Source of the DNA: Escherichia phage ES17
Length of the DNA: 64,000 nucleotides
Strand: one strand, 5' to 3'
Sequence record: NC_070984.1
Part shown: one piece after another, positions 1 through 64,000 of the stretch
How the letters are laid out: each line of letters opens with the position of its first letter
How positions within the stretch are numbered: the stretch's first letter is position 1
Translations under genes and position numbers: made by a program
Notes under the pieces: generated by a model
Databases searched by the model: none
Told to the model about the DNA's origin: nothing
The model's input: the letters and a program-made list of their open reading frames with translations, nothing else

Positions 1-92
1 TTACAAATGCCCCTGCTGAGATAAATTATCCTGCCAATTATGGGTTATATCTTGAAGTCATTGGCGTAGTTACAGGAGGAGGTGAGGTACGA

Positions 93-2135
93 GTGGTGCC
101 AGGGACAAACAATAATAACTACTACTCAGTTTTCTCTGTAAGCTGGACTGGAGGAGTTGGTTCCCGAGTATTTACAGTACGAGAAGAGCTGTCTTCCGCT
201 CGCCCTGTGACTATCTCTCAGGGTGGCACAGGGGCAACTACTGCAAGTGCTGCACGTACTAAACTTGGTTTAGGTTTGGTTTCCACTGAATCAATTGTAC
301 CTATTACCAAAGGTGGTACAGGAGCTACTTCATCAGAGAATGCTCGACTAGCTCTAGTTGCAGCTAAGAGTGGTGATAACTCTGATATCACCTCGATGAC
401 CAACAAGGTTACTTTCACACAATCTCCAGTAATTCCTGATGCTGTAGATGATAATGACGCGGTTGCTTTGAGACAGTTGCATACAAGTGAAGCAGATTTG
501 CTGGCAAGGCTGAAAAGTAGTAATGCAGGTGAAGGTGCATCCCTTATTACCTTTGAAAATGGTAATTCTGTTGAGAGTCTTTCCAGTAAAGATGGGGCTA
601 AAAACATTGGCAGTGGTGAGAGAAGTTTGCTTGTCCGTAACAACGACATTAAGCATTCAGGAGATTTCCCTACCTTACAAGCTGCGGTAAATGCATCGTT
701 ACCAAAAAACGACTTAATTGTTTCCCCCGGTGAATACAGTGAAGCGATTACTATTGGTAGTACACAGTTAAAGGGTGTTGGTGGAGCCACGGTACTGAAA
801 GCTCCGTCAAACTTTACAGACACTATTCAGGTTAAGGCATCTACGCCTCATTGGCAATTCCGCCATAGTGGTGGTTTTGCTATAGATGGTTCTGGGACAA
901 CCGGGGCTGTAGGTATTAGTTTTGACCCGACCGACCAATATGCTGGTCGTCACAACTTTAGTGACGTATACATCCATAACATTAACAAGGCCATTCAGAA
1001 ACCTTCCGGGAATATAGGTAATACATGGAAAGGCATTGGCGTGCAAGGTTGTGACTGGGGTTACTGGGCACAGTCTGCTTCTGAGATGCACTTAGGCTCT
1101 GACACCCTTCAGAACATGCACTTTGATGGTATTAGCACTTACTGTGTTTACTTGAACGCTACAACAGGAGAAGCGCCTGGTACATTCGGAGGTGGTGTAG
1201 GCGGCTGGTGGATTAAAGATAGTATTATGGAAGCCTCTGGCGGTGGTGGTATTTACCTCAAGAACAAGGATGGTGACTGCCCTACTGCCCCATGTGGTGT
1301 ATCCAATGTATGGATGGAAGCTATCGCTACTACTCCAGCTATTAATGTAGATGGTGTATCTCAGAAGCCTCGTGTCCTTAAACTTATTGATACCAGTATC
1401 TTCTTTGCAGAGTACACATACCTTAATAACGTAGAGCTTCAGAACTCCAACCTTGTTACTTATGGCTGCCGAGTAGATAATTCAGATGGCCACATGGATA
1501 TCTCTGTAGATGCCAACAGCAGTTTTGTGGCTGATCAATTGTACCTGAATGGTAGCTCCGGCAAAGATGTAATGGTACGTTCTGTAGCGGCTCAGACAGG
1601 CAAGATTGGGCAAAGCTGGACACCTAATATGAGTATGCGTGGATACCTGCCGGAAGGATACATCTATCGTGTACCTGGTAATAAGCTGGTAGTTAAACCC
1701 TTCGATGGAGGTACTGCTGAATTTAGTGGTACGGCAAGCAGCACTGGGAGTTTGCAGCCACAAGGCCAGTTATCTCAGAGCTGCATGTACTTCGAAATCC
1801 CTGGTGCTGCTGAGTATGAGCTTACTGGTGCTGCATTTCAGATAACTTCCGGTAACTGGTATGTATGGGGCATTAGCACTGAACTGGTACAGGGAACCCC
1901 TACAAACTTCCGCATCGGTGGAGATATCAATGTAGGTGAAGTATTTACTAAGGGGGGCCAGTGGGTGAGTACCTTTGGTGTAGCTCAGGCTAGTGCTTCC
2001 GGTTCAGTGAACCTGCGCCTAAGTACAGCCGGTACAGGCGGAGTAGTCCTACGCCTCGCTGATTACTTCGTAGCGGAGTTCACTACTCAGGCAGAGGCTA
2101 TGCGCTTCGCTAATAGTAGACGTGCCCTGCGTTAA
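93..2135 (+). CDS. Tail fibre / tailspike protein
   Basis: 680-aa ORF, GTG start after AGGAGGAGGTGAGG; N-terminal ISQGGTGATTASAARTKLGLG motif typical of phage tail fibres; frame is open back to window start so true N-terminus may lie upstream. Confidence 0.6.
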   Translation: MVPGTNNNNYYSVFSVSWTGGVGSRVFTVREELSSARPVTISQGGTGATTASAARTKLGLGLVSTESIVPITKGGTGATSSENARLALVAAKSGDNSDITSMTNKVTFTQSPVIPDAVDDNDAVALRQLHTSEADLLARLKSSNAGEGASLITFENGNSVESLSSKDGAKNIGSGERSLLVRNNDIKHSGDFPTLQAAVNASLPKNDLIVSPGEYSEAITIGSTQLKGVGGATVLKAPSNFTDTIQVKASTPHWQFRHSGGFAIDGSGTTGAVGISFDPTDQYAGRHNFSDVYIHNINKAIQKPSGNIGNTWKGIGVQGCDWGYWAQSASEMHLGSDTLQNMHFDGISTYCVYLNATTGEAPGTFGGGVGGWWIKDSIMEASGGGGIYLKNKDGDCPTAPCGVSNVWMEAIATTPAINVDGVSQKPRVLKLIDTSIFFAEYTYLNNVELQNSNLVTYGCRVDNSDGHMDISVDANSSFVADQLYLNGSSGKDVMVRSVAAQTGKIGQSWTPNMSMRGYLPEGYIYRVPGNKLVVKPFDGGTAEFSGTASSTGSLQPQGQLSQSCMYFEIPGAAEYELTGAAFQITSGNWYVWGISTELVQGTPTNFRIGGDINVGEVFTKGGQWVSTFGVAQASASGSVNLRLSTAGTGGVVLRLADYFVAEFTTQAEAMRFANSRRALR

Positions 2136-2159
2136 GAGTAATGACATTACTATAAGCAA

Positions 2160-2180
2160 AACCCCGCTTAGGCGGGGTTA
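2160..2180 (+). terminator. Stem-loop after tail fibre gene (CCCCGC-TTAG-GCGGGG)
   Basis: Perfect 6-bp GC stem 25 nt after stop; no clean U-run on plus strand, so weak as intrinsic terminator. Confidence 0.35.
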
Positions 2181-2361
2181 GCTTCCATAGGGTAGTTGTT
2201 TTCCCTGATGTAGTGGAATTTATCGGAGACAATGAGCTGGCTGCTTTGTTGCATTCTGATAAATAGTTCATAACTCCCCTTCGAGGCCTTTAGTAGTAAG
2301 TACCTTTAGTAAGTAATGAAACTAATATATCCCAAGAGGTTAATACATAGGAGACAGATAA

Positions 2362-2580
2362 ATGAAAATGATGAAACAAGCTGCATATGGTTTAATATGC
2401 TTAGGCGCAGGTGTTGTGGTATCCACCGCAGTTCCTGTAGGCGCAGTTCATCCATTAGTTACAGCACCTTCTCCAGTAGAGAAGCTTAGCTCTCAATGTA
2501 AACAGAGAACAATTCAAAATAACCTAGTTGTTATTTGTCCTGATGCTGAATCTAACGCTCTGAGAAAGATACTACCTTAA
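2362..2580 (+). CDS. Small membrane/secreted protein upstream of endolysin (possible lysis accessory)
   Basis: 72 aa, N-terminal hydrophobic segment GLICLGAGVVVSTAV; RBS GGAGACAGATAAATG. Confidence 0.4.
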   Translation: MKMMKQAAYGLICLGAGVVVSTAVPVGAVHPLVTAPSPVEKLSSQCKQRTIQNNLVVICPDAESNALRKILP

Positions 2581-2609
2581 TTTAAAGGGACCACAAAAGG
2601 AGGTTAGAA

Positions 2610-3101
2610 ATGGATAACGCCGCATTGCCACCTGTACAATTAAACTTAAGCCCAGCTGGAATGGAATTCATTATGAAGCATGAAGGTATGAGAACCAAGG
2701 CTTATAAAGATTCCGCAGGCATCTGGACGATATGTGTAGGGGCTACGCGCGATATGAATGGTTATCCGGTTAGACAAGGATTAACGTATTCTATAGAGGA
2801 TTGTCTAGCTCTGCTAGATAGAGACACACAAGACTCTGTTCGTGCTACTCAGAAGAACATAAAAGTTCCTTTACTAGTTCATGAGTTTGATGCACTCACT
2901 TCTTTCAATTTTAATGTTGGAAGTGGTGCTTTGAGCACATCTAAGTTAAGGAAGGTTATCAATGGAGATGTTAAAGGGGATATTTATTCCGAATTTCTTC
3001 GTTGGGATAAGATAACGGTCAAGGGAGTGAAGCAGAGAAGTCAGGGTCTTCATAACAGAAGGGTTGCAGAAGCTGATCTTTATACCGAAGGTAAATATTA
3101 A
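2610..3101 (+). CDS. Endolysin, GH24 (T4/lambda-type) lysozyme
   Basis: HEGMRTKAYKDSAGIWTICVGAT matches GH24 catalytic Glu / Asp / Thr region; RBS AAAGGAGG. Confidence 0.85.
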   Translation: MDNAALPPVQLNLSPAGMEFIMKHEGMRTKAYKDSAGIWTICVGATRDMNGYPVRQGLTYSIEDCLALLDRDTQDSVRATQKNIKVPLLVHEFDALTSFNFNVGSGALSTSKLRKVINGDVKGDIYSEFLRWDKITVKGVKQRSQGLHNRRVAEADLYTEGKY

Positions 3102-3113
3102 TGGAGGTGCCTC

Positions 3114-3917
3114 TTGGCTATTGAAACTAATGCGGTAGTAGTTACCGACTTAAACCCACTCTATCCTCGTGATAGAGATTATATCTATGAAGGTGCAGCC
3201 CAGCTGCGCCTAGTTAAGCAAGTATTACAGAACACATTCCCCAACTTAACTGAGCCTATGACTGTAAACTCTGACACACTAGCTGCTATCTCTGACAAGA
3301 TCTCTTTTGCTGGTGACTATATGGATGTTGGTGGTTTGATGATTAAGAATGGTACAGCAGGTACTGGTAATAACGACTTTACCACCAAAGCCCAAATGGA
3401 ATCTTTTATGCTCAACTGGATGCAGAATAAGATTTACAGGGTTGGGTCTTATTACATCACTGAGGAAGATATTAACCCGGGAGATTCTACATCTTTAGGG
3501 TTTGGTATCTGGACACAAGTTACTGGTGTTATCATGGGTGCTGGGGTTGTGACCCCTGATGGGACAGTCCCTAATGCTCAGCGTGTGGAGTTTACTGCTG
3601 GTGCTACAGGTGGTCGTGTTTACAACACAGTTAAGACAGAGAACCTGCCATTGACTACAATCTCTGGTTCAAGTTTTTCTCTTTCTAACTATACACACTC
3701 ACATACTACATCATTTGGACGTGGAGATGCAAGTGGACATAACAGCTCACCTAACTGGTATAATCCGGGGGTTAGTTATTCTGTTGCATCAAGTTCTGAT
3801 ACTCACACCCACACCATTACAGGTGATGCAACATTTGGCTATGATGATGTATCTCGTCAACCTATAAATACGTTACCACCCTTCCGTGCAGCATATATCT
3901 GGAGACGTATCAGTTAA
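3114..3917 (+). CDS. Putative tail fibre / structural protein
   Basis: 267 aa, TTG start, Gly/Ser/Thr-rich, sits in structural gene run. Confidence 0.4.
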   Translation: MAIETNAVVVTDLNPLYPRDRDYIYEGAAQLRLVKQVLQNTFPNLTEPMTVNSDTLAAISDKISFAGDYMDVGGLMIKNGTAGTGNNDFTTKAQMESFMLNWMQNKIYRVGSYYITEEDINPGDSTSLGFGIWTQVTGVIMGAGVVTPDGTVPNAQRVEFTAGATGGRVYNTVKTENLPLTTISGSSFSLSNYTHSHTTSFGRGDASGHNSSPNWYNPGVSYSVASSSDTHTHTITGDATFGYDDVSRQPINTLPPFRAAYIWRRIS

Positions 3918-3926
3918 GGAGGAAGT

Positions 3927-6884
3927 ATGGCTCTTTACCCAATAAAATCTTTGGGTGCGGTTGGTGTTATTGCCGACCAATCTCCTACAGATCTGGCTCC
4001 TAATGCATTTACTAATGCAATTAATGCTCGGTTTGTAGAACAGCGTGTGTTTAAGACGGGGGGCTCTGCCCCTCTTTCTTACGTTGAAAGTGATAAAGAA
4101 ATAAGACCATTATCATTCACTTCAATGCCTTTTGACTACTTCAGTGCTAACAATAGTTTCTTACTGGTAGGTACAGATAAGAGTATTTTTAGATTAAATA
4201 ATGAATCTATGGTTGATGTTAGTCGAAGAGTGGCTACAGTCACCAAAAAAGCAGTATCTTATGTCAAGATAAACCCCGTACTAACAGAGATCGTCCCTAA
4301 AGAAACATCTGTTATTATGAATCTTAATGAAAGCAAGGTTCTCGAGGTATCTCTTCTTCCAGAAGGTGTTGTTACTCCATCCCTTGTGTGGGAGGTTAGT
4401 AATCCCTCCTATGGTTCAATATTAGTTGACCCTGATGATAGTAAGAAAGCTACATTGAGTGTCTTATCTAATGAGGGTAGCTTTACTGTCACTGTCTCTA
4501 ATGAAGATGAATCTGTAACTACCAGTATCTCCGTAAAGGTTGTTGATTCTGATTCTGGTATCTTCCTTAACCGGGACTCTGTTCAACTTCGTAAAGGTGG
4601 AACAACCACACTTACAGCAACAACCAGCAAGACCCCACTAACGTGGACTTCTTCTAACCCGTCCATTATATCTGTGGCGCCTAATGGTGACACTACTACA
4701 GCAATATTAACCGCTCAAGGAGTAGGTAATGCACTGATAACAGTAAGCAATGGGTCTAAAACCTCGGAATGCTCTGTTAGTGTTATCAATCAGATTGACA
4801 GTATATCTTTAAGTCAAACAGATTTACAAATTAACCGTGGGACGTCATATGTCTTATACTCTAGTTTAATTCCATCAAATGCTGCAAATCAGAGAATAAC
4901 TTGGACTTCCTCTAACCCAAATATCGCCACTGTTTCGGGAACAGGTCTTCAAGGAACTGTCTCTGGGTTAACTGCTGGGTTTACAGTTATAACAGCAACT
5001 ACGGAAGAAGGTGAAAGGACCGCCACCTGTAACGTCAGGGTTGAGTTATCAAGTAGGGCCCTTTTTTCTGCTGCATCAGCTCCTTCTGAAGAACCTAGTT
5101 CTACGGATTCAGATATTGACACCTCATCTATGTCAGAGGGCAATGCTTTTTATGACTATTCTATGGTTGATGGTGTTGAAGCCTATTCTATAAATGAAGT
5201 CATGTCTAGGTCAACTCAGCTTGAATCCTTAACTCTTGACATTGTGGATACTGAAATTGATGTTGGAGATGAGTTAGTAATAACTGCAACGGCATTCCCT
5301 GAAGGGGAGTACCTTTATAATTGGGTGGTAGATCAGCCGGGGTATATATCCTCTACTTCCACTACCGACTCTTCCTTTACCTTAACTGCTATTAAGACTG
5401 GCAAAGTGAAGATAACCTGCACTGCTAGTCAAGTAGCTCGTAGAGACTATGAAGCATTTGAGAAGTATCCTTGGTATAATACGATTATCTCTAACTGCGC
5501 AGTATTCACTACTCACTACGAAACCCCTCAAGTAAAAGAGTTTGCCTCTGAGTATTTCACAGATCTTCCGGGGTGGGGTGAGCAGACAATAGTAGATGCT
5601 AATGGGAACCCTTCTGTTGTAAAATATAACTGGAAGTGCGAAAGGATTCGTGCATTTAATAATCGTCTATTTGCTCTTAATATGCGAGAGTCTAATGCAT
5701 CAGGAGTTACTACTCACTACCCTCTTCGACTTCGCTGGTCTAACTATGCTAATGAGAATAAGGCACCTACTTTATGGGATGATTTTGCTTATGATAGATA
5801 TGTGACTTCAGATTTAGCAGCAAATGTTGTAGGTCAAACTGAGGCTCTAGAAAATGGATATGCCGGATACATAGATTTAGCTGACTCAAACGGTAGCTTA
5901 GTCGAAATTCTTCCTCTTAAGGATTATCTATTTATCTATACGGAGTTTGAGACTTACATTGGATCCCCAACTAACAACACATATCAACCTCTAATGTTCA
6001 AGAAGCTCTTCAACGACTCTGGAATCTTAGCACCTGAGTGTGTAGTTGAAGTTGAGAGCGGACATTTCGTGGTCACTCAGAATGATGTTATTCTACACAA
6101 TGGTGCAACCAAGAAGTCTATTGCATCTAACAGGGTCAAGAATATGCTTATCAACGAAGTGTGTTTAGTAAACCCTTTGGCTACTAAAGTTCATCTTCAC
6201 CAAGACAAGAAGGAAGTGTGGATTCTTTATGTAGGACCCGGAGAACCTGCTGGGAGCTTTGCTTGTACGAAAGCCGCTGTATGGAACTATGAGTTTGATA
6301 CGTGGTCTTTCCGTACAATCCCATTCTCTCATTGTATTGGTTTAGTCGATCCTCCTACTTTAGAGAAAGGTCCTACTTGGGTTGATTTCCAAGAGTACAC
6401 TTGGGATGACCCTTCAATCAGTGAACTTGTGTGGAGAAAGGATTCTACTAACTTCCGTCAGAGAGTTACTGTAGTAGGTTCTTGGATGAAAGGTTTTTAC
6501 CAAGTGGACATAGGTCCTTATGACTACTCTTATGATAGGCTGAATGATATTGTTGTCAAAAAGCCCCTAGAGATGAGACTGGAAAGAACTGGTATAGATT
6601 TTGACAACGTAACTAATGAATGGAATCAAAAGCACATAAACCGATTCCGTCCACAAGTAACCGGGTCAGGTACGTACATATTCCAAGCTGGTGGTAGTCA
6701 GTATTCGGATCAAGAGGATAGGCATATTCATAGTGAAAAGTCTTATACAATTGGTGTGGACAGACATGTAGGTGTCCGACTGAACCATCCGTATCTATTC
6801 TATAATGTTATAGATAATGATGTTAACAGTAATGCAGCAATCAATGGTCTAACTATTGAGTTTGCTGTTGGCGGGCGAAGATAA
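3927..6884 (+). CDS. Large structural protein with bacterial Ig-like (Big_2-type) repeats
   Basis: 985 aa; three repeats of the LTWTSSNPSIISV...TAxGxG..ITV type between aa 130-360. Confidence 0.55.
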   Translation: MALYPIKSLGAVGVIADQSPTDLAPNAFTNAINARFVEQRVFKTGGSAPLSYVESDKEIRPLSFTSMPFDYFSANNSFLLVGTDKSIFRLNNESMVDVSRRVATVTKKAVSYVKINPVLTEIVPKETSVIMNLNESKVLEVSLLPEGVVTPSLVWEVSNPSYGSILVDPDDSKKATLSVLSNEGSFTVTVSNEDESVTTSISVKVVDSDSGIFLNRDSVQLRKGGTTTLTATTSKTPLTWTSSNPSIISVAPNGDTTTAILTAQGVGNALITVSNGSKTSECSVSVINQIDSISLSQTDLQINRGTSYVLYSSLIPSNAANQRITWTSSNPNIATVSGTGLQGTVSGLTAGFTVITATTEEGERTATCNVRVELSSRALFSAASAPSEEPSSTDSDIDTSSMSEGNAFYDYSMVDGVEAYSINEVMSRSTQLESLTLDIVDTEIDVGDELVITATAFPEGEYLYNWVVDQPGYISSTSTTDSSFTLTAIKTGKVKITCTASQVARRDYEAFEKYPWYNTIISNCAVFTTHYETPQVKEFASEYFTDLPGWGEQTIVDANGNPSVVKYNWKCERIRAFNNRLFALNMRESNASGVTTHYPLRLRWSNYANENKAPTLWDDFAYDRYVTSDLAANVVGQTEALENGYAGYIDLADSNGSLVEILPLKDYLFIYTEFETYIGSPTNNTYQPLMFKKLFNDSGILAPECVVEVESGHFVVTQNDVILHNGATKKSIASNRVKNMLINEVCLVNPLATKVHLHQDKKEVWILYVGPGEPAGSFACTKAAVWNYEFDTWSFRTIPFSHCIGLVDPPTLEKGPTWVDFQEYTWDDPSISELVWRKDSTNFRQRVTVVGSWMKGFYQVDIGPYDYSYDRLNDIVVKKPLEMRLERTGIDFDNVTNEWNQKHINRFRPQVTGSGTYIFQAGGSQYSDQEDRHIHSEKSYTIGVDRHVGVRLNHPYLFYNVIDNDVNSNAAINGLTIEFAVGGRR

Positions 6885-6890
6885 TACTAA

Positions 6891-6918
6891 GGGAGCTTCG
6901 TGCTCCCTTTTCTTGTTT
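6891..6918 (+). terminator. Intrinsic terminator
   Basis: GGGAGC-TTCG-TGCTCCC hairpin followed by TTTTCTTGTTT, 7 nt after stop of 3927-6884. Confidence 0.65.
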
Positions 6919-6934
6919 ATTATAAGGAGGGTCT

Positions 6935-7903
6935 ATGGGTGCTGGTGGCTTTCGTAAGAATACCGGAAGAAACAACACAACACAACCTTATAGTGTGGGC
7001 TTTCTAAACACCTCTGAGAGTGTAGAAACCAATAACGTTGCAATATATGATGAACTCCAGAACATTAGCACTGCAACCAATCAAATGTTCCAAGCTATAG
7101 ATGAAATCCACGAGGAGATTGATGTTCGTATTAAAGCTCTTCATGCTATGAATTTGCAATTCGATGAATTAGAGAACCGTGTTACAACAGAGATTGAGAC
7201 TGCCATTGCAGATATCATAACACAAATGGGTAATCTATCCACTGATGATATTTGGGATAACTCTGTTCAGCCTCCTGTTAAGTTAGATTCAACTATGTCT
7301 GGTATTAAGACTTCTATAGAAGGCAATACAGCATCTATTCAAACTGTCGAAGGCATTGTCAATGATCAAGGACAAGAGATTGCCCTTATTCAGTCTGATT
7401 TAACTAACGGGACAGGTAGTGCTTCTCAATATATGAAACTCACTGAATATGAAGCTACTTGGGGAGTAAATTCCACAGTAAATGGAAAGACAGCAGGAGT
7501 AAAACTGACAAATAATGGTTCTGTAAGCCAATTCCAAGTCACAGCTGATAAGTTTGTGGTATCTGATGGCACATCAGGAAGTACTCCCTTCAAGGTTGAG
7601 AATGGAAGGGCTGTTATGGAGTTTGCTGATATTACTAATGTCAATATTACAACAGCTCAAATAGCAACAGCTAGGATTGAATGGGCACAGATTGATAATG
7701 TTAGTATAACAAATGCACAAATCACAAGTCTCTCCGCTGATAAGATAACGGCTGGGTCTATGTCAGGGACTAATTGGCGTCTTACAGTTGGCGGTGACTT
7801 TGTTTTAGGTGGAACAGGTGGTGCACAATTATGGATGAATGGAAACAGAATAGATTTCTACGACGGAAGTGGTGCTCTAAGAATTAGAATAGGGAGTTGG
7901 TAA
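6935..7903 (+). CDS. Virion structural protein (tail-associated?)
   Basis: 322 aa ORF with RBS AAGGAGGG; no recognisable catalytic motif. Confidence 0.4.
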   Translation: MGAGGFRKNTGRNNTTQPYSVGFLNTSESVETNNVAIYDELQNISTATNQMFQAIDEIHEEIDVRIKALHAMNLQFDELENRVTTEIETAIADIITQMGNLSTDDIWDNSVQPPVKLDSTMSGIKTSIEGNTASIQTVEGIVNDQGQEIALIQSDLTNGTGSASQYMKLTEYEATWGVNSTVNGKTAGVKLTNNGSVSQFQVTADKFVVSDGTSGSTPFKVENGRAVMEFADITNVNITTAQIATARIEWAQIDNVSITNAQITSLSADKITAGSMSGTNWRLTVGGDFVLGGTGGAQLWMNGNRIDFYDGSGALRIRIGSW

Positions 7904-7904
7904 T

Positions 7905-8936
7905 ATGGCATATGGAATATGGACACAACCAGTAGGGCCGGGGCCAGCAACCCCCGCTCCCTTGTTTATTGATAGCGGAAGTACTTTCCCTCAGTTCAAG
8001 AATAGTATAAGAGGGAGCTTTAACTTTAATGGAGCTGGGAGATCTTTCCCTATTAGTGGATGGGATGGCAGTGGTCAGATAGTTATTGTTCCTACCGGTT
8101 CTTTATGCTGGCAATGGGAAGTCCCTCCTAACCTAGTTCCTGATGTTTATTGTGTGAATAATATCTATGTAGAAAACAACTCCTCTTTTAGAGTTACTCT
8201 GAATCAGAACCCCGGTAGTAATCCACTATTCGATTGTGGGTTCAACGTATATCAAATATGGCCTAGAGCGGATAGGAATTATGGAATTACCTTTTCTAAT
8301 ACAGCAGACTACTTCTCAATATCTGACAGTGGGGTCGTCGGTCAATGTATTTGGGCTTGGCAGGGGACCATAAACAATGCCCTTCAGATACCAAATATCG
8401 GTGGGTTCAATATGACCAATGCTGTTGTGTTTGCTAATTGGTCTGATGGAGGGGTAGGACTATCTTATACCTCTGATGACAGGGTTATTCGCGTCTATCA
8501 GAACAGACCCTATGTCAACGGAAACACTAATGAAGGAGGGTCTGTCTTTGCGAGGGTTGCCGTATTCTGTAACGGAGCTGGTGTTCCTGAGCATAATGGA
8601 GGTTTGAATATTTACTCTCCGGGTACCACACAATGTGTCTTCTCTACTAACAGAACACCTTTCACTGTGGATACTTTTATAGGATCAGGAGGTGGTAACA
8701 CGGGAATGTCATACCCCATGATACCTCTTACCTCTGGGATAGGTGCAATAAAAGGCCGAGGCAGTGGATGGAGATATCAGCAAATGAGATCTCACACAAT
8801 GAGTGGTTCTACGATAGGAACTGGCTATGGAAGGTATTTGTTTCAGTGGGATCAAAATTACGACCTAGGAGCTGATACTGTAGTTAATTTATCAGTCCCT
8901 GTAATAAATGCAGCTAAGGTTTTTGCTGGACTATAA
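7905..8936 (+). CDS. Virion structural protein
   Basis: 343 aa; start overlaps previous stop (TAATATG); Gly/Asn-rich. Confidence 0.4.
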   Translation: MAYGIWTQPVGPGPATPAPLFIDSGSTFPQFKNSIRGSFNFNGAGRSFPISGWDGSGQIVIVPTGSLCWQWEVPPNLVPDVYCVNNIYVENNSSFRVTLNQNPGSNPLFDCGFNVYQIWPRADRNYGITFSNTADYFSISDSGVVGQCIWAWQGTINNALQIPNIGGFNMTNAVVFANWSDGGVGLSYTSDDRVIRVYQNRPYVNGNTNEGGSVFARVAVFCNGAGVPEHNGGLNIYSPGTTQCVFSTNRTPFTVDTFIGSGGGNTGMSYPMIPLTSGIGAIKGRGSGWRYQQMRSHTMSGSTIGTGYGRYLFQWDQNYDLGADTVVNLSVPVINAAKVFAGL

Positions 8937-8948
8937 CAAGGAGATATT

Positions 8949-9731
8949 ATGGCAATTAAAATGGGTATTGAAGAACTAGACCCAATGGTTCAACAGGCTT
9001 CAAAGAAGTATGGGATTCCTGCTGCTTTGATTCATGCTGTAATCCAAAGAGAGTCTAGTGGTCGTCCTACAGTAGCTTCTGGAACTGGTCCTGTAGGTTT
9101 AATGCAAATCAGTAAAGGGTTGGCTAAAGACTACGGATATAAATTGGAAGATAGATTGGACCCAGCAAAGAATATTGATATGGGTGCTCGGTATATCAGA
9201 GACAACCTAAAAGCTTTTAACGGTGACGTCAAGAAAGCAATGGTTGGTTATTCAGAAGGTATCGGCGGAGCTAAGCAAATGTTCGCTGGTAAAAGAGGGT
9301 TTACTCCACAGGCTCTTGATTCAATGAACAATAAACACTTTCTTCCTTTCTATGGTGATGCAGCTTCTCAGATTGCTAACCCTATTGGAGCTTTGCAAGC
9401 TGTTCAACCAGTTAACCAGTTTAGTCCGGATACTCTTGATAGAGAGAAGGCTGCTCAAGCTCCGACTCAGGCAGAAATTGCTGCTTCTAAGACTGGTGCT
9501 TTAGGCGGCAATCCAGTAGAGTTTTACTCTGATGAAGCACAGGAAGGAGAAGATCAGAAGCCTCAACAGAACTTTGGTAATGCAGTATTAGGAGTAGCTG
9601 CTATGCTTGCTGGTAAACCTCCTACTTCTCAAACAGTTCAGAGGGCAAGTGCACCACATGCAGCAGGTTCTCAGTACAGTCCACAAACACAAGCAGTGCT
9701 CAGACGTTTGGCTAGCATTGGTGTGAAGTAA
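8949..9731 (+). CDS. Lytic transglycosylase (SLT domain) virion protein
   Basis: ALIHAVIQRESSGRPTVASGTGPVGLMQI matches the SLT catalytic E-S ... GLMQ motif. Confidence 0.8.
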   Translation: MAIKMGIEELDPMVQQASKKYGIPAALIHAVIQRESSGRPTVASGTGPVGLMQISKGLAKDYGYKLEDRLDPAKNIDMGARYIRDNLKAFNGDVKKAMVGYSEGIGGAKQMFAGKRGFTPQALDSMNNKHFLPFYGDAASQIANPIGALQAVQPVNQFSPDTLDREKAAQAPTQAEIAASKTGALGGNPVEFYSDEAQEGEDQKPQQNFGNAVLGVAAMLAGKPPTSQTVQRASAPHAAGSQYSPQTQAVLRRLASIGVK

Positions 9732-9750
9732 TAATCGTTAAGGAGGACTT

Positions 9751-10803
9751 ATGTCTTTATTTGGAAAATCAGCTTCTAGCAAAACCACAGTGGCTCCTTC
9801 CTCTCAGGTTGATGCCCTGCTGAAGCAGATTGTTGCTAATGCTCAGAATATGCAGAACAACGATCAGGGTTTTATTTCCCAACAGCTGGCTGGGTTCAAT
9901 GGCAACCAACAAGGTGCTCTGAATAACTTAGCAGCTTCCACAACTCAAAAACAATTGGCTAATATGTACACACCTCGTACACAGCAAGGATTGGACCAAC
10001 TAAATGCTCTTGCCCAACAGTATCAGAATATTGTTAATAGTGGTGGAGTGACGGCTGAAGGGGTTAATAACTTTAGTAAAGGTTTGAATAACTCAGCTCT
10101 TGCACAAGCTACTAGCAAAGCAGCTTCTAATGTCTCTCTTGGTAATGGCTCTGACTCTGGCTCTCTCCGTAGGGCTGCGGCTCAAGGGGCTGCTTTGAAT
10201 GGTGCTAACACTAACCTGTCTCGTACTATCAGTGGCAAGAATATGGGGATCAGTGCTCTTCAACAAGACCAAAACTTCCAGAGAGGCTTACTTGGTGCTC
10301 AGTCAGGGTTAGCTGGACAGAATCTCAATCTTGGTGCTCAAGGTGTTCAGGCAACTCAACAGGCTATTCAGAATCAGCTCATGGCTGGTAATTTACAACA
10401 GCAGCAAGCTCAGGCTCAAGCTGATATCAATTGGCAGAACGCTATTGGCTCTCAGCAGTATGGATGGAATCAGCTTAACAACCAGCTTAATGTACTAAAC
10501 AGTGTAAGTCCAATGGCTGGATACACAATTAAGAATGCTGCTCCGGGAGTTAATGTTGGACAGCAGCTCCTAGGTGCTGGTATCACTGGATTAGGTATTG
10601 CAGGTCGTATGGGTGCTTTCTCTCCTAATCAACAGACTCAGAATGCTTGGAGTTCCTATAACAACTCAGGTGGGCAATCTGGAATGGCTGGTCCTATGAT
10701 TGGGGGTTCTAATCTTTCTCAACAGAGAGGTCAGTCTAACTGGTTATCCACAGCAGGTAGTAATATCTTAGGTGGTGTCTTAGGGGCATTTGGAGCAAAC
10801 TAA
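9751..10803 (+). CDS. Gln/Asn/Gly-rich internal virion protein
   Basis: 350 aa, low complexity Q/N/G; N-terminus MSLFG...FNGNQQGALNNLAAS paralogous to next gene. Confidence 0.4.
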   Translation: MSLFGKSASSKTTVAPSSQVDALLKQIVANAQNMQNNDQGFISQQLAGFNGNQQGALNNLAASTTQKQLANMYTPRTQQGLDQLNALAQQYQNIVNSGGVTAEGVNNFSKGLNNSALAQATSKAASNVSLGNGSDSGSLRRAAAQGAALNGANTNLSRTISGKNMGISALQQDQNFQRGLLGAQSGLAGQNLNLGAQGVQATQQAIQNQLMAGNLQQQQAQAQADINWQNAIGSQQYGWNQLNNQLNVLNSVSPMAGYTIKNAAPGVNVGQQLLGAGITGLGIAGRMGAFSPNQQTQNAWSSYNNSGGQSGMAGPMIGGSNLSQQRGQSNWLSTAGSNILGGVLGAFGAN

Positions 10804-10815
10804 AGGAGAATATCT

Positions 10816-11784
10816 ATGTCACTTTTTGGTGGAGGCGGAAGTAAAACTACTTCCCAAATGATTCGTCCTGAATACATTCAACAGTATATTGACCAGCTTA
10901 ATAAGCAGATTGGTAATACCAGTTCAGGGGATTATGTTTATCGAGATAATGTAGGGTTTAATAATAACCAGACAGAGGCACTTAACAACTTAGCACAATC
11001 TGGTGCTCTAGGAACTCTCTCACAGCAGTATATGGATGCAGCAGGTCAAGGGTTAGGGTATCTAGATAATGCCTATAAAGGCTATCAGAGCCTCTCTGGA
11101 CAAGGTGGGATTACTGGAGAACAGATTGGTGCTCTCGCTGGTCAATTATATGATGATGACGCTGTGCAAGCAGCCATTACAGCTAATAATGAACAAGTTC
11201 AACAGAATCTAGCACGTAATGCTCTTCCTCAGTTAGCTCAGCAGTATGCTGGTCAGCAAGGTTCAGGTGCTCGTATGGCTAAATCTTTTGCCCAAGGTGA
11301 TGCTCTGAATCAGATGCAAGGGCAAGCAACAGATATTACCAACAGTGCCTATAACTCGGCTATTAGTCAAGCTGAAAGCATTCTCTCTGGTAATAGACAG
11401 AATCAGGCAGCTGCTCTCTCTGGTCTTTCTACTATTGGTTCTAACCTTTCTAACCTAGGTCAGCAGGGTGCTAATTTGTCTCAACAGCAAATGATGAATC
11501 AATGGAATGCAGGATTGCAGCAACAACAGCAACAACAGAATGAATATGATAATGCCTACCAGAATGCTCAGAACGCAGCTAATTGGGGATGGCAAGATAT
11601 CAACAACCAACTCGGTGCAGCAGGTGTACTTAACGGTGCTCTCGGACAAACTACAACCACTAAAACCTCTGGTGGCAAAGGTGGTTTCCTTGGTGGAGCT
11701 ATGAGTGGTTCAGCAGCAGGCTCTTCCTTTGGGCCTTGGGGTGCATTAGCTGGGGGTCTAATCGGTGGGTTGGCTAGTACTTAA
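10816..11784 (+). CDS. Gln/Asn/Gly-rich internal virion protein (paralog of 9751-10803)
   Basis: 322 aa; MSLFGGGGSKTT...FNNNQTEALNNLAQS mirrors the upstream gene. Confidence 0.4.
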   Translation: MSLFGGGGSKTTSQMIRPEYIQQYIDQLNKQIGNTSSGDYVYRDNVGFNNNQTEALNNLAQSGALGTLSQQYMDAAGQGLGYLDNAYKGYQSLSGQGGITGEQIGALAGQLYDDDAVQAAITANNEQVQQNLARNALPQLAQQYAGQQGSGARMAKSFAQGDALNQMQGQATDITNSAYNSAISQAESILSGNRQNQAAALSGLSTIGSNLSNLGQQGANLSQQQMMNQWNAGLQQQQQQQNEYDNAYQNAQNAANWGWQDINNQLGAAGVLNGALGQTTTTKTSGGKGGFLGGAMSGSAAGSSFGPWGALAGGLIGGLAST

Positions 11785-11797
11785 TTAGGAGATAAAT

Positions 11798-13447
11798 ATG
11801 CAACAGACAACTTACGCTCAGGTCAGAAGTCGTGACCCGAGAAATACTTTCTATGGTGTTAATCCGGGAGCGGCTTCGGCCTCTCCTTATATGGCTAGAC
11901 CCGTTCAGACAGCAGATATTTCTATGTATCAACGACCTGCTGTACCTGCTGGGTTATCTGCTCTTGTAGGTCAAACTTCAGTTGATTATCAGAATATGTT
12001 GAATCCTGTTCAGAGTAATGGTCTTCCTTCTGACATTCCGAATGATGTACAACCTCAATCACAACAGGCTGTAACTCTTCCTGAGTTTGAGAACCAAGAA
12101 ACCATGCAAGCTGCTGGACTTTCTCCTTCTGCTATTCCTCAAGAATCAGAACCTCTTCCGGTAACACCTCCTACTAAACCGCTAGAAGCTGGTCCTATGG
12201 AGTTTACTCCTTCTCAGGTAGAACAGGCACAAGGTGTGATTAACACTCTTGCTCAAGGACAAGACACTGGTGATGGAATGGCTGCTGCTACTCGTGCTAA
12301 AGATCAAGAGCGTGTTAACAACGATATCTTGCAAGTTGCGAAAGCTAAAGACCCTTCAGAAGCTTGGAACAAACTACAGAAAGAACCATTCTATCAGAAC
12401 TCTAGTTTCTATACAGGTTTGATGGGTGTAGGTCTTTCCATTATGTCAGGTAAGTCTCCTATTGAAGCTTTCCAGATTGGTCAGGGAATGGCTAATCAGG
12501 ATGAGACTAAGAAGCAACTGGAAGCTAACCGTGATGCCTTGATTGAACAAGGCTTCTCTCAAGACTCGATCGCAGCTGCTATTGCTAACGGAGACCCGTC
12601 TCTACTGAAGATGAGAGCTGTAGACCCTGCTCAGAAAGAAGCGCTGTATGCTGCTCGTGAAGAACGACAAAATGCTGAATGGGATAGACGTCAACAGATT
12701 CAAGAGCAAACTATGCGTGAGCGTGCTGATGAAACTCGTCGTGCCGCTGAAGAAAGAGCTAACATGAACTTTGAACGTCAGAAAGAGTTGATTGGTTATC
12801 GTGATAAGGTTAAGGCTGAACGTGCTGAACAAGCTGCTCAGAGTTTTAACTTTAACCCGAAAGAAGTTCGTCTTGCTCAGAATACAGCTGAAGGTACGGT
12901 TGCTAAGCAGTGGGCAGAGAAAGGTGGCCTGTTTAACCAGTCTAACAAAGACTTGGATTTGGCTGATAAAGCTGTTAAGGATAAAGACTATCAGACAGCT
13001 CGTTCTGCTTACATGCAGGCTATCATGAACTCTGCAAGAGCTGAAATCGGTGCTACTCGTTCTCTTACCGAAGAAGACTTAGGGCACTTTGCAGAAGACC
13101 CATCAATCTTCGTTCGTGTTGGCAACAAGTTTGCACTGAAATCTGGATGGCGTCCTACTGATTCTGCTCTTGCTTATGCTCGTAAGCAAGCTAACGTTGG
13201 TCACACCTCTGCAATGAAAGGTGTTGCTGATGCTAAGAGAGCTACGATTGAAGCTTACATCGGTTCTGGTATGGATAAGAAGAGAGCTACTGCATTGGTT
13301 AACCGTGCAATCCCTTCTGGTGGTTTCTATGACCCTCTAGGTGTTTTCTCTGAACAAGCAGAAGAAGCAGTTGGTGGTGCAGTAACCAATCCTAAGCTTA
13401 ATGGTGCTTTATCAGCTGTCGAAGACACTAGCTGGTTCACTCAATAA
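11798..13447 (+). CDS. Internal virion / ejection protein
   Basis: 549 aa, charged coiled-coil-like centre (EERQNAEWDRRQQIQEQTMRERADETRRAAEERANM). Confidence 0.4.
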   Translation: MQQTTYAQVRSRDPRNTFYGVNPGAASASPYMARPVQTADISMYQRPAVPAGLSALVGQTSVDYQNMLNPVQSNGLPSDIPNDVQPQSQQAVTLPEFENQETMQAAGLSPSAIPQESEPLPVTPPTKPLEAGPMEFTPSQVEQAQGVINTLAQGQDTGDGMAAATRAKDQERVNNDILQVAKAKDPSEAWNKLQKEPFYQNSSFYTGLMGVGLSIMSGKSPIEAFQIGQGMANQDETKKQLEANRDALIEQGFSQDSIAAAIANGDPSLLKMRAVDPAQKEALYAAREERQNAEWDRRQQIQEQTMRERADETRRAAEERANMNFERQKELIGYRDKVKAERAEQAAQSFNFNPKEVRLAQNTAEGTVAKQWAEKGGLFNQSNKDLDLADKAVKDKDYQTARSAYMQAIMNSARAEIGATRSLTEEDLGHFAEDPSIFVRVGNKFALKSGWRPTDSALAYARKQANVGHTSAMKGVADAKRATIEAYIGSGMDKKRATALVNRAIPSGGFYDPLGVFSEQAEEAVGGAVTNPKLNGALSAVEDTSWFTQ

Positions 13448-13463
13448 GACCTAAGTCCTGCCT

Positions 13464-13478
13464 TCTATAATGTATATA
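13464..13478 (+). promoter_or_regulatory. Candidate phage-sigma promoter motif TAATGTATA
   Basis: CTATAATGTATATAGG 40 nt upstream of ATG 13515; same 9-mer recurs at 23195-23203 (minus) and 23387-23395 (plus). Confidence 0.5.
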
Positions 13479-13514
13479 GGGGGTAGGACATTTTTATTTA
13501 TAAAAGGAGACGTT

Positions 13515-16500
13515 ATGGCTAACATTAAACCGTGGGAAGAAGCTTCCAAAGCTCCTGCGTATCTGAATGCCTCTCCGGAGCAACAAGCTCAAATGAGAGA
13601 ACAATATAAGGCAGCAGGTGGCTCTATTCCTGAGGAACAACCAGTAGCACAACCACAACAAGAAGAACGTGGTGCTATAGGTGAGTTTGCTCAAGGTGTG
13701 TCAAATGCTCTTCAATCTGGTGGTGCAAATATTGCAGCTAGTGCTGCTAAAGGTATTGGTGGTTTAGTTGAGATTGGTGAGAATCTAGCTGGAGCACAAA
13801 CTAGTTATGGTAAGCGTATCCAAGAGAACTCTCAGAATCTTCTGAAAGAACGTATGGATAAGATTGAGGATGGGATTGGTAAAACTGTCGGTCAGTATGC
13901 TGGCGTTGCTGGTGATATCGGTTTGACAGTTGCTAACCCATTGGCTGCTGCTGCTATCATCGCAGGTCGTGAGACAGGTCGTGCATATGCAGACCAAACC
14001 CCTGAAGAGGGAGAAGATAAGTCTATTCTAGATGCAGCCTTAGTTGGTGGTGCTAACTATGCGGCTCAGAGAATCCTTCCGGGTGCTGTCGGTACAGCTG
14101 AGTCCACACTTGGACGTATTGGTCAGAACGTTGCTAGTAACGCAGTGGCTGGTGCTAAAGGTGGCGCTCTTGTGGGTGCTGCTGAAGCTCAGAACAAGCA
14201 TGGAGATGATACAACCTTTGCTAATGTATTAGAGGGTGCTATCGAAGAAGGTGCTATGGGTGCTGCATTCGGTGGTGCAGTTGGTGGAGTTCATGGTTTG
14301 ATTAGCCGTCCAGATTCTGCTGTCTTCAAGAATACTCCAGAGTATGCGAAGACTGATATTGCTGCTGATGATGAACTAATTCGTAGTGCTAAGAATATTG
14401 ATGAACTGAAAGAAGCTTACTCTAAAGCTGAAACTGCTAACGCTGCTTCTGCTCTGAATCTTCTGGATGAGAATGGATTCCGTATTACAGATGCTGTTGC
14501 TGTGGATTCTCCTGCTGCTCAGCGTATTCTTAATACTGACCAAGCTCGTGCTGAGAAAGCTGCTTCTGTTCAGAAAGAACATTCCAACATTCCGGGCCTT
14601 AATCCTTTAGCTTCTCCTGCTAAGACTCGTGGTAAAGCATTTGCTGATAATGAGCACAACCAGAAGCAGGCTGTTGCTATGAAGGATGCAATGGCTGACT
14701 ACACCAAAGACAACACGAAAGCTCTTACAGATGTTCTAGATAACCTAGACCGTGAATTAACTTCTCTCCGAGCTTCTGGTGATTTTACTGGTAGTCCGAT
14801 TGATATTAAGAATCGTACACAAGCTGACCGTGATTTCATTGATGCTTACAAGACTTTCTACAATGAAGCAAATCGATTCAAAGCTCGTGAAGGTGAAGAT
14901 TTTAATAACTTTGTAGAGAAAGCTACTGAACTACAGAAGATGGCTGATAATGTTTCTCCAGAGATGAAGAAAGCTATCGGTGGGTTGAAGAAACTGAAAG
15001 GTATGCCTGAAGGTTTTAATCCTATTCAAGATGCTTATACTCTGAACAATACAGCTAAATTCATGAGCAACCAAGATCGTGGTTGGACTTCCTTGACTGA
15101 TGATGGATTCCGTGAAGCTTCTTCACCTAGTCTGGTAATGAACACTCTTGGTGCTGCTAAGTATGCTCTGAATCGCTTCTCTTCTCAGCGTGCTCGTTCT
15201 CAACGTGTTAAGCAACAAGAATCTAACAGTGAAGCTATCCGCTCTCTTGCTCGTGGTGATTTGGAAGTTGCTCGTGCTAAATCTACTGCTGATGAAGCTC
15301 GTGCTAAGATGGAAGAAGAACCAGTTGTTGATGACATTAAATTTAAGACGCAAAATGACGTAGAAACCGAACCGGTTCGGGAGCCTTCTTCTAGTACTGT
15401 GACGGAAGAAAATCTTCCTTCTTCTACTCCTCAAGAGACTCCTCTTACAGCTCGTGATTTAGTTGCGCAAAGACGCGCTATCCGTCAGGCTGAACAGCGT
15501 CGCGCTGAAGAAGAGGCATTGGCTGCTCAAGAAGCTCCGGTCGAACAGGCTCCACAGGCTGAACCTCTCCCTGCTCGTAACCCTCTAGAGGAGCGTCGTG
15601 CAATGGAACAGCAACGTGCTCAAGAAGAGGCCGCACAGGCTCCAGAACCTACCGTAGAGGAACCAACAGTCAAAGCTGAGCCATTACCTGCCCGTGCTCC
15701 TAAAGCTCCTAAGGAAGCTGTACAGGACGTTAAACCGGCAAGTGGTGTAGAACGTTTAGCTGCTATGTCTAGTGCTGCTCGTCAGGCTACTAAAGATCGT
15801 GCAGAACGCTTTGCTCGTTCTCTGTACTCTAAGGCTGCTAAAGCTAAAGCTACTGCTGAAAACTTCTTGGCTTATAAAGGTGATCCTAAGGAACTGATGC
15901 GTCGTATTCGTCAGGAAGATAATGCTATCAACACTGAACGTCATGAAGAAATGGCTCGTAACCAGTTGGCTTCTCAGCAAGGTATTGCTACTGCTAAGAA
16001 CAACACTGTACGAACTAATTTTGCTGAATGGGTTAAGGAACGTGGTCTGCCAGAAGACATTGCTACTAAGGCATTACGTGCTGAAGAGAAAGGTTTAGGT
16101 GGGAACGTAACTAACTTGGATAGTCTGAAACGTCGTGCTGAAAGGTTGTATCAGAAGCAGCGTGAAGATGAGTTTGATAGACTGTACCAACAAGCTCTAG
16201 AAGAGAATAAAGCTTTCGATAACAAGAATGCTCCTAAGCTGGTTGACCAGAAGAAAGAGCTTCAGTCTGAGATTGATACTTTGATTGATGCAGAACCTTT
16301 ACGTCCTGCTCAGAAAGACGCTATGCGTAAATTGATGAATGACTTTGTAGATGGAAAGTTTAAATCTTCAGAGAAGGCTGGTAGGGAAGAGGCTTTGGAA
16401 GTTGGTCAGATGAAGGATATTTGGGATGGGTTTATTAACACCTATAACAGAGAAGTGAATGCCTTCAACAAAGCTAACAAGAACTCTCAGTACGAAGCTG

Positions 16501-17936
16501 CTGCTAAGCATTTACAGGCTCGTGAAGAACGTCTTGCTACACTCAGGAAAAAGGCTCAGGCTCGTTCGGATGCTAAAGCTGCTGTTGAGAATGAACGTAA
16601 AACTCTAGAGGCTATTGCAGCTCAGAAGAGTGAGATTGAGAAGATGATGGAAGGTTTACCTAAACCTGTTCGTGAGGCTCAGGAATCTCGTACACTGAAA
16701 CAGTTGGCTGCTCACCACGATAAGAACTCTCCAGTTCCTCCAGAGAAGTTCCGTAGTTATATTGAACGTATTCACAACGCCGAGTCAGATTACCTTGATC
16801 GTCAGCGCCGTTTGACTGATGCAGAGGAAGATGCTCGTCAGGCTAAGTGGAACAAGATGTATGAACAAGCGGAAGAGATGAACCGTAAGTTTGATGTGGA
16901 CAAGAGAGTTAAGCGCAGTGAAGAGCTTAAAGCGGCCCAAGAGCGTGAGAATGACCTTATGGCAGTACAACGTCAACGTGATGACATTCATCGCCGCCTG
17001 ATGCGTACTATGGAAGATAAGGGCATATCTAGAGAGGATGCTGAAGCATTTGCTGGTTCCTATATGGATAACCGTTATGCACTTCTTGAGAAGCCTATGA
17101 CTCCTACTGAACATCAGAATGCTCGTTCTCGTATCGAAGCTGATGTTGAGAAGTTTGCTAAGAAGTACGAATCAATGACTCCTATCGAGAAAGAGATTGT
17201 TAAGGTTACTGGAGATACTGAAGGTAAGCTTGATAACTTGGATGCGGATACTAGGAAGGCTATTGAGGAGGCTCAGAAGGTTGACTCTGATATTAAGAAA
17301 CTGCAAGAGGAAGAGTTGGAGATGGAGAAGATTCGTTCTGCTCTGCCTGATGATGAAAGATCTCAAGCAAATTCTGATATCTTGGAAAGCATTAAACAAC
17401 AGGAAGAGGTCTTTGCTGATAAAGTAGAGAAAGCTTTCTTGAGTGGGAAGAGCTTGGATGAGTTGGCTAGTGTGGCTGAAGTTTTAGACAGGGTTCATGG
17501 TGCAGATAAGGCTGGTAACAACCGTCGCTTTGTACGTGCATTGCAGACTGCTGCTGAAAACAAGAAGAAGTATGGTGATAATCCAGTAGCTTGGTTTAGT
17601 GCTGATGATTACTCTGCCATTGCTAAACTTGGTGCTTCTTCCGCAGGTGGTAACAAATCCAGAGCACTGGAGAAGATCTTTGGTTCTACAGCTGAACAGG
17701 CTAAGAGTAAGTTGCTTGGTAGGGATGATGTAGCGAAGATGAGACGTGTGATTGAAGATAACCCTGATATTAAGATTCCTTCTTACAAGACAACGAATCG
17801 TACTGAGTACTTGCAGTTCTTGGAGAAGTTTAATGACGAAGGGAAGCCTAAGATTAAACGTGGCTCATTGTCAGAGAAGCTTGAACGCAGTAAGCGTCAA
17901 TCGAGACTCCGTGTAAGAGTTCGACCTAAGGAGTGA
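13515..17936 (+). CDS. Large (1473 aa) Ala/Glu/Lys-rich virion protein (internal core / ejection protein candidate)
   Basis: ATG 13515 with RBS AAAAGGAGACGTT; track ORF start 13470 overlaps the promoter motif and is rejected; long charged helical regions. Confidence 0.5.
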   Translation: MANIKPWEEASKAPAYLNASPEQQAQMREQYKAAGGSIPEEQPVAQPQQEERGAIGEFAQGVSNALQSGGANIAASAAKGIGGLVEIGENLAGAQTSYGKRIQENSQNLLKERMDKIEDGIGKTVGQYAGVAGDIGLTVANPLAAAAIIAGRETGRAYADQTPEEGEDKSILDAALVGGANYAAQRILPGAVGTAESTLGRIGQNVASNAVAGAKGGALVGAAEAQNKHGDDTTFANVLEGAIEEGAMGAAFGGAVGGVHGLISRPDSAVFKNTPEYAKTDIAADDELIRSAKNIDELKEAYSKAETANAASALNLLDENGFRITDAVAVDSPAAQRILNTDQARAEKAASVQKEHSNIPGLNPLASPAKTRGKAFADNEHNQKQAVAMKDAMADYTKDNTKALTDVLDNLDRELTSLRASGDFTGSPIDIKNRTQADRDFIDAYKTFYNEANRFKAREGEDFNNFVEKATELQKMADNVSPEMKKAIGGLKKLKGMPEGFNPIQDAYTLNNTAKFMSNQDRGWTSLTDDGFREASSPSLVMNTLGAAKYALNRFSSQRARSQRVKQQESNSEAIRSLARGDLEVARAKSTADEARAKMEEEPVVDDIKFKTQNDVETEPVREPSSSTVTEENLPSSTPQETPLTARDLVAQRRAIRQAEQRRAEEEALAAQEAPVEQAPQAEPLPARNPLEERRAMEQQRAQEEAAQAPEPTVEEPTVKAEPLPARAPKAPKEAVQDVKPASGVERLAAMSSAARQATKDRAERFARSLYSKAAKAKATAENFLAYKGDPKELMRRIRQEDNAINTERHEEMARNQLASQQGIATAKNNTVRTNFAEWVKERGLPEDIATKALRAEEKGLGGNVTNLDSLKRRAERLYQKQREDEFDRLYQQALEENKAFDNKNAPKLVDQKKELQSEIDTLIDAEPLRPAQKDAMRKLMNDFVDGKFKSSEKAGREEALEVGQMKDIWDGFINTYNREVNAFNKANKNSQYEAAAKHLQAREERLATLRKKAQARSDAKAAVENERKTLEAIAAQKSEIEKMMEGLPKPVREAQESRTLKQLAAHHDKNSPVPPEKFRSYIERIHNAESDYLDRQRRLTDAEEDARQAKWNKMYEQAEEMNRKFDVDKRVKRSEELKAAQERENDLMAVQRQRDDIHRRLMRTMEDKGISREDAEAFAGSYMDNRYALLEKPMTPTEHQNARSRIEADVEKFAKKYESMTPIEKEIVKVTGDTEGKLDNLDADTRKAIEEAQKVDSDIKKLQEEELEMEKIRSALPDDERSQANSDILESIKQQEEVFADKVEKAFLSGKSLDELASVAEVLDRVHGADKAGNNRRFVRALQTAAENKKKYGDNPVAWFSADDYSAIAKLGASSAGGNKSRALEKIFGSTAEQAKSKLLGRDDVAKMRRVIEDNPDIKIPSYKTTNRTEYLQFLEKFNDEGKPKIKRGSLSEKLERSKRQSRLRVRVRPKE

Positions 17937-17943
17937 TAAAAGA

Positions 17944-17980
17944 AAAGCCCCAACCGAAAGGAAGGGGCTTTATTTGTTTC
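17944..17980. terminator. Bidirectional intrinsic terminator at convergence of plus and minus transcription
   Basis: GCCCC ... GGGGC stem flanked by A-run upstream and TTTATTTGTTT downstream. Confidence 0.7.
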
Positions 17981-18125
17981 TAAGTTTTAAAAACCATCAA
18001 ATTCGTCATACATCCCAATTCTCTTCAGAAGTCTGGATGTTCATCTTCAAAGCATCCTGAGATGCCTCCGTAGAACCAATCTGATTTATTGCCAAGAATG
18101 ACAACTTCTTCATTCATATACCCTC

Positions 18126-18287
18126 CTAGATTGTGTTTATAAAATTAGTAAGTTTCTCTTCACTTTCATCAAAAGCTTTTCCAGCTGCTTCCATCTCCCA
18201 AGTATCGGCATTGTCAATAAAGCTCTGAGCTTCTAATAGGTCGTGGATTAAGTCGAAGAGTTTATTTTTATCTGCTTGTGTGATCAT
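18126..18287 (-). CDS. Small acidic protein (53 aa), not in ORF track
   Basis: ATG 18287 preceded by AGGA RBS; MITQADKNKLFDLIHDLLEAQSF... Confidence 0.3.
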   Translation of the reverse strand: MITQADKNKLFDLIHDLLEAQSFIDNADTWEMEAAGKAFDESEEKLTNFINTI

Positions 18288-18295
18288 GTCAGTTC

Positions 18296-18523
18296 CTAGA
18301 TTAAATCGTAATACTGAATAATGTCAGAGAGTTTGAACTCTCGAATCTCATCTTTCTCTACATCTATCGCTGTCATAATCCAACAAGGTTTGCCACCGTT
18401 ATGAAAACGGGAGCTAGCAACGGAGGTTCGGAGTGGAATAACGGACCGGTCAGCAACCTCGCCTCTCCAATTGCGATAGCGAAAGCGAAGCACTTGTTGC
18501 GTAGATTTTTGACCATCACTCAT
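18296..18523 (-). CDS. Hypothetical protein
   Basis: ATG 18523 overlaps stop of HNH gene (ATGA); track ORF extended to 18664 is probably too long. Confidence 0.35.
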   Translation of the reverse strand: MSDGQKSTQQVLRFRYRNWRGEVADRSVIPLRTSVASSRFHNGGKPCWIMTAIDVEKDEIREFKLSDIIQYYDLI

Positions 18524-18917
18524 TTCCTTTTTTGAATTGTTTTCTTGCATCATTCTCTTCTTTTGTTTTAATCTTATGACAAGGGTCTTTACACAGAACC
18601 TGAAAACCTTCTTTCTCACACAGAGCACGAGAGATGATCTCATCCCAAGTGGCTTCATGGTCAAGAGGAACTATAGGCTCTATGTGGTCAATAGCCATAT
18701 CCTTTACAGGGTGGTCAGAACCACACATGGCACACTTAAAGTGCATTGCCAGTCTACCTGTCTTTGGATTAATCTTCTGCTCTGTCTTGGCGTCTGCTAG
18801 TGCATCGAACATGGGCTTCCACTTTCTAGTCAGAGAACGAATCCCTGACTTGATAAAAGAATTGTAACGAGCTTCAGTCCACATTCCAGAGCATCTAGTC
18901 TTCTCAGCCTTCGCCAT
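18516..18917 (-). CDS. HNH endonuclease
   Basis: CAMCGSDH ... DHIEPIVPLDH ... CKDPCHKIK zinc-liganded HNH motif. Confidence 0.75.
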   Translation of the reverse strand: MAKAEKTRCSGMWTEARYNSFIKSGIRSLTRKWKPMFDALADAKTEQKINPKTGRLAMHFKCAMCGSDHPVKDMAIDHIEPIVPLDHEATWDEIISRALCEKEGFQVLCKDPCHKIKTKEENDARKQFKKGNE

Positions 18918-19108
18918 AACCTACACTCATATCATCTTCTTCCCATACACGTTTATCTACTCGGTGTGATACTTTTTCACGTTTTTCTTTAATATAGCGG
19001 TTGCCTAATTCGTGGCTATATTTAATACGCTGCTCTTTACGAGATTCACGGTTGGAGGAGTTTTCATCATATGAACGATAATCAAATTTACCCATTATAA
19101 TATCCTTA

Positions 19109-19927
19109 TTACCAAGATTTATCTAACCATGTCCAGTCGAACAGGTCTTCCGGAGTCTGACCAACAAAGAGCAGCCGAGCATTCTCAAGCATCTTCTCTT
19201 CATCTTCAGTATCGAACTTCTTATAATATTCCATTCGTACTATATGATACATGGTCCATCTATCTGTAACACCAGCCAACAGACTAGCTGCTGCTTTCTT
19301 CCCTATTCCTTGACGTCGAAGCTGAAGCTTACCACCCCACATAACCTCTTTACGTTCCCCACATCCGGGGATGTTATCCGTACCATCTCCAATCAACATT
19401 TGATAGAAGAAGTTTTGCCATGAAACTAAATCAGATACGTAATGAGGAGGGACTTCTTTCTGTCTTTCTCCACAAGCCCAGCGATAATGCCATCCGGGAG
19501 TTATCAACAAATCCTTGTCTCTAGTACAGATGATAGTATTCTTATCCCTACGTTGCCTTTCAGCTAGTGCATCATCAGCCTCTCTCCCAAAGACCTCAAT
19601 GTATTCGTACTTGGCTTTAATGTAATCACCAACGTTTTGCCAGTGAAAAGGTCTTTCTCCGGGAGGTCTGTTTGCCTTGTAGTCTTGTTGCTTAGCAACA
19701 TCGAAACGGAAGTTACCGCCTTCGCTGAAGTAGAATACAACCTTACTACAACCCGAGCGAGCTATAATTGTATCAATCTTGTACTGAAGTCGTTCAATCA
19801 TGAAATTGTAATCAACTGGAACACGTCCTGTGTCAAGGAAGGGATGCTCCTGAGTAAGAGCACCCACTTCATACCGAAGAACGTCAGCGTCCACTATAGC
19901 AACTTCAGGGAGCTTAACTTCTTCCAT
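19109..19927 (-). CDS. 5'-3' exonuclease / flap endonuclease (T7 gp6 / PolI 5'-nuclease family)
   Basis: GREADDALAE and LIGDGTDNIPG motifs; start placed at ATG 19927 (AGGA RBS) rather than track start 19951. Confidence 0.8.
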   Translation of the reverse strand: MEEVKLPEVAIVDADVLRYEVGALTQEHPFLDTGRVPVDYNFMIERLQYKIDTIIARSGCSKVVFYFSEGGNFRFDVAKQQDYKANRPPGERPFHWQNVGDYIKAKYEYIEVFGREADDALAERQRRDKNTIICTRDKDLLITPGWHYRWACGERQKEVPPHYVSDLVSWQNFFYQMLIGDGTDNIPGCGERKEVMWGGKLQLRRQGIGKKAAASLLAGVTDRWTMYHIVRMEYYKKFDTEDEEKMLENARLLFVGQTPEDLFDWTWLDKSW

Positions 19928-20803
19928 AAATATCATCCTGAGCTTGAGCAATAATCCAATCTAGGTCTGATACTGCTGATTCAATAGTTGAGTCATTAAA
20001 CAGTAGATATGTTTTTCTCTGTTCGCCTTCAATATACGAGCGAGAATCTCTATCAAAAGAACAACCATCTCTAAGAACTTGGACAACTTGGACATTGAAA
20101 TTCTTTTCTAGTTCTCGTACCTCTGCATCAAAGCCTCCGTCAGTGAAAACAATAATGTCGTCCTGACCCAGCCCTTCTTGTTTGATGCTCTCTACAGCAA
20201 GATTCCCCATATGGTTGTTGCCAAACATAGGTTTTAAGAAGTCTTCACTTGTAGAAATCATCAAATCTCTTACAGACTTCCCTCCCCATTCTGGTCTAGG
20301 CTTTTCTTTCCATTCACGATCTTCATAGAGTGCTAGAAAGTTTTCTAGAGGCATACCCAATGCAGCAGCAGCTACATTATACATCGGCTCCTTGAAAGAC
20401 TTGGTTGAATATCCATGATGGTATGAGTGTGCATTTACCCAAGCACTAGCTATCGTATCTTTACCACAACCCGGAGGCCCATTAAGAATTACCACTAAAG
20501 GTTTATATTGGGAGCATTCCACCATATTAGTCAGTGCTGGATTGCCTTGAGATTCCATTTCTAATTGCTCCGTGTGGTCATGTGAGTAGTCTACTGGAGA
20601 AGTTTTGTTACCAGTAACTTTAGGTAAAATCGCTCTAGTTGTTTCTACGTATTTACCGCCATCAATATTGATTTGAAACTCTACAAGCTCATTCTGTAAC
20701 TCATATCCTGATAAGTTGGATAGCTCCTCCAACTCATCTCTGACGAAATTTAAATGTTTGATTTTAATTGCAAGAGCTTTCTTTAAAACTTTTACCTCTT
20801 CAT

Positions 20804-20813
<10 letters not shown>
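19914..20813 (-). CDS. P-loop kinase, dNMP-kinase-like, with N-terminal extension
   Basis: Walker A ILNGPPGCGKDT resembles T4 gene 1 dNMP kinase GxxxSGKDT. Confidence 0.5.
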
Positions 20814-22097
<1,284 letters not shown>

Positions 22098-22340
22098 AAT
22101 GCATCTCTTTATAAATAGTTTCCGTGTTCTTCTTCCAGTTAGATAAACCGGTAAGAACCCTCTGAGCAACTTCATCAGCTGCCCTACTTCTTTCAATCTC
22201 TAACTCTTGCTGGTGCTTCTCTTTGTCCAGATTACTGCTGTCTGTTTGGTACTCGTTAAACTTCATACCACCAAAGAATACAAGAGCTGAGAAAATGATA
22301 AACCCTATATTATCACTTAATGTACTTTGCATACTGTCTC

Positions 22341-22367
22341 CAACGAAAAAGCCACCCGAAGGTGGCT
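22341..22367 (-). terminator. Intrinsic terminator (UUCG-tetraloop hairpin)
   Basis: Minus-sense AGCCACCUUCGGGUGGCU followed by UUUUUCG, 20 nt after stop of SSB gene. Confidence 0.75.
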
Positions 22368-22388
22368 AAGCTATAACAAGGAGAGTTA

Positions 22389-23135
22389 TCAGAAAGGCGA
22401 ATCGTTATCATCTTCATAAGTAGAAGCAGGCTCTTTATCAATCGTAGGAATTGAAGGAGTAGCTTCTTTCTGTTCTGTTTCAGAAGCACGAGTAATTTCA
22501 CGACCAGCCAGAGGCATGTTCTTAGCGTCATTAGCTTGAGTAAGCAGATTGCGCTGGAACGGGAACATCAGTTGATAAGATGCTACGTTCTCGTCGGTTT
22601 CAGCATACGGTTCGAAGAATACCAGAGGACTACGAGCTTCACCAACTGCTGCACGATATTTAGTTGGGATTGGAGAAATGGTCTTGATGGAGTTTTTAAC
22701 TTCACCAGCTTTGTTAGTGTAAGAGTTAACCAGAATGTTAACAGGCTGACCTAACAGAACATCCTTGAACCAAGACAGATCACCTTTCAGTGCTTGAATA
22801 CTTGGGTCAACCATCTTGCAAAGATCAAGAATACCAGAGTTCTTAGCTCGTGGGTTTACATCATAGCTCTTGAACTGGCAAGCCGGACGTGGTTCTAATG
22901 CCTTACCATCGGAATCTTTACCAGTAGCATCAACACCAATCAGCTCGAAAGCTAAATCCATACGGAAAGCCGGATTCTTAGGAGTTACTGCTTTGGTCTT
23001 CGGGTCAATCCAAGGGTCACGATTGTGAACACCCAAACCTACTACACGAACGATACGTGCTTCGTATTCACCATCAGGGATTACATCGTAGTTGGATTTA
23101 CGGGAAGAAGTTGCGATAGTTGGAATCATAGACAT
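22389..23135 (-). CDS. ssDNA-binding protein (T7 gp2.5-like)
   Basis: 248 aa with acidic C-terminal tail ending YEDDNDSPF; own promoter motif upstream and terminator downstream. Confidence 0.5.
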   Translation of the reverse strand: MSMIPTIATSSRKSNYDVIPDGEYEARIVRVVGLGVHNRDPWIDPKTKAVTPKNPAFRMDLAFELIGVDATGKDSDGKALEPRPACQFKSYDVNPRAKNSGILDLCKMVDPSIQALKGDLSWFKDVLLGQPVNILVNSYTNKAGEVKNSIKTISPIPTKYRAAVGEARSPLVFFEPYAETDENVASYQLMFPFQRNLLTQANDAKNMPLAGREITRASETEQKEATPSIPTIDKEPASTYEDDNDSPF

Positions 23136-23194
23136 AGTGTAATTTCCTTATTTAATTTGAAAGATTGTTGCTCTCTTTGAGCGGTTATGTATAA

Positions 23195-23203
23195 TATACA
23201 TTA
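23195..23203 (-). promoter_or_regulatory. TAATGTATA promoter motif upstream of SSB gene
   Basis: Minus-sense ATGTAATGTATATTATAC about 60 nt upstream of ATG 23135. Confidence 0.5.
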
Positions 23204-23386
23204 CATATATAGTGTAGGAACTACCGGAAGGTAGTAGGTTTTGTCCAAACAAAAGTCTCTTTAGAATTATTTGTTGGAGATTGTCTCTTATAAACCCGAG
23301 ACTGCCTAGCAGTTACATAAGCTCTAGCTTTTTCTGTAGCTGCATACTTATGGTTAAATTTCATGGTAGTATATCTCTAAGTGCTA

Positions 23387-23395
23387 TAATGTATA
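23387..23395 (+). promoter_or_regulatory. Orphan plus-strand TAATGTATA motif with no plus-strand gene downstream
   Basis: GCTATAATGTATATAAG; faces an AT-rich, repeat-containing 300-bp non-coding stretch. Confidence 0.35.
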
Positions 23396-23827
23396 TAAGT
23401 TATAGCTGATAAAGTTATTGCACGGGACTGACGACGATAAGGCGCAGACGACAATCTCTCATAAGTTTGTAAGAAATTGAGAGACTACCGGAAGGGCAGG
23501 AGCCACCTGCGAGATAAAAATAGAGAATTAAGGAATCCTTGATTTAGGTTGTAGGGACTCCTAGGGACTTTGATTCTCTATTTAAAAGAATATTAATTAC
23601 TTATTACCTAAATAATTAACTAACTTACTTAAACCAAATTCAATAAGAATAGATAAAAAGATTATTCCTAAGAAAGCTAAAAAGTAAAGGATATAAGTTA
23701 CCATTCAAGTAAACCTTTAAAGTTAGATTTTTCTACTATCCTCTGATAACGAAGATTAGAATCAGCTTGTTTCTTTAACATCTCATTATATTGATCTCTG
23801 ATAGAGTCTTTATGTACTACAGGTTCT

Positions 23828-24331
23828 TTAAATAACGAGATCTTGTTCTTTTCTTCTTTCATCAAAGACCTTCCTAATCTCTTGCAGAGAAACAGCTTTA
23901 TAGTTAATTTGCTCCATTGATGTACAGAAATATCTCCAATCATCAATTACGTGGTTATGAGTATGAGCATAAATATTAAACTTCCCTCTCATCTCATCAG
24001 TGTGAATAGGAATATGAGTTACCCAAAACTCTTTATATTTATAATCACCAGAGATTCTACGGAAGACTTTCATCATATCAGGGAGAAGTTCTAACCTGTC
24101 ATGGTTCCCTAAGACTAGATGCTTCTCTCCTCTTACTTCAGCGATGATATCAAGGGCATACTTTTCAAACACCCAATCACCGGTAAAGAAGATTTTATCA
24201 CGTTTAGTTACATGATCAAATGCAGCTAGGATTGCTTTGTCATGTTCTTCGATGGTTTTAAATTGCTTACGAAAACTACAGATGTTGCGATGGCCTAAGT
24301 GACCATCCCCTGCAAAATAAACTTCAGCCAT
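23828..24331 (-). CDS. Calcineurin-like metallophosphatase
   Basis: GDGHLGH ... GDWVF ... GNHD ... HTH motif series. Confidence 0.7.
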   Translation of the reverse strand: MAEVYFAGDGHLGHRNICSFRKQFKTIEEHDKAILAAFDHVTKRDKIFFTGDWVFEKYALDIIAEVRGEKHLVLGNHDRLELLPDMMKVFRRISGDYKYKEFWVTHIPIHTDEMRGKFNIYAHTHNHVIDDWRYFCTSMEQINYKAVSLQEIRKVFDERRKEQDLVI

Positions 24332-24340
24332 AAAGACCTC

Positions 24341-24556
24341 TTAGATAGTACACCCATCACAAGTTAAGTCACCTAGCAGGGACAGGGAAAGTAATCTGGA
24401 TTGCTCATCGCTGTATAGTTGATCAATCTCTTCTTTAAGTTTTGCCAACTCCATAAAGTTAATGAGCTGACCATGTTCGAGGCAGTATGTTTTTAGTACG
24501 AACAAAACTTCAGCGTTGGTTGAGTCTTCACTTGAGTATTTATCAATGTATTCCAT
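24341..24556 (-). CDS. Hypothetical protein
   Basis: 71 aa track ORF, co-oriented, tight spacing. Confidence 0.3.
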   Translation of the reverse strand: MEYIDKYSSEDSTNAEVLFVLKTYCLEHGQLINFMELAKLKEEIDQLYSDEQSRLLSLSLLGDLTCDGCTI

Positions 24557-24558
24557 TT

Positions 24559-24780
24559 TTATGCCACATCTCCTTGTTTGTTGTTAATAATATCCAGTGC
24601 TGTATAAGCTTTACCTGTTCCTAAGTATTCCAAAACTGGAGGACTCTTCTTTTCTTCAGCGACTACATAAGGTGTGATCTTCCCTTTCAGTACAGCCTGA
24701 GATGCTTTAGCACTGTCTTCAGAGGTATGAATAGTAGTAAGCCCTTTCTTTCCAATTCTATAAGTGTGAACCCAAATCAT
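24559..24780 (-). CDS. Hypothetical protein
   Basis: 73 aa track ORF, co-oriented. Confidence 0.3.
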   Translation of the reverse strand: MIWVHTYRIGKKGLTTIHTSEDSAKASQAVLKGKITPYVVAEEKKSPPVLEYLGTGKAYTALDIINNKQGDVA

Positions 24781-24940
24781 TCTTCTTCCTCATATTCCCA
24801 ATTTCTTTCATAATATCCAGAGTTATAGTTTAGGGCGCACTTCTCGGCCTCTTCTATGTCGTCGGTGTTTAGGATATTCACCCACCCTCCAGCTTCATCA
24901 AAACCTTCTTCTTCCTCGTTAATCCATACACTATATTTCT

Positions 24941-25333
24941 TCATCGAATCACCAAAGGCTCTTCAGAGTACACAGGAGCGGCTATTTCTACAGGAGGTGC
25001 TGCCCTAAGGTCATTAAGTCTTACGCCCTTCAGCATACCGTCTAGGTGGTCCTTTTTGGGGATTCCAACAGGGAAGTCATCAATCCAGATATCGACGAAG
25101 AAGCCTAACTGTCGACACACCTCATCCTTCTGCACACCATTACAAAAGATGACAGGGATTTGCAGGGTCTCTGCATCATAGAGGATATCCACGTTATCAT
25201 AACCATTAGGCTCTGAGAAACGGAAAGTCACGAATCTTACATCATGTCCATACCCTTTCATCAATCCTATCACATCTCTCCACAGTCGTCTGTCTGCTGT
25301 GTAAGTGTCATCATAATCTAAACCAATATTCAT
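24941..25333 (-). CDS. HAD-superfamily phosphatase (nucleotidase-like)
   Basis: N-terminal MNIGLDYDDT (DxDxT motif I) and C-terminal WIDD; start moved to ATG 25333 because the terminator hairpin abuts the track TTG start. Confidence 0.5.
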   Translation of the reverse strand: MNIGLDYDDTYTADRRLWRDVIGLMKGYGHDVRFVTFRFSEPNGYDNVDILYDAETLQIPVIFCNGVQKDEVCRQLGFFVDIWIDDFPVGIPKKDHLDGMLKGVRLNDLRAAPPVEIAAPVYSEEPLVIR

Positions 25334-25349
25334 GTCAAACCCTTTAGAC

Positions 25350-25373
25350 AAGAAAAGCCGCCCGAAGGCAGCT
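25350..25373 (-). terminator. Intrinsic terminator (UUCG-type hairpin)
   Basis: Minus-sense AGCUGCCUUCGGGCGGCU + UUUUCUUGUCU. Confidence 0.6.
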
Positions 25374-25565
25374 TCTTATTTAACTGTTCACTTTAGCTTC
25401 AAGTGTTTCGTTTTCAATACTCAAGTCAATCACTACACCAGTAAGCTCAACGACTGCTTGGCGAAGGGCATCTTTACCCATAGAGTGTACTTGAGATAAG
25501 AAGAAAGCTTTACCTTCTTCAGTGGATAGGGTTTCTTTTAATTCAGAAGCAGTCATTGATATTCC

Positions 25566-25760
25566 TTATGTTATGTTATAAATTCGCATGATTGTACCAC
25601 CGGTTAGTTCAATTTCGGCAATCTTCTCATCTCGTTCTAAATCTGTATACACTAGCACATTCTCAAATACACCTGTTGCGTCAGTATAAAGGATGTTATA
25701 CTTCGGAGGTGGCTTACGGTAGATACCTTCCATCACTCTTTCTCCTCTCGTTCTTTCCAC
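25566..25760 (-). CDS. Hypothetical protein
   Basis: 64 aa track ORF. Confidence 0.3.
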   Translation of the reverse strand: MERTRGERVMEGIYRKPPPKYNILYTDATGVFENVLVYTDLERDEKIAEIELTGGTIMRIYNIT

Positions 25761-25916
25761 AGTTCAGCAAGTTCTAAATAAAACTCAGCTTCATCAGGAC
25801 GTCCTTGTTCATTACAGATGGCGCTCTGACGATAACACCAATCCGATGGCATCTCTTCCACTTCAATCTCCTTGTTACGAACCAATCAATAAGAATAGTT
25901 CATTCATCTTATTTAT

Positions 25917-26108
25917 TCACTCTACCAATGCAGGTACTTCTATCCTTTTAACTGTGAATGACTTGTTTGGAAACTTTCGAACTAGCTCTGCTGCTTTGGT
26001 TATTGCTAAGTTCTCTGTCTCAAAGATACACAGTTGACCATTTAATGCTACGAGAGTGGAGCCACCACTGTAGATGGCCCAAGATTGATAATAACCACGA
26101 ACACTCAT
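25917..26108 (-). CDS. Hypothetical protein
   Basis: 63 aa track ORF immediately downstream of polymerase gene. Confidence 0.3.
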   Translation of the reverse strand: MSVRGYYQSWAIYSGGSTLVALNGQLCIFETENLAITKAAELVRKFPNKSFTVKRIEVPALVE

Positions 26109-26116
26109 AACTCACC

Positions 26117-27961
26117 TTAGTGCGTATGCATCCAGTTAAGTCCAATCTGACAATCAGAGGCCAGAGGACATTCCATATTCAAATACTCACCAGCCTTCTT
26201 AACACAAAGCTCGGTGTGCTCTTTGAGTTTCTGTACATCGTTACGATTAACTGAGAACTGGCCCTCGTCGTGCATATCAATTACCTTAGCACAACGAACT
26301 CCATCCTTCTCAATCCACTTGTTAAGGAACATCATAGCGTATTTCATAACAACAGCACCAGCACATTGCAGGAGAGTGTTAAGTGCTTTATGAACCATAA
26401 CTTTACCAGTGGCATCTCGTCTCATTGTAATCTTACGACCATCAACACCAATCAAGTATCCTTGAGCAGCTTTCTCTGTCATACGATCAATGAGGATTGC
26501 AATACATGGGTTCTCTGCCAAGAAACGTGCTCGCATCACTGAACCTTCGTCAGCCCCACCACCTACAATTGAGCCAAGCTTAGCGTCGCCAGCACCGTAG
26601 TTGAATGCATAGATAAACGTTTTAGCATTGTCACGAGTAGGAAGACCAGCAAGTTTCTGGTTGTGGGAGTGGATATCACCTTCAAGGAGAATATCACGAT
26701 ACATAATAGCAGAAGCTAAACCACGTTCTGCCAGAGCTTTCTTAGCTGGGTTGTTCTCTTCAATTGCCTCAGCAAGCATATCCCTACACTCTTTAATGAG
26801 GTAGTGAGCGAGCATACGAAGTTCAAGTCCAGAACCATCATACCCTAAGAATACTTCTTTACCAGCGGGTATGTAATATTTGTAAGCACCTATAGGTTTA
26901 TCTTTCTTCCCCGGCTTACCTTTCTCGTAAATTACGTTAGTACCTTTTCGTATATAACAACCATCAGGAACAACGTTAGTAATAACGAAAGGACGAGAGT
27001 GATCACTGTCTGAGTTATAGTCAGACTCAAACAAACTGCGACACTCGTGACCAAACAGACCACGGGAGGGAATATTAACCACGATACGATGTTTGAATCG
27101 AAAAGTCGGCGTAGCGCAGCTGTTAGCTTCTGCCGAAAGTTTACCATCTTCGCGTTCCTTTGCTATGAGTCCACTGATAAGACCTAGCCTGTGAGCCGCT
27201 ACAACGCGTCTCTTAAGCAAACTTCCGACACTCCCTAGCTCACCCCCTAACCCTTCTTCAAGAGTCTCCTCGAGGTTTGTAGGAGCTGTAGGCCACTTGT
27301 TTGATGTGGCTAGTGCTTTCTTAATCTCATCAAACGTTACAGGATTACGGCGATTAGGGTTCAACCCCAAACCAAATACGTAAGCCTTCATGTAATTCTT
27401 AGTCTTAAACCTGAAATGCTTTTCTAAGAACTTCTTAATATCAGCGTCAACCATCTCGGCTGTCTGCTTCTGCTTAGCATTGCCTCGCATCCAAGCAGTA
27501 TACCATGCTTGGTACGTTCCATACTTTCTCATATCTTTCTTGATTTCGAAAGTATTCCAAGGCTTCTTAGATACGTTAAACTCTGGAGGAAGAAAGCCTT
27601 CATCCATAAGAGCTTCTTTAACTCGTGCATCTTTCGATGGGTCAAAGTCTACGTATTCGACACAGGTGAAAGCTCCACCAATATCTTCTCTCTTCAGCCC
27701 AACCCTATCACAATAGGCTTGAGGCCACTTCTGCAAAGCTCCAGACTTCTTAAACGGCTTCATATAAGTAGAGCCATCTAATCTCATCTTAGGTAAGAGA
27801 GGAATCAACTCTCTGTCAATATTAACAATAATCTCTTTAAGGAGGTGAACATACCACCGAGCATTTCTTCGGTTGAAACTCACTCCGTGCTTTGCTTGCT
27901 TAGAGATTATATCAGCGACAGTCATCTCTGTCAAAAATGGAAGAGCGTCCGGGTTGCTCAC
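26117..27961 (-). CDS. DNA polymerase, family A, T7 gp5-like polymerase domain (no exonuclease domain)
   Basis: Motif A FLGYDGSGLELRMLAHYL, motif B PTRDNAKTFIYAFNYGAGDAKLG, motif C VIDMHDEGQF; near-identical spacing to T7 gp5 C-terminal half. Confidence 0.85.
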   Translation of the reverse strand: MSNPDALPFLTEMTVADIISKQAKHGVSFNRRNARWYVHLLKEIIVNIDRELIPLLPKMRLDGSTYMKPFKKSGALQKWPQAYCDRVGLKREDIGGAFTCVEYVDFDPSKDARVKEALMDEGFLPPEFNVSKKPWNTFEIKKDMRKYGTYQAWYTAWMRGNAKQKQTAEMVDADIKKFLEKHFRFKTKNYMKAYVFGLGLNPNRRNPVTFDEIKKALATSNKWPTAPTNLEETLEEGLGGELGSVGSLLKRRVVAAHRLGLISGLIAKEREDGKLSAEANSCATPTFRFKHRIVVNIPSRGLFGHECRSLFESDYNSDSDHSRPFVITNVVPDGCYIRKGTNVIYEKGKPGKKDKPIGAYKYYIPAGKEVFLGYDGSGLELRMLAHYLIKECRDMLAEAIEENNPAKKALAERGLASAIMYRDILLEGDIHSHNQKLAGLPTRDNAKTFIYAFNYGAGDAKLGSIVGGGADEGSVMRARFLAENPCIAILIDRMTEKAAQGYLIGVDGRKITMRRDATGKVMVHKALNTLLQCAGAVVMKYAMMFLNKWIEKDGVRCAKVIDMHDEGQFSVNRNDVQKLKEHTELCVKKAGEYLNMECPLASDCQIGLNWMHTH

Positions 27962-27977
27962 TTTATACTCCTTTAAA

Positions 27978-28391
27978 TTATTGGTAAAGTAAATCTGTAA
28001 ATGCTTGGTTATCTTCTACTACATCCAAGGATGTGGAATCAACAGCATATGTTCTCATTGCTGCATTTGTTTGTGCCCAAGTAGATTGAGAATAAGAAGA
28101 CCTAACTTCACGAGGCTGTTCTCGTACCAGATGAGCCACAACCCTCTGATTAGCAACTTCTTCTCTTTCTCTAATAGCTCTCTGAATGTAGGCCAGCTTC
28201 ATACCCCAAGCTTCTTCAAACTCTTGAGGGTGTTTATCGCTGATAACCACATACTGACGTTCAGGAATACCAGAGCGAATCTCTGATAATAATTCATGGA
28301 ACAAATCTAGTTCATGTTCAGTGAGATTCATTTCGATATCATCCCACTTGAGAACTAAGAAACGGTTTTGGTGTCTAGCTGGTAATGGCAT
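27978..28391 (-). CDS. Hypothetical protein
   Basis: 137 aa track ORF. Confidence 0.35.
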   Translation of the reverse strand: MPLPARHQNRFLVLKWDDIEMNLTEHELDLFHELLSEIRSGIPERQYVVISDKHPQEFEEAWGMKLAYIQRAIREREEVANQRVVAHLVREQPREVRSSYSQSTWAQTNAAMRTYAVDSTSLDVVEDNQAFTDLLYQ

Positions 28392-28554
28392 CCTACTCCA
28401 CCTCTACTTCAATGTAAGTTCTCTCACCGACGTCATCTTTTAAGACCCATGACTTGGCATCTTCTTCAGACTTAAAAGCTTTCACAACGCTGTAACCACC
28501 TTCCCATTCATCACCGAACCAGCGCTGTCCTACGTAAATGTATTCTTTCATTAC

Positions 28555-28839
28555 TCAACCTTTTGGGAGTGGCATCAAAAATTCCATAGCAGATTTAATC
28601 TCATTATTGATTCGTGAATCACGATAAGAGATAAACTTACCTTTGCTATCACGTAACATCACATGGGTTCTGGCTGTTTTGTGAGGGAGCAATGTGATAC
28701 TAGTTGGAATAGCATCAATCCCTACAGCGTATTTGTCAATAGTCTTACTTTCAGCCAACAGATAAGACCAAGTACGCGGTTTCTGCTCCGGGCGGTTAGG
28801 GTATGTGTCCCGAATTTGAACCATAGCTAACTTATTCAT
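28555..28839 (-). CDS. Hypothetical protein, tandem paralog A
   Basis: 94 aa; KTARTHVMLRDSKGKFISYRD...LMPLPKG parallels next gene. Confidence 0.4.
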   Translation of the reverse strand: MNKLAMVQIRDTYPNRPEQKPRTWSYLLAESKTIDKYAVGIDAIPTSITLLPHKTARTHVMLRDSKGKFISYRDSRINNEIKSAMEFLMPLPKG

Positions 28840-28840
28840 A

Positions 28841-29095
28841 TTAAACTCCTTTAGGGAATGGGATGAGATTTTCTACTGCAACACGGAAAGATTTTTCTAC
28901 GTTCTTATTCTTATAAGAGATAAATTTTCCATCAGCTCCTCGAAGGAGTACGTTAGTGCGAGCTGTATTTGGGTTTTGTTGAATCATAGAACGAATGATG
29001 TTCTCTGAACCTCTATGCTTATTGGTGAATTTCCAACTGATAGTTTTACCGGTACGAGTTACATCAATGATATTTACGATTTTTACAATAGACAT
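28841..29095 (-). CDS. Hypothetical protein, tandem paralog B
   Basis: 84 aa; NTARTNVLLRGADGKFISYKN...LIPFPKGV. Confidence 0.4.
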   Translation of the reverse strand: MSIVKIVNIIDVTRTGKTISWKFTNKHRGSENIIRSMIQQNPNTARTNVLLRGADGKFISYKNKNVEKSFRVAVENLIPFPKGV

Positions 29096-29138
29096 ATTTA
29101 TTACCTAAGAAGTTTAATTTGGTTTATATAAAAGAAAA

Positions 29139-29159
29139 GGCCACCTGATTAGGCAGCCT
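29139..29159 (-). terminator. Intrinsic terminator (G-U containing stem)
   Basis: Minus-sense GGCUGCC-UAAUCAG-GGUGGCC + UUUUCUUUU after stop at 29165. Confidence 0.5.
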
Positions 29160-29164
29160 TTGTT

Positions 29165-29458
29165 CTAGAGACGAAGCCAAGTTTGATAGTCAGCTTCAGT
29201 GTAATGGTTGTTTCGAGAGTTGTTTTTCATTTCCTTGAGAGTAGCTCTCAGGTCAATGTTATGCTCTCTCCTTGTTCTATTCGGGTCTGTATCTTCTAAT
29301 AGATGGGAGTGATCACTACAAGAGTAGTGCTTATAGTGGTCCCTGTATCCTCTACTTGGAGAATACTTGGTCATTAAAGTTGCAACTCTTTTTACACCCT
29401 CTGCTTTACAGAATTTACAATAAGTGTGAATTGTACATCTTTTTGTTTCTGCTGACAC
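29165..29458 (-). CDS. Cys/His-rich small protein (zinc-binding)
   Basis: CTIHTYCKFCKA ... HYKHYSCSDHSH. Confidence 0.35.
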   Translation of the reverse strand: MSAETKRCTIHTYCKFCKAEGVKRVATLMTKYSPSRGYRDHYKHYSCSDHSHLLEDTDPNRTRREHNIDLRATLKEMKNNSRNNHYTEADYQTWLRL

Positions 29459-29468
29459 TATAACCTCT

Positions 29469-29783
29469 TTATGAGCTTAAAGCTCCTTTGCGTGCTCCAG
29501 CTGCTTTTCCAGCTCGATCACCACTTTTGCCGCCGTTTGAACGGTTTGAGCTGACTGATTCAACACGTAAGTTGCTTGACGCATTAGAGCCTCCAGACTT
29601 GACAGCTCGTTTGTGTCCAACGTCTTTACCTCTGACAGCAGCTTTTCCATCGCGCTTTTCAACGATGCGACGTGCACGGTGGCGCTGAGCATCTCCGCTC
29701 TTGCTCCCAATTCCCGTTTCACCGCGCTTGATCGCAGTCCTTCTTTCTTGTGCATAGTCTCTTTTTCCTACATGATCTGCCAT
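29469..29783 (-). CDS. Highly basic Arg/Lys/Gly-rich protein
   Basis: Strong RBS CAGGAGAAATCTA-ATG; alternative-frame ORF 29477-29755 lacks RBS. Confidence 0.4.
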   Translation of the reverse strand: MADHVGKRDYAQERRTAIKRGETGIGSKSGDAQRHRARRIVEKRDGKAAVRGKDVGHKRAVKSGGSNASSNLRVESVSSNRSNGGKSGDRAGKAAGARKGALSS

Positions 29784-30112
29784 TAGATTTCTCCTGATTC
29801 TCTTTGATTAAAGGTGTGGATGGCGTGGCAATTAGCACACAATATCCTGCACTTCCTCATCTCTTCTTTTACTTGAGATAAAGATCTGGTGTGCCCTTTG
29901 GAGAGTTCGAATGACTTAGTTAATGGATTTAAATGATCAAACTGAAGAGCAGATGCGTGGCCCTTAAAGCCACACTCAGAGCATCCATAGAATGTTTTAA
30001 CTCTACGGATAAAAGCTAGTTGCCTAACTCTTCTTTTCTCGTTATCTGCCTTTCTCTTATCTCTATTTCCTGGGTCGGCCCATCTACACGAGTCATTGCA
30101 AAACCTCTGCAT
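29783..30112 (-). CDS. HNH endonuclease
   Basis: CSECGFKGH ... FDHLNP ... CANCH motif. Confidence 0.7.
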   Translation of the reverse strand: MQRFCNDSCRWADPGNRDKRKADNEKRRVRQLAFIRRVKTFYGCSECGFKGHASALQFDHLNPLTKSFELSKGHTRSLSQVKEEMRKCRILCANCHAIHTFNQRESGEI

Positions 30113-30200
30113 TATATACTTCGTTACAAATGGTACCTTACAGGTTTCACATTCCTTGTGGTATGTTGCTATTTGGACCCCCTTGTGTGAACTATAAGAA

Positions 30201-30650
30201 TCAACTCTCTTCTAGTATAATCCTGTACATTGCTTCCTGAGCATCTTTCATATCTACATATGGACCAAGCACCTCACTATCTTTTCTGATGAACCAATCA
30301 CCTTCTTTGAATATCAGAGATACGTGAACATCTTTATTATTTGCTTTGACTGCTCGCCCCCATGCTGGGTTATGTCGGGATAAATTATCAATATGACAAT
30401 TATCAGTGCGCCCATCCAGATGGTGTAAATAAGATTGAGGCCACTGGCCTGTCTCTTTATACCATACGGCTTTCTTCAATTCAACAATGCCACATGGTAG
30501 TCCTATGTATAGGATATTAGGCTGTAAGCTAAAATTATACCACTTAGATGTGAAAGGGATTAGAGGTTCCCTTTTGGTGAAAAACATCGGCCCCTCTCGA
30601 ATGTATTCTAGACTATCTATACACTTCAAAATCTTTTCACTATAAAGCAT
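30201..30650 (-). CDS. HNH-family homing endonuclease-like protein
   Basis: HHLDGRTDNCHIDNL fits the HH.DG...N....NL HNH pattern. Confidence 0.5.
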   Translation of the reverse strand: MLYSEKILKCIDSLEYIREGPMFFTKREPLIPFTSKWYNFSLQPNILYIGLPCGIVELKKAVWYKETGQWPQSYLHHLDGRTDNCHIDNLSRHNPAWGRAVKANNKDVHVSLIFKEGDWFIRKDSEVLGPYVDMKDAQEAMYRIILEES

Positions 30651-31390
30651 TAACTGTTTACCTTTTCCATAGCTTTAACAATAGCTTTACAGAAACCAGA
30701 ACGAACAATGTCATCCGATTCGCCGTCTACAATCTCAGCGAACTCATACAGATCATGTTCATCAATAAAGTTAGTAGCCCAAGTAAGACCGCTCTCACGA
30801 CCACGCATATCATGCTGGTTAGTATCACCCATGCAGAACAGCTGAGAGGTTTCTCCCAATCGAGTCATGATTGAGAAGGCTTCATCTTTAGTGGTGTTCT
30901 GGAACTCATCAACAATAACAATAGCATCATTGAAAGAACGACCACGGAGATATTCCAGAGGTACGAACTCGATGTTACTGTTACCGAGCTGGCATTCATA
31001 GAACCCCTTACCATATCGCTGAGTAATAACATCAATGATAGGCATCAGGTAAGGTTCAAACTTCTCACGCATTCCTCCCGGAAGTAACCCAAGAGAGTTG
31101 CCCATGCCGACAGAAGGGCGACTCAGAATGATCTTCTGAATCTTACCGCTCTTCAGTGCATCAATAACTGTGGAAGTGATTACAAAGGTCTTACCACAGC
31201 CCGCAGGAGCGTCTGTGAACACAACTTGTTTAGTCTTAATAGCATTGAGTAGCTCAGACTGAAACTGGTTCTGAGGGACTACAGGCTTTGCTAAAACCAC
31301 CTCTTCATACTCTCGCTTACCTTTACGAGTAACAAGTGCTTCCCGACGAAGGTCTTTCCGTGATTCTTTCCGTGATTGACGACGACTCAT
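30650..31390 (-). CDS. phoH: PhoH-like ATPase
   Basis: Walker A FTDAPAGCGKTFV, Walker B VIVDEFQN. Confidence 0.8.
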   Translation of the reverse strand: MSRRQSRKESRKDLRREALVTRKGKREYEEVVLAKPVVPQNQFQSELLNAIKTKQVVFTDAPAGCGKTFVITSTVIDALKSGKIQKIILSRPSVGMGNSLGLLPGGMREKFEPYLMPIIDVITQRYGKGFYECQLGNSNIEFVPLEYLRGRSFNDAIVIVDEFQNTTKDEAFSIMTRLGETSQLFCMGDTNQHDMRGRESGLTWATNFIDEHDLYEFAEIVDGESDDIVRSGFCKAIVKAMEKVNS

Positions 31391-31572
31391 TTACGCTCTC
31401 CAATTTCTTCGTAATGACACTCAGTAGTTAAGCAGTCTTTACAGATTGCTGTATAAACCCTGACGTTAGTAAATCGTTTGTTCTCCCCTTTGGTTGGAGA
31501 GCCTTTGGCAAGCTCTCTGATAACCTTGTTACTTAAATGAAGGTTTGTTCCTTCACATTTAGAGCACTTCAT
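31387..31572 (-). CDS. Zinc-ribbon mini-protein
   Basis: CSKCEG ... CKDCLTTECH four-Cys arrangement. Confidence 0.4.
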   Translation of the reverse strand: MKCSKCEGTNLHLSNKVIRELAKGSPTKGENKRFTNVRVYTAICKDCLTTECHYEEIGERK

Positions 31573-31888
31573 GGTTCATATCTTTATGAATCCTGTAAAC
31601 AGCTGTCGCCATACAAGCAACAGCCTCGTTGTGTGGGAGGTGCATCCCTGTAGAACCATCCCAATCTTTGAACTCATTGTCAAAGACTCCGGTAGGCTCT
31701 GGATATAGAGCTTGCAGCTCCACTAGATCATTAGCAACTTGTTGCCATTTATCATCAGACCAGATAGGGTCATCCAACCAGTAATACAAATAGGAATGGA
31801 TGATCAATTGCTTTCTATGCCGATTGATTACTTCAGCGGGACTTATCTCACTTCCATTTGAAGTCCTAAATGTATTACTGTCAATCAT
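31559..31888 (-). CDS. Stand-alone protein resembling NAD-dependent DNA ligase domain Ia
   Basis: HSYLYYWLDDPIWSDDKWQQVANDLVELQALYPE vs LigA [34 protein letters not shown] (from memory). Confidence 0.35.
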   Translation of the reverse strand: MIDSNTFRTSNGSEISPAEVINRHRKQLIIHSYLYYWLDDPIWSDDKWQQVANDLVELQALYPEPTGVFDNEFKDWDGSTGMHLPHNEAVACMATAVYRIHKDMNHEVL

Positions 31889-32139
31889 TTCACAACCTTA
31901 AATTTGAATGTTGTTGGGTGATAATAATGCAACCTATTGATAGTGTGCTTTGTTTCGAGATATATCCTGCAAGAGTGGCACATGACATGGGTCAGACCAG
32001 TTACAGGGTTAGGTTTGAAGTTGGCGACAGGCTTCTCTTTCTTACAGAAGCTACAGACTTTCTTTTCCATCTTTTCTCCAGTGGTCAACGAATTGCTGAA
32101 ACACCTTATGGTCGAATGTGAAACCACGAGCAATCCCAC
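31885..32139 (-). CDS. Zinc-finger mini-protein
   Basis: CSFCKKEKP ... CHSCRIY; true start probably internal Met (about 32070). Confidence 0.35.
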   Translation of the reverse strand: MGLLVVSHSTIRCFSNSLTTGEKMEKKVCSFCKKEKPVANFKPNPVTGLTHVMCHSCRIYLETKHTINRLHYYHPTTFKFKVVK

Positions 32140-32300
32140 ACTCTACGAAAGTAGAAGGCATATAGTCTACATCATCTTTAGATGTATGACCATAAACTTG
32201 AATAAGCTTTTTAATCTTATCCTTCTCTCTTCGAGGAAGCATCCTAAATGCCTCCTGAATATCTGTAATATGTTTGATTTTCATCAGAAAGCCTCTGATA

Positions 32301-32957
32301 TTAACTCTCCAAAGTTTTCTTCAGAGCTGCCCATGAGATTGGGTAGAGCTTAGCCATCTCTTCATCTACGGATTTAGCAAACACTCGAACTTCATATTGA
32401 GCGTGAGATGAGAGTCGCTGACGACACAACTCAAACCAGCCATACAAAGAACCAGTCCACACCCACTCAGTGATCATCCCCTGAGGAAGAACAAATCGAG
32501 CTTGCTCTGGTGCAATAAATTCAATCAACTTGTCATATGTTGCTAGAGAAGCTTCATATGCATCGTTAATTAACATTAATGCTTCAGCTCGCTCTCCGTC
32601 GATGAGTTGAATCCCTGAACCTGCATGGAGGTCCGAAGGTCTCGCAAAAATCTCTTTAGGGATGAAGACTTCAACTGCTCCATCTTTATACCGCCGGGAC
32701 ATTTCGTTCCACGAGAATCCAACCTGATGCTTGCCCAACTGTCTCGCAATTGCGATAGGTGCTTTGCATCGGAAACTGACTTGCGGGTGTCGGAATGGAG
32801 TACAGTGTTTTTCCCGTGCAAGGAAGTTGATAAGTTTTGTGTCTCTCTCATTTAAGTCACCTTCTCGAACAACACCGAAAGATACTCTAGCTGCATTGAC
32901 TACAGATTTGTCACTACCCATTGCTTCAATCAGTGTTGCTTGTAGTTGTTCGTTCAA
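32301..32957 (-). CDS. thyX: Flavin-dependent thymidylate synthase ThyX family, with altered RHR motif
   Basis: TPFRH..SFRCKAPIAIARQ ... SWNEMSRRY and EQARFVLPQG...AQYEVRV are ThyX-like; canonical RHR is KHQ here. Confidence 0.75.
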   Translation of the reverse strand: MNEQLQATLIEAMGSDKSVVNAARVSFGVVREGDLNERDTKLINFLAREKHCTPFRHPQVSFRCKAPIAIARQLGKHQVGFSWNEMSRRYKDGAVEVFIPKEIFARPSDLHAGSGIQLIDGERAEALMLINDAYEASLATYDKLIEFIAPEQARFVLPQGMITEWVWTGSLYGWFELCRQRLSSHAQYEVRVFAKSVDEEMAKLYPISWAALKKTLES

Positions 32958-33396
32958 TTAAAAGTTCCTTTTTTCGATTCATGTAAACTTGATGAGCTTC
33001 TTCGGCAGTTCCATACATACCTAGATGTATATCTACTTTATCAATACAAATAACAGCCCTATATCTAATAGTCCCTGATTTATATTTGACAACCTTAACA
33101 CCTTGAAGCCCTGTTTCCTTGTTTGATACCCTAGCCCCGAACTGGTTGTGGCAGTTTGTCGAGGTGTCCACCAATCTCAAGTTCTGTATTGAGTTGTTCT
33201 TCTTATTTCTATCGATATGGTCTATCTGAGAAGAAGGCCACTCTCCATAGTAAAAGAACCATGCCACTTTATGAGCTTTGTGTACTTTCCCTTTAAACCG
33301 CAGGGTTATGTACTTACTTCGAGTTCCTCCTAATTTCTTACCTTTTCGAAAGAACTCTCCAGTCTCAGGGATATACTCTAAATCATCGATTAACAT
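32926..33396 (-). CDS. HNH homing endonuclease with AP2-like DNA-binding domain
   Basis: QIDHIDRNKKNNSIQNL (HNH) plus YRAVICIDKVDIHLGMYGTAEEA (AP2-like). Confidence 0.75.
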   Translation of the reverse strand: MLIDDLEYIPETGEFFRKGKKLGGTRSKYITLRFKGKVHKAHKVAWFFYYGEWPSSQIDHIDRNKKNNSIQNLRLVDTSTNCHNQFGARVSNKETGLQGVKVVKYKSGTIRYRAVICIDKVDIHLGMYGTAEEAHQVYMNRKKELLIERTTTSNTD

Positions 33397-33661
33397 TCAG
33401 AGCTGTATCTAAAAATGCTTTCAGGTTTGCTTCAGTCTGCATACCAGAGAGGCTGTAGTGTGCACCACTGTTACGGTCAGGCACAACGAAAGCAGGGATA
33501 CTTCGTACACCATACTTAACAGCTTGTTCACGACCATCACCTTCAAGGATGTTAATCTCTTCCACTTCTACATCAAACTCCTTAACAACCTTCTCAAAGG
33601 TAGGAGCCATTGCTTTACATGGAGCACACTGATCACTATAAAACTTAATTACTTTAGGCAT
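33383..33661 (-). CDS. Thioredoxin-like protein
   Basis: 92 aa with SDQCAPCK redox motif in thioredoxin-fold position. Confidence 0.7.
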   Translation of the reverse strand: MPKVIKFYSDQCAPCKAMAPTFEKVVKEFDVEVEEINILEGDGREQAVKYGVRSIPAFVVPDRNSGAHYSLSGMQTEANLKAFLDTALNVNR

Positions 33662-33669
33662 GTAAATCC

Positions 33670-33849
33670 TTATGCAGTCAGGAGGTGAAGCAGGAATGGG
33701 ATAACAACAGCTACGATAACCATGATAGTTGATGCTGTTTGAATCTCACCTTTCTTATCAGGAGTTTCTTCAATAAGCTTACCAGAAGCCCAATAAATAC
33801 CACCACCAATAAAGATAGCCCAAATACCCCATACGATTGCTGATAACAT
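33670..33849 (-). CDS. Small two-TM membrane protein (59 aa), not in ORF track
   Basis: MLSAIVWGIWAIFIGGGIYWAS...MVIVAVVIPFLLHLL; RBS AAGGA. Confidence 0.35.
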   Translation of the reverse strand: MLSAIVWGIWAIFIGGGIYWASGKLIEETPDKKGEIQTASTIMVIVAVVIPFLLHLLTA

Positions 33850-33910
33850 ATATCTATATCCTTATAAATAAGTTCGCCCCACCTCGGGTTAGGAGACAGG
33901 GCGGAGGTTT

Positions 33911-34522
33911 TTAGTAAGACACGTCACCACTTGAATGGGACATGTTGCTCTTGACGAAGTAGCAATACTTGCCAAGACCTTCATTAATTTCTTGAAGCAT
34001 ACTCTGATCGACAGGGTAGGTGGCTAAATCACCATCAAACTCATCCATCTTCTCAATAATACACATCAAGGTCATGCACATATCAGAGAGCATACCGTCC
34101 ATGTCTAGATCAGCGTTACCCTCTGAGAACCAAGCATGAGAGAGGTAGTTAGCTGCTGTAGCATCCACTTTAACACAGTGGTAACGCATACGTTCAGCAA
34201 TACGATCTCCTACCTGTCGTGCGTAATCTTCCAGCTCATCAAACATACCATGAACACCCTGAAATCCTGCACCAGAGACGTTCCAGTGGTAGTTTTTAGC
34301 TTTGATATGCAAGAGTTCCATGTTAGCTTGTAAGCAGCTCAGGATGTGTTCTAGGCTGTTTGCACTAATCATGCCTTGCATTGTTTCAAGGCGAGAGATT
34401 GAAAGCTCAGACCGGTCTAACATACTATAACTGTCACGACCAATCTCAGGTAAATCAAAGACATTCTTATGCATTTGGGTTTTCTCCATCAAGTTCAACT
34501 GAATTAGCAACATTACGTGCAA
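33911..34522 (-). CDS. Dps / ferritin-like protein
   Basis: KNYHWNVSGAGFQGVHGMFDELEDYARQVGDRIAERM matches the Dps ferroxidase-site helix pattern. Confidence 0.65.
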   Translation of the reverse strand: MHVMLLIQLNLMEKTQMHKNVFDLPEIGRDSYSMLDRSELSISRLETMQGMISANSLEHILSCLQANMELLHIKAKNYHWNVSGAGFQGVHGMFDELEDYARQVGDRIAERMRYHCVKVDATAANYLSHAWFSEGNADLDMDGMLSDMCMTLMCIIEKMDEFDGDLATYPVDQSMLQEINEGLGKYCYFVKSNMSHSSGDVSY

Positions 34523-34796
34523 TATTATCCATTACCTGCTGGGTAATTACGATGCAGTTCTGTGGATCTACTGACTTAGAACGCCCCATTTCAGGGTCAT
34601 ACACCTTAACTCGCTTAGCAGTTGAACCTGTAACCTGAAGAACCTTCAACAGATATCCCTGATTACCGATAGACCAAGCAACAACATCACGATTCTTGAT
34701 AAAGCGACCAAGCATATCACGATGATAAAACTGTTGCATCACCTTGGATTTTGTAATCTCTTCAGTGGGCGGGGCCACTTTACTCAAATCTAACAT
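34467..34796 (-). CDS. Hypothetical protein
   Basis: 109 aa track ORF; near-match promoter motif AAATGTATA about 45 nt upstream. Confidence 0.35.
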   Translation of the reverse strand: MLDLSKVAPPTEEITKSKVMQQFYHRDMLGRFIKNRDVVAWSIGNQGYLLKVLQVTGSTAKRVKVYDPEMGRSKSVDPQNCIVITQQVMDNIARNVANSVELDGENPNA

Positions 34797-34868
34797 AACT
34801 CTCTCCTGTAAAATACAAATTCTTATTGTACTCTATATACATTTGAGAGTTACCATATCTACTACCAA

Positions 34869-35078
34869 TCAGTAGTAAATTACTTTAGACATAAAAGAAC
34901 CAGTGTTAGGGTCTTCATGCCAGCGATGTATGTCAGCGCTTTTTACTATTGTGCCCAGAGTCTTCAACTGTTTCTTAGCAATACGAGCCTCTTTGCGAGT
35001 GTCAAACAATTTGATGCTATCTTTTCTCATGTGTTGCTCAAGATCCCAAACAACATGAATAGCCCACATCTTTTTCAT
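34869..35078 (-). CDS. Hypothetical protein, tandem paralog
   Basis: 69 aa; shares length and ...ARxxKK...HxxxE...G...VxY pattern with next gene. Confidence 0.35.
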   Translation of the reverse strand: MKKMWAIHVVWDLEQHMRKDSIKLFDTRKEARIAKKQLKTLGTIVKSADIHRWHEDPNTGSFMSKVIYY

Positions 35079-35287
35079 TAGTAATGCACCTTTCCGCTGA
35101 TATAAACACGACCAGAAGAATACTCCTTGGCCTTATGAATACTGATGCTCTTAGTTAAGTCTACATTGAACATAGACTTTTTAAAATCTCGAGCTTGTTG
35201 GCGAGTGGGTAGTGCAGTCATAGTCATGCCACCTGATGCCCACTTAATCTTTGCTAACCAAAATTGTCTCATAGTGATTGGTCTCAT
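35078..35287 (-). CDS. Hypothetical protein, tandem paralog
   Basis: 69 aa; stop/start overlap with previous gene. Confidence 0.35.
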   Translation of the reverse strand: MRPITMRQFWLAKIKWASGGMTMTALPTRQQARDFKKSMFNVDLTKSISIHKAKEYSSGRVYISGKVHY

Positions 35288-35328
35288 TTTACTAAACTCT
35301 TTAAATATTATTACTATGGATTATAACA

Positions 35329-35550
35329 TTAGGTCTCGATAAGGCGACTAGTATCATAACCGACATACGGAGATATTAGATTATTCTCAGGAGCAGTCCC
35401 TCGACAAGCAATAACAATATCATATTTCCCAGAGCCGTGAACTTCGTGGAAGATTTCAACTGCCTTATCTTTTTCAGTGGAGAATTGTATCGGATACACT
35501 TCACCTCTTTTGTAGGGGACTATAACATAAAGATCTACTGTTTTATGCAT
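35329..35550 (-). CDS. Hypothetical protein
   Basis: 73 aa track ORF. Confidence 0.3.
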   Translation of the reverse strand: MHKTVDLYVIVPYKRGEVYPIQFSTEKDKAVEIFHEVHGSGKYDIVIACRGTAPENNLISPYVGYDTSRLIET

Positions 35551-35754
35551 ACCTCACTGCTCCATTTCACTATCGTTTGACCAAACTAGGCTGTGATGTT
35601 TGAATTCACCTTTCAGCTCCTTAGTATGATTACTGTCAAGTTGGGTTTGTTTAACAATCAACCCCACATCAAATTCTGATACAGACTTCTCTCCTTCTTC
35701 TAAGTTGTTGTTATAAACACTTCACAGAAGCTCGGTCATTTTTTCATTAGTCAT

Positions 35755-36264
35755 CTATCTTTCATCCACATTAAAGGATAGGTGAAGCCTACTTCTCATA
35801 GACTTCGCTAGGAGTTTTGCCTCTTCAAGAGTTTTCACTCCATATACAGACTCACGTTTACCATCTTTTTGAATAGATACACAGAATGTCCCGCCCTTCT
35901 CTTGGTAGACATTCTTAACTCCTAGTTTGTTATCAACCCTTGTCTTAGCATTCTGACTGTTCTCAGAGTGATAGCACTTTCTCAGGTTAGTTTCTTCTAG
36001 GTTTTCTCTGTTACCATCGGCATGATCTATTTGATATTCATCCGATAAATCCTCACCAGTATAAAGAACAAAAAGAATCCTATGATTGTGGACATGAACT
36101 CCTCCTAAGGGAATTTGATAATATCCATCTTTTGTGAGCTTGCCAGCAGGTTTACCTACTATATCATTAGCAAACTTACTAGGCTTCCTTTTCCAAGAAA
36201 GCCCTGAAGGTGATGACATGTCTATGTTAAAGAGATCAACTACTTCATCATAGCATATCAGCAT
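35755..36264 (-). CDS. HNH homing endonuclease with AP2-like domain
   Basis: YQIDHADGNRENLEETNL HNH motif; start placed at internal Met to avoid 128-nt overlap with dcd. Confidence 0.7.
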   Translation of the reverse strand: MLICYDEVVDLFNIDMSSPSGLSWKRKPSKFANDIVGKPAGKLTKDGYYQIPLGGVHVHNHRILFVLYTGEDLSDEYQIDHADGNRENLEETNLRKCYHSENSQNAKTRVDNKLGVKNVYQEKGGTFCVSIQKDGKRESVYGVKTLEEAKLLAKSMRSRLHLSFNVDER

Positions 36265-36802
36265 GATTTGTTCCACCAAAAGCTTTTGTTGGCCCTTGTT
36301 GGTTATTATATGAACCTTTCGTTGCGTAGCTGTCCTCTTCGGATGAAGAGTGTTTAAAGAATTCCATTTGACCAATACGCATTCCCGGTTTGATCAGCAG
36401 AGAGTGATGCTGTAGAACATTCTTGAATTCCATAGTTAACTGGCTACCATGCCAACCGCCGTCAGCATGACCAGCGTGCATGTGCTCTAAGAAACAACGA
36501 CCAACAGTGGACCGTAGCATGAAATCGCAGCTAATATTATCTGGCAGATTGAATGTCTCCATTGTATGAGCCAAGAAACACTCACCCGGTTTGATCACTA
36601 ACCCTTCCTCTGGAATCATAACCTCATTGAAGTTAGGAGATTCTTTAGCAGAGATATCAACAACCCCGTTAGCTGCACCTTCCATTAGAACGCGATCTCC
36701 AATACGAACATCAATGCTGGAGGAATTAACAGCTGAGTGTGGTGCATCAATAACACCATCATCAATTAATTTATGTAACTCTGGACTTCCTAGTAAACTC
36801 AT
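36248..36802 (-). CDS. dcd: dCTP deaminase (dUTPase superfamily)
   Basis: 184 aa; SSIDVRIGD ... GHADGGWHGSQLTMEF ... GMRIGQMEF matches Dcd pattern. Confidence 0.7.
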   Translation of the reverse strand: MSLLGSPELHKLIDDGVIDAPHSAVNSSSIDVRIGDRVLMEGAANGVVDISAKESPNFNEVMIPEEGLVIKPGECFLAHTMETFNLPDNISCDFMLRSTVGRCFLEHMHAGHADGGWHGSQLTMEFKNVLQHHSLLIKPGMRIGQMEFFKHSSSEEDSYATKGSYNNQQGPTKAFGGTNHADML

Positions 36803-36811
36803 TCTTATTCC

Positions 36812-38182
36812 TTAGTTATTTGTTTCCATGTCAAAAGAGATTCCACGACCCGCTTCATCGGCAAACCGAACTGTACGGGTTTGAGGTTCTAATACTTCAG
36901 GGTTGTTAGCAATAAAGCGATCAGCGAGACTATCTCCCAAATCTTGTTCCATACCTTCATCAGTCCAGATAACACGAGAAGGGGCGTTGATATCACCAAC
37001 AGCGAAACCCTGACCAGAGAACTGACGTGCGCTAACAGTTAAGCCGTTTGGTCGACCACGAGAGGGTCTAGCCATCCATCGCTCCATAGAATCACTTGTA
37101 ATACCAAGAGCTTCTTCAAAAGATGTTCTACGAGTAGGGCTTTCTCTTCGTGACTCTTGTGCTCGACGCATTGCAGGGGCTACAAACACCCCTTCAATTG
37201 CATTGTGTCGGTTAGGTTCCTCTTCTCGACCAAGCAGATCACCACCCGTGTTAGTCGTTAAATTTGTCAACCCCTCAGACCAATACGCATGAATCTGACC
37301 AGAACCGTGAAGACTAGACATAATCTGAATCTCTTCATAAGGGATTCCAAAGAATCGACTCATGTCTCGGTTAACACAATATAGAGCACTTGTTGTATCT
37401 TCAATAAGAGAAACCTGACCTAATCCATTGACTAGATGACTAACTGGCTGAGGTGTGGGAAGATATCGAGTTTGGGCCATGTATTGATGCGCAACTGCTG
37501 GAGAGGAAAATCTCAACACTTGTGAGTTAGGCCACTTCTTGTGAACATACCTGATTTCACGACTAGAGACAACCACTGGACAAGGGGAAGTCATAGCCAA
37601 ATATCCGTGAGAAGTCATGAATAAGTTGTCAAGAGTCATCGCACCACGGCACATCATAGGAAAATTATCCAATACCTCTTCAATAGAAGTAGGATAATTA
37701 AACATGAATTGGATACGAACCCCATTCCACTGAAACTCAATAATATCAGTGAATGTTAATTGAGAACCCCCAGCATAGGATTCGTTTGTAGCTTCAGCAA
37801 GAAGTGATGCATATTCAATATCTTGTGACTCTAGCCATTCCTTCACATTACTTTCAATCTCCCGTCCAAGCTCTTGCCAACGATCAGTTGGGATGAAAGT
37901 GTTTTGAGTTCTTGGTGTTTGTCCTCTGACAATAAAGATATCAATGTCATGTGGAGCTATGTTATTAAGGACAGCATCACGAACAGCCCCACCAGTAATG
38001 ATGGGACAGATACCATCTGGAATCAAGTTGTTGTTAATCAACTGTTCAATGAAGTGACGACCAACAGTGATATCAGGTTGTTGAGCAACCTTATCTTCAA
38101 TTTGGTTAATCGGGATAACAATCATTTTACATTTTCCAATATAATGAAGGTGGGTCGTAAGGGTCAAATCCCGTGAGTTCAC
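36812..38182 (-). CDS. Class II nucleotidyltransferase (CCA-adding / poly(A) polymerase head-domain family)
   Basis: [23 protein letters not shown] = GGxVRD ... DxD motif; start likely internal near 38125. Confidence 0.55.
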
Positions 38183-38684
38183 ACAAGAAAAGATAAACCT
38201 TAACAGTTAAGTTAACGTCCTGTTCACAATAAGTAAACATATCTTCAGTGAAAGCATCCCATGCTTCCTCTTGCTCACCATAATCGCCCTTAAGTTCTCC
38301 TAAGAACTCACCCCACTGCTTCAAACCATGACCCCTTGGGCCACGTCTAGGGTCGCCTTTCGGATACTCAGGACTGTCACCAATACGGTCAGGTTTAAGA
38401 TATCGACTAAGACATAAAGTGTCGAAGACGTTAAAACGATAGTTAATCAGATTGGGATACATCTTCTTCAGAGCACAAAGGTCGAAGTCAATAATATTGT
38501 GACCCACCAGTACATCTGCTTCTGTAAGTTTACGAATCCCATCTTCAATTTGGTGAGGCCGATAGCCCCACCTTTCACCAGTTTCAACATCGAAGATATA
38601 AATACACCATACTTTAGTTATGTCATCGTACAGTGCATTACTCTCGATATCGAATGCAAACACTTTCTTCTTTTTCTTTACCAC
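38127..38684 (-). CDS. 3'-5' exonuclease domain protein, T7 gp5 N-terminal homolog
   Basis: [37 protein letters not shown] parallel T7 DNAP exo motifs SDIEANAL / HNGHKYD / DTLVLSRL / YNVQDVVVT. Confidence 0.8.
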
Positions 38685-40468
38685 GGTGAAGCTCCATCTG
38701 CTTGGTTGACGAGAGAAGCTGCATCCTCTCCGTTAGTTAAAACGAATGGATTATCTTCATCAACTTCAAAGTCTTCCCTTTCTACAAGTCTCCCGGTTTC
38801 ACTGATATACTTAGTATAGCAGACACCTGTCTGACCGTAGTTACGTTCTTTCAGTAATCGAATGACTGAGAGGTTCTTAGCTAAGCCATCAGCTTGCTTG
38901 TCACGCTCAAAGCCAATGATACACTGACACCAACGCATAAGAGAACGAGAGCCAGTGAACTGCACTTCACGTACCTGTCCACCTTCTTCATGAGGAGCAC
39001 CACCTGCCGGAGCATTAAGGTGAGATAGCACGAAAGCGGTAAAGTCTAATTCTTTGCACATACCAGCAAGCTCGGAAGCAATCTTACTGATTTCAGTGTT
39101 AATCTCTGAAGGTGTTAAATGGGACACCAGAGCGGTAATGTTATCAAGGATGATGAACTTACACTGGTTTTCAACTACCCAGAAACGGATACACTGTTTA
39201 ATGTCTTCCCATTCATTCTGTCCGAAGTTGTCATACAAGAAGAATTTGTCTGCATAACGAAGTGCTTCATTACGCAAATCCTCCTCATCATATTCAACAT
39301 CAGGTCGGTGGAAAGGAATTGATGCCGACTTACCAGCAATGTTCTTAACAGACATGCCTACCTTCTCTTCCAAGAAGAAGCCACCTCCATTAAAACCATG
39401 TTCTAAGCACAGATGAGCAACCAGCTCATGAGCAATGAGTGTTTTACCACTCCCTACTCCACCACCAATTGCTACCACCTCTCCCCATCGAATACCGAAG
39501 GTCATCTCATTCAGAGTCTTCCACGGATATGGGATACCCCACTCCGCTTTCTTCAGAGCATCATCAAGGCAATCAAAGATTGTTACAGCACCAGCAGGAG
39601 ATTCCCGCTTTGCTGAGTACTTGAGAATGTTGAATAACTCTTGACCACGACCAGACAGAAGCATGTCATTCGCATCCTTAATCTCTTTCTCCACACCGTT
39701 GTATGGGAAAGTTCCTTTAGGAATACGAGCAAACTTAACATGAGGGAATAAAGAACGACCTTTTGTTAAAGCTATCTCACCTGCATCATCGTTGTCCATG
39801 CAGAGCACAACCTCCTCAAAACCATTTACGAAGTCTCGATTACGAGACAACACAGAAGAGATTGAACCTGCACCGAACGGTAAAGAAACACATGCTGGTT
39901 TGATGTTTGTTGCATTTGTAAAAGCTGTAAGGACATGGAAACCTGACATACAGGATAGCGGGTCTTCAAAAATGAACAGCTTCTTGTTGTACACATCTCC
40001 ACGTTGAGCTTGTGCCATACCAAACAAATCTGCTTCTTTCACACTGCCGACGTAATAGAACTTCTTACTATCTAGCAGCTTAACCTCATAACCAACGATG
40101 TTTCCATCACGTTCACGAGGAAAGAAGTAGCTGTCTGGTGTCTGACCATCAGTTTGACTGAGACCAATACGACACTCAAACCGCTCTGATACAGCTTTAG
40201 GGATTAAACGGCGAGTGAGTTCACCCTGAGGAAGCTCTAAGCAATCATCTAAGACTTCTCTCAACTCTTCAGGGGATAACTCTTTCTTCTCGTTTGGAGT
40301 AGGTGTAGTGCCCTTTTCGAACACTTCGTAATTCCCACAACGGTTACAACTTCCCCACTCCTCACCAGTCTCTTCGTTACGGAAGAGAATCATGTGGTTG
40401 TGGGTTTTATCACGACCATGAGAGATACATTCCTTACAACCTGTGTCTCCCAAAATGATCTTTGACAT
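38678..40468 (-). CDS. Primase-helicase (T7 gp4-like)
   Basis: N-terminal zinc ribbon CKECISHG...CNRCG, TOPRIM region, helicase Walker [10 protein letters not shown]. Confidence 0.85.
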
Positions 40469-40494
40469 GCTCTTCCTCCTTGGAATCCTTGAGC

Positions 40495-40698
40495 TTAGTA
40501 GAACGAACGAATTTCATCCCACACTTGTTCCTGTTCTTTCCTATAAAAAGAAAGTTGGGTCTTGAACATCTCCACTGATGATTCAAAGTTTTTGGTTTGT
40601 GCAGCTTCAACGAAACGTTCATGTCGGTTGATTTTGCACCGTAGCATTAAATACTTGGCTTCAAGTCTCCGAAGAGCCTGCCTTTTCTCAAGATTCAC
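40495..40698 (-). CDS. Hypothetical protein
   Basis: 67 aa track ORF. Confidence 0.3.
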   Translation of the reverse strand: MNLEKRQALRRLEAKYLMLRCKINRHERFVEAAQTKNFESSVEMFKTQLSFYRKEQEQVWDEIRSFY

Positions 40699-41107
40699 TT
40701 TTCAGATACTCTGACCAGTCGCCAGATTCAACCAGAATATCTTGTTCTTCGTCGATATGATAAATCCAAGCGATAACAGTTTCACCTGAGTCCATCTTAA
40801 CAGCAATCTGAGTACGCTGATAGAAGCTGTCTTCAGGGCTACGTTTGTTGTAACCTTCCAGACGGTCATACGGACCTTCCAGACCTGCTTTGTCAGTAGC
40901 AAACACTTCTACACGAACAGGCTTATTGTTATTGCTGTGTGCGAGAGAGATGCTCGGGAAGTAGGAACCACCGTAACGGAACAGATCGAAGTTGTCTTCA
41001 GTCCAACCTTCACCAATTGACTTAGCACCAGCTCGGTCATTAACTAAATAGTTAGCTTGACCACGACGAAGAGAACCATAAGTTGCTACGTAAATTACTT
41101 CTGACAT
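40688..41107 (-). CDS. Gamma-glutamyl cyclotransferase-like (AIG2/GGCT fold) protein
   Basis: YVATYGSLRRGQANY N-terminal signature plus ...YDRLEGY...YQRTQIAV...VIAWIYH. Confidence 0.65.
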   Translation of the reverse strand: MSEVIYVATYGSLRRGQANYLVNDRAGAKSIGEGWTEDNFDLFRYGGSYFPSISLAHSNNNKPVRVEVFATDKAGLEGPYDRLEGYNKRSPEDSFYQRTQIAVKMDSGETVIAWIYHIDEEQDILVESGDWSEYLKSES

Positions 41108-41176
41108 TATCTATACCTTTGTTGGTTTGTTTAGTTTATCCGAACTAGCCTCATCTTTCGAAGAGGCTAAAGCAGA

Positions 41177-41362
41177 TTACTCTGTAATAAAGATTTTGAT
41201 TACACCGCAGATTGCTGCACTTTCAAACACTGCAACAGCTTCACTTCCTTGAAAGAAGGCCACTTTGCCATCAGAGAAGTTAAACATGTCAGCATCGAGG
41301 TCCATTGCTCGCATCTCACCAGCTGCATTGGTATCTTTAAACAGAACTTTATACTTATTCAC
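41177..41362 (-). CDS. Hypothetical protein
   Basis: 61 aa track ORF. Confidence 0.3.
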   Translation of the reverse strand: MNKYKVLFKDTNAAGEMRAMDLDADMFNFSDGKVAFFQGSEAVAVFESAAICGVIKIFITE

Positions 41363-41607
41363 AGATATGTTACTCCCTTGTCTTGTTGTGCTTCAGTGAT
41401 GATACGCTCTACACATTCCATAGAGTACTTATCACCACGTTTTAGGAAAGTTACAATTGCAGAGAATTGATTACCAATCATTCGCTGATTAGTAATACCC
41501 AACTCCTCACACAATTTACGCAACTCTTTACGAGAGCCTACAATAAGAGGCTCTTTTTGTTCCATCATTCCATTTTGTACTAGATCTTCCAATGAAAACA
41601 TATCCAT
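41359..41607 (-). CDS. Hypothetical protein
   Basis: 82 aa track ORF. Confidence 0.3.
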   Translation of the reverse strand: MDMFSLEDLVQNGMMEQKEPLIVGSRKELRKLCEELGITNQRMIGNQFSAIVTFLKRGDKYSMECVERIITEAQQDKGVTYL

Positions 41608-41613
41608 ATATCC

Positions 41614-42816
41614 TTAGTAGTTTACAACAGTGCCATCATTCAGGGTAAGGTTATTAATCTGCAACACACGACCAAGCTGACGATCACTAATTGGTGCGTT
41701 CCATCCAGAGCGGTAGAAGTTACGACCACAGAAGAACAAGATCACATTACTTGCTACAGTTGAACCATTTTCAGGATGCTTGATGTTAGCGATATAATAA
41801 CCACGACGCAGATTACGACGGGTTACAGGGTTGATCTCTAACCCTTGCTCTTCAACCTGCATTATTTCAGGGACAGGCTCCGAAGACTCTTCAACAACTG
41901 GCTCGGAGCTTTCCGCTGATAGTGCGTAATCCTCATCACCTGCTGGTGAAAATGTTTCTTCCACTTCTTCCACGGGAAGTTCGTATGCAACACGGTAGTC
42001 AGGCTCAACACCAGAGAAGCTCTTAACAAACTCAACGATGTTGTGAGTGTAGGTTTCCAGAGTTGTGCCAGTCAGGCCCGGAGCTGTATTAACTTCCAGA
42101 ACCCAAGCGTTAGTACCTTTGCTAATCAGGTCAACAGCACCGAAGTTCAAACCCAGAGCAGATACAGCTTTGTGAGCTTGAATCAGAACTTGATCAGGAG
42201 GCGCTTCAGTGAAGGAGTTAGAATAAACCCAACCAGTATGATGGTTACGAATATCTTCACGATAGCTTTCCAGTTCACGATAACCATTACGACGAATCTT
42301 CTTCTGAACGTAAGTGATAACACCTTCGAACACATGAACACGCCATTCACGACGTGGGCCTTGGATGCCTTTGGTGTACAGAGGAGCATCCGCAACACCT
42401 TCTCGCGGAAGACGAACAGTGATCCCCTCACCAGAGTGACCAGTCAAGGTTGCACGTTCATAAACAATTTCATTCCGGTTCCAGTTCTGAGCTACTTCAC
42501 GATCTACGGTGTATTCAACAGTTTTGACTTCAGCTAAACGCAGTGCGTTAAATGCTGCAACTTTGTTAGCGGCTCGGTTCAAGGCAACCACAGAGTTCAA
42601 TACAGTTGCACCGCCAAAGAAAGAATCATTATATCGACGGTTTCCGTAGTTGACAACAATATCACCAACTCGAGAACGATAACGAGAACCCTCTGATACC
42701 AGAGACATTACGTTAGCATTTAGTCGAAGTTCCTGAATCTTAGTGTTAATTGCAGAAGTAAGTTCACGAACTGAATCAGAAGGGCCATAAGGAAGAACAC
42801 GGATACGAGTAGTCAT
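41614..42816 (-). CDS. ATP-grasp enzyme
   Basis: C-terminal AVDLISKGTNAWVLEVNTAPGLTG matches ATP-grasp E-x-N Mg/ATP-binding motif. Confidence 0.6.
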   Translation of the reverse strand: MTTRIRVLPYGPSDSVRELTSAINTKIQELRLNANVMSLVSEGSRYRSRVGDIVVNYGNRRYNDSFFGGATVLNSVVALNRAANKVAAFNALRLAEVKTVEYTVDREVAQNWNRNEIVYERATLTGHSGEGITVRLPREGVADAPLYTKGIQGPRREWRVHVFEGVITYVQKKIRRNGYRELESYREDIRNHHTGWVYSNSFTEAPPDQVLIQAHKAVSALGLNFGAVDLISKGTNAWVLEVNTAPGLTGTTLETYTHNIVEFVKSFSGVEPDYRVAYELPVEEVEETFSPAGDEDYALSAESSEPVVEESSEPVPEIMQVEEQGLEINPVTRRNLRRGYYIANIKHPENGSTVASNVILFFCGRNFYRSGWNAPISDRQLGRVLQINNLTLNDGTVVNY

Positions 42817-42818
42817 TG

Positions 42819-43043
42819 TTAGATACCTTTAAGTTTAAGAATTTCGTTACGAGTTTTTTGAATCTGAGCTTCAATTTCGAAGTAGTCATTGAACGCATCG
42901 TTCTCTACTTCATCGGATGGTGCATCAATCAGACCGAAAGCGAACGGATACAGCTTTCGCTGCTCCGTTACCAATTCGATATGAACTCCTATGTAATACT
43001 GTAGGAGAGTAATCTTCGGTTTCTTAGGAACCAGATTTGACAT
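42819..43043 (-). CDS. Hypothetical protein
   Basis: 74 aa track ORF inside operon. Confidence 0.3.
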   Translation of the reverse strand: MSNLVPKKPKITLLQYYIGVHIELVTEQRKLYPFAFGLIDAPSDEVENDAFNDYFEIEAQIQKTRNEILKLKGI

Positions 43044-43257
43044 GAGGTTCTACCTTAATGCCTTTGATTTTTACATAATCAGCAAGCACGTTGTTGATCA
43101 CCGTTGGGAAAGGAACCTCAACCTGTGTTTCAAGTACTTGACCAATACCAGCTTGCATCCACTTCTGGATTGCACGAAGGTTATCACATCCTGTGCTCGT
43201 CATCGGGATACGTCGAGTAGTTACAACGTTATCCAGCATCATCTTACGAATTTCCAT
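43024..43257 (-). CDS. Hypothetical protein
   Basis: 77 aa track ORF inside operon. Confidence 0.3.
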   Translation of the reverse strand: MEIRKMMLDNVVTTRRIPMTSTGCDNLRAIQKWMQAGIGQVLETQVEVPFPTVINNVLADYVKIKGIKVEPHVKSGS

Positions 43258-43259
43258 AC

Positions 43260-45290
43260 TTAACCTCTATTCAATGAACATTTAGGAGAATTACAATAAA
43301 CTTGATTCATAGAACCAAGCGTACAACTTTCAGCATCGCGCCACGGAATCTGCTTAAAACACTCTGAGCAGTATCCGAGGGTTGACCACATTGCTTTGGT
43401 GAAGTCAGTGCTTCGGTTTCCGTCGAAGCTGACGACAGTTTTGCGGAGAGCTGTTCGTGATTCAGGAAACACACCTGCTTTCTCAGCAGGTTCCTCCTTT
43501 TTTGGCTTAGTTGAGATTGCAAAAATACTGTTGCTACGTTTCTCAACATAAGCATCAACAACATCCTCCAGAGTGATGCCTGTCTGTTTCGCTGAGGAAG
43601 GTAATACAGTCATACGACCGATCATATCTTCAGTTACACGTAAAGCGAATTCAGGACGACGGGCGTTTGTTGTATCTGTTGCTTTAATCCAGACATAACC
43701 ATCTTTGATCGTAGCATTAGACACTTTCTTCTTTACTTCTACAGCGCAGACTTTACAGATATCTTCACCACGAAGACGACTAAGTTCATCATCGAACTCA
43801 TTCTCTGTTTTAACTTCACCGCAGATTTCACAAACACCAATAGGAGTTTCCTCCTCTTCTTCCTCTTTAGGTTTAGTCAAACCTTCCAGACATTCAGGAT
43901 GCCAATAGCACTGATATGCGAAGACTGCTTTAGGTGCATCCTTCCAATCAATGTGCTTATCACAACCACCACAATCACCATGAGAGTGCGCTTCCCAGAA
44001 TTTACGAGTGATAGTAACACCATTCTTGTTGACGAAACTATCATTCATATCAAAAGGGATATCATCATCGAAGTCAGCAGTAGTTGACTCAGGCTCCTTT
44101 TTCTCCAGAGATGGGTCAACAAAACGACCTGCTGTGATCACTAAACGGACCATAGCATTGACTTCGGAGATGCAGGATACTGTCCCACGGTAAACAATTT
44201 TAGGGTCTTTCAGGGCATCCTGATAAGCCTTAATGTCTACGTTATGAACATCACCTTCGATATACTCTTGAGATTTCTCATCGTAGATATAACCAATCAT
44301 CTTACCACGAGAAGGAACAGCACCGGCAGTTGCATAAGGAACAAACTCATGCGGAGTGATTTCCACAGTCATATCGCGGCGAATATCAATGTTTCGATCG
44401 CTTGCGATTTTGTTTTGACTTACCACTGCGTTTCTTCGACGAACGTCTGCCGCTGTCACACCCGGCTTCGTGTCGTAAGGATTGCTTGTACTGCTTTTTG
44501 AGGAACTTTGATAGTTGCTTTGGCTGTAATTGTTCGAGTAGTAATTGCCCCAACGATTGACTACCGTAAAAACCGGAAGCTCGTGGGCGACCTCTTCAAC
44601 CAGTGTCATGCTGTTATTAGACATGTCAAAGATATACTCTGTACCAACTTTACACTCAAAATGCTCATCAATACGGTTCTTGTGAGACTTCGAACGCTTC
44701 AGAATCCACATCAGCATATCTTCTTCAGAAGCGCCAAACCAATCTCTGTTACAACGTGCGAGATGGAAAGGACGCTCTTCGTTACGAATGATATGAAGGC
44801 GGTTATCAGAAGCATCATGCCAGATTAAGGTGAAAGCACCATCCAGCTTTTGAATAGTCTCTGCTGCACCAATAGTGTTAATAGAGTGGCAGATGTTCTC
44901 ACTATCTACCTCGAAGTTTTTACTGTCAGGTAACAGGTCTTGGTCCATCAAGGTTCCATTATGAACCAGAGTGATGTTACCATGTTGGAAAGGATGGGCG
45001 TTCTTGGCGTTAACTGCACCTTTCGTTGCATGACGGCTGTGACCAACAATCCATGAAGGTGCTACAGTGTAAGCTGTTTCACCAGTGGTGTGCTTCTTGT
45101 ACTCATCTTGTAGGATGAATGCGAAAGAAGGAAGAGCTTCTTTATAAGTGAAGACTTCCTTAGTACTTTTACGCTGACCAAAGATACCGGAGGAATGTTG
45201 TCCTCGGAATACTCCAGCATAAAAGAGTTGGTTAAATACGTCTAAATCAGTGCTTGACAGATTACCGCCAGCTAATACGATGCCACAAAT
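43260..45290 (-). CDS. Class-II (Ntn) glutamine amidotransferase domain fused to Cys-rich C-terminal region; apparent ATT initiation
   Basis: Frame open 113 codons upstream of track start; begins ATT-TGT: (I)CGIVLAGG, VFRGQHSSGIFG, VGHSRHATKG..NAHPF, LVHNGTL are GAT-II hallmarks; C-terminus has 4 CxxC pairs. Confidence 0.75.
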   Translation of the reverse strand: MCGIVLAGGNLSSTDLDVFNQLFYAGVFRGQHSSGIFGQRKSTKEVFTYKEALPSFAFILQDEYKKHTTGETAYTVAPSWIVGHSRHATKGAVNAKNAHPFQHGNITLVHNGTLMDQDLLPDSKNFEVDSENICHSINTIGAAETIQKLDGAFTLIWHDASDNRLHIIRNEERPFHLARCNRDWFGASEEDMLMWILKRSKSHKNRIDEHFECKVGTEYIFDMSNNSMTLVEEVAHELPVFTVVNRWGNYYSNNYSQSNYQSSSKSSTSNPYDTKPGVTAADVRRRNAVVSQNKIASDRNIDIRRDMTVEITPHEFVPYATAGAVPSRGKMIGYIYDEKSQEYIEGDVHNVDIKAYQDALKDPKIVYRGTVSCISEVNAMVRLVITAGRFVDPSLEKKEPESTTADFDDDIPFDMNDSFVNKNGVTITRKFWEAHSHGDCGGCDKHIDWKDAPKAVFAYQCYWHPECLEGLTKPKEEEEEETPIGVCEICGEVKTENEFDDELSRLRGEDICKVCAVEVKKKVSNATIKDGYVWIKATDTTNARRPEFALRVTEDMIGRMTVLPSSAKQTGITLEDVVDAYVEKRSNSIFAISTKPKKEEPAEKAGVFPESRTALRKTVVSFDGNRSTDFTKAMWSTLGYCSECFKQIPWRDAESCTLGSMNQVYCNSPKCSLNRG

Positions 45291-45293
45291 TTT

Positions 45294-45323
45294 CTAATCC
45301 ACCTGAAGGGTAAACCCTTTCAT
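45294..45323 (-). other. 9-codon upstream mini-ORF (MKGFTLQVD) ending 3 nt before GAT-II ATT codon
   Basis: ATG 45323 with AAAGG RBS; in-frame TAG at 45294-45296, then AAA, then ATT-TGT. Confidence 0.35.
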
Positions 45324-45369
45324 CTAATTAACCTTTAAATTGTGCCCCTTTATCAGAGGCACCCATTGA

Positions 45370-46473
45370 TTACAGCGCTTGCTCTAACTGATTTTCCAGA
45401 TGGTCTGGAATGTACCCTGTGATATTGCTATCACTGTGACCTGACTCACGTAGTAAGTCAAAAATAGCACGGATACGCTGTTCTGGAGCGTGTCTTACTT
45501 GAGATAGGTCTGCTGTACGAAGCATAACCAAAATCTCTTGGTACAAGTTGTTAGCGTTCCCTCGGACATACCCAAGGAAGCCATAGAAGTCTGACATAAG
45601 ACGTAAGTCAACAAGAGCCTCTCCGTTGGAGTTGGTTCGACGTAAACGAATACGACCAGACTGTTCTACTTCATGAGAACGGCAATACAAAACATCACGG
45701 GCCATACAATATCCTGAATGCAAATCAGATTCATCCAGATTGTAATCCAGAGGAAGGTAAGGAAGCATTGGGGCAAATCGTACAGTATTTAAGTGCTCAA
45801 TAAACTGATCATTGCTCATATCTGCGTTATCTAAAGCCAGCTTCTTCAACATCAAGAAGCGGTTAACCAGATTGAGAAGTTGACCACGTTTCCACTTAGG
45901 CTCACTGATACGGAACTCAATTGAACCGTATTGGGCAAGTGGCAGAAGGTTCAGAGATGTATATTTATCCCATGAACGAACCAGACGGTTGAAGAATTCT
46001 TCACCATCGTAGTTAAATGCGTCAGAGGCATTCATTACCTGTGCTTGTACCACTGCAAACGCAGGGCAGAAATTGCTACGGTAACGATGGTAGCCTGAAC
46101 ACTTGAACAGCATCTTTTCATAGAAGGTCCAAGCAAGGATGGTCTTCTTGAGGATATTACTATCAGCATCCCTCATATCCATATGAACGTGAGTAGAGCA
46201 ACGCCAAGTCCCCTCGGCGTGCGATTCAGCTACTGCTTCACTCAGGTTGTTGATAGCGTCTAACAACTCCTGTCCGTTGTAAGGTCGTGAACATACCATT
46301 TCACAACCGTTACGCAGGGAACCATCCTCTGTGCAATCCCACATATCTGCTTCGATATGTTCAGAACCTTCGAGTTCAAGTTCAATACCGACACCGCACT
46401 GAAGTGCAATTGAACTATGCGCCTCAGTTAAACGACCTTCTCGATATCCAAAAGTTTGCGCTACAGTTGTCAT
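45370..46473 (-). CDS. Glutamine-synthetase/GCS2-like amidoligase (carboxylate-amine ligase)
   Basis: GIELELEG, EDGSLRNGCE, THVHMD, GSIEFR motif series. Confidence 0.5.
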   Translation of the reverse strand: MTTVAQTFGYREGRLTEAHSSIALQCGVGIELELEGSEHIEADMWDCTEDGSLRNGCEMVCSRPYNGQELLDAINNLSEAVAESHAEGTWRCSTHVHMDMRDADSNILKKTILAWTFYEKMLFKCSGYHRYRSNFCPAFAVVQAQVMNASDAFNYDGEEFFNRLVRSWDKYTSLNLLPLAQYGSIEFRISEPKWKRGQLLNLVNRFLMLKKLALDNADMSNDQFIEHLNTVRFAPMLPYLPLDYNLDESDLHSGYCMARDVLYCRSHEVEQSGRIRLRRTNSNGEALVDLRLMSDFYGFLGYVRGNANNLYQEILVMLRTADLSQVRHAPEQRIRAIFDLLRESGHSDSNITGYIPDHLENQLEQAL

Positions 46474-47087
46474 AACGAATCCACCAACGTAATATTATAA
46501 TTGCTAAGGTTTTCAGAGATGTGATGAAAATGCTCCAGAAGTCGCATCGGTTGTTGACCATAAGAGTCACGAGGTGCTTCCAGATCTACCTGACCTACCA
46601 GTGCACCTTTATAATGCACTTTACCATCTGTAGGATTGATGTAAATATAACGAGTAACCAATCCATCAAATTCAGGATTGAACAGACTGTAAACCATTTC
46701 ACCAGAGATCGAACGACCAATTCCAGGAGCGTTTCGAATCTTGTTACCCATCAAACCCTTCGCTCTCTGACGAACAGGGTTGATATGAGTCCAGCTTACA
46801 GTGTTACCGTTATGGAACAGATAACCAACATCAGGTGATTCAAGAATCAAGGTTGGGTCGAACACTGGAATATTCATCGTAGTGTTTCGGAGATTCCCAT
46901 GCTCGTTCTTGTACCACTGCTCTACAACAAAATACAGAGCCTGTTCTGCTTCATGCGAGAAGTCATCGCTGCGGAAGTTACCGCTCTGCTCAACACCAAT
47001 CACAAAACACGGAAGGTTGATATTGCCTGCTCGTTTAGCAATCCATGTACCATTATAGTAATGAGAAAAATCAGCTACTAAGCTCAC
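46470..47087 (-). CDS. Hypothetical protein in amidoligase operon
   Basis: 205 aa; start overlaps upstream stop. Confidence 0.35.
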   Translation of the reverse strand: MSLVADFSHYYNGTWIAKRAGNINLPCFVIGVEQSGNFRSDDFSHEAEQALYFVVEQWYKNEHGNLRNTTMNIPVFDPTLILESPDVGYLFHNGNTVSWTHINPVRQRAKGLMGNKIRNAPGIGRSISGEMVYSLFNPEFDGLVTRYIYINPTDGKVHYKGALVGQVDLEAPRDSYGQQPMRLLEHFHHISENLSNYNITLVDSL

Positions 47088-47096
47088 GATAACCTC

Positions 47097-47903
47097 TTAT
47101 GCTACCTGAAGGAGTTTGATCTGCTGGTCAGCTTCTTTAACGTTGTTCCCGTTAATGATTTCATGAAGCTTCTCAATCGGAAGGCGAGAGTGCAATGCCA
47201 TCAGGGTGGACATATCACACTGCTGAACAACCTTGTCAACCTGATCGTAAACAAACTTACGGTTTTCACGATCACTAATCCAGAAGTTAGACAGAGAACG
47301 GTATTCAATACCATAGTCTTTATAACGGATTGCAGATGCTTTACCGTAGAGTTCTTTACGGCGAGTATCTTTGTCCATAATTACTGCTGGGAGAGACAGG
47401 AAGTAGTCACACAACACACCCAGCATCATCTGAGTTTGCAGAGTGATATCCAAAGCACCAACTACGCCAAGATGTACGTGACCACCGGCAGTACGAAGTC
47501 CCTTATTCTGAGAAGTCGGGGATGGGTTTTTCTGACCAGTGAAGGCGTTGAAATCAGGAGTGCACCCGAAGATGAACGCTGATTCATTAAAGGTCTTCAT
47601 TTCTTCTTCGGTGAAGATGTGAGAGCTAACACCCGGAGCTGTTTCCATGTCCAGTTTGTTCAGGACATTATTGGTAAGATCGATACCACGTTGCATGTTA
47701 TCGTTAAACGCTTCAAAACCGCTCTGTGGGTCGATATCAAACTCAGCCAGTACGTTGTCCTCTTGAAGACGAACATCTTTAGCCAGAGTGATCTTATCGT
47801 CCTTAGAACAGCCTAATAGACCAGCTACAGAGGTGATGATACCATTACTGGTACGAACGAACATTTCAGGGTCAGAGCCGATAAGGAATTTGCGCTTAGT
47901 CAT
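47097..47903 (-). CDS. Second GS-like amidoligase (COOH-NH2 ligase type)
   Basis: IGSDPEMF, AEFDIDP, TAGGHVHLG, GIEYRS motif series. Confidence 0.45.
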   Translation of the reverse strand: MTKRKFLIGSDPEMFVRTSNGIITSVAGLLGCSKDDKITLAKDVRLQEDNVLAEFDIDPQSGFEAFNDNMQRGIDLTNNVLNKLDMETAPGVSSHIFTEEEMKTFNESAFIFGCTPDFNAFTGQKNPSPTSQNKGLRTAGGHVHLGVVGALDITLQTQMMLGVLCDYFLSLPAVIMDKDTRRKELYGKASAIRYKDYGIEYRSLSNFWISDRENRKFVYDQVDKVVQQCDMSTLMALHSRLPIEKLHEIINGNNVKEADQQIKLLQVA

Positions 47904-48867
47904 TGTAATACTCCACTAGTTCAGAAAAGAGAGATGAGATTGTGTTACCAACTTCTTCAGGAGTAAGACCGGAATCTTCTCCAGTTCTTTGAATCAGTCG
48001 GGCTATAAAGTTTTGTACTGTAATGTTTCCCAACTTGTCGTCTATGGTTTCACGTTTATGACCATGACAAGTGGACCAGAGTCTTAGCCACTCTGACATT
48101 GTTGCATATTCAGCTGGGTCTTGATCTTTAGCAAGAGCAAATCTTCGTAAGGTCTCTGGGTTATGGTTACGAACATAGCCGTTCTCATTGTAACCAACAC
48201 CAAAAGGGTTTTGAACCCATACTTGATTCGTGTATTCATCAGAGTCTACAACCAAAGGAAGGAATGCTGATGCTGGCATATTGTAGTTAATAACAATAGA
48301 TGTGCTCTCACTGCTCCCATTGGATCTTCCTTGTTGAGTCCACCCTCCAAAGAAGTCACGACCCAACCCAGCTAACACTAGAGCGATGCCGATGCGTTTA
48401 CGCTTCAGCCACTCTTCCCTGTCTTCAATTCCTTCTGCTAGGAAATCCATTCCACGATACTGCCCTTCCAGAATGCTACGGAAGAGCATAAGTCCTGTGA
48501 AGATCTGATCTGCTGGATGCTCACGAAGGTTGACAGCAACACTATTCGCTGAAGTGATCGTAAATACGTCACGATAGCAAGACATGGAGTTCATAATGTC
48601 TGCTGTTTCAACTAAGTTCTTTTCGATATCAGATGTAACATGACCGTGAAAAGAGTGAGTCCAGTAATTCAACATCTCCAGTTGCAAGTTGATATCACGG
48701 TTGAAGCTACGATAGCGCCCTTCTTCCGTGATAACTTCACCATTAATGTCATTTACCCACTGGCCTTGCATGTGGTTGTGGATACCGAAGCACCCACGAC
48801 CTAAGAACTTCTGTTCCCCTAAATCCTGTTGAAGATTCAGAGGTACGATCGTTGTGGAGATTGACAT
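47896..48867 (-). CDS. Hypothetical protein in amidoligase operon
   Basis: 323 aa, overlaps neighbours by 8 nt. Confidence 0.35.
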   Translation of the reverse strand: MSISTTIVPLNLQQDLGEQKFLGRGCFGIHNHMQGQWVNDINGEVITEEGRYRSFNRDINLQLEMLNYWTHSFHGHVTSDIEKNLVETADIMNSMSCYRDVFTITSANSVAVNLREHPADQIFTGLMLFRSILEGQYRGMDFLAEGIEDREEWLKRKRIGIALVLAGLGRDFFGGWTQQGRSNGSSESTSIVINYNMPASAFLPLVVDSDEYTNQVWVQNPFGVGYNENGYVRNHNPETLRRFALAKDQDPAEYATMSEWLRLWSTCHGHKRETIDDKLGNITVQNFIARLIQRTGEDSGLTPEEVGNTISSLFSELVEYYND

Positions 48868-48877
48868 AACTAACCTT

Positions 48878-50077
48878 TTATTTTCCTAAAAATAATCCGC
48901 TCATAACACCATCCCACTCAGAGGATGGAATCACTGAATACTCCGAACTTTGGTCCAGAGTCCCACTACTAAATCGCTGAATAATGTTGTAGATGTTGAA
49001 CAGGTCTTTAGCCTCGGCACGAATGCCGTAGATTAACCTGTTAGCTGTTCTCTCATTTTTAGACACGCGACGGGTAAAGTTAATCAGAAGGTTGTCACAT
49101 TTCAGGATTTCCGATTCACTCTCTACTAAGTCGGGGTGCATCACCGGCAAGAACATCGAGTTATTAACTCGTAATTCTGCTGTTTCATCATTCTCATAAT
49201 GAATCCACTTAAAATCTTCATCACGGAAATGACCGCATCCATCCCTATACGACTGTTGACGCCAAGGCACTTGAAATGCTTCAGCATATTTATCAGCCAT
49301 ACCAACTGTAAACAGTGACGCTGGGAAGATACAAGCATCCCAATCATTACCGACCAGAGTTGCTTTCGTTTCGCCCAAGAGGTTGGTGTAGGTGCTAACC
49401 ATTCGTGAGTAAACGTAAGCCTGAAGGATTGTCCAGCCTTCAACCAACCATTTATGAAGGAAGGTTTCCACTTGGCTCTCTTCATCTTCACAATAGAAGG
49501 TTCGGTCTAACATCAAATAGAACAGACAACGATCAGCAGGGATATTCTCAGTTGCTACCCCCATAAAACCTTTATCGTGCCAGCGTAAACAGGAGGGACG
49601 ATCTTTGTCCACAAATGCTTCCATAGCTTCCAGTACAGCACGAGGTGTGGTTCGATGCTCAGGGTTTTTGTCGTTCCAACGTTCGATGTTGTTCTTAGGT
49701 GGCGTGTCTTCATCTTCATACGAACACCAACTTAAAGCTTCAGCTACATGCTTTTCATCACGCCAACGTCTAAAACCTAACATCTTCATATGAGTTCCAG
49801 AGTTCCAGATATGCTTGATTTTACACATATCCATCTCTCGGCTTAACAGGAACTCTTCCCCATCAGCACTACGAACGTTAGCTTCTTCATGCCACACTCG
49901 AACGTGCATATTCCATCCATGAGTTGCCTCATACATGTTAGGGTCGAAGTAGTCATCGTACTCTTCATCGTCTTCATCAACGCCACCGTTATAGTTGCGA
50001 AGCTGAAGGAACCCATAACAAGGAGGGTTGACTGTTAAAACATTACCTTCAGTATCTTCTAATGTTACTGGAAACAT
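48878..50077 (-). CDS. Hypothetical protein in amidoligase operon
   Basis: 399 aa track ORF. Confidence 0.35.
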   Translation of the reverse strand: MFPVTLEDTEGNVLTVNPPCYGFLQLRNYNGGVDEDDEEYDDYFDPNMYEATHGWNMHVRVWHEEANVRSADGEEFLLSREMDMCKIKHIWNSGTHMKMLGFRRWRDEKHVAEALSWCSYEDEDTPPKNNIERWNDKNPEHRTTPRAVLEAMEAFVDKDRPSCLRWHDKGFMGVATENIPADRCLFYLMLDRTFYCEDEESQVETFLHKWLVEGWTILQAYVYSRMVSTYTNLLGETKATLVGNDWDACIFPASLFTVGMADKYAEAFQVPWRQQSYRDGCGHFRDEDFKWIHYENDETAELRVNNSMFLPVMHPDLVESESEILKCDNLLINFTRRVSKNERTANRLIYGIRAEAKDLFNIYNIIQRFSSGTLDQSSEYSVIPSSEWDGVMSGLFLGK

Positions 50078-50088
50078 TATACCAACCT

Positions 50089-50451
50089 CTATTGGTTTTT
50101 AATCAACTCAATCGACTTACGAATATAAAGAATATCTCGGAAGTTTCGATAGTTGTTCATAAATTGATGCTTCTGGAACTCAGCTTCTTCCAGAGCTTTC
50201 TTTGCTTCTGCGTAGTTTTTACGGGCAAGATGTACAACCCGCTCCGGTAACACGTTTGCACGATGGATTAGATACTTATGAGCTTTCATGTTACTTTGCT
50301 CACGAGCAATCTTACCTTTAGCAACCTTGATACCATTTGCAATCCAAGCAAGTTCTTGCTCAAGCTCTTCGTTGGACATACCACCGAGGTTTGATGCAAC
50401 CTTGTTCAGAGTTTCAATATTAACGTTGCCCTTGATGGGACGTGTATTCAT
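50089..50451 (-). CDS. Hypothetical protein
   Basis: 120 aa, Lys/Glu-rich helical. Confidence 0.35.
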   Translation of the reverse strand: MNTRPIKGNVNIETLNKVASNLGGMSNEELEQELAWIANGIKVAKGKIAREQSNMKAHKYLIHRANVLPERVVHLARKNYAEAKKALEEAEFQKHQFMNNYRNFRDILYIRKSIELIKNQ

Positions 50452-50453
50452 AC

Positions 50454-50606
50454 TTACTCCTGTTGTTTACACTCGTCAATAACCCACTGATAAGTGGATT
50501 GCCCAGAAAAGAAACACTGAATAAATCCAGATGTTCTCTGCGTTACCAGTGCTAGTGCACAAATCACTACCGCTGCTGCTAGCAGTTTTAAATCTAATTT
50601 AGACAT
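50454..50606 (-). CDS. Small signal-peptide protein (50 aa), not in ORF track
   Basis: RBS GAGAGGAAAT-ATG; MSKLDLKLLAAAVVICALALV...; stop 3 nt before next ATG. Confidence 0.35.
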   Translation of the reverse strand: MSKLDLKLLAAAVVICALALVTQRTSGFIQCFFSGQSTYQWVIDECKQQE

Positions 50607-50625
50607 ATTTCCTCTCGTTGAATTT

Positions 50626-50650
50626 AAAAAAGGACTCTCCGAAAAGAGTC
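50626..50650 (-). terminator. Intrinsic terminator
   Basis: Minus-sense GACUCU-UUUCGG-AGAGUC + CUUUUUU. Confidence 0.6.
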
Positions 50651-50715
50651 AAGCTTTAAATACAAAAAGATATTACCCAATATCTGTGGATAACCTGCTC
50701 TTAAAATATCTATCC

Positions 50716-50833
50716 GACGGATGTTCGAGGAATGTTCCTCTCCCTAGCATCGGCCCCATACGGGAAATATATTAAGATTAGGTTAGTTGAGTCAGAATAA
50801 CTCACATAGCCCTCCGAAGAAGGCTATAGGCGT
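50716..50833. repeat. Conserved intergenic element, copy 1
   Basis: Shares GGATGTTCGAG ... CTCTCCCTAGC ... CATA ... ATTAA ... CTCACATAGCCCT ... GGCTATA with copy at 55697-55806. Confidence 0.6.
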
Positions 50834-50841
50834 TACTACAA

Positions 50842-51057
50842 CTAAAAATCACTTGATTTTACAAAATCATCACTAAGGATTTCGTCAATTTCTTTGTTAG
50901 TCAAGTCTTTCCTGAACCAACAACAAGGTACATCCACCCATTGACCAGAGTTGTTTTCTACAGAGCATCTATTGCCTGTCTTACTCTTGCACTTATAGGT
51001 CTTACCTTTGTCTAGACGGTAGTGTATTCTGTAAACGATCGACACAAGTGTTATCAT
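50842..51057 (-). CDS. Cys-rich small protein
   Basis: CKSKTGNRCS ... VPCCW. Confidence 0.35.
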   Translation of the reverse strand: MITLVSIVYRIHYRLDKGKTYKCKSKTGNRCSVENNSGQWVDVPCCWFRKDLTNKEIDEILSDDFVKSSDF

Positions 51058-51290
51058 TACTCGCCTTTCTTAGCACGATCTTTGGCAGTTTTGCCAGTGC
51101 GGATGCGATGAGAAACGTTAACCAGAGTGCCACCATCAACTACGGTAACGCTCTTGTTTTTAGCCAGATCGAACACAGTTTTCTCTGTGCCACCCAAGCG
51201 AATTTGCTTAGGTTCGCTGAAGGTTTGGGTTGATTTGGATTGGAACTGGAACGGTTGACGGATTGCATCAATTGCACTTACTTTAGACAT
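51057..51290 (-). CDS. Hypothetical protein
   Basis: 77 aa; upstream leader holds GGGAATTCCC palindrome. Confidence 0.35.
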   Translation of the reverse strand: MSKVSAIDAIRQPFQFQSKSTQTFSEPKQIRLGGTEKTVFDLAKNKSVTVVDGGTLVNVSHRIRTGKTAKDRAKKGE

Positions 51291-51362
51291 AGGGGAAATT
51301 CCTTAAAAAGTCATGGCTGCGTAGAGGGAATTCCCTACGCAAATTGGGCCGCCCACAGAGAG

Positions 51363-51380
51363 GCGTCATAGTACTAAAAG
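51363..51380. repeat. 18-nt conserved motif GCGTCATAGTACTAAAAG, copy 1
   Basis: Identical 18-mer at 57853-57870; both followed in minus sense by a hairpin and U-run. Confidence 0.6.
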
Positions 51381-51523
51381 GAGGAGAGAAGAGGGCTTAT
51401 TTAGCTACCTTTTTCTGTCCGTTTACAAACCAGATAATTGAACCGTCAGGCTGGCGTTGACCGAAGCCTTTCTGGTTGATCATATCATCATAAGAATATG
51501 CTTTTGTTTTCACTTACTTACCC

Positions 51524-51775
51524 TTACATCGGAGTTAAGATGATCTCTGCTTTGGCAAACTTCTCGCCAACTTCAAGAGTGTCAGAAACAGGACGAGGTT
51601 CGCCTGTACCTAAATTAACTGCTCTGCGATATCCACCAGATAGAGGCATCATCAAATAAATGACCTGACTGTCATCATCTTTTAAAGTAAAGATGTCAGC
51701 GGTTGACAGATCTTTAACAAAGAGTTTCTTTTTTTCTTTGTTGTGAACCTTAATATGTATCGTGCTCATTCTCAC
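51524..51775 (-). CDS. Small-protein paralog family member 1
   Basis: 83 aa; family pattern MK...L..L..G.VF...[YW][IL]K...VNL..G. Confidence 0.45.
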   Translation of the reverse strand: MRMSTIHIKVHNKEKKKLFVKDLSTADIFTLKDDDSQVIYLMMPLSGGYRRAVNLGTGEPRPVSDTLEVGEKFAKAEIILTPM

Positions 51776-52017
51776 TCCTGAACCACAGACATACGAATCA
51801 TTTCTACCTGATCATCAAGACCTTTAACAGATAGTACACCTGTGGATAGATTCACTACAGGAACCCAGCCACTGGCTATACGGATGTTACCAGAAGCATT
51901 TTCAACCCTCATATAATACTGAGGAGAGGCACTTCCGTGCTGAACCATGAAGGGGTTTCCGGGAATGATTGTTTCCAATCGAACCGTATTATCCTTTTTC
52001 TTTGGGATGATTTTCAT
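51772..52017 (-). CDS. Small-protein paralog family member 2
   Basis: 81 aa; MKIIPKKKDNTVRLETIIPGNPF...VVNLSTG. Confidence 0.45.
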   Translation of the reverse strand: MKIIPKKKDNTVRLETIIPGNPFMVQHGSASPQYYMRVENASGNIRIASGWVPVVNLSTGVLSVKGLDDQVEMIRMSVVQE

Positions 52018-52265
52018 TATGTATTATCCACCAAAAGTTCTGCCGACACAGGAATAACTCGACAATAAATAGAAGGTGCTGTTACATTGCCATCAGACAG
52101 ACGAAGAGTGATTGATCTGTCAGAGTTGATAGTAACGTTTGGACTTGCAGACACAGACCCTTTGACATACAGGGTTGCATTGTCAGGAAACTTAAACACA
52201 GCTCCGCTGGGAAGTGAGTTGAGGTCAACTGTAGTCACTTCTTCTTTCTTGTGAGTAATCTTCAT
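52017..52265 (-). CDS. Small-protein paralog family member 3
   Basis: Start at internal MKITHKKEEVTTVDLNSLPSGAVF; track N-terminal extension overlaps next gene. Confidence 0.45.
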   Translation of the reverse strand: MKITHKKEEVTTVDLNSLPSGAVFKFPDNATLYVKGSVSASPNVTINSDRSITLRLSDGNVTAPSIYCRVIPVSAELLVDNT

Positions 52266-52266
52266 A

Positions 52267-52497
52267 TTATTTACCCTGAATAATAAGTTTAGATTCGAAC
52301 AGATCAACAGTATTGGACAAAGGGACAGGAAAGAAAATATCTTTAGGGTTCCGAACACACATTGCAGAATGCTCCCCTGTTTTTATCCAGAATTTAGGGA
52401 CTACATCGTCACCAGTAAAACGAAAAACATCTCCATTCTCCAAGTCAGAGAAAGTCTTGGAGGGTGTTTTGCTTTTTGGTACTAGCTCAAAATTCAT
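52267..52497 (-). CDS. Small-protein paralog family member 4
   Basis: 76 aa; FSDLENGDVFRF...KFWIKTGEH. Confidence 0.45.
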   Translation of the reverse strand: MNFELVPKSKTPSKTFSDLENGDVFRFTGDDVVPKFWIKTGEHSAMCVRNPKDIFFPVPLSNTVDLFESKLIIQGK

Positions 52498-52505
52498 CTT
52501 GATTC

Positions 52506-52817
52506 CTATTTAAGTTTGAGGCTAATGTTAAGGTGCATACATGCTCTGTTCTGTACAGCAGCATAACTTCTACCGAGCATGTCAGCCATTCTCTGAATAG
52601 ACATGAACCCAGCATTACGGATAAGGAACTGGTCCTCTTCTTCAGACCATTTAACTCGGATTGAAGCTCTTGATATGCCGAATTTAGTGCAAGCTGTGTT
52701 AACAGCATTCTCCGTTACATTCATAATCTGAGCTACTTCTTGAACCGAGTACTCTTTGATTAGTCTCCGAAGATTTTCAATCTGCATCGGAGTCCATATA
52801 GTTCTTCGTGCTTTCAT
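52506..52817 (-). CDS. Tandem helix-turn-helix DNA-binding protein (putative early regulator)
   Basis: Two repeats W-x-E-x-L...S.QE.A.....AV: WTPMQIENLRRLIKEYSVQEVAQIM and WSEEEDQFLIRNAGFMSIQRMADML. Confidence 0.4.
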   Translation of the reverse strand: MKARRTIWTPMQIENLRRLIKEYSVQEVAQIMNVTENAVNTACTKFGISRASIRVKWSEEEDQFLIRNAGFMSIQRMADMLGRSYAAVQNRACMHLNISLKLK

Positions 52818-53299
52818 ACATCCTCCAATTAATTGTTAAAACTATCAGGGGAGAACACTAGCTCTGGGCCACGCTGTAGATATCGGCCTACCTTCCACAG
52901 CTAATCAGCTAATATACTCCCCTAATAGTTTATGAATAGGGGGAGGGGACGAATCCTCCCTTATCCTATTAGTTAATATTGCATGTAAGATCTAACAATC
53001 GGTTGCCTTTGTAGGAATAAGCGTAAAGCCAATCCAGCACTAAACTCCCGCCCCCTTAGTGGGCTGGGTTATTAAAGGGTAACGCCCTTATGGGCTAGTT
53101 ACATGAATGTTAGTTTGATAGGAGATCTGAAGTCCTATCTCAAAGGACTCTCGTAAGAATCCTTCACGATATTACTTATTCATCTCTCGTCGGCTATCTC
53201 TCCAAGCCAACCAAGTGTAGGTTTTCAGTTCTTCAAAGTCTTCTGGAGAGAATAGATACTCTTTGAAGGTATCACCAAACCACTTTAAAAATTCTTTAG

Positions 53300-53560
53300 T
53301 CATGAGTCCTCATACTTTTTGTTAGGAAGGATGAAATCCCAAAGAGCAGCCCATACTGCGAGAGATATAAACAGTACAGCAATGATAGGCCATAGGAAAA
53401 CCATGGCTGCTATCTTTGCAAGGTCTGCTTCACCCCTCCAGTTTCTAAAGCATTCATCACCTTTAACATCTATAACCTTAATAAGTACTCCTGATAACAC
53501 CATACCTATCAGGTAGGTTATTAACATACTAACAAGACTGATCACAAGGCTGATCTCCAC
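53300..53560 (-). CDS. Two-TM small membrane protein
   Basis: 86 aa; ISLVISLVSMLITYLIGMVLSGVLI and LWPIIAVLFISLAVWAALW. Confidence 0.4.
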   Translation of the reverse strand: MEISLVISLVSMLITYLIGMVLSGVLIKVIDVKGDECFRNWRGEADLAKIAAMVFLWPIIAVLFISLAVWAALWDFILPNKKYEDS

Positions 53561-53702
53561 ATGTTTTACAGATCACTGGTGAGTAACTACAGGCAGGATA
53601 TACTGACACCCCATCAAACGTCTCACATCCACAATCAGGACATGTACCGTTGGATTCCATGTCATCATCGTCATCTACTTCACCGCCACCAAAACAACTC
53701 AT
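53529..53702 (-). CDS. Cys-rich zinc-ribbon mini-protein (57 aa), not in ORF track
   Basis: MSCFGGGEVDDDDDMESNGTCPDCGCETFDG...CKTCGDQPCDQSC. Confidence 0.35.
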   Translation of the reverse strand: MSCFGGGEVDDDDDMESNGTCPDCGCETFDGVSVYPACSYSPVICKTCGDQPCDQSC

Positions 53703-53711
53703 ACAGACTCC

Positions 53712-53933
53712 CTAATAAACTAAACCTACAGCCTTTGCATCAGGTTGAGGGACTACCTTTGCGCTAGGGCGATAACCATCCACTGAACCGTTCCAAAGAT
53801 TGACACAGGTGATATATCCATCGTCTATGATGTCTGTTTTAATCCAGAAGTGTTTATCATGACCAAAAATACTTCCGTTTGGCAGCGTGGACAGCTCAAC
53901 GGTTTTAAGGGACTGCTTAGAGTCTAGTTTCAT
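53712..53933 (-). CDS. Small-protein paralog family member 5
   Basis: 73 aa; LSTLPNGSIFGHDKHFWIKTD...CVNLWNG. Confidence 0.45.
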   Translation of the reverse strand: MKLDSKQSLKTVELSTLPNGSIFGHDKHFWIKTDIIDDGYITCVNLWNGSVDGYRPSAKVVPQPDAKAVGLVY

Positions 53934-53940
53934 AATAACC

Positions 53941-54189
53941 TCAATTATCGTAGCATGTATTCCAATACATGTAGTTAACGTACGTTCTCGGTTTGATTCC
54001 GTACATGATGAAGTGAGTCTTCTTAATCCTTTCCTTCAGCGTGTAATAAAGGCCATCACTGAAGTTACCAATCTTTACTTGGAAGCGTAAGGAGCGAGCA
54101 TCCATTCGAAGCATAGAGATTAACTGTACTCTACTACCCCCAGCCATCTCTTCAAGAAGCTTCTTTGTATTCCAATAATGAGCTGCCAT
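53941..54189 (-). CDS. Hypothetical protein
   Basis: 82 aa track ORF. Confidence 0.3.
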   Translation of the reverse strand: MAAHYWNTKKLLEEMAGGSRVQLISMLRMDARSLRFQVKIGNFSDGLYYTLKERIKKTHFIMYGIKPRTYVNYMYWNTCYDN

Positions 54190-54190
54190 A

Positions 54191-54472
54191 TTACCACTCC
54201 TTACCGGTTGTTGTTACAGAGCCACCACACCACTGCGCATCGGATAAGGTTTTAGTCTCCTCATCTACTGCTGCACCATTCAGACATGAGATACCATTGT
54301 AACGCATATCAATTTCACCAGAAGGAACCTTCTCACCTTTATGCCAGCGAGAAACACAAACACCTTCCACTGCTACTGCACACCATCCATCAGGACGGCT
54401 CTGTACGCAGCCTGTAAGGGCCACACAGACAAGGAAGATACAGATTAAGGATATTACACCACCCCAACTCAT
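54191..54472 (-). CDS. Cys-rich lipoprotein (candidate superinfection-exclusion / receptor-blocking protein)
   Basis: Signal peptide with lipobox ALTGC, five further Cys in 70-aa mature part. Confidence 0.5.
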   Translation of the reverse strand: MSWGGVISLICIFLVCVALTGCVQSRPDGWCAVAVEGVCVSRWHKGEKVPSGEIDMRYNGISCLNGAAVDEETKTLSDAQWCGGSVTTTGKEW

Positions 54473-54491
54473 GGCTACCTCCTATTTGATT

Positions 54492-54568
54492 TGGCGCACC
54501 CTACAGGATTCGAACCTGTAACCGACGGATTAGAAATCCGATGTTCTGTCCAATTGAACTAAGGGCGC
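54492..54568 (-). tRNA. tRNA-Arg(UCU): tRNA-Arg (anticodon UCU), CCA encoded
   Basis: Manual cloverleaf: acceptor GCGCCCU/AGGGUGC (one G-U), D stem GUUC/GAAC, anticodon loop UUUCUAA, T arm ACAGG-UUCGAAU-CCUGU, discriminator G + CCA. Confidence 0.85.
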
Positions 54569-54748
54569 GGAATTATTTAGATCATATCTCGCTTGGTGAT
54601 ATGACCACATGTTTTGCACTGCATGATATAGCGTACACCTTTATGTTTCGTACCACCATAATCATCAGTGATCTTTAGTGTATACTTCTCAAGAATTACC
54701 CAATCATGCAGATGGAATAGACGTTTAAACCACTTGAACATAATAACC

Positions 54749-55000
54749 TCAAGCGCAAGCAGGGAGAGTGATGATTTTATACTTGCCTTCAAACTCTCCA
54801 AATAAACCCAAGAATGTAGGACTGTAAGTACCAGTACAAACAAACTCATCAAACAATGCGTTATAACTAGGCTTGATCTTCCAAGCCCATACATAACCCA
54901 TCTTGTCAATTGCAATGTAACGAGTGTTCAGAGGAACAGTCATCATTATACCATCAACTTCGATCACTTTAGTGATTGGTGCAGCTTGGAAGTTTTTCAT
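54749..55000 (-). CDS. Hypothetical protein
   Basis: 83 aa; ATG overlaps stop of upstream mini-gene (ATGA). Confidence 0.35.
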   Translation of the reverse strand: MKNFQAAPITKVIEVDGIMMTVPLNTRYIAIDKMGYVWAWKIKPSYNALFDEFVCTGTYSPTFLGLFGEFEGKYKIITLPACA

Positions 55001-55173
55001 ACTTTACCTTTGATAAAAATGTCATTACCACAGACACAGCATGAACGAACAACAGTAGCGCCACGCTGAACGATACGGACCTCTTCCTTAACCAGATTAA
55101 CACGAGCACCACAGCAAGGAGAGTTGACATAAGAGTAACCAGCTTGTGTATTCTTGATTGTTTGCTTAGACAT
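54997..55173 (-). CDS. Cys-rich mini-protein (58 aa), not in ORF track
   Basis: MSKQTIKNTQAGYSYVNSPCCGARVN...SCCVCGND. Confidence 0.35.
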   Translation of the reverse strand: MSKQTIKNTQAGYSYVNSPCCGARVNLVKEEVRIVQRGATVVRSCCVCGNDIFIKGKV

Positions 55174-55272
55174 TTGAGCTTCCTCTTGTTAGTTTAGGTA
55201 AACCACCCCAATCACTGCTGCACTCATTCATGTGGAATGCAGATGGGAAAAGTAATTAAAGGTGATTTACCT

Positions 55273-55301
55273 AAAACAACAAAGGCCACCCGAAGGCAGC
55301 C
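55273..55301 (-). terminator. Intrinsic terminator (UUCG-type hairpin)
   Basis: Minus-sense GGCUGCC-UUCG-GGUGGCC (G-U pairs) + UUUGUUGUUUU. Confidence 0.6.
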
Positions 55302-55310
55302 TTTTATTTA

Positions 55311-55451
55311 TTAACTGTTATACGTCCAACCACCTTGCTTGTTACGGATGGCTGACATTGCATGAATCCAAAAGCCTTCCAGTTTCAGAGCACCATTAGC
55401 TACTGCATCCATACGTTCAGGGCGGTTCATACGTTTGGTTGATACTTTCAT
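55311..55451 (-). CDS. Small basic protein (46 aa), not in ORF track
   Basis: MKVSTKRMNRPERMDAVANGALKLEGFWIHAMSAIRNKQGGWTYNS. Confidence 0.3.
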   Translation of the reverse strand: MKVSTKRMNRPERMDAVANGALKLEGFWIHAMSAIRNKQGGWTYNS

Positions 55452-55696
55452 ACCTATCTCTCTTTGTTAGTGGAGGCATTATTGCCAGTTGATATAAGGG
55501 ATAGCCCTAGTCAGTAGACTAATCCTGACCGCGTACTCATTGCCGACCTTCTCTGCCTAAGAGTTCAGGTTCTAGAGCTATCTCTTATTCCAACTGGTGA
55601 AGACTCCCTACCCCTAGGAAGTCTCCTGAATCCCAAACTAATACGTACCCCTACATATCAGAAAGTCTTTCGAAAATTAACAGGTTTTAGTCTAGC

Positions 55697-55806
55697 ACCG
55701 GATGTTCGAGCAAGCTCTCCCTAGCGGTGTGGCATATGCCTGAATTAATAAGTTAATGAGGAACACCCTCACATAGCCCTCTGATAAACACAAGGGCTAT
55801 AAGTCG
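55697..55806. repeat. Conserved intergenic element, copy 2
   Basis: See copy 1 at 50716-50833; includes inverted repeat ATAGCCC ... GGGCTAT. Confidence 0.6.
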
Positions 55807-55809
55807 ATG

Positions 55810-56028
55810 TTACTTTTGAGTCAAACACAGATCGGGACGTGGCATAACAGTGGTTGATAGACCGAAGACTTCAACATAACCGCTGCTCAAGTTAGCAGCC
55901 TTACGCAAACCGTCAGAGGTCTTATCTTCTAGCATCAGCCAGAAACGTTTATCGTAAGAGAAAACATCACCGCCCTTAACATCTTCTGCATTTGCATATT
56001 TAGGATAATCAACTACTTTAATTTCCAT
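55810..56028 (-). CDS. Small-protein paralog family member 6
   Basis: 72 aa; AEDVKGGDVFSYDKRFWLMLED...AANLSSG. Confidence 0.45.
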   Translation of the reverse strand: MEIKVVDYPKYANAEDVKGGDVFSYDKRFWLMLEDKTSDGLRKAANLSSGYVEVFGLSTTVMPRPDLCLTQK

Positions 56029-56286
56029 TCACTTACCTTTATTAGTAATTACTGCATCTGGGATAAGGATTACAGGAAGATTTGAATTAAGCTTCATAAC
56101 CTGATTAGTTCTTAAACCAAGCACAACTGTTCCAGAATCTTTCCTGTTCGACTCGGTTACGTGTGGAGTGAATAAACTAACAACCAAATAGTGATCGACG
56201 CATGTAGATTTAACTTGGAATACATCTCCAAGCTTTAAATCACCCACTGTAAGATCTGGGTCTTTCATCTCAAGATCAATCTTCAT
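56029..56286 (-). CDS. Small-protein paralog family member 7
   Basis: 85 aa; VGDLKLGDVFQVKS...VVLGLRTNQV. Confidence 0.4.
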   Translation of the reverse strand: MKIDLEMKDPDLTVGDLKLGDVFQVKSTCVDHYLVVSLFTPHVTESNRKDSGTVVLGLRTNQVMKLNSNLPVILIPDAVITNKGK

Positions 56287-56512
56287 CTTTAGCCTCTATG
56301 TTGGTTATGTGAAGATCACTACGTACTTGGCAGACTTCATCCCGTTTAAAAGGCATGAGCTTTCCAGTTACCACATCAACACAGTTGACATAATTGTCTG
56401 CGTACAATGTGTCGGTTCTGATGTAAAGGGATTCTTTACGCTCAAACAGAACCCCCGGCTTCATGTTATTTAAGCGAAGCATTGTACGATCGGATTTAAT
56501 ATTAACTTTCAT
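56276..56512 (-). CDS. Small-protein paralog family member 8
   Basis: 78 aa; LNNMKPGVLFERKESLYIRTD...CVDVVTG. Confidence 0.45.
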   Translation of the reverse strand: MKVNIKSDRTMLRLNNMKPGVLFERKESLYIRTDTLYADNYVNCVDVVTGKLMPFKRDEVCQVRSDLHITNIEAKDED

Positions 56513-56514
56513 CT

Positions 56515-56772
56515 TTAATCCACCTTATTGGTAAGTCGAGCATTATCAACTACCTGAACAACAGTATCTTTTCTCAACATTGTTATTCTATCCGAAGTGA
56601 GATCTACTACTACTCTTTCGTCAGGCTTCCAACTAGCTGAATAAACGGTTGAGGAATCTAGCTTTACTGTAAGATATATTTTATTTTTAGGTGGAACAGT
56701 TTCAAAAACACTCCCCACCTTCAGGTCTTTCAGTTGCTTGACTACAGGGGCTGTATTAATATCATGCTTCAT
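56515..56772 (-). CDS. Small-protein paralog family member 9
   Basis: Start at internal MKHDINTAPVVKQLKDLKVGSVFETV. Confidence 0.4.
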   Translation of the reverse strand: MKHDINTAPVVKQLKDLKVGSVFETVPPKNKIYLTVKLDSSTVYSASWKPDERVVVDLTSDRITMLRKDTVVQVVDNARLTNKVD

Positions 56773-57058
56773 TGTTAATCTCCTGCTGTTTAGCAATAGC
56801 CACTCGCAAGTCTTCATTAGCACGAGCAAGGCGTAACACTTCGTGGTTGAGGTTCTGAAGACGCTTGTTTCTGTCCTCTACTTGCATAATAAGATCGTTA
56901 AGTGTTACTTTAACTTTCTCATTATACATCTCATCCACTCGAACTAGGGATTTATACATTCTTTCCCAGCTTGCTGCTTTGTTTCTGAGAACAATAAATC
57001 CTAGAACACTGATAGTTAAACAGCTTACAAAAAGGAATTTATATACTTCTAAAGTCAT
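56762..57058 (-). CDS. Type II membrane protein with coiled coil
   Basis: N-terminal TM FLFVSCLTISVLGFIVL then heptad-rich helix. Confidence 0.4.
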   Translation of the reverse strand: MTLEVYKFLFVSCLTISVLGFIVLRNKAASWERMYKSLVRVDEMYNEKVKVTLNDLIMQVEDRNKRLQNLNHEVLRLARANEDLRVAIAKQQEINNEA

Positions 57059-57257
57059 ATTATTTACCCTTTATCAGAGATTAAAAGTAATATTATTTAA
57101 GTAAGTTATATTTAGTAAACTTATTTTCTAAGAAATTTTCAAAGGGTCTATATACAGAGCATTACCCATAGTCCCAGAATACTACCATCTTTTTCAATAA
57201 ATTTACTAAGTGGTTGGTTTATAAAGGAATTTAGTTTGTCAAATCTGGCACTAGTGA

Positions 57258-57647
57258 TTATTCCCTAGAGCTGTTATCGAACACTAAATCACCACAATAC
57301 ATAGGATTGGCATACCATTTTGGCACCCCTTCGCTCTTACTCTGAAAGTAAGTCCCACTATACAGCGGAACATAATTCTTCTTAAGGGCACGTTTAGCTA
57401 GCCGCTCGCTTTCTCCAATGGCTTGCTTAGTCATCGGATTTTTATCACGAATCAGCTTTACATAACGCTTATAAGGTTTCTCCTGTTTTAATAGTACCGG
57501 AATCCACTCAAACTGGTTCTTTTGTCTTATCACCTGTTCAGCGGTCAGTTTTCGTTGGGCCATTCTATTTATCACGGTATCCGCAACTAACGCCTTACAT
57601 GCGGTTGGCTGATTCCCTGCCTCATAATAAATAGTCAATGTCAACAT
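57258..57647 (-). CDS. SleB/CwlJ-type cell-wall hydrolase domain protein
   Basis: IYYEAGNQPTACKALVADTVINRM resembles the Hydrolase_2 N-terminal motif (from memory). Confidence 0.45.
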   Translation of the reverse strand: MLTLTIYYEAGNQPTACKALVADTVINRMAQRKLTAEQVIRQKNQFEWIPVLLKQEKPYKRYVKLIRDKNPMTKQAIGESERLAKRALKKNYVPLYSGTYFQSKSEGVPKWYANPMYCGDLVFDNSSRE

Positions 57648-57694
57648 TAGCTGTGCCGTTGTTATCAGAACTTGATACCTCCTGTTTTACGGGC

Positions 57695-57722
57695 ATAAAA
57701 AAGCCCCAGCCGTAGCCGGGGC
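57695..57722 (-). terminator. Intrinsic terminator (UACG tetraloop)
   Basis: Minus-sense GCCCCGGC-UACG-GCUGGGGC + UUUUUU. Confidence 0.75.
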
Positions 57723-57784
57723 AAACCTGAAAGCAACACATGACCGTTGCTATAAATACACTCGCAAATGCACTTACAGCAACG

Positions 57785-57807
57785 CAAAAAGCCGCTCAAA
57801 GGCGGCT
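57785..57807 (-). terminator. Intrinsic terminator
   Basis: Minus-sense AGCCGC-CUUUGA-GCGGCU + UUUUUGCG. Confidence 0.65.
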
Positions 57808-57852
57808 ATGCGGAAGCTTCAAATGGGGAGAGGGCACGACGCTACAGAAAGA

Positions 57853-57870
57853 GCGTCATAGTACTAAAAG
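57853..57870. repeat. 18-nt conserved motif GCGTCATAGTACTAAAAG, copy 2
   Basis: Sits between stop of 57888-58331 and two tandem terminators. Confidence 0.6.
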
Positions 57871-57887
57871 AGGGGGCTATATTCCTA

Positions 57888-58331
57888 CTACTTAACCCTT
57901 GCCTCTTTGATGGGGTCAATGTATTTTTCAACGCCCCACTTGTGTTTACTATCTGCGTAGAAAACATCAGGTGCACATTGGCTTGTTTTAGGGAAGGCTT
58001 GCGGGTCTTTCGTGCTCCCCTTAAACTTCTGTTTACCTCGAGTGCGACCATTACAGAAGATTTCTAACTTCTTCTCTTCTTCTGTTTTAGCTCCCCCGCT
58101 CTGTAACAAAGAACGTTTATGATCAGCCAACAACAACGCATCAGCCCGATGGACACGATGGCCTACACGCTTTGCCACACTGGAAGGAACATGGGATTCA
58201 GCCTCAGCCTTTGCAGCACGACGTTTTAAACTACGCTTACTAACGTGATTAGTTGCCTTCGGTTTCTCTTTCTCTAGTTCAGAGATAGCAAAACAACGAC
58301 CGCCCTTCATGCTGATTTTAGATTTAGCCAC
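57888..58331 (-). CDS. Basic hypothetical protein
   Basis: 147 aa, Lys/Arg-rich; higher GC than neighbours. Confidence 0.35.
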   Translation of the reverse strand: MAKSKISMKGGRCFAISELEKEKPKATNHVSKRSLKRRAAKAEAESHVPSSVAKRVGHRVHRADALLLADHKRSLLQSGGAKTEEEKKLEIFCNGRTRGKQKFKGSTKDPQAFPKTSQCAPDVFYADSKHKWGVEKYIDPIKEARVK

Positions 58332-58400
58332 AATCTTATTCCTTTCAGTGATAAGTTATATCGGGCAAGCCCATCAAGGCGATAGGCTTGAACAAATAAC

Positions 58401-58610
58401 TTAATCAAGTAAACTAAACGATTTCCAACTACGTAGAAGGATTGTACCGTCATCCATAGTTACACATAATTTTAGTAGTTTCTTATTGGCACTACTCACC
58501 GTTGTAATTCGTCCGGTTGTACATTTACCTTTATTGCTATAAAGATATACAACACGACGGCCTAACAAGCGGGAAGGTGCTTTCTTAAACTCTGAAATGT
58601 TAGTGATCAT
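58401..58610 (-). CDS. Hypothetical protein
   Basis: 69 aa track ORF. Confidence 0.3.
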   Translation of the reverse strand: MITNISEFKKAPSRLLGRRVVYLYSNKGKCTTGRITTVSSANKKLLKLCVTMDDGTILLRSWKSFSLLD

Positions 58611-58831
58611 GATGCTTGATACCTTTGAATGTGTTCAATACGGGTTGATTGAGCAAATGACGCTTTAACAGCCATTTTCCTAACTTCTTCTTTACGCTGG
58701 TTAGTGTGTACAGTATCCCAATGATTGTTATCACGTTGGCGCTGTAATATCTTACTACATTTGCGATGGTTTCCCGTGCTGCGATGTTTCTCACAAATAG
58801 GACACTTGCCAAAATTACTACTGAATATCAT
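58607..58831 (-). CDS. Cys/His-rich small protein
   Basis: GKCPICEKHRSTGNHRKC; overlapping alternative frame 58600-58812 not chosen. Confidence 0.3.
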   Translation of the reverse strand: MIFSSNFGKCPICEKHRSTGNHRKCSKILQRQRDNNHWDTVHTNQRKEEVRKMAVKASFAQSTRIEHIQRYQAS

Positions 58832-59055
58832 TTTCTCAATCCCAGCTTTCTTAAGATACGGCCTAACGTTGTTTCTTGCGTGATAATATAACTGATCGCT
58901 TCACGTTCCAGCGTTTCAATCTTCATTGGCGACGGATACCATTCACCGGTAATAACACATTTACATTCAACGCCATACTTTTTAGATAGTCGGTAATGTT
59001 GACCGTTGACAAGATTCCTATAGATCGTGGTATGTGTAATTAACATGATCGTCAC
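58828..59055 (-). CDS. Hypothetical protein
   Basis: 75 aa track ORF. Confidence 0.3.
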   Translation of the reverse strand: MTIMLITHTTIYRNLVNGQHYRLSKKYGVECKCVITGEWYPSPMKIETLEREAISYIITQETTLGRILRKLGLRK

Positions 59056-59100
59056 CTTTAATTAGATTCTTTGATTAATGCACTGAATCAATGCACTGAT

Positions 59101-59133
59101 AAAAGAAAAGGCGCTACCCGTTAAGATAGCGCC
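59101..59133 (-). terminator. Intrinsic terminator
   Basis: Minus-sense GGCGCUA ... UAGCGCC stem + UUUUCUUUU after stop at 59158. Confidence 0.7.
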
Positions 59134-59157
59134 TTATGTTTATTTAAATTGTATTAC

Positions 59158-60066
59158 TTATGCCGCTTGACGTGCCGCCATAATTTCAGCCGCTTTACGC
59201 AATACTTCTTCCTCTTCTGCTTTCGCCGCTTGTTCGCTACGGGTAGCAACCGTTGAAGAGATACGACCGCGCAGACTTTCTAACTTCTCCTGCATAGCTG
59301 CAACAGTCTTTTCCATTTCATCAGCGTATGAATCGAGTGATTCTAATTCCTTGCTTGATGCGTTCATCAGATAATCATCCGAGATCGCTACCGTCGAGGC
59401 CGTGATTTTCTTGATGAGTGAATCAAAGGACTTTTTAACCTTCCCAACTTCTTCACTCAGGGCGATAGTGTTATCGCTGGTTGCGCCGTTGCGCTCATCA
59501 GCCAGTAATTTGGCTTCAATACGGATTGCATTCAAGCGTTCAACCAAAGCATAAATATCCTGATTAAAATCTTCCTTGTTTTTCGCCGGAATTTGCAGGT
59601 GTGCCGCCACGTTGTCATTGCAACCTTTGTAGAAGTTAGGATTATCCACTTCAATTGCACGACCTAATGCAAAGTTTTCGAAAGCATTTGACCAGCGAGC
59701 GCGGTTTTGTTCCATTTTGGTTTTAATTTGCGCTTCTTTCGCATCTTCTTTAGCTTTCGCCTCACCTTCCAGATTAATCCACTTTTTACGACCATTTGCC
59801 GCATCGGTGTTAAACTTGATAGGAGTTAAGAAAGTAATTGCGGTAGCGATAACATCCATATCACGGAAACGTTCAGTTAACAGGAAGTCAACCGCCGCCT
59901 GCAATACATCTAACTTCTTACCGTTGCTACGAAAGTGCTGCAAATGCCCTAACAGGAAGTTAGAAACATCTTGTTTGATCGCCGCGTTATTACTGCGAAT
60001 GTTGTTAGCCAGAGCATTAAAACCGGATTCGTTAACCAGAGTAAAGATTTTAGCCATAATATTCAC
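59158..60066 (-). CDS. First early-operon protein (302 aa, helical / coiled coil)
   Basis: RBS AAAGGTGAATATT-ATG; first gene downstream of promoter/boxA cluster; no recognisable enzymatic motif. Confidence 0.45.
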   Translation of the reverse strand: MNIMAKIFTLVNESGFNALANNIRSNNAAIKQDVSNFLLGHLQHFRSNGKKLDVLQAAVDFLLTERFRDMDVIATAITFLTPIKFNTDAANGRKKWINLEGEAKAKEDAKEAQIKTKMEQNRARWSNAFENFALGRAIEVDNPNFYKGCNDNVAAHLQIPAKNKEDFNQDIYALVERLNAIRIEAKLLADERNGATSDNTIALSEEVGKVKKSFDSLIKKITASTVAISDDYLMNASSKELESLDSYADEMEKTVAAMQEKLESLRGRISSTVATRSEQAAKAEEEEVLRKAAEIMAARQAA

Positions 60067-60880
60067 CTTTCAATTGTAAGGGCGCTATTGCCCCGCTCTC
60101 TATGAGCTTGTTTAAGTCACTATTAACTTAACTATAACCACTCGTTGTTAAGTAGTTATAGGTAAGCGGGGCGGTCTTATCAGGAGTTAACCTTGCCGCC
60201 CCCTTATCCGTGATGTTTCATCTGGTATCTTTAATTAGTCGCTATAAACGAAGCCGACCTGATAGCGATGATCAATCATCACAATAAGGCTATGCGTCCG
60301 ACTCTATTTAATTACATTGCTGTAACCGTCGGCAATATCGTCTACTTTGTTTTCGCTCCCGCTTATCCTTTTGTATCAGCTCTCTATCGCTAGTCATCGC
60401 CCACTACGGGATACTATTGCGAAAGAGTCACTAACCGCCTAATATTCCGGCGTTTTATATCTTTCAGCAGGTTTACTACATAACCCGGCTATGTACTTTC
60501 ATCCTATGATGAATCTCAAGCCGTTCACATCGTAAACGTTCGCATTAAACCTTATTGTTAAATAGCAATTTGCCACTTTTTAACCACTCCCCGCCGCTCT
60601 CAATTGAGCGTTAATTCGTCGGACTTGCCTACCCTGATTAACTTCTTTCACTGTAGCACCGTGTTAGCAATGACCGCCGCTACCCTTAACCGTGGGCGAT
60701 TAGCTCAAGTCTTTGCGTGTACTCAATGAATCCGTTTATCAATGGTGACGTTTCCAGTAAGGGAATGTAAAACTGTTTACCCTGATAATTTAGGGAGTTT
60801 TACGCCGTTTTATCTGGTATGCTTTCCGATGGTTATTATCATCAAGCATATTCAACCGATATAGGAGAATGTTTAAATTA

Positions 60881-60890
60881 TTAAAGAGCG
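60881..60890 (-). promoter_or_regulatory. boxA-like element A (transcript CCGCUCUUUAAUAAUUUA)
   Basis: Matches rrn boxA UGCUCUUUAACAAUUUA at 15/17; preceded in transcript by hairpin AGUGUG-AGAAAG-CACACU. Confidence 0.55.
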
Positions 60891-60980
60891 GTAAATCTAT
60901 CAGTGTGCTTTCTCACACTATGCAACTGTTAGCCGTTGTTACGCTTTTCACTGAAGCGATGATTTGCTTAGTGAGTGCTC

Positions 60981-61009
60981 ATTATGAATCATGTTGTTTT
61001 CGCTGTCAA
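60981..61009 (-). promoter_or_regulatory. Sigma70-like early promoter P2
   Basis: Minus-sense TTGACA - 17 nt - CATAAT. Confidence 0.55.
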
Positions 61010-61114
61010 CCGCTTTTTAATCTTTTTTCGTCGTTCCCGCTATTGGGAGGATATATCAATCAGCTTTGTTTGATTGAAGATTAAGCGGTGAGGCTTAACT
61101 TATGATTCATATTG

Positions 61115-61124
61115 TTAAAGAGCG
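61115..61124 (-). promoter_or_regulatory. boxA-like element B (transcript CGCUCUUUAACAAU)
   Basis: 13-nt identity with rrn boxA core GCTCTTTAACAAT. Confidence 0.55.
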
Positions 61125-61391
61125 TTTTTAGCCTTTTATAGTGTCTGCTAATCACTGCATCATTGAAGGCTTACTGATTCATTAACAGGACGCCTAACCC
61201 TGAACTACTCGCTGCACTATGTGCCACCTTTCCCGCGATACGTTGATTTGGGAACTTGTTAGCGGTGTATCTGCTAACTTGTGGTTAGTATGGACTACTT
61301 TAACCACGTTTGCAACTCTTTTTATCATCTTCTTTTAATTCCTTTCCCTTATCTCGCGTGAATCTATGCGAAAGGGCAAGATGATAAGTTT

Positions 61392-61401
61392 TTAAAGAGC
61401 G
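61392..61401 (-). promoter_or_regulatory. boxA-like element C (transcript CCGCUCUUUAAAAACUUAUCA)
   Basis: About 30 nt downstream of P1; preceded by GUCA-GCGA-UGAC hairpin. Confidence 0.5.
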
Positions 61402-61431
61402 GGATTTTTTAAGTCATCGCTGACTATGCTC

Positions 61432-61460
61432 ACTATATGTCAGGCTGTTTTCGGTGTCAA
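61432..61460 (-). promoter_or_regulatory. Sigma70-like early promoter P1
   Basis: Minus-sense TTGACA - 17 nt - TATAGT. Confidence 0.6.
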
Positions 61461-61499
61461 TACTCTTTTTGAGAATATTTTCACTTTCTAGCCTGATTT

Positions 61500-61509
61500 T
61501 TAAAGAGCG
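61500..61509 (-). promoter_or_regulatory. boxA-like element D (transcript CCGCUCUUUAAAAAUCAG)
   Basis: Immediately preceded by boxB-like hairpin GGCAA-GAAA-UUGCC; about 45 nt downstream of P3. Confidence 0.55.
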
Positions 61510-61556
61510 GGGCAATTTCTTGCCTTGTATGTTTTACATCGTACCCGATGAAATGA

Positions 61557-61584
61557 AGTATACGCTAATCAGATGAGGTTGCAA
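61557..61584 (-). promoter_or_regulatory. Sigma70-like early promoter P3
   Basis: Minus-sense TTGCAA - 16 nt - TATACT. Confidence 0.5.
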
Positions 61585-61843
61585 TAGGGTAAAGCAAATT
61601 ATTTTAAACTTTTTCACTATAGGAAGGTAAAAGAGCAGGCGCACGCGATACATCATAGAAAATGGCTTGTAAAGCGATATTTAGCGGCCTAAAACGCATC
61701 ACAACGAGCTAAAAGGGAGTAAGGCATACAATCACCTCATAAAAGAGAAAAGCCTCACTAGGAGGCTTACAGGAAGGATTAGAGAATCAGATAAATTATG
61801 ACCATAGGCATGACTACGGCACAATACAGGAGAAAGATTAAGC

Positions 61844-62215
61844 CTATGGATTTACACATTGACCGTTACCGGATGCCATTTCATTCATGGACTCATCAAA
61901 GAGCGTCAACGATGAGCGCATCAAGTGATCTACCGTGATTTGCTTACCAGTGGTTTCATTTACCAGTTGAATAGTTTTATCGTATGATTGTACATGTTCG
62001 AAATCATTCACATGTAAAATAATAACTTTAGGTGACTTTTTACCAGTTTCGTAATTCTCTACGAGATAGGTACACTGTAAACCGTCAACCGTATCAGGGG
62101 AGAATGTTGCAGCCTTTACACTACCCATATCCGATAGCAGGACACCTAACAGGAGAACAACCAGAAAGAAGCCTACAACCGTTTTAACGACGAATTTAAT
62201 AAACCACATAGCCAA
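61844..62215 (-). CDS. Membrane-anchored small protein
   Basis: 123 aa; N-terminal TM VVGFFLVVLLLGVLL. Confidence 0.4.
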   Translation of the reverse strand: MAMWFIKFVVKTVVGFFLVVLLLGVLLSDMGSVKAATFSPDTVDGLQCTYLVENYETGKKSPKVIILHVNDFEHVQSYDKTIQLVNETTGKQITVDHLMRSSLTLFDESMNEMASGNGQCVNP

Positions 62216-62402
62216 TCAACCTTTAATAATGAGATTAAGCACATCGAGAGCGGCAACAATCAGTAAGTAATTTAAAGAAATGAAGCCCACGACAAACAAA
62301 AACAAAAACAGCACATCCAGACCTTAGAAAACGTAAGAATACAGCATATCAGTAATGAACAGCAGGAAGGTCGCACCAAACAAGCAACGCCAAAAATAAT
62401 CA

Positions 62403-62678
62403 CTATTCATCGTTGCTATTCTCGCCAAAAAATGCTACGCTAATCTGTTCCACTTCTTCCAGCGACAGGAGAATCCCGCGTTGGGCTAAATACTTCCCAA
62501 CGGTTATATAATCTTGCACTAAACAGACAATAGGAAAGCGTATATTTTGAATCTCACCTTTGGAAAGAAAAGACAAATATCCAACGTCGATTGATTCATC
62601 AAAGGACAATGTAACGCCACCGTAATTATGCGTATCAATTAACGCAATAGTTTCATTTCCCATTGGTATCATCCCCAA
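62403..62678 (-). CDS. Hypothetical protein
   Basis: 91 aa track ORF. Confidence 0.35.
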   Translation of the reverse strand: MGMIPMGNETIALIDTHNYGGVTLSFDESIDVGYLSFLSKGEIQNIRFPIVCLVQDYITVGKYLAQRGILLSLEEVEQISVAFFGENSNDE

Positions 62679-62919
62679 TCAGACCATGATTAAGCAGGTT
62701 AGCCAGCGACAAATCACCGTCAATATAGATTGATCTGAAATCATCGCGGGTAATTTCGAAATCAGCAAAGGCTAGCCAATCTTTAAGAGGCTGATATTCC
62801 ATCCTGCAAAAAGTGATAACAGGCAAGATTATCTGACCATCAAGTGTATTAAACAGGATAGAGCTTCCACCAACAAAACAAGAAAAGCCATTAGATAACT
62901 TAATTTCTTTGATAGCCAT
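62653..62919 (-). CDS. Hypothetical protein
   Basis: 88 aa track ORF, 26-nt overlap with next. Confidence 0.35.
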   Translation of the reverse strand: MAIKEIKLSNGFSCFVGGSSILFNTLDGQIILPVITFCRMEYQPLKDWLAFADFEITRDDFRSIYIDGDLSLANLLNHGLIGDDTNGK

Positions 62920-62944
62920 TTTTACACTCCCAAAATAGGTTATT

Positions 62945-63436
62945 TTACTTACTAGCCTTAATGCAGTTGGCTAAATTAACGTGAACGGTATAAACAGCGT
63001 TATCAGCGTTATTGTAAATAGTCGTGGCGATCATCGACTCATTGATCGGGCCATAGCTCACAAGATTAGTAACGGCTTTAACGTCTTCATAACGTCGTAC
63101 AGTGCCATAAGTAACCATATCCGCATCGTTATCGGTACGCTTAAGCACTAAATCACTGTTAGGATGATTGTCTAGTGTCTTAGACTGAAAGAGAACGCCA
63201 TCATTAGTAACGTTGCTAAATTTCATCTTTAGCACGATATTATTGCTGTCACTATCCGCACCGTTGCAAATCATCCAACCCTTATTGATGGAACTAGAGA
63301 AGACACTAGCCGCATCAGTTGCAGGAGCAGGACTAGCGATAGCCTTATCAGAAAGAGATGTGACCAGTGCACTAACACCAATCGCTGCAACTAGTGCATA
63401 ACTTGCCAGATTAACTACCTGCATTGCTTTAGCCAT
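62945..63436 (-). CDS. Secreted protein with signal peptide
   Basis: 163 aa; MAKAMQVVNLASYALVAAIGVSALVTSLS; RBS AAGGAATAACGAA; sigma70-like promoter 39 nt upstream. Confidence 0.45.
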   Translation of the reverse strand: MAKAMQVVNLASYALVAAIGVSALVTSLSDKAIASPAPATDAASVFSSSINKGWMICNGADSDSNNIVLKMKFSNVTNDGVLFQSKTLDNHPNSDLVLKRTDNDADMVTYGTVRRYEDVKAVTNLVSYGPINESMIATTIYNNADNAVYTVHVNLANCIKASK

Positions 63437-63474
63437 TTCGTTATTCCTTAGATAAATTCAACCAACTATCGACA

Positions 63475-63502
63475 ACTATATAATAAAGGAAAAGACTGTC
63501 AA
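63475..63502 (-). promoter_or_regulatory. Sigma70-like promoter
   Basis: Minus-sense TTGACA - 16 nt - TATAGT. Confidence 0.55.
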
Positions 63503-63598
63503 ACGTTTATTTTCTAACTTTCCTATAACTTACTGAAAACTAAAGGAATTTAATTTACTAAACTTTCCATACTCAGAGAATCAGCTTACTTCTTATTG

Positions 63599-63715
63599 TT
63601 ACTTTATAACACTAATCCTACGGGTGTTACGCTGGCGCTACGGGTAGCAGACCAACAGACCAGGACAAACGGGGATACAACAACCGCAGGGCAGACCACG
63701 GGGAAACATAGCCAG
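63599..63715. repeat. GC-rich direct-repeat cluster in AT-rich non-coding DNA
   Basis: CTACGGGT x2 (13 nt apart), AGACCA x3, ACGGGGA x2 within 110 bp. Confidence 0.5.
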
Positions 63716-64000
63716 ATAGTGCGGTAATAATATACCACTTAAATAATTAGTTAACTATTAATAGCATTACTCAAACATCAAAGACCATTCGCTACGCTCA
63801 TGTACGCTGAAAAAGAAAGTAATAAAAGAAACAATTAAAAGAAACATAATCTTTCCACTTAATTAATACATACATCATTATTGCACTCATAATCATTACT
63901 ATTGAAACTATTTACAATCAAACTATGGGGGATGTGGGCTATTGCTTATGGGTATTATTAGCCTATTCATAGTGCCTTAATCTAATCATTATACAGTGCT

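Follow-up and report, generated by a model that had tools for sequence, protein, structure and literature searches.

Bases 1–92 of the Escherichia phage ES17 window almost certainly lie within a long tail-fibre gene that begins upstream

The 5′ edge of the analysed window (64,000 nt of Escherichia phage ES17, one strand, NC_070984.1) almost certainly cuts a single 1021-codon long tail-fibre gene of Kuravirus, with bases 1–92 being ordinary coding sequence and the GTG at position 93 (GTG93) an internal codon rather than the gene start. The gene truncated at the edge is already known, having been annotated and studied experimentally. In the annotation of the window its first gene is best entered as 5′-partial (codons 312–1021 of the ES17 long tail fibre) and not as a 680-aa protein from GTG93; if GTG93 were taken as the start, the adaptor-docking N-terminus would be lost and a receptor-binding protein studied for heparan-sulfate binding would be misdescribed.

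On the + strand, frame 3 (bases 3, 6, 9 …) is free of stops from its first codon until the TAA at 2133–2135, confirming the first-pass annotation, which had reported no stop between position 1 and the GTG, and its translation from the window edge reads TNAPAEINYPANYGLYLEVIGVVTGGGEVRVV... (in longer form, TNAPAEINYPANYGLYLEVIGVVTGGGEVRVVPGTNNNN...). GTG93 is the earliest ATG, GTG or TTG of this frame within the window, and both remaining + frames contain stops within 1–92. A protein database search matched the 710 aa encoded by 3–2132, with 100% identity and 100% coverage, to residues 312–1021 of the 1021-aa "tail fibers protein [Escherichia phage ES17]" (QPL11059.1 / YP_010673306.1; here P0001), from a phage with a published genome length of 75,007 bp (MN508615; PMC7885116). 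Window base 1 is the second base of codon 311 and base 3 opens Thr312, placing GTG93 at Val342. The string AGGAGGAGG (74–82), previously suspected to be coding sequence rather than a ribosome binding site (RBS), corresponds to the last base of Thr335 plus Gly336-Gly337-Gly338, in support of that suspicion.

DNA upstream of the window was read in three relatives with 99.9–100% DNA identity here: myPSH1131 (Kuravirus; MG983840), Logan contig L007 and record "J1" (MZ417522). By megablast, myPSH1131 is 99.9% identical over the full length of window 1–3000, and window 1–9500 aligns without gaps to myPSH1131 6340–15839 (6 mismatches); the part of the fibre encoded in the window shows 2 aa differences, and the order adaptor, fibre, holin, lysin is the same. 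The corresponding myPSH1131 ORF (5409–8474; 1021 codons) is unannotated in MG983840, and starts at an ATG at 5409, in the context taaGGAGataatATG, directly 3′ of a 250-aa gene. L007 encodes a protein identical to P0001 at 6001–9066; window base 1 is equivalent to L007 6932, and five base differences separate window 1–8135 from this contig. Upstream in L007, the frame first meets a stop at 5989, the TAA that ends the adaptor gene; this TAA lies 943 nt from window base 1 and 12 nt from the ATG. Over a 1401-nt query that takes in both the start of the gene and the edge of the window, MZ417522 shows 100% identity, and its Prodigal-called CDS, an independent call, uses the same ATG. In these relatives the ATG, located 931 nt 5′ of window base 1, is preceded by GGAG, and no in-frame stop was found immediately upstream of that base in any of the three. 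The earlier proposal that the tail fibre may begin upstream of the window is thus supported, the window carrying residues 312–1021 of the 1021-aa protein. Translation would begin at this ATG, with the GGAG as putative RBS, just past the adaptor stop. When the N-terminal 311 aa were compared with the window by tblastn no copy was found elsewhere in it, and the far end of the window therefore does not carry the 5′ part of the gene. An exact search of window 1–60 against IMG/VR viral contigs gave no match.

Homology to the fibres of Shigella phage SGF2 and of Drexlerviridae is uninterrupted across residues 312 and 342, positions that fall deep inside those proteins. Residues 240–424 match (tblastn) SGF2 gp012 at ~462–599 of 944 aa and Drexlerviridae lateral tail fibres, e.g. 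that of JeanPiccard at ~180–285 of 842 aa, and phrog_24092 (tail fibre) covers residues 253–399. In the protein alignment TGGGEVRVVPGTN lies opposite GSALEVRIVPFTN (SGF2) and NGSNVVRISPSTT (JeanPiccard). The codon aligned to GTG93 is ATT (Ile) in both, and AGGAGG is absent from the homologous DNA spot (SGF2, GCTGGTTCAGCTTTA; JeanPiccard, AATGGAAGTAAC); these homologues thus conserve neither the Shine-Dalgarno (SD)-like string nor the GTG. An AlphaFold2 (AF2) model of the full-length protein (85 sequences; mean pLDDT 71.6) has a compact beta domain at residues ~290–375, with pLDDT of 83–90 at 291–340 and 351–370 and 67 at 341–350, and strands at 303–307, 325–334, 337–344, 354–360 and 367–374. 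Residue 312 is inside this predicted domain; the turn leading into strand 337–344 contains the first of the three Gly residues, and Val342 belongs to the strand itself. In the gene as we read it, AGGAGGAGG would encode a Gly-Gly-Gly turn and GTG93 the Val342 of a beta-strand in a small shaft domain.

It is exceedingly improbable that a 680-aa gene truly starts at GTG93, with the open frame in 1–92 resulting from chance read-through of a spacer or of the tail of another gene. Thirty open codons by themselves are not beyond chance, as ~17% of 30-codon blocks are stop-free in the shuffled window (26% in the real window, + strand), an SD-like motif plus start codon is present at GTG93 (GAGG at 84–87, 5 nt 5′ of the GTG), and the fibre region is split into two ORFs in XT18 and myPSH2311. 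The breaks in XT18 and myPSH2311 do not coincide with GTG93, however, and all near-identical sequences have one uninterrupted ORF, excluding a separate 680-aa gene for all relatives. The in-frame stop expected shortly upstream of a separate gene is missing from 3–92, the nearest one in relatives being 943 nt upstream of base 1, and a conserved start and RBS are likewise missing, as seen from the ATT and the lack of AGGAGG in SGF2 and JeanPiccard. The annotated ES17 protein has 1021 aa and protein homology is continuous across the window edge; it is this homology to full-length proteins, and not the open frame, that decides the case.

A different possibility is that the full-length 1021-aa fibre is made together with a 680-aa truncated isoform, initiated internally at GTG93 behind AGGAGGAGG/GAGG, that would be free, tailspike-like and not attached to the virion. 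The SD-like sequence (74–87) is strong and its 5–10 nt spacing to GTG93 would be good for initiation, and several real genes of the window have AGGAGG as the core of their RBS (e.g. at 2598, 3917, 6925 and 9741). However, AGGAGG followed by a start codon within 3–12 nt occurs at 19 sites in the window (both strands), and only about one third to one half of these precede a long ORF that has an upstream stop close by, the others being incidental; the combination also arises by chance inside genes. Real starts in the window are ATG with a stop a few codons upstream. At the position homologous to GTG93 both the SD-like string and the GTG are missing (ATT in SGF2 and JeanPiccard; residues GTDLEIRVVP in P0002). 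From the AF2 model, the isoform would begin within a beta-strand and with half a domain, and it would be without the adaptor-docking N-terminus. A promoter scan found fewer sites than in shuffles and so gave no hint of a promoter within the gene ahead of GTG93. Internal initiation is thus considered very unlikely, and it is equally unlikely that such an isoform would be released at lysis beside the virion-bound fibre and, in soluble form, bind or degrade glycans, a role for which the motif is the one supporting element. The single 1021-codon gene starting upstream of the window is retained as the preferred reading.

The part of this gene outside the window resembles the long tail fibre of phage SU10. 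Residues 1–226 match residues 1–223 of SU10 gp12 (PDB 7z47_D; E = 7e-81), as expected of a gp12-type N-terminus, and phrog_10305 matches residues 1–227 of P0001. In SU10, gp12 is the long tail fibre proximal protein, trimers of which attach to the adaptor ring through the N-termini together with the coiled coil (PMC9509320) and start adsorption, triggering nozzle formation (PMC9509320). By analogy with SU10, the N-terminal ~90–226 residues would dock the protein trimer onto the adaptor ring, and we infer that the N-terminus outside the window is the virion-attachment part; if so, a protein initiated at Val342 would have no means of being mounted on the tail. The gene directly upstream encodes an SU10-type adaptor (match to PF24175, SU10_adaptor). 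The gene order in L007 is PF24175 adaptor, fibre, 72-aa holin, Phage_lysozyme, Gp10_C short fibre and Big_2 nozzle, and the window ORFs at 2362, 2610, 3114 and 3927 fit this order, as would be expected for a Kuravirus long tail fibre.

Likeness to SU10 gp12 thus covers the N-terminal 226 residues, the position after the adaptor gene and the 'QGGTGA...LGLG' shaft motifs. Tandem Repeats Finder detected no DNA-level tandem repeat for the GGTGA shaft motifs. In contrast, SU10 gp12, at 786 aa, relies on gp13, a separate distal protein, for the receptor-binding tip, while the ES17 fibre is one 1021-aa protein ending in its own tailspike module. No gp13 gene is present between fibre and holin, either in window 2136–2361 or in the same interval of L007. 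The ES17/myPSH1131 lineage has one fused 1021-aa long-fibre gene; SU10 and SGF2 each have two fibre genes.

The C-terminal module, inside the window, matches phrog_27367 (E about 1e-233), and its ~520–540 aa have 64–66% aa identity to tailspikes or fibres of Golestan-like siphophages and of LM33_P1 (Kayfunavirus). LM33_P1 and the Golestan-like siphophages have this module in common with the ES17 fibre but their N-terminal attachment parts are unrelated to it (T7-type, TSP-N or P22 head-binding domains). AF2 pLDDT is mostly 83–96 over residues ~530–1020, and a Foldseek search of the model against the PDB returned CBA120 TSP4 (E = 5e-9), K2-2 TSP (Klebsiella), Sf6 TSP, Depo32 and P22 TSP, in keeping with a predicted right-handed parallel beta-helix. 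A Pfam search with the full-length protein found no family at E ≤ 0.1, including any beta-helix or pectate-lyase family. The module probably binds host surface polysaccharide. The cloned and purified ES17 tail fibre protein (ES17-TFP) binds heparan-sulfate glycans (PMC7885116); the ES17 paper deals with glycan binding only, with no depolymerase activity shown (PMC7885116), and its authors had already pointed out the similarity to LM33_P1 and myPSH1131 (PMC7885116). ES17-TFP and the window gene are the same gene, identical over 710 residues with no detectable difference, the window version being without the first 311 codons. As a mobile cassette, the module occurs behind at least four different virion-attachment N-termini (Kuravirus gp12-type, T7-type PF03906, TSP-N PF18668 and P22 head-binding PF09008), carried by phages as well as by E. 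coli and Citrobacter prophages; the P22-type head-binding domain precedes it in prophage tailspikes.

Table 1 Features at and downstream of the 5′ edge of the window.
Feature	Position	Strand	Description and evidence
Long tail-fibre gene (ES17-TFP), 3′ two-thirds	1..2135	+	Last 2 bases of codon 311, codons 312–1021, TAA 2133–2135; 5′ 931 nt outside the window; translation, 100% aa identity, DNA colinear with myPSH1131 and L007
AGGAGGAGG, Shine-Dalgarno look-alike, coding	74..82	+	Absent at the homologous spot in SGF2 and JeanPiccard
GTG, internal codon Val342	93..95	+	ATT in SGF2/JeanPiccard; predicted strand 337–344
Compact beta domain (predicted), C-terminal three-quarters (residues ~290–375), cut by the window edge	3..194	+	AF2 model; SGF2/JeanPiccard homology; phrog_24092
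Two 'QGGTGAT...AR..LGL' fibre-shaft motifs (residues 376–436)	195..377	+	Align to SU10 gp12 483–543, phrog_6921, phrog_11393
Tailspike-type receptor-binding module (residues 479–1021), predicted right-handed beta-helix plus CBM-like jelly roll	504..2132	+	phrog_27367, aa identity, AF2/Foldseek
G+C-rich hairpin AACCCCGCTTAGGCGGGGTT	2160..2179		25 nt after the tail-fibre stop, before the holin gene

The hairpin downstream of the tail-fibre gene (Table 1) has a T-run on its - strand side only, a terminator pattern that fits the strand opposite to the genes.

The divided fibre regions of XT18 and myPSH2311 were considered as support for a two-gene arrangement and rejected, as the breaks lie elsewhere than at GTG93 and both look like assembly problems. 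In XT18 (OR757434; L003) the annotation divides the tail fibre between two overlapping CDS, of 353 aa and 684 aa, and the frame break (4604–4671) consists of a short duplicated stretch within a perfect tandem 'VPISKGGTGAINTTIARSNLGLGDVSVENI' repeat, likely due to an assembly or sequencing error or to a repeat-mediated indel. In myPSH2311 (L002; 6602–6710) the tail-fibre ORF is broken by an unrelated 109-nt segment that replaces window 101–285 (185 nt); this segment had no match in phage or E. coli collections and the substitution is probably an assembly artefact. MZ417522, recorded as 'UNVERIFIED: Mycolicibacterium phage J1' (24,953 bp; taxonomy line Microviridae), carries Kuravirus capsid, adaptor and tail fibre genes. 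Its 13184–22584 segment (L004) is 99.9–100% identical to window 1–1759 and the region upstream, and the record looks mislabelled or chimeric.

Follow-up and report, generated by a model that had tools for sequence, protein, structure and literature searches.

In the window, by which we mean the whole stretch of 64,000 nucleotides of Escherichia phage ES17 analysed here (NC_070984.1), a locus between genes 40 and 41 appears to be a conserved, unannotated middle-class non-coding RNA (ncRNA) gene of the phiEco32 group. We place roughly even confidence in this reading, under which the locus would make a stable RNA of ~185 nt with a role other than that of a replication origin. It is supported by the sequence here in several respects: the anatomy and conservation of a promoter, covarying helices, an asymmetry between the strands, the conservation of a 3′ domain, and the presence of the element in a single copy.

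The phage is a Kuravirus, one of the phiEco32-like podoviruses that infect E. coli. Over positions 22300-24400 the window shares 99.8% identity with phage myPSH2311 and 95-98% with dozens of relatives. Existing records leave the region of interest blank or overlay it with spurious ORFs. The neighbouring genes around the element all lie on the minus strand, and the landmarks needed here are as follows.

21193-21837, minus strand: sigma factor gp36, with a spanin gene between gp36 and the phi32_40 homologue
22389-23135, minus strand: phi32_40 homologue (gp40, 248 aa), first gene of the P40-driven operon, identified by its match to phi32_40 in related records
23597-23704, minus strand: phi32_41 homologue (gene 41, 35 aa, hydrophobic; PHROG 24970, E=6e-26)
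26117-27961, minus strand: DNA polymerase A, a family-A polymerase
38678-40468, minus strand: DnaB-like helicase

To the right of gene 41 come the phi32_42 homologue, a phosphoesterase and DNA polymerase A. By homology to phiEco32, gp36, the spanin, gp40, 41, 42, the phosphoesterase, polymerase A and the helicase are middle genes (PMC4281155). The replisome is T7-like, combining a family-A polymerase and a DnaB-like helicase with an SSB-like gp40. It is probable that gp40 is a T7 gp2.5/SSB-like protein. Its C-terminus is the acidic tail EDDNDSPF, and its AF2 model (pLDDT 82) returned weak Foldseek matches to OB-fold SSB, RPA, PriB and PrgE (TM ≤0.5, best E 9e-4); against this stand the absence of any Pfam match or PDB sequence match and the functionally uncharacterised nature of the PHROG families that it does match (6599, 862). 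The first-pass annotation, made from the letters of this DNA, had called gene 40 an SSB gene, which on this evidence is plausible rather than established. It had also described 560 bp upstream of the gene as non-coding, which holds only in part, as gene 41 occupies 23597-23704(-) and a 47-aa ORF is annotated in one relative at 23221-23364(-).

The divergent promoter pair recognised in the same annotation is real, with P40 directed leftward and an orphan phage-sigma promoter directed rightward (predicted starts 23188 and 23402). The pair and the features around it are these.

23168-23173 and 23190-23195, plus strand: sigma70-like site, TTGCTC and TATAAT with a 16-nt spacer
23170-23182, minus strand: leader hairpin GCUC-AAAGA-GAGC in the 5′ UTR of the gene 40 mRNA, whose plus-strand reading contains TTGCTC
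23195-23225, minus strand: middle promoter P40, with TAATGTATA from 23203 to 23195 and GGTAGT from 23225 to 23220 (-37 to -32); predicted start 23188
23221-23364, minus strand: basic ORF of 47 aa carried by an insertion; the related record PV574017 annotates it
23365-23395, plus strand: orphan gp36-type promoter, with GGTAGT at 23365-23370 (-37 to -32), a 16-nt spacer and TAATGTATA at 23387-23395 (-15 to -7); predicted start A23402

The motif TAATGTATA has been published as the promoter element of gp36, the phage sigma, and transcription starts 6-8 bp downstream of it (PMC8948821). Six gp36 promoters have been published, namely P6, P13, P26, P40, P58 and P68 (PMC8948821 text and Table S3, PMC4331800), and since P40 stands in these lists, the minus-strand copy of the motif at 23195-23203 is the known P40; positions within it are numbered after PMC12276001. 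An insertion bearing the 47-aa ORF, confined according to our alignments to the myPSH2311/EcM-vB1/L040 lineage, contains the hairpin ACTACCGGAAGGTAGT (23220-23235), which supplies the P40 -35 element in this lineage. The ORF has no PHROG or Pfam match, and a consensus scan places a plus-strand terminator-like site within the insertion. The hairpin motif ACTACCGGAAGG does occur twice, as had been reported, at 23220 and 23484 (expected 0.15; reached by 0/100 shuffles), but only the first copy folds as a hairpin (ACTACC-GGAA-GGTAGT). We also considered whether ACTACCGGAAGG is a target-site duplication of the insertion with the 47-aa ORF, and rejected this, as the insertion boundaries relative to MN05 miss the second copy.

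The sigma70-like promoter proposed to overlap P40 does not hold up. Both of its hexamers are present, and TATAAT is a perfect -10 hexamer, but the spacer is 16 nt rather than 17, the -35 hexamer matches at 3/6 positions, and the site is absent from the consensus scan. The -35 hexamer moreover lies inside the gene 40 leader hairpin, which is invariant in Kuravirus and covaries elsewhere (arms GTTC/GAAC, GTCC/GGAC or TGTCCA/TGGACA in other lineages), while the -10 hexamer varies among phages (TATAAT, TATAGT, TATATT, TATACT). We rejected it as not credible on these grounds.

The presence of TAATGTATA on both strands, with a plus-strand copy that has no gene of its own, was confirmed (23195-23203(-) and 23387-23395(+)). 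Downstream of the plus-strand copy there are only ORFs of 20-21 aa with TTG starts. A coding plus strand was rejected: none of its ORFs (≤21 aa, TTG starts) is conserved, and indels that are not multiples of three break the frame. Exact TAATGTATA occurs in 3 copies in the 64 kb against 0.85 expected, a count that 8/100 shuffles reach, so that the 9-mer by itself is weak evidence. The bipartite form GGTAG-N17-20-AATG, which P40 and the orphan promoter both have, is found 7 times in the window against 2.1 expected and is matched by 0/100 shuffles. Within the 64 kb the full form GGTAGT-N16-[T/A]AATGTATA appears only at P40, at a P68-like site (34840-34866(-)) and at the orphan promoter, all three in the same register; late-type sites at 1343 and 13468 have no GGTAGT. 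In the 2025 cryo-EM structure of RNAP-gp36-gp79 on P68, base contacts are made at -14A, -13A, -12T and -11G, and the contacts at -37G and -34A are essential in P68 (PMC12276001). The orphan site carries -37G, -34A and AATG at -14 to -11, and its -10-like element is the exact TAATGTATA, compared with a published consensus of tAATGTAtA (PMC8948821).

Conservation extends these observations beyond the window. We compared 24 distinct versions of the locus, drawn from phages in GenBank, from IMG/VR and metagenomes, and from Logan/ENA assemblies. All 24 retain both promoter elements, while the spacer of 15-16 nt varies freely. The most distant clade has TAATGAATA or GAATGTATT as its -10-like element and a 15-nt spacer, which counts against the ncRNA-gene reading. 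The published set of six gp36 promoters does not include the orphan promoter, and no plus-strand feature is annotated at the site in the GenBank records of phiEco32-like phages that we examined. A gp36 promoter is expected in front of a co-oriented middle or late gene, and here every neighbour is on the minus strand. In sequence terms the orphan promoter is genuine, and it would be expected to fire.

From the predicted start onwards, the plus strand of 23402-23586 folds at -49.4 kcal/mol (z = -3.2). The parts of the predicted RNA, together with the tract that follows it, are listed below.

23402-23586, plus strand: predicted ncRNA of ~185 nt (~160 nt in phiEco32-type phages), drawn from the fold and covarying helices
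23402-23418, plus strand: hairpin H1 (AUAGCU-gauaa-AGUUAU), its first base the predicted +1
23419-23490, plus strand: central module, type A, with a helix 23428-23435/23442-23447 and a hairpin UCUCUCA/UGAGAGA at 23455-23461/23478-23484
23491-23579, plus strand: near-invariant 3′ domain of 89 nt, from GAAGGGC to GATTCTCT, comprising H3, an A-rich linker and the long hairpin
23496-23500 and 23506-23510, plus strand: hairpin H3 (GCAGG/CCUGC), with one compensatory pair
23518-23583, plus strand: long hairpin containing AAGGAAUCCUU and both TAGGGACT repeats, with a 12-bp stem that includes two plus-strand G-U pairs
23508-23586, both strands: bidirectional terminator-like hairpin, common to the ncRNA (plus) and the converging gene ...42-41 operon (minus)
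23580-23700, no strand: the most AT-rich tract of the window, mostly gene 41 in this phage

Hairpin H1 carries the strongest covariation counts. Its arms were defined from fixed anchors rather than from pairing, as nucleotides 7-12 past the promoter motif and the six that precede an invariant TGCA. Across 11 distinct sequences, 95.5% of cells are paired compared with 72% in shuffled data, and 0/500 shuffles reach this paired fraction; five of the six pairs have changed on both sides (6/500 shuffles reach 5 such pairs), the covariation score is reached by 0/500 shuffles, and slid registers give ≤55% pairing. The arms are ATAGCT/AGTTAT, AGAGTT/AACTCT, ATAGTT/AACTAT, ATAGA/TCTAT, ACATC/GATGT and ATCTCT/AGAGGT. 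All 14 variants fold on the plus strand, and the window and phiEco32 types have no minus-strand fold; in the commonest variants the restriction to the plus strand arises from G-U pairs. The P68-like transcript likewise opens with a hairpin, so that gp36 middle transcripts appear to have this design in common.

The central module holds the two GACGAC repeats described in the earlier annotation (23430 and 23447), one of which forms an arm of the type-A helix. It also holds the second copy of ACTACCGGAAGG, which in the type-A module does not fold as the hairpin of the first copy. Relatives carry at least four unrelated central module types (A-D), the distribution of which does not track phage relatedness. 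Compensatory pairs number one in the type-A helix (U-A to C-G) and two in the type-C helix.

Among phages whose gp40 genes share only 68-82% nucleotide identity, the 3′ domain keeps 91-100%. In L036, GCAGG/CCUGC of H3 has become GCUGG/CCAGC, a compensatory change from A-U to U-A. The long hairpin is invariant and thus uninformative on covariation, and the helices by themselves do not explain the near-total sequence invariance of the domain, a point against the ncRNA-gene reading. Tandem copies of TAGGGACT are present as had been stated, at 23552-23559 and 23562-23569. They lie 10 bp apart, with one further GGGACT 130 bp upstream, and in some lineages both copies have changed together to (G/T)AGGACT; GGGACT as such is not enriched in the window (22 against 22.5 expected). 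For the idea that the RNA is a CsrA sponge, we counted 4-6 GGA motifs.

At the terminator-like hairpin the minus-strand tail UAUUUUUAU is invariant, whereas the plus-strand tail is shorter (2-4 U) and variable (AUUU, AUU, UUUU, AAUU; stem 12-16 bp). Given this difference in tails, the hairpin looks bidirectional, strong for the ...42-41 operon and weaker for the RNA, and because the plus-strand U-tract is short and variable the 3′ end of the RNA is possibly not discrete. The consensus scan misses this hairpin because its loop is too large.

The 120-bp AT-rich stretch of the first-pass annotation is real, with positions 23580-23659 reaching 85% AT and ranking first among the 80-mers of the whole window, but it is mostly the annotated 35-aa gene 41. 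A tract at the 98th-100th percentile of AT content is present in 18/18 loci measured. Its sequence is non-homologous among those 18 loci, being gene 41, another small gene or the end of the phosphoesterase gene. It is conserved as composition and not as sequence, as a DNA-unwinding element would be. Gene 41 itself is absent or altered in EcoN5, LAMP, ECBP2, Paul and EK010, and the count of synonymous against non-synonymous changes in it rests on few changes only.

We assessed the distribution of the element with a covariance model (R1) of the 3′ domain, which finds a single copy in the window (E=4e-26) and none in the examined DNA of phages with a gp40 identity of 69% or less. In these the intergenic region is short and different, and the element is missing where gp40 directly follows the polymerase genes without this operon boundary. 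Scans of IMG/VR, metagenomes and bacterial and archaeal genomes restrict the element to phiEco32-like contigs, the bacterial and archaeal genomes yielding only three chance 20-mer matches. Rfam 15 reports only a tRNA in the window at the gathering threshold, and a relaxed search of 23100-23750 gives a best match of E=0.54, far under its gathering score. In BLAST comparisons with 5,426 E. coli genomes, neither the 3′ domain nor the type-A module had a homologue or any long complementary stretch, and RNAduplex pairing with the 188 translation-initiation regions of the window was no better than that of shuffled RNA.

As a mechanism for the ncRNA gene, we envisage that in the middle phase E. coli RNAP carrying the phage sigma gp36, aided by gp79, would bind the plus-strand GGTAGT-16 nt-TAATGTATA, which points away from P40 and against every neighbouring gene. 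Transcription would start at ~23402, giving an RNA whose 5′-terminal hairpin probably protects the 5′ end. The RNA would then run through a lineage-variable folded module into the near-invariant 89-nt 3′ domain, and end at ~23586, at the long hairpin that may also terminate the converging gene ...42-41 operon. A conserved partner would keep the 3′ domain invariant, whether a protein or the converging mRNA through its complementary 3′ end, and the RNA would not be mainly a short-lived primer. In this scheme we infer the firing of the promoter, the position of the RNA 3′ end, and the stability and function of the RNA, and we read each of them from sequence.

A different account, which we regard as possible if doubtful, is that the locus is an origin, the orphan promoter driving RNAP into the AT-rich tract and the transcript opening the DNA or priming the family-A polymerase; in a variant, the folded RNA would be a pre-primer like ColE1 RNA II. 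The replisome would then load onto the DNA at the 3′ domain and the TAGGGACT repeats. A complete, geneless middle-class promoter standing among replication genes speaks for this account, with SSB-like gp40 adjacent, polymerase A 2.4 kb away and the DnaB-like helicase in the window, as does the position of the most AT-rich 80-mer of the 64 kb directly after the transcribed element, its composition kept in 18 loci. A compositionally conserved AT tract at the RNA 3′ end suits an origin better than an ncRNA gene. The DNA-level conservation of the 3′ domain above RNA-folding needs, the two direct repeats 10 bp apart, the absence of a dedicated initiator protein among the ORFs scanned against Pfam, and the place of the element near mid-genome in phiEco32 (~36.8 of 77.5 kb) point the same way, and a paper on the relative SU10 mentions a suggestion that these phages replicate their genomes in the manner of T7 (PMC4281155). 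As at T7-type origins, a phage promoter is directed into an AT-rich region; however, the AT tract does not follow immediately and without transcript release, lying instead ~180 nt past the start and beyond the hairpin. The intervening 185 bp of folded RNA and terminator-like hairpin weigh against an origin, since a terminator that releases the transcript argues against simple priming. A rightward fork would also meet ~40 kb of minus-strand genes head-on, and the AT tract here coincides with a small annotated gene, the tract's richness being also raised by the A- and U-tracts of a bidirectional terminator. An iteron reading of the repeats is not supported, as they lie inside RNA helices or the invariant RNA domain. 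There is no GC-skew inflection at 23.4 kb, though GC and AT skew follow gene orientation and are for that reason uninformative on an origin. In the searchable literature, the primary phiEco32 transcription papers (PMC3275717, PMC2587145) aside, we found no origin or transcriptome of phiEco32 or Kuravirus. The label of candidate origin goes beyond this evidence. The stable-RNA and origin readings overlap in the ColE1-like pre-primer, and we judge it rather unlikely that the phiEco32 group starts replication with a folded pre-primer RNA dedicated to that purpose and synthesised by host RNAP with the phage sigma, a hybrid of T7 promoter-origin and ColE1 RNA II. Should it do so, the 89-nt domain would be a replisome-loading site and the swappable central module a specificity determinant.

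It is also conceivable, at a considerably lower probability, that the element is a boundary and nothing more. Its hairpin would terminate the upstream middle operon, its promoter would fire converging polymerases or antisense that block read-through into gene 40, and the RNA would be functionless. The invariance of the minus-strand U-tract UAUUUUUAU fits a boundary, as does the constant position of the element between the end of a minus-strand operon and P40, and phages without this operon boundary are also without the element. No strong plus-strand terminator was found in 23400-30000 (6.6 kb scanned), so read-through from the plus strand may run antisense over at least 6.6 kb. Interference, however, needs neither a compensated 5′ hairpin nor covarying internal helices nor an invariant domain of 89 nt. 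We find it very improbable that the plus-strand TAATGTATA is a coincidence in AT-rich DNA, with any plus-strand transcription coming from TTGCTC-16-TATAAT. The non-significant count of the exact 9-mer (8/100 shuffles) and the perfect -10 hexamer would allow for it, but the bipartite form is significant and its position is conserved in the 24 versions. The sigma70-like site, for its part, has its 3/6 -35 element within a covarying hairpin, a variable -10 element and no report in the scan, and a transcript from it would in this lineage meet the plus-strand terminator-like hairpin after ~40 nt.

The ncRNA-gene reading bears on several matters. phiEco32 is a model for takeover of host RNAP by a phage sigma and the co-factor gp79, and a seventh, fully consensus promoter that makes RNA and not protein would, if true, change its transcription map. 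The element is a candidate RNA family that Rfam lacks, built of a conserved 3′ domain and modules that can be exchanged. phiEco32-like phages are widely isolated for phage therapy; for these, the locus is the one concrete origin candidate found in the window, and the intergenic region between genes 40 and 41 would not be neutral space for payload insertion.

Among known systems, ColE1 RNA II is a transcript of ~550 nt that undergoes processing by RNase H and is under the control of the antisense RNA I. The element resembles it as a folded ncRNA from a promoter distant from the possible start, with a distal part conserved in sequence, but we found at the element no antisense partner promoter, no G-run/C-run hybrid motif and no homology. 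The lambda OOP RNA, a 77-nt transcript with a sigma70 promoter, lies beside an origin and was once proposed as a primer. It and the predicted RNA are both short ncRNAs that have a promoter of their own, converge on a neighbouring operon and overlap the operon's 3′ end; here, however, the overlap would consist only of the shared terminator hairpin, and there is no similarity of sequence or structure.

In the primary origin of T7, the promoters phi1.1A and phi1.1B, which also serve genes, are followed closely by an AT-rich region. The likeness lies in a phage-specific promoter that stands among DNA-metabolism genes and leads into an AT tract, and in a T7-like replisome. The ES17 locus differs in the 185 bp of conserved folded RNA and terminator-like hairpin that intervene, and in a polymerase that is the host RNAP with a phage sigma. 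The T4 origins oriF(uvsY) and oriG(34) are R-loop origins, each with a middle-class promoter and a downstream unwinding element, at which the host RNAP is redirected by phage factors. Compared by sequence features only, they resemble the orphan locus in the middle promoter, the AT or unwinding element and the redirected host RNAP. We know of no conserved multi-hairpin fold in T4 origin transcripts, and of no need at T7 or T4 origins for either a folded RNA or a terminator-like hairpin before the AT tract.

Set beside the published gp36 promoters, the orphan promoter, which is a prediction, points against all of its neighbours, has no ORF downstream and is absent from the list of six. With P68 and P40 it shares GGTAGT at -37 to -32, tAATGTAtA at -15 to -7 and the 16-nt spacer, and with the P68-like site it shares a hairpin at the start of the transcript.

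The GGTAGT -35 element is carried by the middle-type sites for gp36, the phage sigma factor, at 23199-23225 (-), 23365-23391 (+) and 34840-34866 (-) in the window, whereas no such element is found at the two late-type gp36 sites examined there, at 1343 (+) and 13468 (+). Its presence or absence may be the sequence basis of middle versus late timing in this phage. These sites are considered together with the following features, in window coordinates except for the last.

57160-57186, minus strand: gp36-type bipartite site, GGTAGT-N16-TAATGCTCT, in the gap that precedes the phi32_116 homologue
23170-23182, minus strand: hairpin in the gene 40 leader, maintained across lineages by compensatory changes
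23205-23364, minus strand: insertion with a 47-aa basic ORF, in the myPSH2311/EcM-vB1/L040 lineage only
27906-27934, minus strand: sigma70 promoter matching the consensus perfectly, TTGACA-17-TATAAT, and having a TG upstream
54492-54568, minus strand: tRNA-Arg(TCT) gene
L050 217-411, minus strand: 64-aa CDS annotated in the GenBank record of phage 4E8 (OQ689734)

The site at 57160-57186 is a second gp36-type bipartite site besides the orphan promoter, the plus-strand site facing a predicted non-coding RNA. Comparison with relatives finds it kept in phiEco32 and in part in SU7; its spacer contains GGGACT, and the stretch just downstream (57059-57140) has the second highest AT-richness in the window. 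The sigma70 promoter falls within the opening codons of the ORF for DNA polymerase A (26117-27961).

Gene 40, which encodes the SSB-like gp40, lies in an insertion hot spot. In some relatives (L001 1592-2005, WFI101126; SU10) a gene for an HNH homing endonuclease has been inserted between gene 40 and the spanin gene; it is absent from the window. Another HNH gene comes after gp40 in L038 and L046. The phage 4E8 CDS is probably an erroneous gene prediction; it spans the gene 40 middle promoter P40, the orphan promoter and the RNA's 5' portion. Both orphan promoter and RNA are absent in L012, L037, L038 and L039 (gp40 64-69% identical), where polymerase genes directly precede gp40 and its upstream region holds a long palindrome of a different kind, AAGCAT...GCTAGC...ATGCTT, along with a TAATGGATA motif in the orientation of the gene.

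The arms of the leader hairpin read GCTC/GAGC, GTTC/GAAC, GTCC/GGAC or TGTCCA/TGGACA according to lineage, and the hairpin may serve the SSB-like gene as an element for translation or stability. The hairpin at 23220-23235 on the 47-aa-ORF insertion provides P40 with a perfect GGTAGT -35 element; where the window has GGTAGT at P40, phiEco32 has TAGTAC.

Follow-up and report, generated by a model that had tools for sequence, protein, structure and literature searches.

The analysed stretch of DNA (in the following the window) comprises 64,000 nucleotides of Escherichia phage ES17 (NC_070984.1). In megablast it matches about 98 Kuravirus records with 93-99% (about 95%) nucleotide identity, and judged by its sequence the source is a Kuravirus, that is a phiEco32/SU10-like E. 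coli podophage. The genes which are of importance for its replicative DNA polymerase are the following:

26117..27961, minus strand: family A DNA polymerase subunit without exonuclease domain, 614 aa (PF00476; counterpart of T7 gp5 ~210-704)
38127..38684, minus strand: stand-alone 3'-5' proofreading exonuclease subunit of the DEDDy type, 185 aa (PF01612; counterpart of T7 gp5 ~1-196)
38678..40468, minus strand: T7 gp4-like primase-helicase, 596 aa, with an acidic C-terminal tail ending in W (Pfam DnaB_C and a weak Toprim match)
36812..38125, minus strand: nucleotidyltransferase of 437 aa, counted from its ATG at 38125 (phrog_12715, 2.4e-245; weak match to the PolyA_pol head)
35755..36375, minus strand: free-standing HNH endonuclease (HNH_3), sporadic insertion (Pfam 32.9 bits, above the cut-off)
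33383..33661, minus strand: thioredoxin, located between the exonuclease and polymerase genes (Pfam Thioredoxin, 1.9e-13)
32926..33396, minus strand: free-standing HNH endonuclease (HNH_3), sporadic insertion in the thyX-trx gap (Pfam 50.5 bits, above the cut-off)
29783-30112 and 30201-30650, minus strand: two adjoining small HNH-like genes (Pfam 21.1 and 23.5 bits, just under the cut-offs)
19109..19951, minus strand: separate gene for a 5'-3' exonuclease of the flap-endonuclease type (Pfam 5_3_exonuc_N, 5.9e-7, below the cut-off)

The exonuclease and polymerase genes are separated by 10,165 nt and approximately 25 genes on the same strand. The sequence-only reading had described this interval as 10 kb with four HNH endonuclease genes and nucleotide-metabolism genes, which agrees with the measured length and with the Pfam results, two of the HNH genes being below the cut-off. 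Encoded there are a dCTP deaminase, ThyX, the thioredoxin, PhoH, a Dps/ferritin-like protein and the nucleotidyltransferase. The latter begins 1 nt past the exonuclease stop codon, and the phrog_12715 alignment starts at residue 20 of its listed ORF. On the other side, the GTG start of the exonuclease gene overlaps the stop of the primase-helicase gene, the first 7 nt being located inside the end of that ORF, and a GGAG is found 7 nt upstream of the start. The two genes are probably translationally coupled. The nearest PDB relative of the primase-helicase is T7 gp4 (E 2.4e-32).

The exonuclease protein matches the Pfam family DNA_pol_A_exo1 (PF01612) with 34.1 bits at a cut-off of 23.6, and residues 3-178 of T7 gp5 are its nearest PDB relative (E 5.5e-12). 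In BLASTP its residues 12-181 align with T7 gp5 5-196 (33% identity, E 3e-18). It is further assigned to phrog_403 and phrog_38876 (2e-79 and 8e-38), which are both named 'DNA polymerase exonuclease subunit'. The DEDDy motifs are present as Exo I FDIES (D12, E14), Exo II HNIIDFD (N63, D68) and Exo III YCEQD (Y152, D156), and the motif residues align with D5/E7, D65 and Y170/D174 of T7 gp5. Y152 is nearly invariant among 45 stand-alone homologues, and D12, E14, H62, N63, D68 and D156 are fully so. A 'GFDxxNPP' strand at the C-terminus is conserved as well. The AF2 model (pLDDT 94) has T7 gp5 chains as 27 of its 27 top PDB structure matches. Free-standing DEDD nucleases are also found among the structure matches, at E ~4e-5 five orders weaker than T7 gp5. 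A generic DnaQ nuclease was rejected on this ranking, in which T7 gp5 comes first; the small gene is thus not the unrelated DnaQ-family nuclease that the sequence-only reading had named as the case against its own proposal.

The polymerase protein matches DNA_pol_A (PF00476) with 82.6 bits, and its nearest PDB relative is likewise T7 gp5 (E 4e-33). BLASTP aligns residues 192-614 with T7 gp5 318-704 (E 6e-39) and residues 72-134 with 293-362; residues 63-135 align with T7 295-363, the thioredoxin-binding/thumb region. The AF2 model (pLDDT 91.9) has the polymerase fold with palm, fingers and thumb. In Foldseek against the PDB the first 27 places are taken by T7 gp5, with E-values down to 8e-27 and a TM of 0.57, while Bst, Taq and Klenow rank behind at ~1e-15. 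All three polymerase motifs are found: D375 of motif A in GYDGSGLELR, R443/K447/Y451 of motif B in RDNAKTFIYAFNYGAG, and H564-D565-E566 as motif C. They are invariant in 62 homologues and align with T7 D475, R518/K522/Y526 and HDE. An exonuclease domain on this chain was found neither by Pfam nor by alignment, as the N-terminus of the protein, which is conserved, aligns from T7 residue ~210 onwards. The gene has a GTG start with AAGGAG 7 nt upstream.

As judged from the alignments both proteins are specifically gp5-like and collinear with gp5, and every catalytic residue is kept. The resemblance to T7 gp5 is far above chance level. A single profile, phrog_17, takes the exonuclease at 667-826 and the polymerase at 836-1233. 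T7 gp5 is the closest solved structure for both halves, it has the same domain order and the same exonuclease and polymerase motifs, and in T7 the gene is also located downstream of the gp4-like primase-helicase. In contrast to the single 704-aa chain of T7, two chains are encoded in the window, and the cut maps to T7 residues ~197-210, which is the exo/pol linker. The proposal that a T7-like polymerase is split into separate genes for exonuclease and polymerase is therefore borne out by collinearity with gp5; the exonuclease-only gene, the polymerase-only gene, their gp4-like neighbour and all coordinates hold in Pfam, PDB matches and BLASTP. Compared to T7 gp5 the polymerase carries insertions at about 136-268, 335-369 and 391-420, and it lacks some of the thioredoxin-binding loop of T7 (about 268-290). 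T7 gp5 uses a thioredoxin supplied by the host, whereas thioredoxin is encoded by the phage itself in the window. The phage thioredoxin may be regarded as a candidate processivity factor, a role which was proposed in the Privateer paper.

We also looked for further polymerases. A tblastn search of the whole window with T7 gp5 revealed no family A polymerase besides the two loci, and complete Kuravirus genomes contain one exonuclease and one polymerase each, with no second place for either. Another polymerase elsewhere in the genome was therefore rejected, including the full-length enzyme with its own exonuclease domain which the sequence-only reading had considered as a counter-argument. With the product of the gene 19109..19951 a third Pol I-like activity would be encoded separately; a separate 5'-3' exonuclease is listed for this phage group (PMC9965538).

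The sequence-only reading had asked for a comparison with related phage genomes, and the same split is indeed found in SU10, Privateer and the Bruynoghevirus FJK, with gaps of 8.6 kb, 5.6 kb and 2.3 kb. The gene order gamma-glutamyl cyclotransferase, primase-helicase, exonuclease, variable genes, polymerase is common to these three and the window. The orthologues of SU10/phiEco32, which belong to Kuravirus in the Gordonclarkvirinae, show ~97% nucleotide identity over both genes, have the same 185 and 614 aa, and the exonuclease gene likewise follows right behind the primase-helicase gene. SU10 differs in the accessory content of the interval only: the four HNH genes are missing, the gap is shorter than the 10.2 kb of the window, and SU10 gp050 and gp062-063 are in turn missing from the window. 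In RefSeq SU10 gp051 and gp075 are annotated as 'DNA polymerase' and 'DNA polymerase exonuclease subunit', and the record of Privateer cites the Swiss-Prot names DPOL_BPE32 and EXO74_BPE32.

A similar arrangement is known from the Bruynoghevirus phages LUZ24, PaP3 and tf as 'DNA polymerase part I / part II', with the exonuclease after the primase-helicase and a polymerase without exonuclease domain downstream. The Bruynoghevirus polymerase shares 39% identity with that of the window over 99% of the length. FJK differs in that the gap of 2.3 kb contains small genes and the polymerase is shorter (545 aa). The LUZ24 polymerase gene is interrupted by an intron, and the LUZ24-type arrangement was explicitly tied to phiEco32 (PMC3517423). 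Judged by gene content and order the window shows this phiEco32/LUZ24-type two-gene PolA layout, with the exonuclease gene behind the primase-helicase gene and the exonuclease-less polymerase on the same strand. The T7-like cyanophages of clade B also have a separate ORF for the exonuclease domain (PMC12695635). Cyanophage exonuclease regions are 33-38% identical to the one described here. The clade B phages are Autographiviridae and thus belong to another phage family.

All of the 59 close exonuclease homologues are proteins of 101-247 aa. The exonuclease falls into a neighbor-joining clade of 47 proteins which are exclusively stand-alone, in a crude tree without support values whose sampling is biased to close homologues. 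In more distant representatives the stand-alone domains are interspersed with fused ones. The approximately 110 closest polymerase homologues are without exonuclease domain. Conservation of both proteins extends over dozens of diverged homologues. Since the split is common to Kuravirus, Privateer-like and LUZ24-like phages, it is old.

The sequence-only reading had further suggested that mobile elements caused the fission of an ancestral gene, and this part found no support. Four HNH-type ORFs are indeed located in the interval, the Bruynoghevirus FJK has an HNH gene between exonuclease and polymerase as well, and the polymerase gene is a target of mobile elements, given the group I intron in motif B of some relatives. 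However, SU10 and Privateer show the split with an interval free of HNH genes. All four HNH genes are located within segments that are missing from the 97% identical SU10. Megablast finds them in 7, 1, 4 and 9 phage records compared to ~98 Kuravirus records: HNH 35755-36375 occurs in 9 and HNH 32926-33396 in 4, while the two adjoining genes form one insertion of 0.88 kb, which is found as a whole in PGN6866 only and with its first 400 nt in 6 more records. None of the four adjoins the 3' end of the exonuclease gene or the 5' end of the polymerase gene. Moreover, the clade of stand-alone exonucleases has diverged to ~35% identity and is therefore far older than the HNH insertions. We consider it very improbable that HNH homing endonuclease genes or their insertions split an ancestral single gene. 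The present HNH genes appear to be later, sporadic insertions of the homing-endonuclease type into a gene-accreting region, which did not cause the split, and on comparison of the genomes the two-gene arrangement long predates the mobile HNH genes now located in between.

Taken together, we assign a probability of roughly 0.8 to the reading that the T7-type family A replicative polymerase of this phage consists of two polypeptides, cut at the exo/pol linker, and that the HNH genes were inserted later. According to this reading the 185-aa exonuclease would be translated directly behind the primase-helicase, and the 614-aa polymerase from its gene 10 kb further on the same strand. Both would associate without a covalent link to form a gp5-like holoenzyme, and the small exonuclease subunit would proofread for the polymerase. 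The phage thioredoxin may contribute processivity, and the acidic tail of the primase-helicase may tether the polymerase, by analogy to T7.

The exonuclease could also be derived from a polymerase and act as an independent nuclease in recombination, host DNA degradation or counter-defence, not working with the polymerase. Its gene is coupled to the primase-helicase and not to the polymerase, and the free-standing DEDD nucleases among its structure matches would fit such a role. The polymerase itself, however, lacks an editing domain, no other gp5-like exonuclease is encoded in the genome, and in three phage groups exonuclease-less polymerases are found together with stand-alone exonucleases in conserved synteny. 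The break is located exactly at the domain linker, and the gp5 fold match exceeds that of any free-standing nuclease by the five orders of magnitude given above. An independent nuclease is therefore unlikely. The chance that the halves are rejoined by a split intein or trans-splicing, or that an artefact of assembly or a frameshift error mimics the split, is negligible. Group I introns are known in the relatives' copies of the polymerase gene, but both proteins align with T7 gp5 to their very termini, so that there is no room for intein halves. The Rfam search of the window yielded nothing but a tRNA; introns were not found, and interruption of the polymerase by an intron or intein was rejected. 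Neither rejoining nor an artefact fits the approximately 25 same-strand genes between the halves, and the same two ORFs, with identical lengths, are present in dozens of independently sequenced phages.

The two-gene polymerase of this phage group is already published and annotated. Papers of 2012 and 2023 describe the separation as common to phiEco32-like and LUZ24-like phages (PMC3517423, PMC9965538), and a description of the phiEco32 two-gene polymerase from 2008 is cited in PMC3517423. 'DNA polymerase exonuclease subunit' is in use as product name in RefSeq and as family name in PHROGs. As a discovery the arrangement therefore has little weight; it is real and ordinary. A search of the literature for biochemistry of the 'exonuclease subunit' revealed genome reports only.

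The remaining interest in the two-polypeptide polymerase is biochemical, as proofreading of a family A polymerase by a non-covalent exonuclease subunit is apparently unstudied. It is a tentative and rather doubtful idea, drawn from analogy, that the exonuclease is a dissociable, regulated proofreading subunit like epsilon of E. coli Pol III. Since it appears to be co-translated with the primase-helicase and not with the polymerase, stoichiometry could in that case tune fidelity or the processing of 3' ends, or the exonuclease could reach the fork via the helicase. The clade would then offer a natural model of how family A polymerases proofread in trans. Across the related phage groups the interval between both genes extends from 2.3 kb to 10 kb by the gain of nucleotide-metabolism and homing-endonuclease genes.

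Every gene of the 12.6-kb region lies on the minus strand. About 98 phage records match this region at 93-99% identity, almost all of them Escherichia phages of the genus Kuravirus, the phiEco32/SU10-like podophages, including FH3, PGN6866 and SU10 (NC_027395). The genes of main interest are:

26117-27961, minus strand, 614-aa polymerase gene (pol)
33383-33661, minus strand, phage-encoded thioredoxin gene
38127-38684, minus strand, 185-aa exonuclease gene (exo)
38678-40468, minus strand, 596-aa primase-helicase gene

The sequence-only reading described exo as encoding only the 3'-5' exonuclease domain of a polymerase like gp5, the single-chain DNA polymerase of T7, and this is borne out. The protein exceeds the curated Pfam cut-off for DNA_pol_A_exo1, and its closest solved structure is T7 gp5 residues 3-178 (E 5.5e-12). 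The top 27 PDB matches of its AlphaFold model (pLDDT 94) are all T7 gp5 chains, whereas free-standing DEDD nucleases and other family A polymerases score many orders of magnitude lower. By the closest PDB relative and the model matches exo is specifically gp5-like, which rules out an unrelated DnaQ nuclease. Across 45 aligned stand-alone homologues, the least similar at 31% identity, residues D12, E14, H62, N63, D68 and D156 never vary and Y152 hardly does; together they make up Exo motifs I, II and III.

As proposed, exo lies directly downstream of a gp4-like gene. The closest PDB relative of the 596-aa protein is the T7 gp4 primase-helicase (E 2.4e-32), and the GTG start of exo overlaps the primase-helicase stop codon (GTGGTAA), with GGAG 7 nt upstream. 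Plausible ribosome-binding sites precede both exo and pol.

The assignment of a gp5-like polymerase domain to a separate gene also holds. The pol protein matches Pfam DNA_pol_A (3.6e-23), has T7 gp5 as closest PDB relative (E 4e-33), and the top 27 PDB matches of its AlphaFold model (pLDDT 92) are T7 gp5 chains. Among 62 homologues no substitution occurs at D375 (motif A), R443/K447/Y451 (motif B) or H564-D565-E566 (motif C). With T7 gp5 as tblastn query, the entire window yielded no gp5-like loci other than exo and pol, and complete genomes of close relatives contain one of each per record, with no second place for either. No further polymerase is among the remaining large ORFs, which encode tail/virion proteins, an amidoligase, a glutamine amidotransferase and RimK-like enzymes. 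There is accordingly no second polymerase with an exonuclease domain.

For mapping of the breakpoint, T7 gene 5 was translated and aligned with exo and pol joined end to end. The joined protein is collinear with gp5 over the full length: exo 12-181 aligns to T7 5-196 (33% identity, E 3e-18) and pol covers T7 from about 210 to the C-terminus (E 6e-39), which places the break in the linker between the two domains. Independently of this alignment, the same collinearity is given by the single PHROG profile phrog_17 ('DNA polymerase'), matched by exo at 667-826 and by pol at 836-1233. Because both proteins align to gp5 up to the break itself, a split intein is impossible. An Rfam scan of the window, pol included, detects no intron; the sole match is a single tRNA-Arg gene (anticodon TCT, 54492-54568, minus strand).

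The interval between exo and pol measures 10,165 nt and has the expected contents. It holds four HNH-type ORFs (two above the Pfam cut-off, two just below) together with genes for dCTP deaminase (dcd), ThyX, thioredoxin, PhoH, a ferritin/Dps-like protein, a nucleotidyltransferase and small ORFs. The nucleotidyltransferase (437 aa, phrog_12715, 36812-38125, minus strand) begins 1 nt past the exo stop codon. Its head domain, of the class II CCA-adding/poly(A) polymerase type, is weak, and its C-terminal half appears long and of low complexity. The gene is found in Kuravirus and is absent between exo and dcd in Proteus phage Privateer. Relatives carry the label 'DNA ligase' for a 109-aa protein (31559-31888, minus strand) that comprises just domain Ia, the N-terminal domain of NAD+-dependent DNA ligase (Pfam PF22745, 3.9e-35); the adenylation and OB domains are missing. 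Outside the interval, RimK-like ATP-grasp, glutamine amidotransferase, amidoligase and 'phiEco32-like COOH-NH2 ligase' genes form a cluster (41614-50077, minus strand), a known signature of phiEco32-like phages.

Three segments of the window are specific to it in comparison to SU10:

29784-30662, two HNH ORFs
32956-33397, one HNH ORF
35297-36534, one HNH ORF and the diverged dcd end

By megablast the first is complete only in PGN6866, with its first 400 nt in six further records; four records contain the second, nine the third. No HNH gene abuts exo at its 3' end or pol at its 5' end. These free-standing endonuclease genes are recent and sporadic arrivals in a variable region. HNH gene 35755-36375 adjoins a stretch comprising dcd and the nucleotidyltransferase gene end (36248-36931 versus 11830-12227 of the SU10 locus), which is 76% identical to SU10 compared to 97% in the flanks; this is consistent with co-conversion or replacement of flanks accompanying the endonuclease gene.

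The split itself is found far beyond these inserts. SU10 is annotated in RefSeq with gp075 'DNA polymerase exonuclease subunit' and gp051 'DNA polymerase', 8.6 kb apart without an HNH gene between them. Privateer (Grimontviridae) encodes primase-helicase, exonuclease subunit, dCTP deaminase, thioredoxin and then polymerase, with a 5.6-kb gap and no HNH gene, and Pseudomonas phage FJK (Bruynoghevirus, LUZ24 group) a gamma-glutamyl cyclotransferase, primase-helicase, 169-aa exonuclease, eight small genes and a 545-aa polymerase (gap 2.3 kb). All 59 close exo homologues in a large protein collection are 101-247 aa long, and the roughly 110 nearest pol homologues are without an exonuclease domain, the first fused protein being 43% identical across two thirds of pol. 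Among 150 of the 50%-identity representatives the four best exo matches are stand-alone, beyond which stand-alone and fused proteins intermix (35 of at most 260 aa, 82 above 500 aa). In a rough neighbour-joining tree of exonuclease domains exo falls inside a clade of 47 proteins, all stand-alone, before the first fused one joins; the nearest fused relatives in isolated phages are of the Autographiviridae type, e.g. Vibrio phage VP3 (exonuclease domain 41% identical). This distribution marks the split as an old trait, fixed in a large clade of phages. An analogous split is described for T7-like cyanophages of clade B (PMC12695635).

The suggested fission by the resident HNH genes must therefore be given up: the inserts are rare and absent from SU10, and a split shared with phages that do not contain these genes cannot have been caused by them. 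The feature is real and the structural reading of it right, the evolutionary explanation wrong; the two-gene polymerase is already known and was correctly rediscovered. Mobile elements do attack this polymerase by a different route, namely in relatives. In several metagenomic Kuravirus contigs a group I intron (Rfam RF00028, 102 bits; 5354-5617 of contig L005, likewise in L006 and L007) cuts motif B between ...KTFIYAFN and GAGDAKLG, corresponding to about codon 454 of the window's pol, near 26600, and gene callers consequently give ORFs of 454 and 139 aa. Such an intron is spliced out, so the protein stays whole. Some 15 'polymerases' in databases, 437-460 aa long and among them that of Aeromonas phage BUCT695, seem to be interrupted in the same way.

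The distance between exo and pol grows from 2.3 kb in Bruynoghevirus over 5.6 kb in Privateer to 8.6-10.2 kb in Kuravirus, mostly by the addition of genes for nucleotide metabolism and of small unknown ones; it behaves like a zone of gene accretion.

What is shown is the anatomy of the two genes, their homology and conservation, and how the split is distributed among phages; a literature search found no biochemical study of such a two-part enzyme. The acidic C-terminal tail of T7 gp4, which ends in F, binds and tethers gp5. The C-terminus of the window's primase-helicase (38678-38730, minus strand) is likewise acidic with a final tryptophan (...ASPW), reminiscent of that tail. In alignment, the thumb/thioredoxin-binding region of T7 gp5 corresponds to pol residues 63-135, and by analogy to T7 the phage thioredoxin may be the processivity factor, as was suggested by the authors of the Privateer paper. 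The 185-aa protein would bind pol non-covalently and proofread, rebuilding a gp5-like enzyme. The acidic tail with its aromatic end may tether pol as in T7, and translational coupling of exo to the helicase would fix the relative amounts of both.

Follow-up and report, generated by a model that had tools for sequence, protein, structure and literature searches.

K-H-Q in place of R-H-R: the predicted flavin-dependent thymidylate synthase of Escherichia phage ES17 and the subfamily that shares its signature

Described ThyX enzymes and the ES17 gene

In the flavin-dependent thymidylate synthases (ThyX) of M. tuberculosis and H. pylori, the R-H-R triplet mainly hydrogen-bonds FAD, and only its first Arg makes further contacts, with the isoalloxazine and dUMP (PMC6514825). 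For the T. maritima enzyme (FDTS, TM0449; PDB 1O26, 1KQ4 and mutants), Basta et al. list R78, R80, S88 and R90 as direct hydrogen-bonders of dUMP (PMC3498832). The original prediction for ES17 had assumed that the RHR arginines contact the dUMP phosphate. Contact with dUMP is upheld for the first Arg and for T. maritima R78 and R80, whereas the main partner of the triplet in the M. tuberculosis and H. pylori enzymes is the flavin. PBCV-1 A674R (PDB 2CFA) is a biochemically characterised viral ThyX, whose S88-Q89-R90 numbering reflects the canonical motif spacing and whose Gln89, at the x of S-x-R-Y, is able to occupy the pocket that binds the dUMP phosphate (PMC3498832). According to PMC10142491, this enzyme may boost dTTP for an A+T-rich genome in a G+C-rich host. 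PolB of Streptomyces cacaoi (PDB 4P5A/B/C), encoded in an antibiotic gene cluster, is a ThyX homologue that methylates both UMP and dUMP and thus a precedent for substrate drift in the ThyX fold. In PolB, Glu94' and Arg86, the latter being the first Arg of RHR, bind the ribose O3', Arg193 and Arg98' recognise the base, and the listed phosphate contacts include Ala97'. Its specificity is ascribed to Tyr99, to Tyr124 and Tyr126 of Loop 1, which forms a substrate gate, and to Loop 2, not to the RHR triplet (PMC5003785).

The window, that is, the whole 64,000-nt stretch of ES17 DNA analysed, comes from a Kuravirus-type E. coli podophage (Gordonclarkvirinae; phiEco32/SU10 group), and the 4 kb around thyX share 96–99% identity with phages including YW01, TH38, myPSH2311 and SU10. 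The encoded protein matches the Pfam family Thy1 (PF02511) from end to end (residues 8–206 on profile positions 1–190 of 191, E=4.3e-43), with a score of 147.8 bits (cut-off 24.8). It also reaches 129.3 bits on the NCBIfam thyX equivalog TIGR02170, for which the curated cut-off is 87.9. An AlphaFold2 model computed from a 73-sequence alignment has a pLDDT of 91.3 and a pTM of 0.86. When this model was searched against the PDB with Foldseek, the top 50 matches were all ThyX with TM scores of about 0.8, including 0.81–0.82 to T. maritima ThyX at 30–34% identity. In line with the phmmer matches to solved ThyX, these results bear out the original assignment to the ThyX family. Reverse-strand and overlapping ORFs within the same interval were judged to be spurious shadows of thyX.

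The gene starts with TTG, where the SU10 orthologue has ATG, and reading of the sequence places AAGGAA, a good Shine-Dalgarno motif, 7 nt upstream. Compared with SU10 thyX, 39 synonymous and 17 non-synonymous differences give a dN/dS of 0.107, pointing to purifying selection, and thyX is present across the Gordonclarkvirinae. A protein family labelled 'thymidylate synthase', PHROG 28804 (91 aa), corresponds to residues 128–218 of ES17 ThyX, the C-terminal part only; thus, some relatives are annotated with a split or truncated thyX.

The HNH gene next to thyX (Table 1) overlaps its first 32 nt; SU10 and most relatives, which align with 89% coverage, lack it. It is one of three free-standing HNH_3 homing-endonuclease-like ORFs, all on the minus strand; the others lie by dcd (35755..36375) and by phoH (30201..30650). 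Two genes upstream of thyX, a ferritin/Dps-like ORF (33911..34522, minus; Pfam Ferritin, E=2.9e-07) is annotated in relatives as a ferric-iron-binding or DNA-binding protein.

Table 1. Features of the ES17 thyX region, in positions of the window
Feature	Position	Strand	Basis
Predicted thyX, flavin-dependent thymidylate synthase, K-H-x/S-R-R-Y subfamily	32301..32957	minus	218 aa, TTG start
Extended ThyX motif A71-RQLG-K76-H77-Q78-VGF-S82-WNE-M-S87-R88-R89-Y90	32688..32747	minus	Aligned to chains of T. maritima and T. thermophilus; almost no variation among 120 homologues
Codons K76-H77-Q78 in place of canonical R-H-R	32724..32732	minus	Direct read, reverse complement AAG CAT CAG
Codon R88, extra Arg of S-R-R-Y, candidate compensating phosphate ligand (inferred)	32694..32696	minus	R in 86/92 subfamily representatives
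Codons D109–S114 (DLHAGS), clade-specific variant of the [KR]-Q-G-S loop, approximate position of PolB Loop 1	32617..32634	minus	Alignment
Codon R154 = T. maritima R147 (dUMP phosphate ligand), conserved	32496..32498	minus	Alignment
Codon R181 = T. maritima R174 (uracil O4/N3-reading Arg), conserved	32415..32417	minus	Alignment; invariant in alignments A1–A3
Free-standing HNH homing-endonuclease gene between trx and thyX, not part of the enzyme	32926..33396	minus	Pfam HNH_3, E=1.6e-13
Thioredoxin gene, directly upstream of thyX in relatives without the homing-endonuclease insertion	33383..33661	minus	Pfam Thioredoxin, E=1.9e-13; SU10 gene order
dCTP deaminase gene (dcd), upstream supplier of deoxyuridine nucleotides	36248..36802	minus	Pfam DCD, E=4.5e-32; TIGR02274 equivalog, 101 bits vs 92.8

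Register of the signature and active-site residues

A phmmer comparison with PDB sequences aligns the ES17 segment ARQLGKHQVGFSWNEMSRRY with ARQWFRHRIA-SYNELSGRY of T. maritima and ARQWFRHRTA-SVNEISGRY of T. thermophilus, which confirms the earlier reading that KHQ stands at the position of RHR. In native T. maritima numbering (with the 12-residue tag of the PDB construct subtracted), K76, H77 and Q78 of ES17 correspond to R78, H79 and R80, S82 to S83, E85 to E86, S87 to S88, R88 to G89, R89 to R90, Y90 to Y91, R154 to R147 and R181 to R174. RHR was looked for elsewhere in the 218 residues and is absent; the sole R-H, in R56-H57-P58, aligns with T. maritima E58-H59. Two further changes had escaped the original prediction: the triplet lies one residue further from the first motif Ser (VGF vs IA), and an additional Arg turns S-x-R-Y into S-R-R-Y. 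Where the literal signature is R-H-R-x7-S (RHRxxSxxxxSxR), the ES17 protein therefore reads K-H-Q-x3-S-x4-S-R-R, differing by the K, the Q and the additional residue.

The T. maritima enzyme shares fold and length class with ES17 ThyX, and its Q75, E86, S88, R90, Y91, E144, R147, R174 and H53 all have equivalents there. Unlike the phage protein, it has R78-H79-R80, S-G-R-Y and no extra residue before S83, and its R143 and R165 are replaced in ES17 by P150 and Y172. T. thermophilus Thy1/ThyX (PDB 6J61) is the best sequence match among solved structures (phmmer E=1.7e-30, residues 8–215). It shares the motif block with ES17 apart from the changes already described, and differs in having RHR, S-G-R-Y, K-Q-A-S in the loop and one more domain at the C terminus. 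PBCV-1 A674R, from a eukaryotic virus, falls into the same Pfam family but is only distantly related (E=8.6e-08). PolB matches with E=2.2e-16, and its nucleotide contacts map onto residues that are conserved in ES17.

Taking residue roles from PMC5003785 and PMC6514825, the dUMP-contacting residues of T. maritima (R74, Q75, R78, E86, S88, R90, Y91, R147 and R174) become R72, Q73, K76, E85, S87, R89, Y90, R154 and R181 in ES17. The sole change among the uracil, ribose and phosphate contacts of solved ThyX and PolB complexes is the conservative replacement of R78 by K76. H51 (T. maritima H53) and E151 (E144) are conserved as well. Ligands of the FAD phosphates are not kept: the second RHR Arg is Q78, and T. 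maritima R165 (M. tuberculosis R190) is Y172. ES17 further has E176 where most of the subfamily described below has Arg. We had considered loss of the R165 equivalent as a diagnostic character and dropped it. RHR-type T. thermophilus ThyX lacks this Arg too, so the FAD-phosphate ligands are not strictly defining; it is also missing from the RHR-type ThyX of Pseudomonas phage P3.

By position, the phosphate contacts correspond to T. maritima R74/Q75, S88/G89/R90 and R147. R88 of ES17 falls at the site of T. maritima G89, PBCV-1 Gln89 and PolB Ala97. The lost residue (R80 to Q78) lies at a position that varies freely across the subfamily, and the gained R88 lies at the phosphate pocket. From these alignments, we infer that the subfamily may have moved a phosphate-binding Arg from the triplet to the S-x-R-Y loop. 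Among 92 subfamily representatives, the correlation between loss of the second triplet Arg and gain of R88 is strong but imperfect and confounded by phylogeny. The idea that G89 to R88 fully compensates for the lost second Arg is weakened by the combinations KHQ/SMRY, KHQ/SLRY, KHQ/SGRY and RHR/SRRY.

A second departure concerns the loop near PolB Loop 1. Other subfamily representatives carry the loop K in 84/92, the loop Q in 88/92 and R104 in 85/92 cases, whereas in the Kuravirus/7-11/Chaseviridae/Aeromonas-phage clade R...[KR]-Q-G-S reads F...H-A-G-S, with F104. Matched to PolB by position, Y90 of ES17 equals Tyr99, and the loop stretch at about residues 108–122, DLHAGSGIQLIDGER, contains no Tyr. 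The loop change is not diagnostic, since T. maritima ThyX, a proven dTMP synthase, is without the KQGS motif too.

The K-H-x/S-R-R-Y branch in phages and bacteria

K-H-Q is found in 120 of 121 sequences when ES17 ThyX is taken together with its 120 closest database homologues (54–89% identity), the exception being a single K-S-Q, and in these homologues it is embedded in an almost invariant ARQLxKHQxGFSWNExSRRYKD block. Such uniformity argues that KHQ did not arise by chance. A wider HMMER search of 1.84 billion protein cluster representatives returned 6836 ThyX-like clusters, and about 145 of the best 150 carry [KR]-[HS]-x-[VI]-G-x3-[NS]-E-x-S-R-R-Y. We refer to this group, defined in the present analysis, as the K-H-x/S-R-R-Y subfamily. 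Residues were counted in the 92 representatives of normal length among the best 150 of the 6836. The triplet is KHQ in 44 of them and RHR in exactly one, and its third position is Q, K, T, H, V, E, M, N, I, C or R. S-R-R-Y occurs in 84/92, the three-residue spacing in 85/92 and P150 in 78/92. ES17 ThyX has all four subfamily features, namely [KR]-[HS]-x, three residues before the first Ser, S-R-R-Y and P-E-x-A-R. Judged from these alignments, KHQ is a subfamily trait and not a local mutation or lesion.

KHQ, KHK or KHE together with N-E-x-S-R-R-Y recurs in named ThyX of unrelated phage families at 35–54% identity, including the T5-like Vibrio phage Ceto, rV5-like CB7, N4-like Nepra and MY01, the Zobellviridae phage ICBM3, CRP-9, the Barba phages and PMBT3. 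RHR returns in ThyX of actinophages, cyanophages and Pseudomonas phage P3. Intermediates exist, as a cellular ThyX of Petrotogaceae joins RHR with the insertion and S-R-R-Y. In a rough neighbour-joining tree without support values, the K-H-x/S-R-R-Y sequences form one cluster apart from the RHR types, within which phage and cellular sequences interleave. No member of the subfamily occurs among the PDB matches, which are all of the RHR type at about 30–34% identity, and no biochemical characterisation of one was found in the literature searched. Within the 6836 clusters, five ThyX of Aeromonas-phage type and Kuravirus-clade type (P0122, P0135, P0204, P0258 and P0265) bear HNH-containing inteins exactly inside the motif, between F and S/C of KHQxGF/[SC]WNE (Cys1 ... 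VVHN/S, the slash marking the junction).

The signature is not confined to phages. One genome per GTDB species was scanned with KHQ-specific patterns from our close alignment A2, a procedure biased towards KHQ plus G[FL][SV]WNE, and 43 KHQ-type loci were recovered. Some of these look like prophages or phage contigs, while several consist of a single thyX among large housekeeping genes, with gene order kept across independent MAGs of the same phylum. In a Spirochaetia chromosome of 1.79 Mb, thyX lies between citrate synthase/aldo-keto reductase/SDR genes and pyrD with a fused pyrF-pyrE gene. The Chloroflexota gene comes after those for 2-oxoacid dehydrogenase E1alpha/E1beta/E2, the Nitrospinota gene sits between an AcrB/HlyD efflux pair and ispH/mlaA, and the Poribacteria gene between an enolase-superfamily gene and an aminotransferase gene. 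These chromosomal proteins (Spirochaetia L015, Nitrospinota L022, Poribacteria L033 and Chloroflexota L019) share K-H-Q, the extra residue, S-R-R-Y and P-E-Q-A-R with ES17 ThyX at 40–46% identity and score equally on TIGR02170. Unlike the phage protein, they keep the R...K-Q-G-S loop and R176 and are cellular housekeeping genes. On present sequence evidence, the branch is large and mostly phage-borne but also cellular.

When the Nitrospinota and Spirochaetia proteins were used as queries, almost all matches were metagenomic. Their relatives are extremely numerous in marine metagenomes (at least 8000 candidates), many of them on contigs of about 43 kb. These contigs suggest an abundant phage group as a reservoir and recent transfer from phage to cell.

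The textbook signature RHRx7S has been treated as universal and has served as a filter in at least one evolutionary study, in which Stern et al. (2010) removed sequences with more than two dissimilar residues relative to RHRX7S (PMC2826268). The signature fails for this entire branch, which is common among proteobacterial phages, reaches very high abundance in marine metagenomes and is chromosomal in several bacterial phyla. The KHx branch can be viewed as a natural experiment in how ThyX can rewire its binding sites for the nucleotide and flavin phosphates, with a bearing on inhibitor design and motif-based annotation.

Predicted role and competing explanations

The ES17 ORF very probably encodes a working flavin-dependent thymidylate synthase of a subfamily with a rewired signature, serving the ordinary conversion of dUMP to dTMP in phage dTTP supply. 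The expected reaction would be dUMP + CH2-THF + NADPH -> dTMP + THF. In this signature, [KR]-[HS]-x takes the place of R-H-R, an extra residue precedes the first Ser, and S-R-R-Y replaces S-x-R-Y. K76 would retain the positive charge that the first Arg applies to the ribose O3' and the flavin. The second triplet Arg appears dispensable in the subfamily, since the third position varies freely, and its charge is probably replaced by that of R88, which lies at the edge of the pocket for the dUMP phosphate. ThyX would then act downstream of the phage dCTP deaminase, in a route leading from dCTP via dUTP and host Dut to dUMP and dTMP, and could raise dTTP supply for a genome replicating in a host of 51% G+C. 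With the phage genome at 42% G+C, extra dTTP is a sufficient rationale for carrying thyX, in parallel with the argument put forward for PBCV-1 (PMC10142491). As KHQ is normal in a large branch of the ThyX family, present in many phages and on ordinary bacterial chromosomes, ES17 ThyX most likely just makes dTMP.

The original prediction had raised an altered substrate preference, for example towards a modified pyrimidine. This suggestion is not supported: KHQ is the consensus of a very large subfamily, is chromosomal in four phyla and occurs with the base-reading residues intact in a window containing no recognisable base-modification genes. A related proposal looks instead to the Kuravirus clade. 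Gordonclarkvirinae are reported to be markedly resistant to restriction-modification systems with no known modification pathway (PMC11990801), and a neofunctionalised ThyX could explain this by placing a non-canonical pyrimidine nucleotide in phage DNA, either 5-hydroxymethyl-dUMP, formed when water captures the exocyclic-methylene intermediate, or a product of dCMP or UMP methylation. If true, it would be the first ThyX-based DNA modification pathway. In its favour, the clade lost the [KR]-Q-G-S loop and R104 at the position of the substrate-gating Loop 1 of PolB, which is itself a case of substrate shift in a ThyX homologue (PMC5003785); SU10 has an annotated dNMP kinase; and 34 EcoRV sites in the window mean that site loss does not explain the resistance. 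However, KHQ occurs in housekeeping cellular ThyX, ES17 still has both arginines that read uracil, R181 and R89, along with all positions invariant in the subfamily, and the proven dTMP synthase of T. maritima has no KQGS loop either. When another 30 ORFs from the replication/metabolism arm were compared with Pfam, none matched ThyA, DHFR, a glycosyltransferase, a methyltransferase or any other known enzyme of base modification that could act downstream. We therefore consider this proposal unlikely, and very unlikely in the form in which the clade with KHQ and the lost R...K-Q-G-S gate loop releases, for instance, 5-hydroxymethyl-dUMP from the methylene intermediate, whose incorporation into DNA accounts for the resistance.

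The restriction sites of the window also speak against globally modified DNA. Relative to first-order Markov simulations, several C- and T-containing sites are strongly avoided in the 64,000 nt, with 7 CCWGG observed against 86 expected, 0 CTGCAG against 17.6 and 1 GGATCC against 9.9. GATC (136 against 252), GAATTC (7 against 20.7) and GGCC (60 against 113) are avoided too, while GATATC (34 against 16) and CAGCAG (80 against 36) are enriched. Site avoidance of this kind is a feature of phages with restriction-exposed DNA, not of phages with globally modified bases. The strong avoidance indicates that the phage DNA can be cut by restriction enzymes; phiEco32 DNA was restriction-profiled and subcloned to map its termini (PMC9965538). 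DNA containing dU has been speculated for Gordonclarkvirinae from the presence of a dCTP deaminase and a nucleotidyltransferase (PMC11990801). For PBS1-like dU-DNA, a dCTP deaminase together with absent or blocked dTMP synthesis would be expected; in ES17 an intact thyX lies 3.3 kb from dcd. A thyX that is intact, under purifying selection and close to the deaminase gene argues against replacement of T by dU.

Two other explanations concern the enzyme rather than the DNA. ES17 ThyX could make dTMP with altered cofactor handling, such as loosely bound FAD or the use of FMN, since several of the basic residues that bind the FAD phosphates, equivalent to R80 and R165, are missing. The triplet and R190/R165 hydrogen-bond FAD in the M. 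tuberculosis and H. pylori enzymes (PMC6514825), where ES17 has Q78 and Y172, and E176 replaces the Arg of most of the subfamily. Yet T. thermophilus and phage P3 ThyX do without the R165 equivalent despite their RHR triplets, basic residues shift freely in this region across the family, and ES17 has R179, which makes such a change in cofactor handling improbable. That the gene is a decaying or non-catalytic remnant, carried without an enzymatic role, might be read from the broken canonical signature and from the fragment annotations of relatives reflected in PHROG 28804. We regard this as extremely improbable for a full-length gene present across the Gordonclarkvirinae, with a dN/dS of 0.107, a confident structural model (pLDDT 91.3) and catalytic positions that are invariant over hundreds of sequences.

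Several other ORFs of the window, all on the minus strand, deserve mention. The 456-aa 'nucleotidyltransferase' by dcd (36812..38182), invoked by the BASEL paper for possible DNA modification, has no Pfam match at E<=1e-3. A 130-aa ORF (20804..21196) shows a weak match, below the gathering score, to the YspA/SLOG nucleotide-binding family. A phiEco32-type cluster at about 40688..48867 comprises genes for a gamma-glutamyl cyclotransferase (GGACT), a glutamine amidotransferase, an Amidoligase_2 protein and a COOH-NH2 ligase, as well as several ORFs without a Pfam match. Finally, a stand-alone 109-aa ORF (31559..31888), labelled 'DNA ligase' in relatives, comprises the N-terminal NAD-binding Ia domain of a LigA-type DNA ligase and nothing else (Pfam Nlig-Ia, E=3.9e-35).
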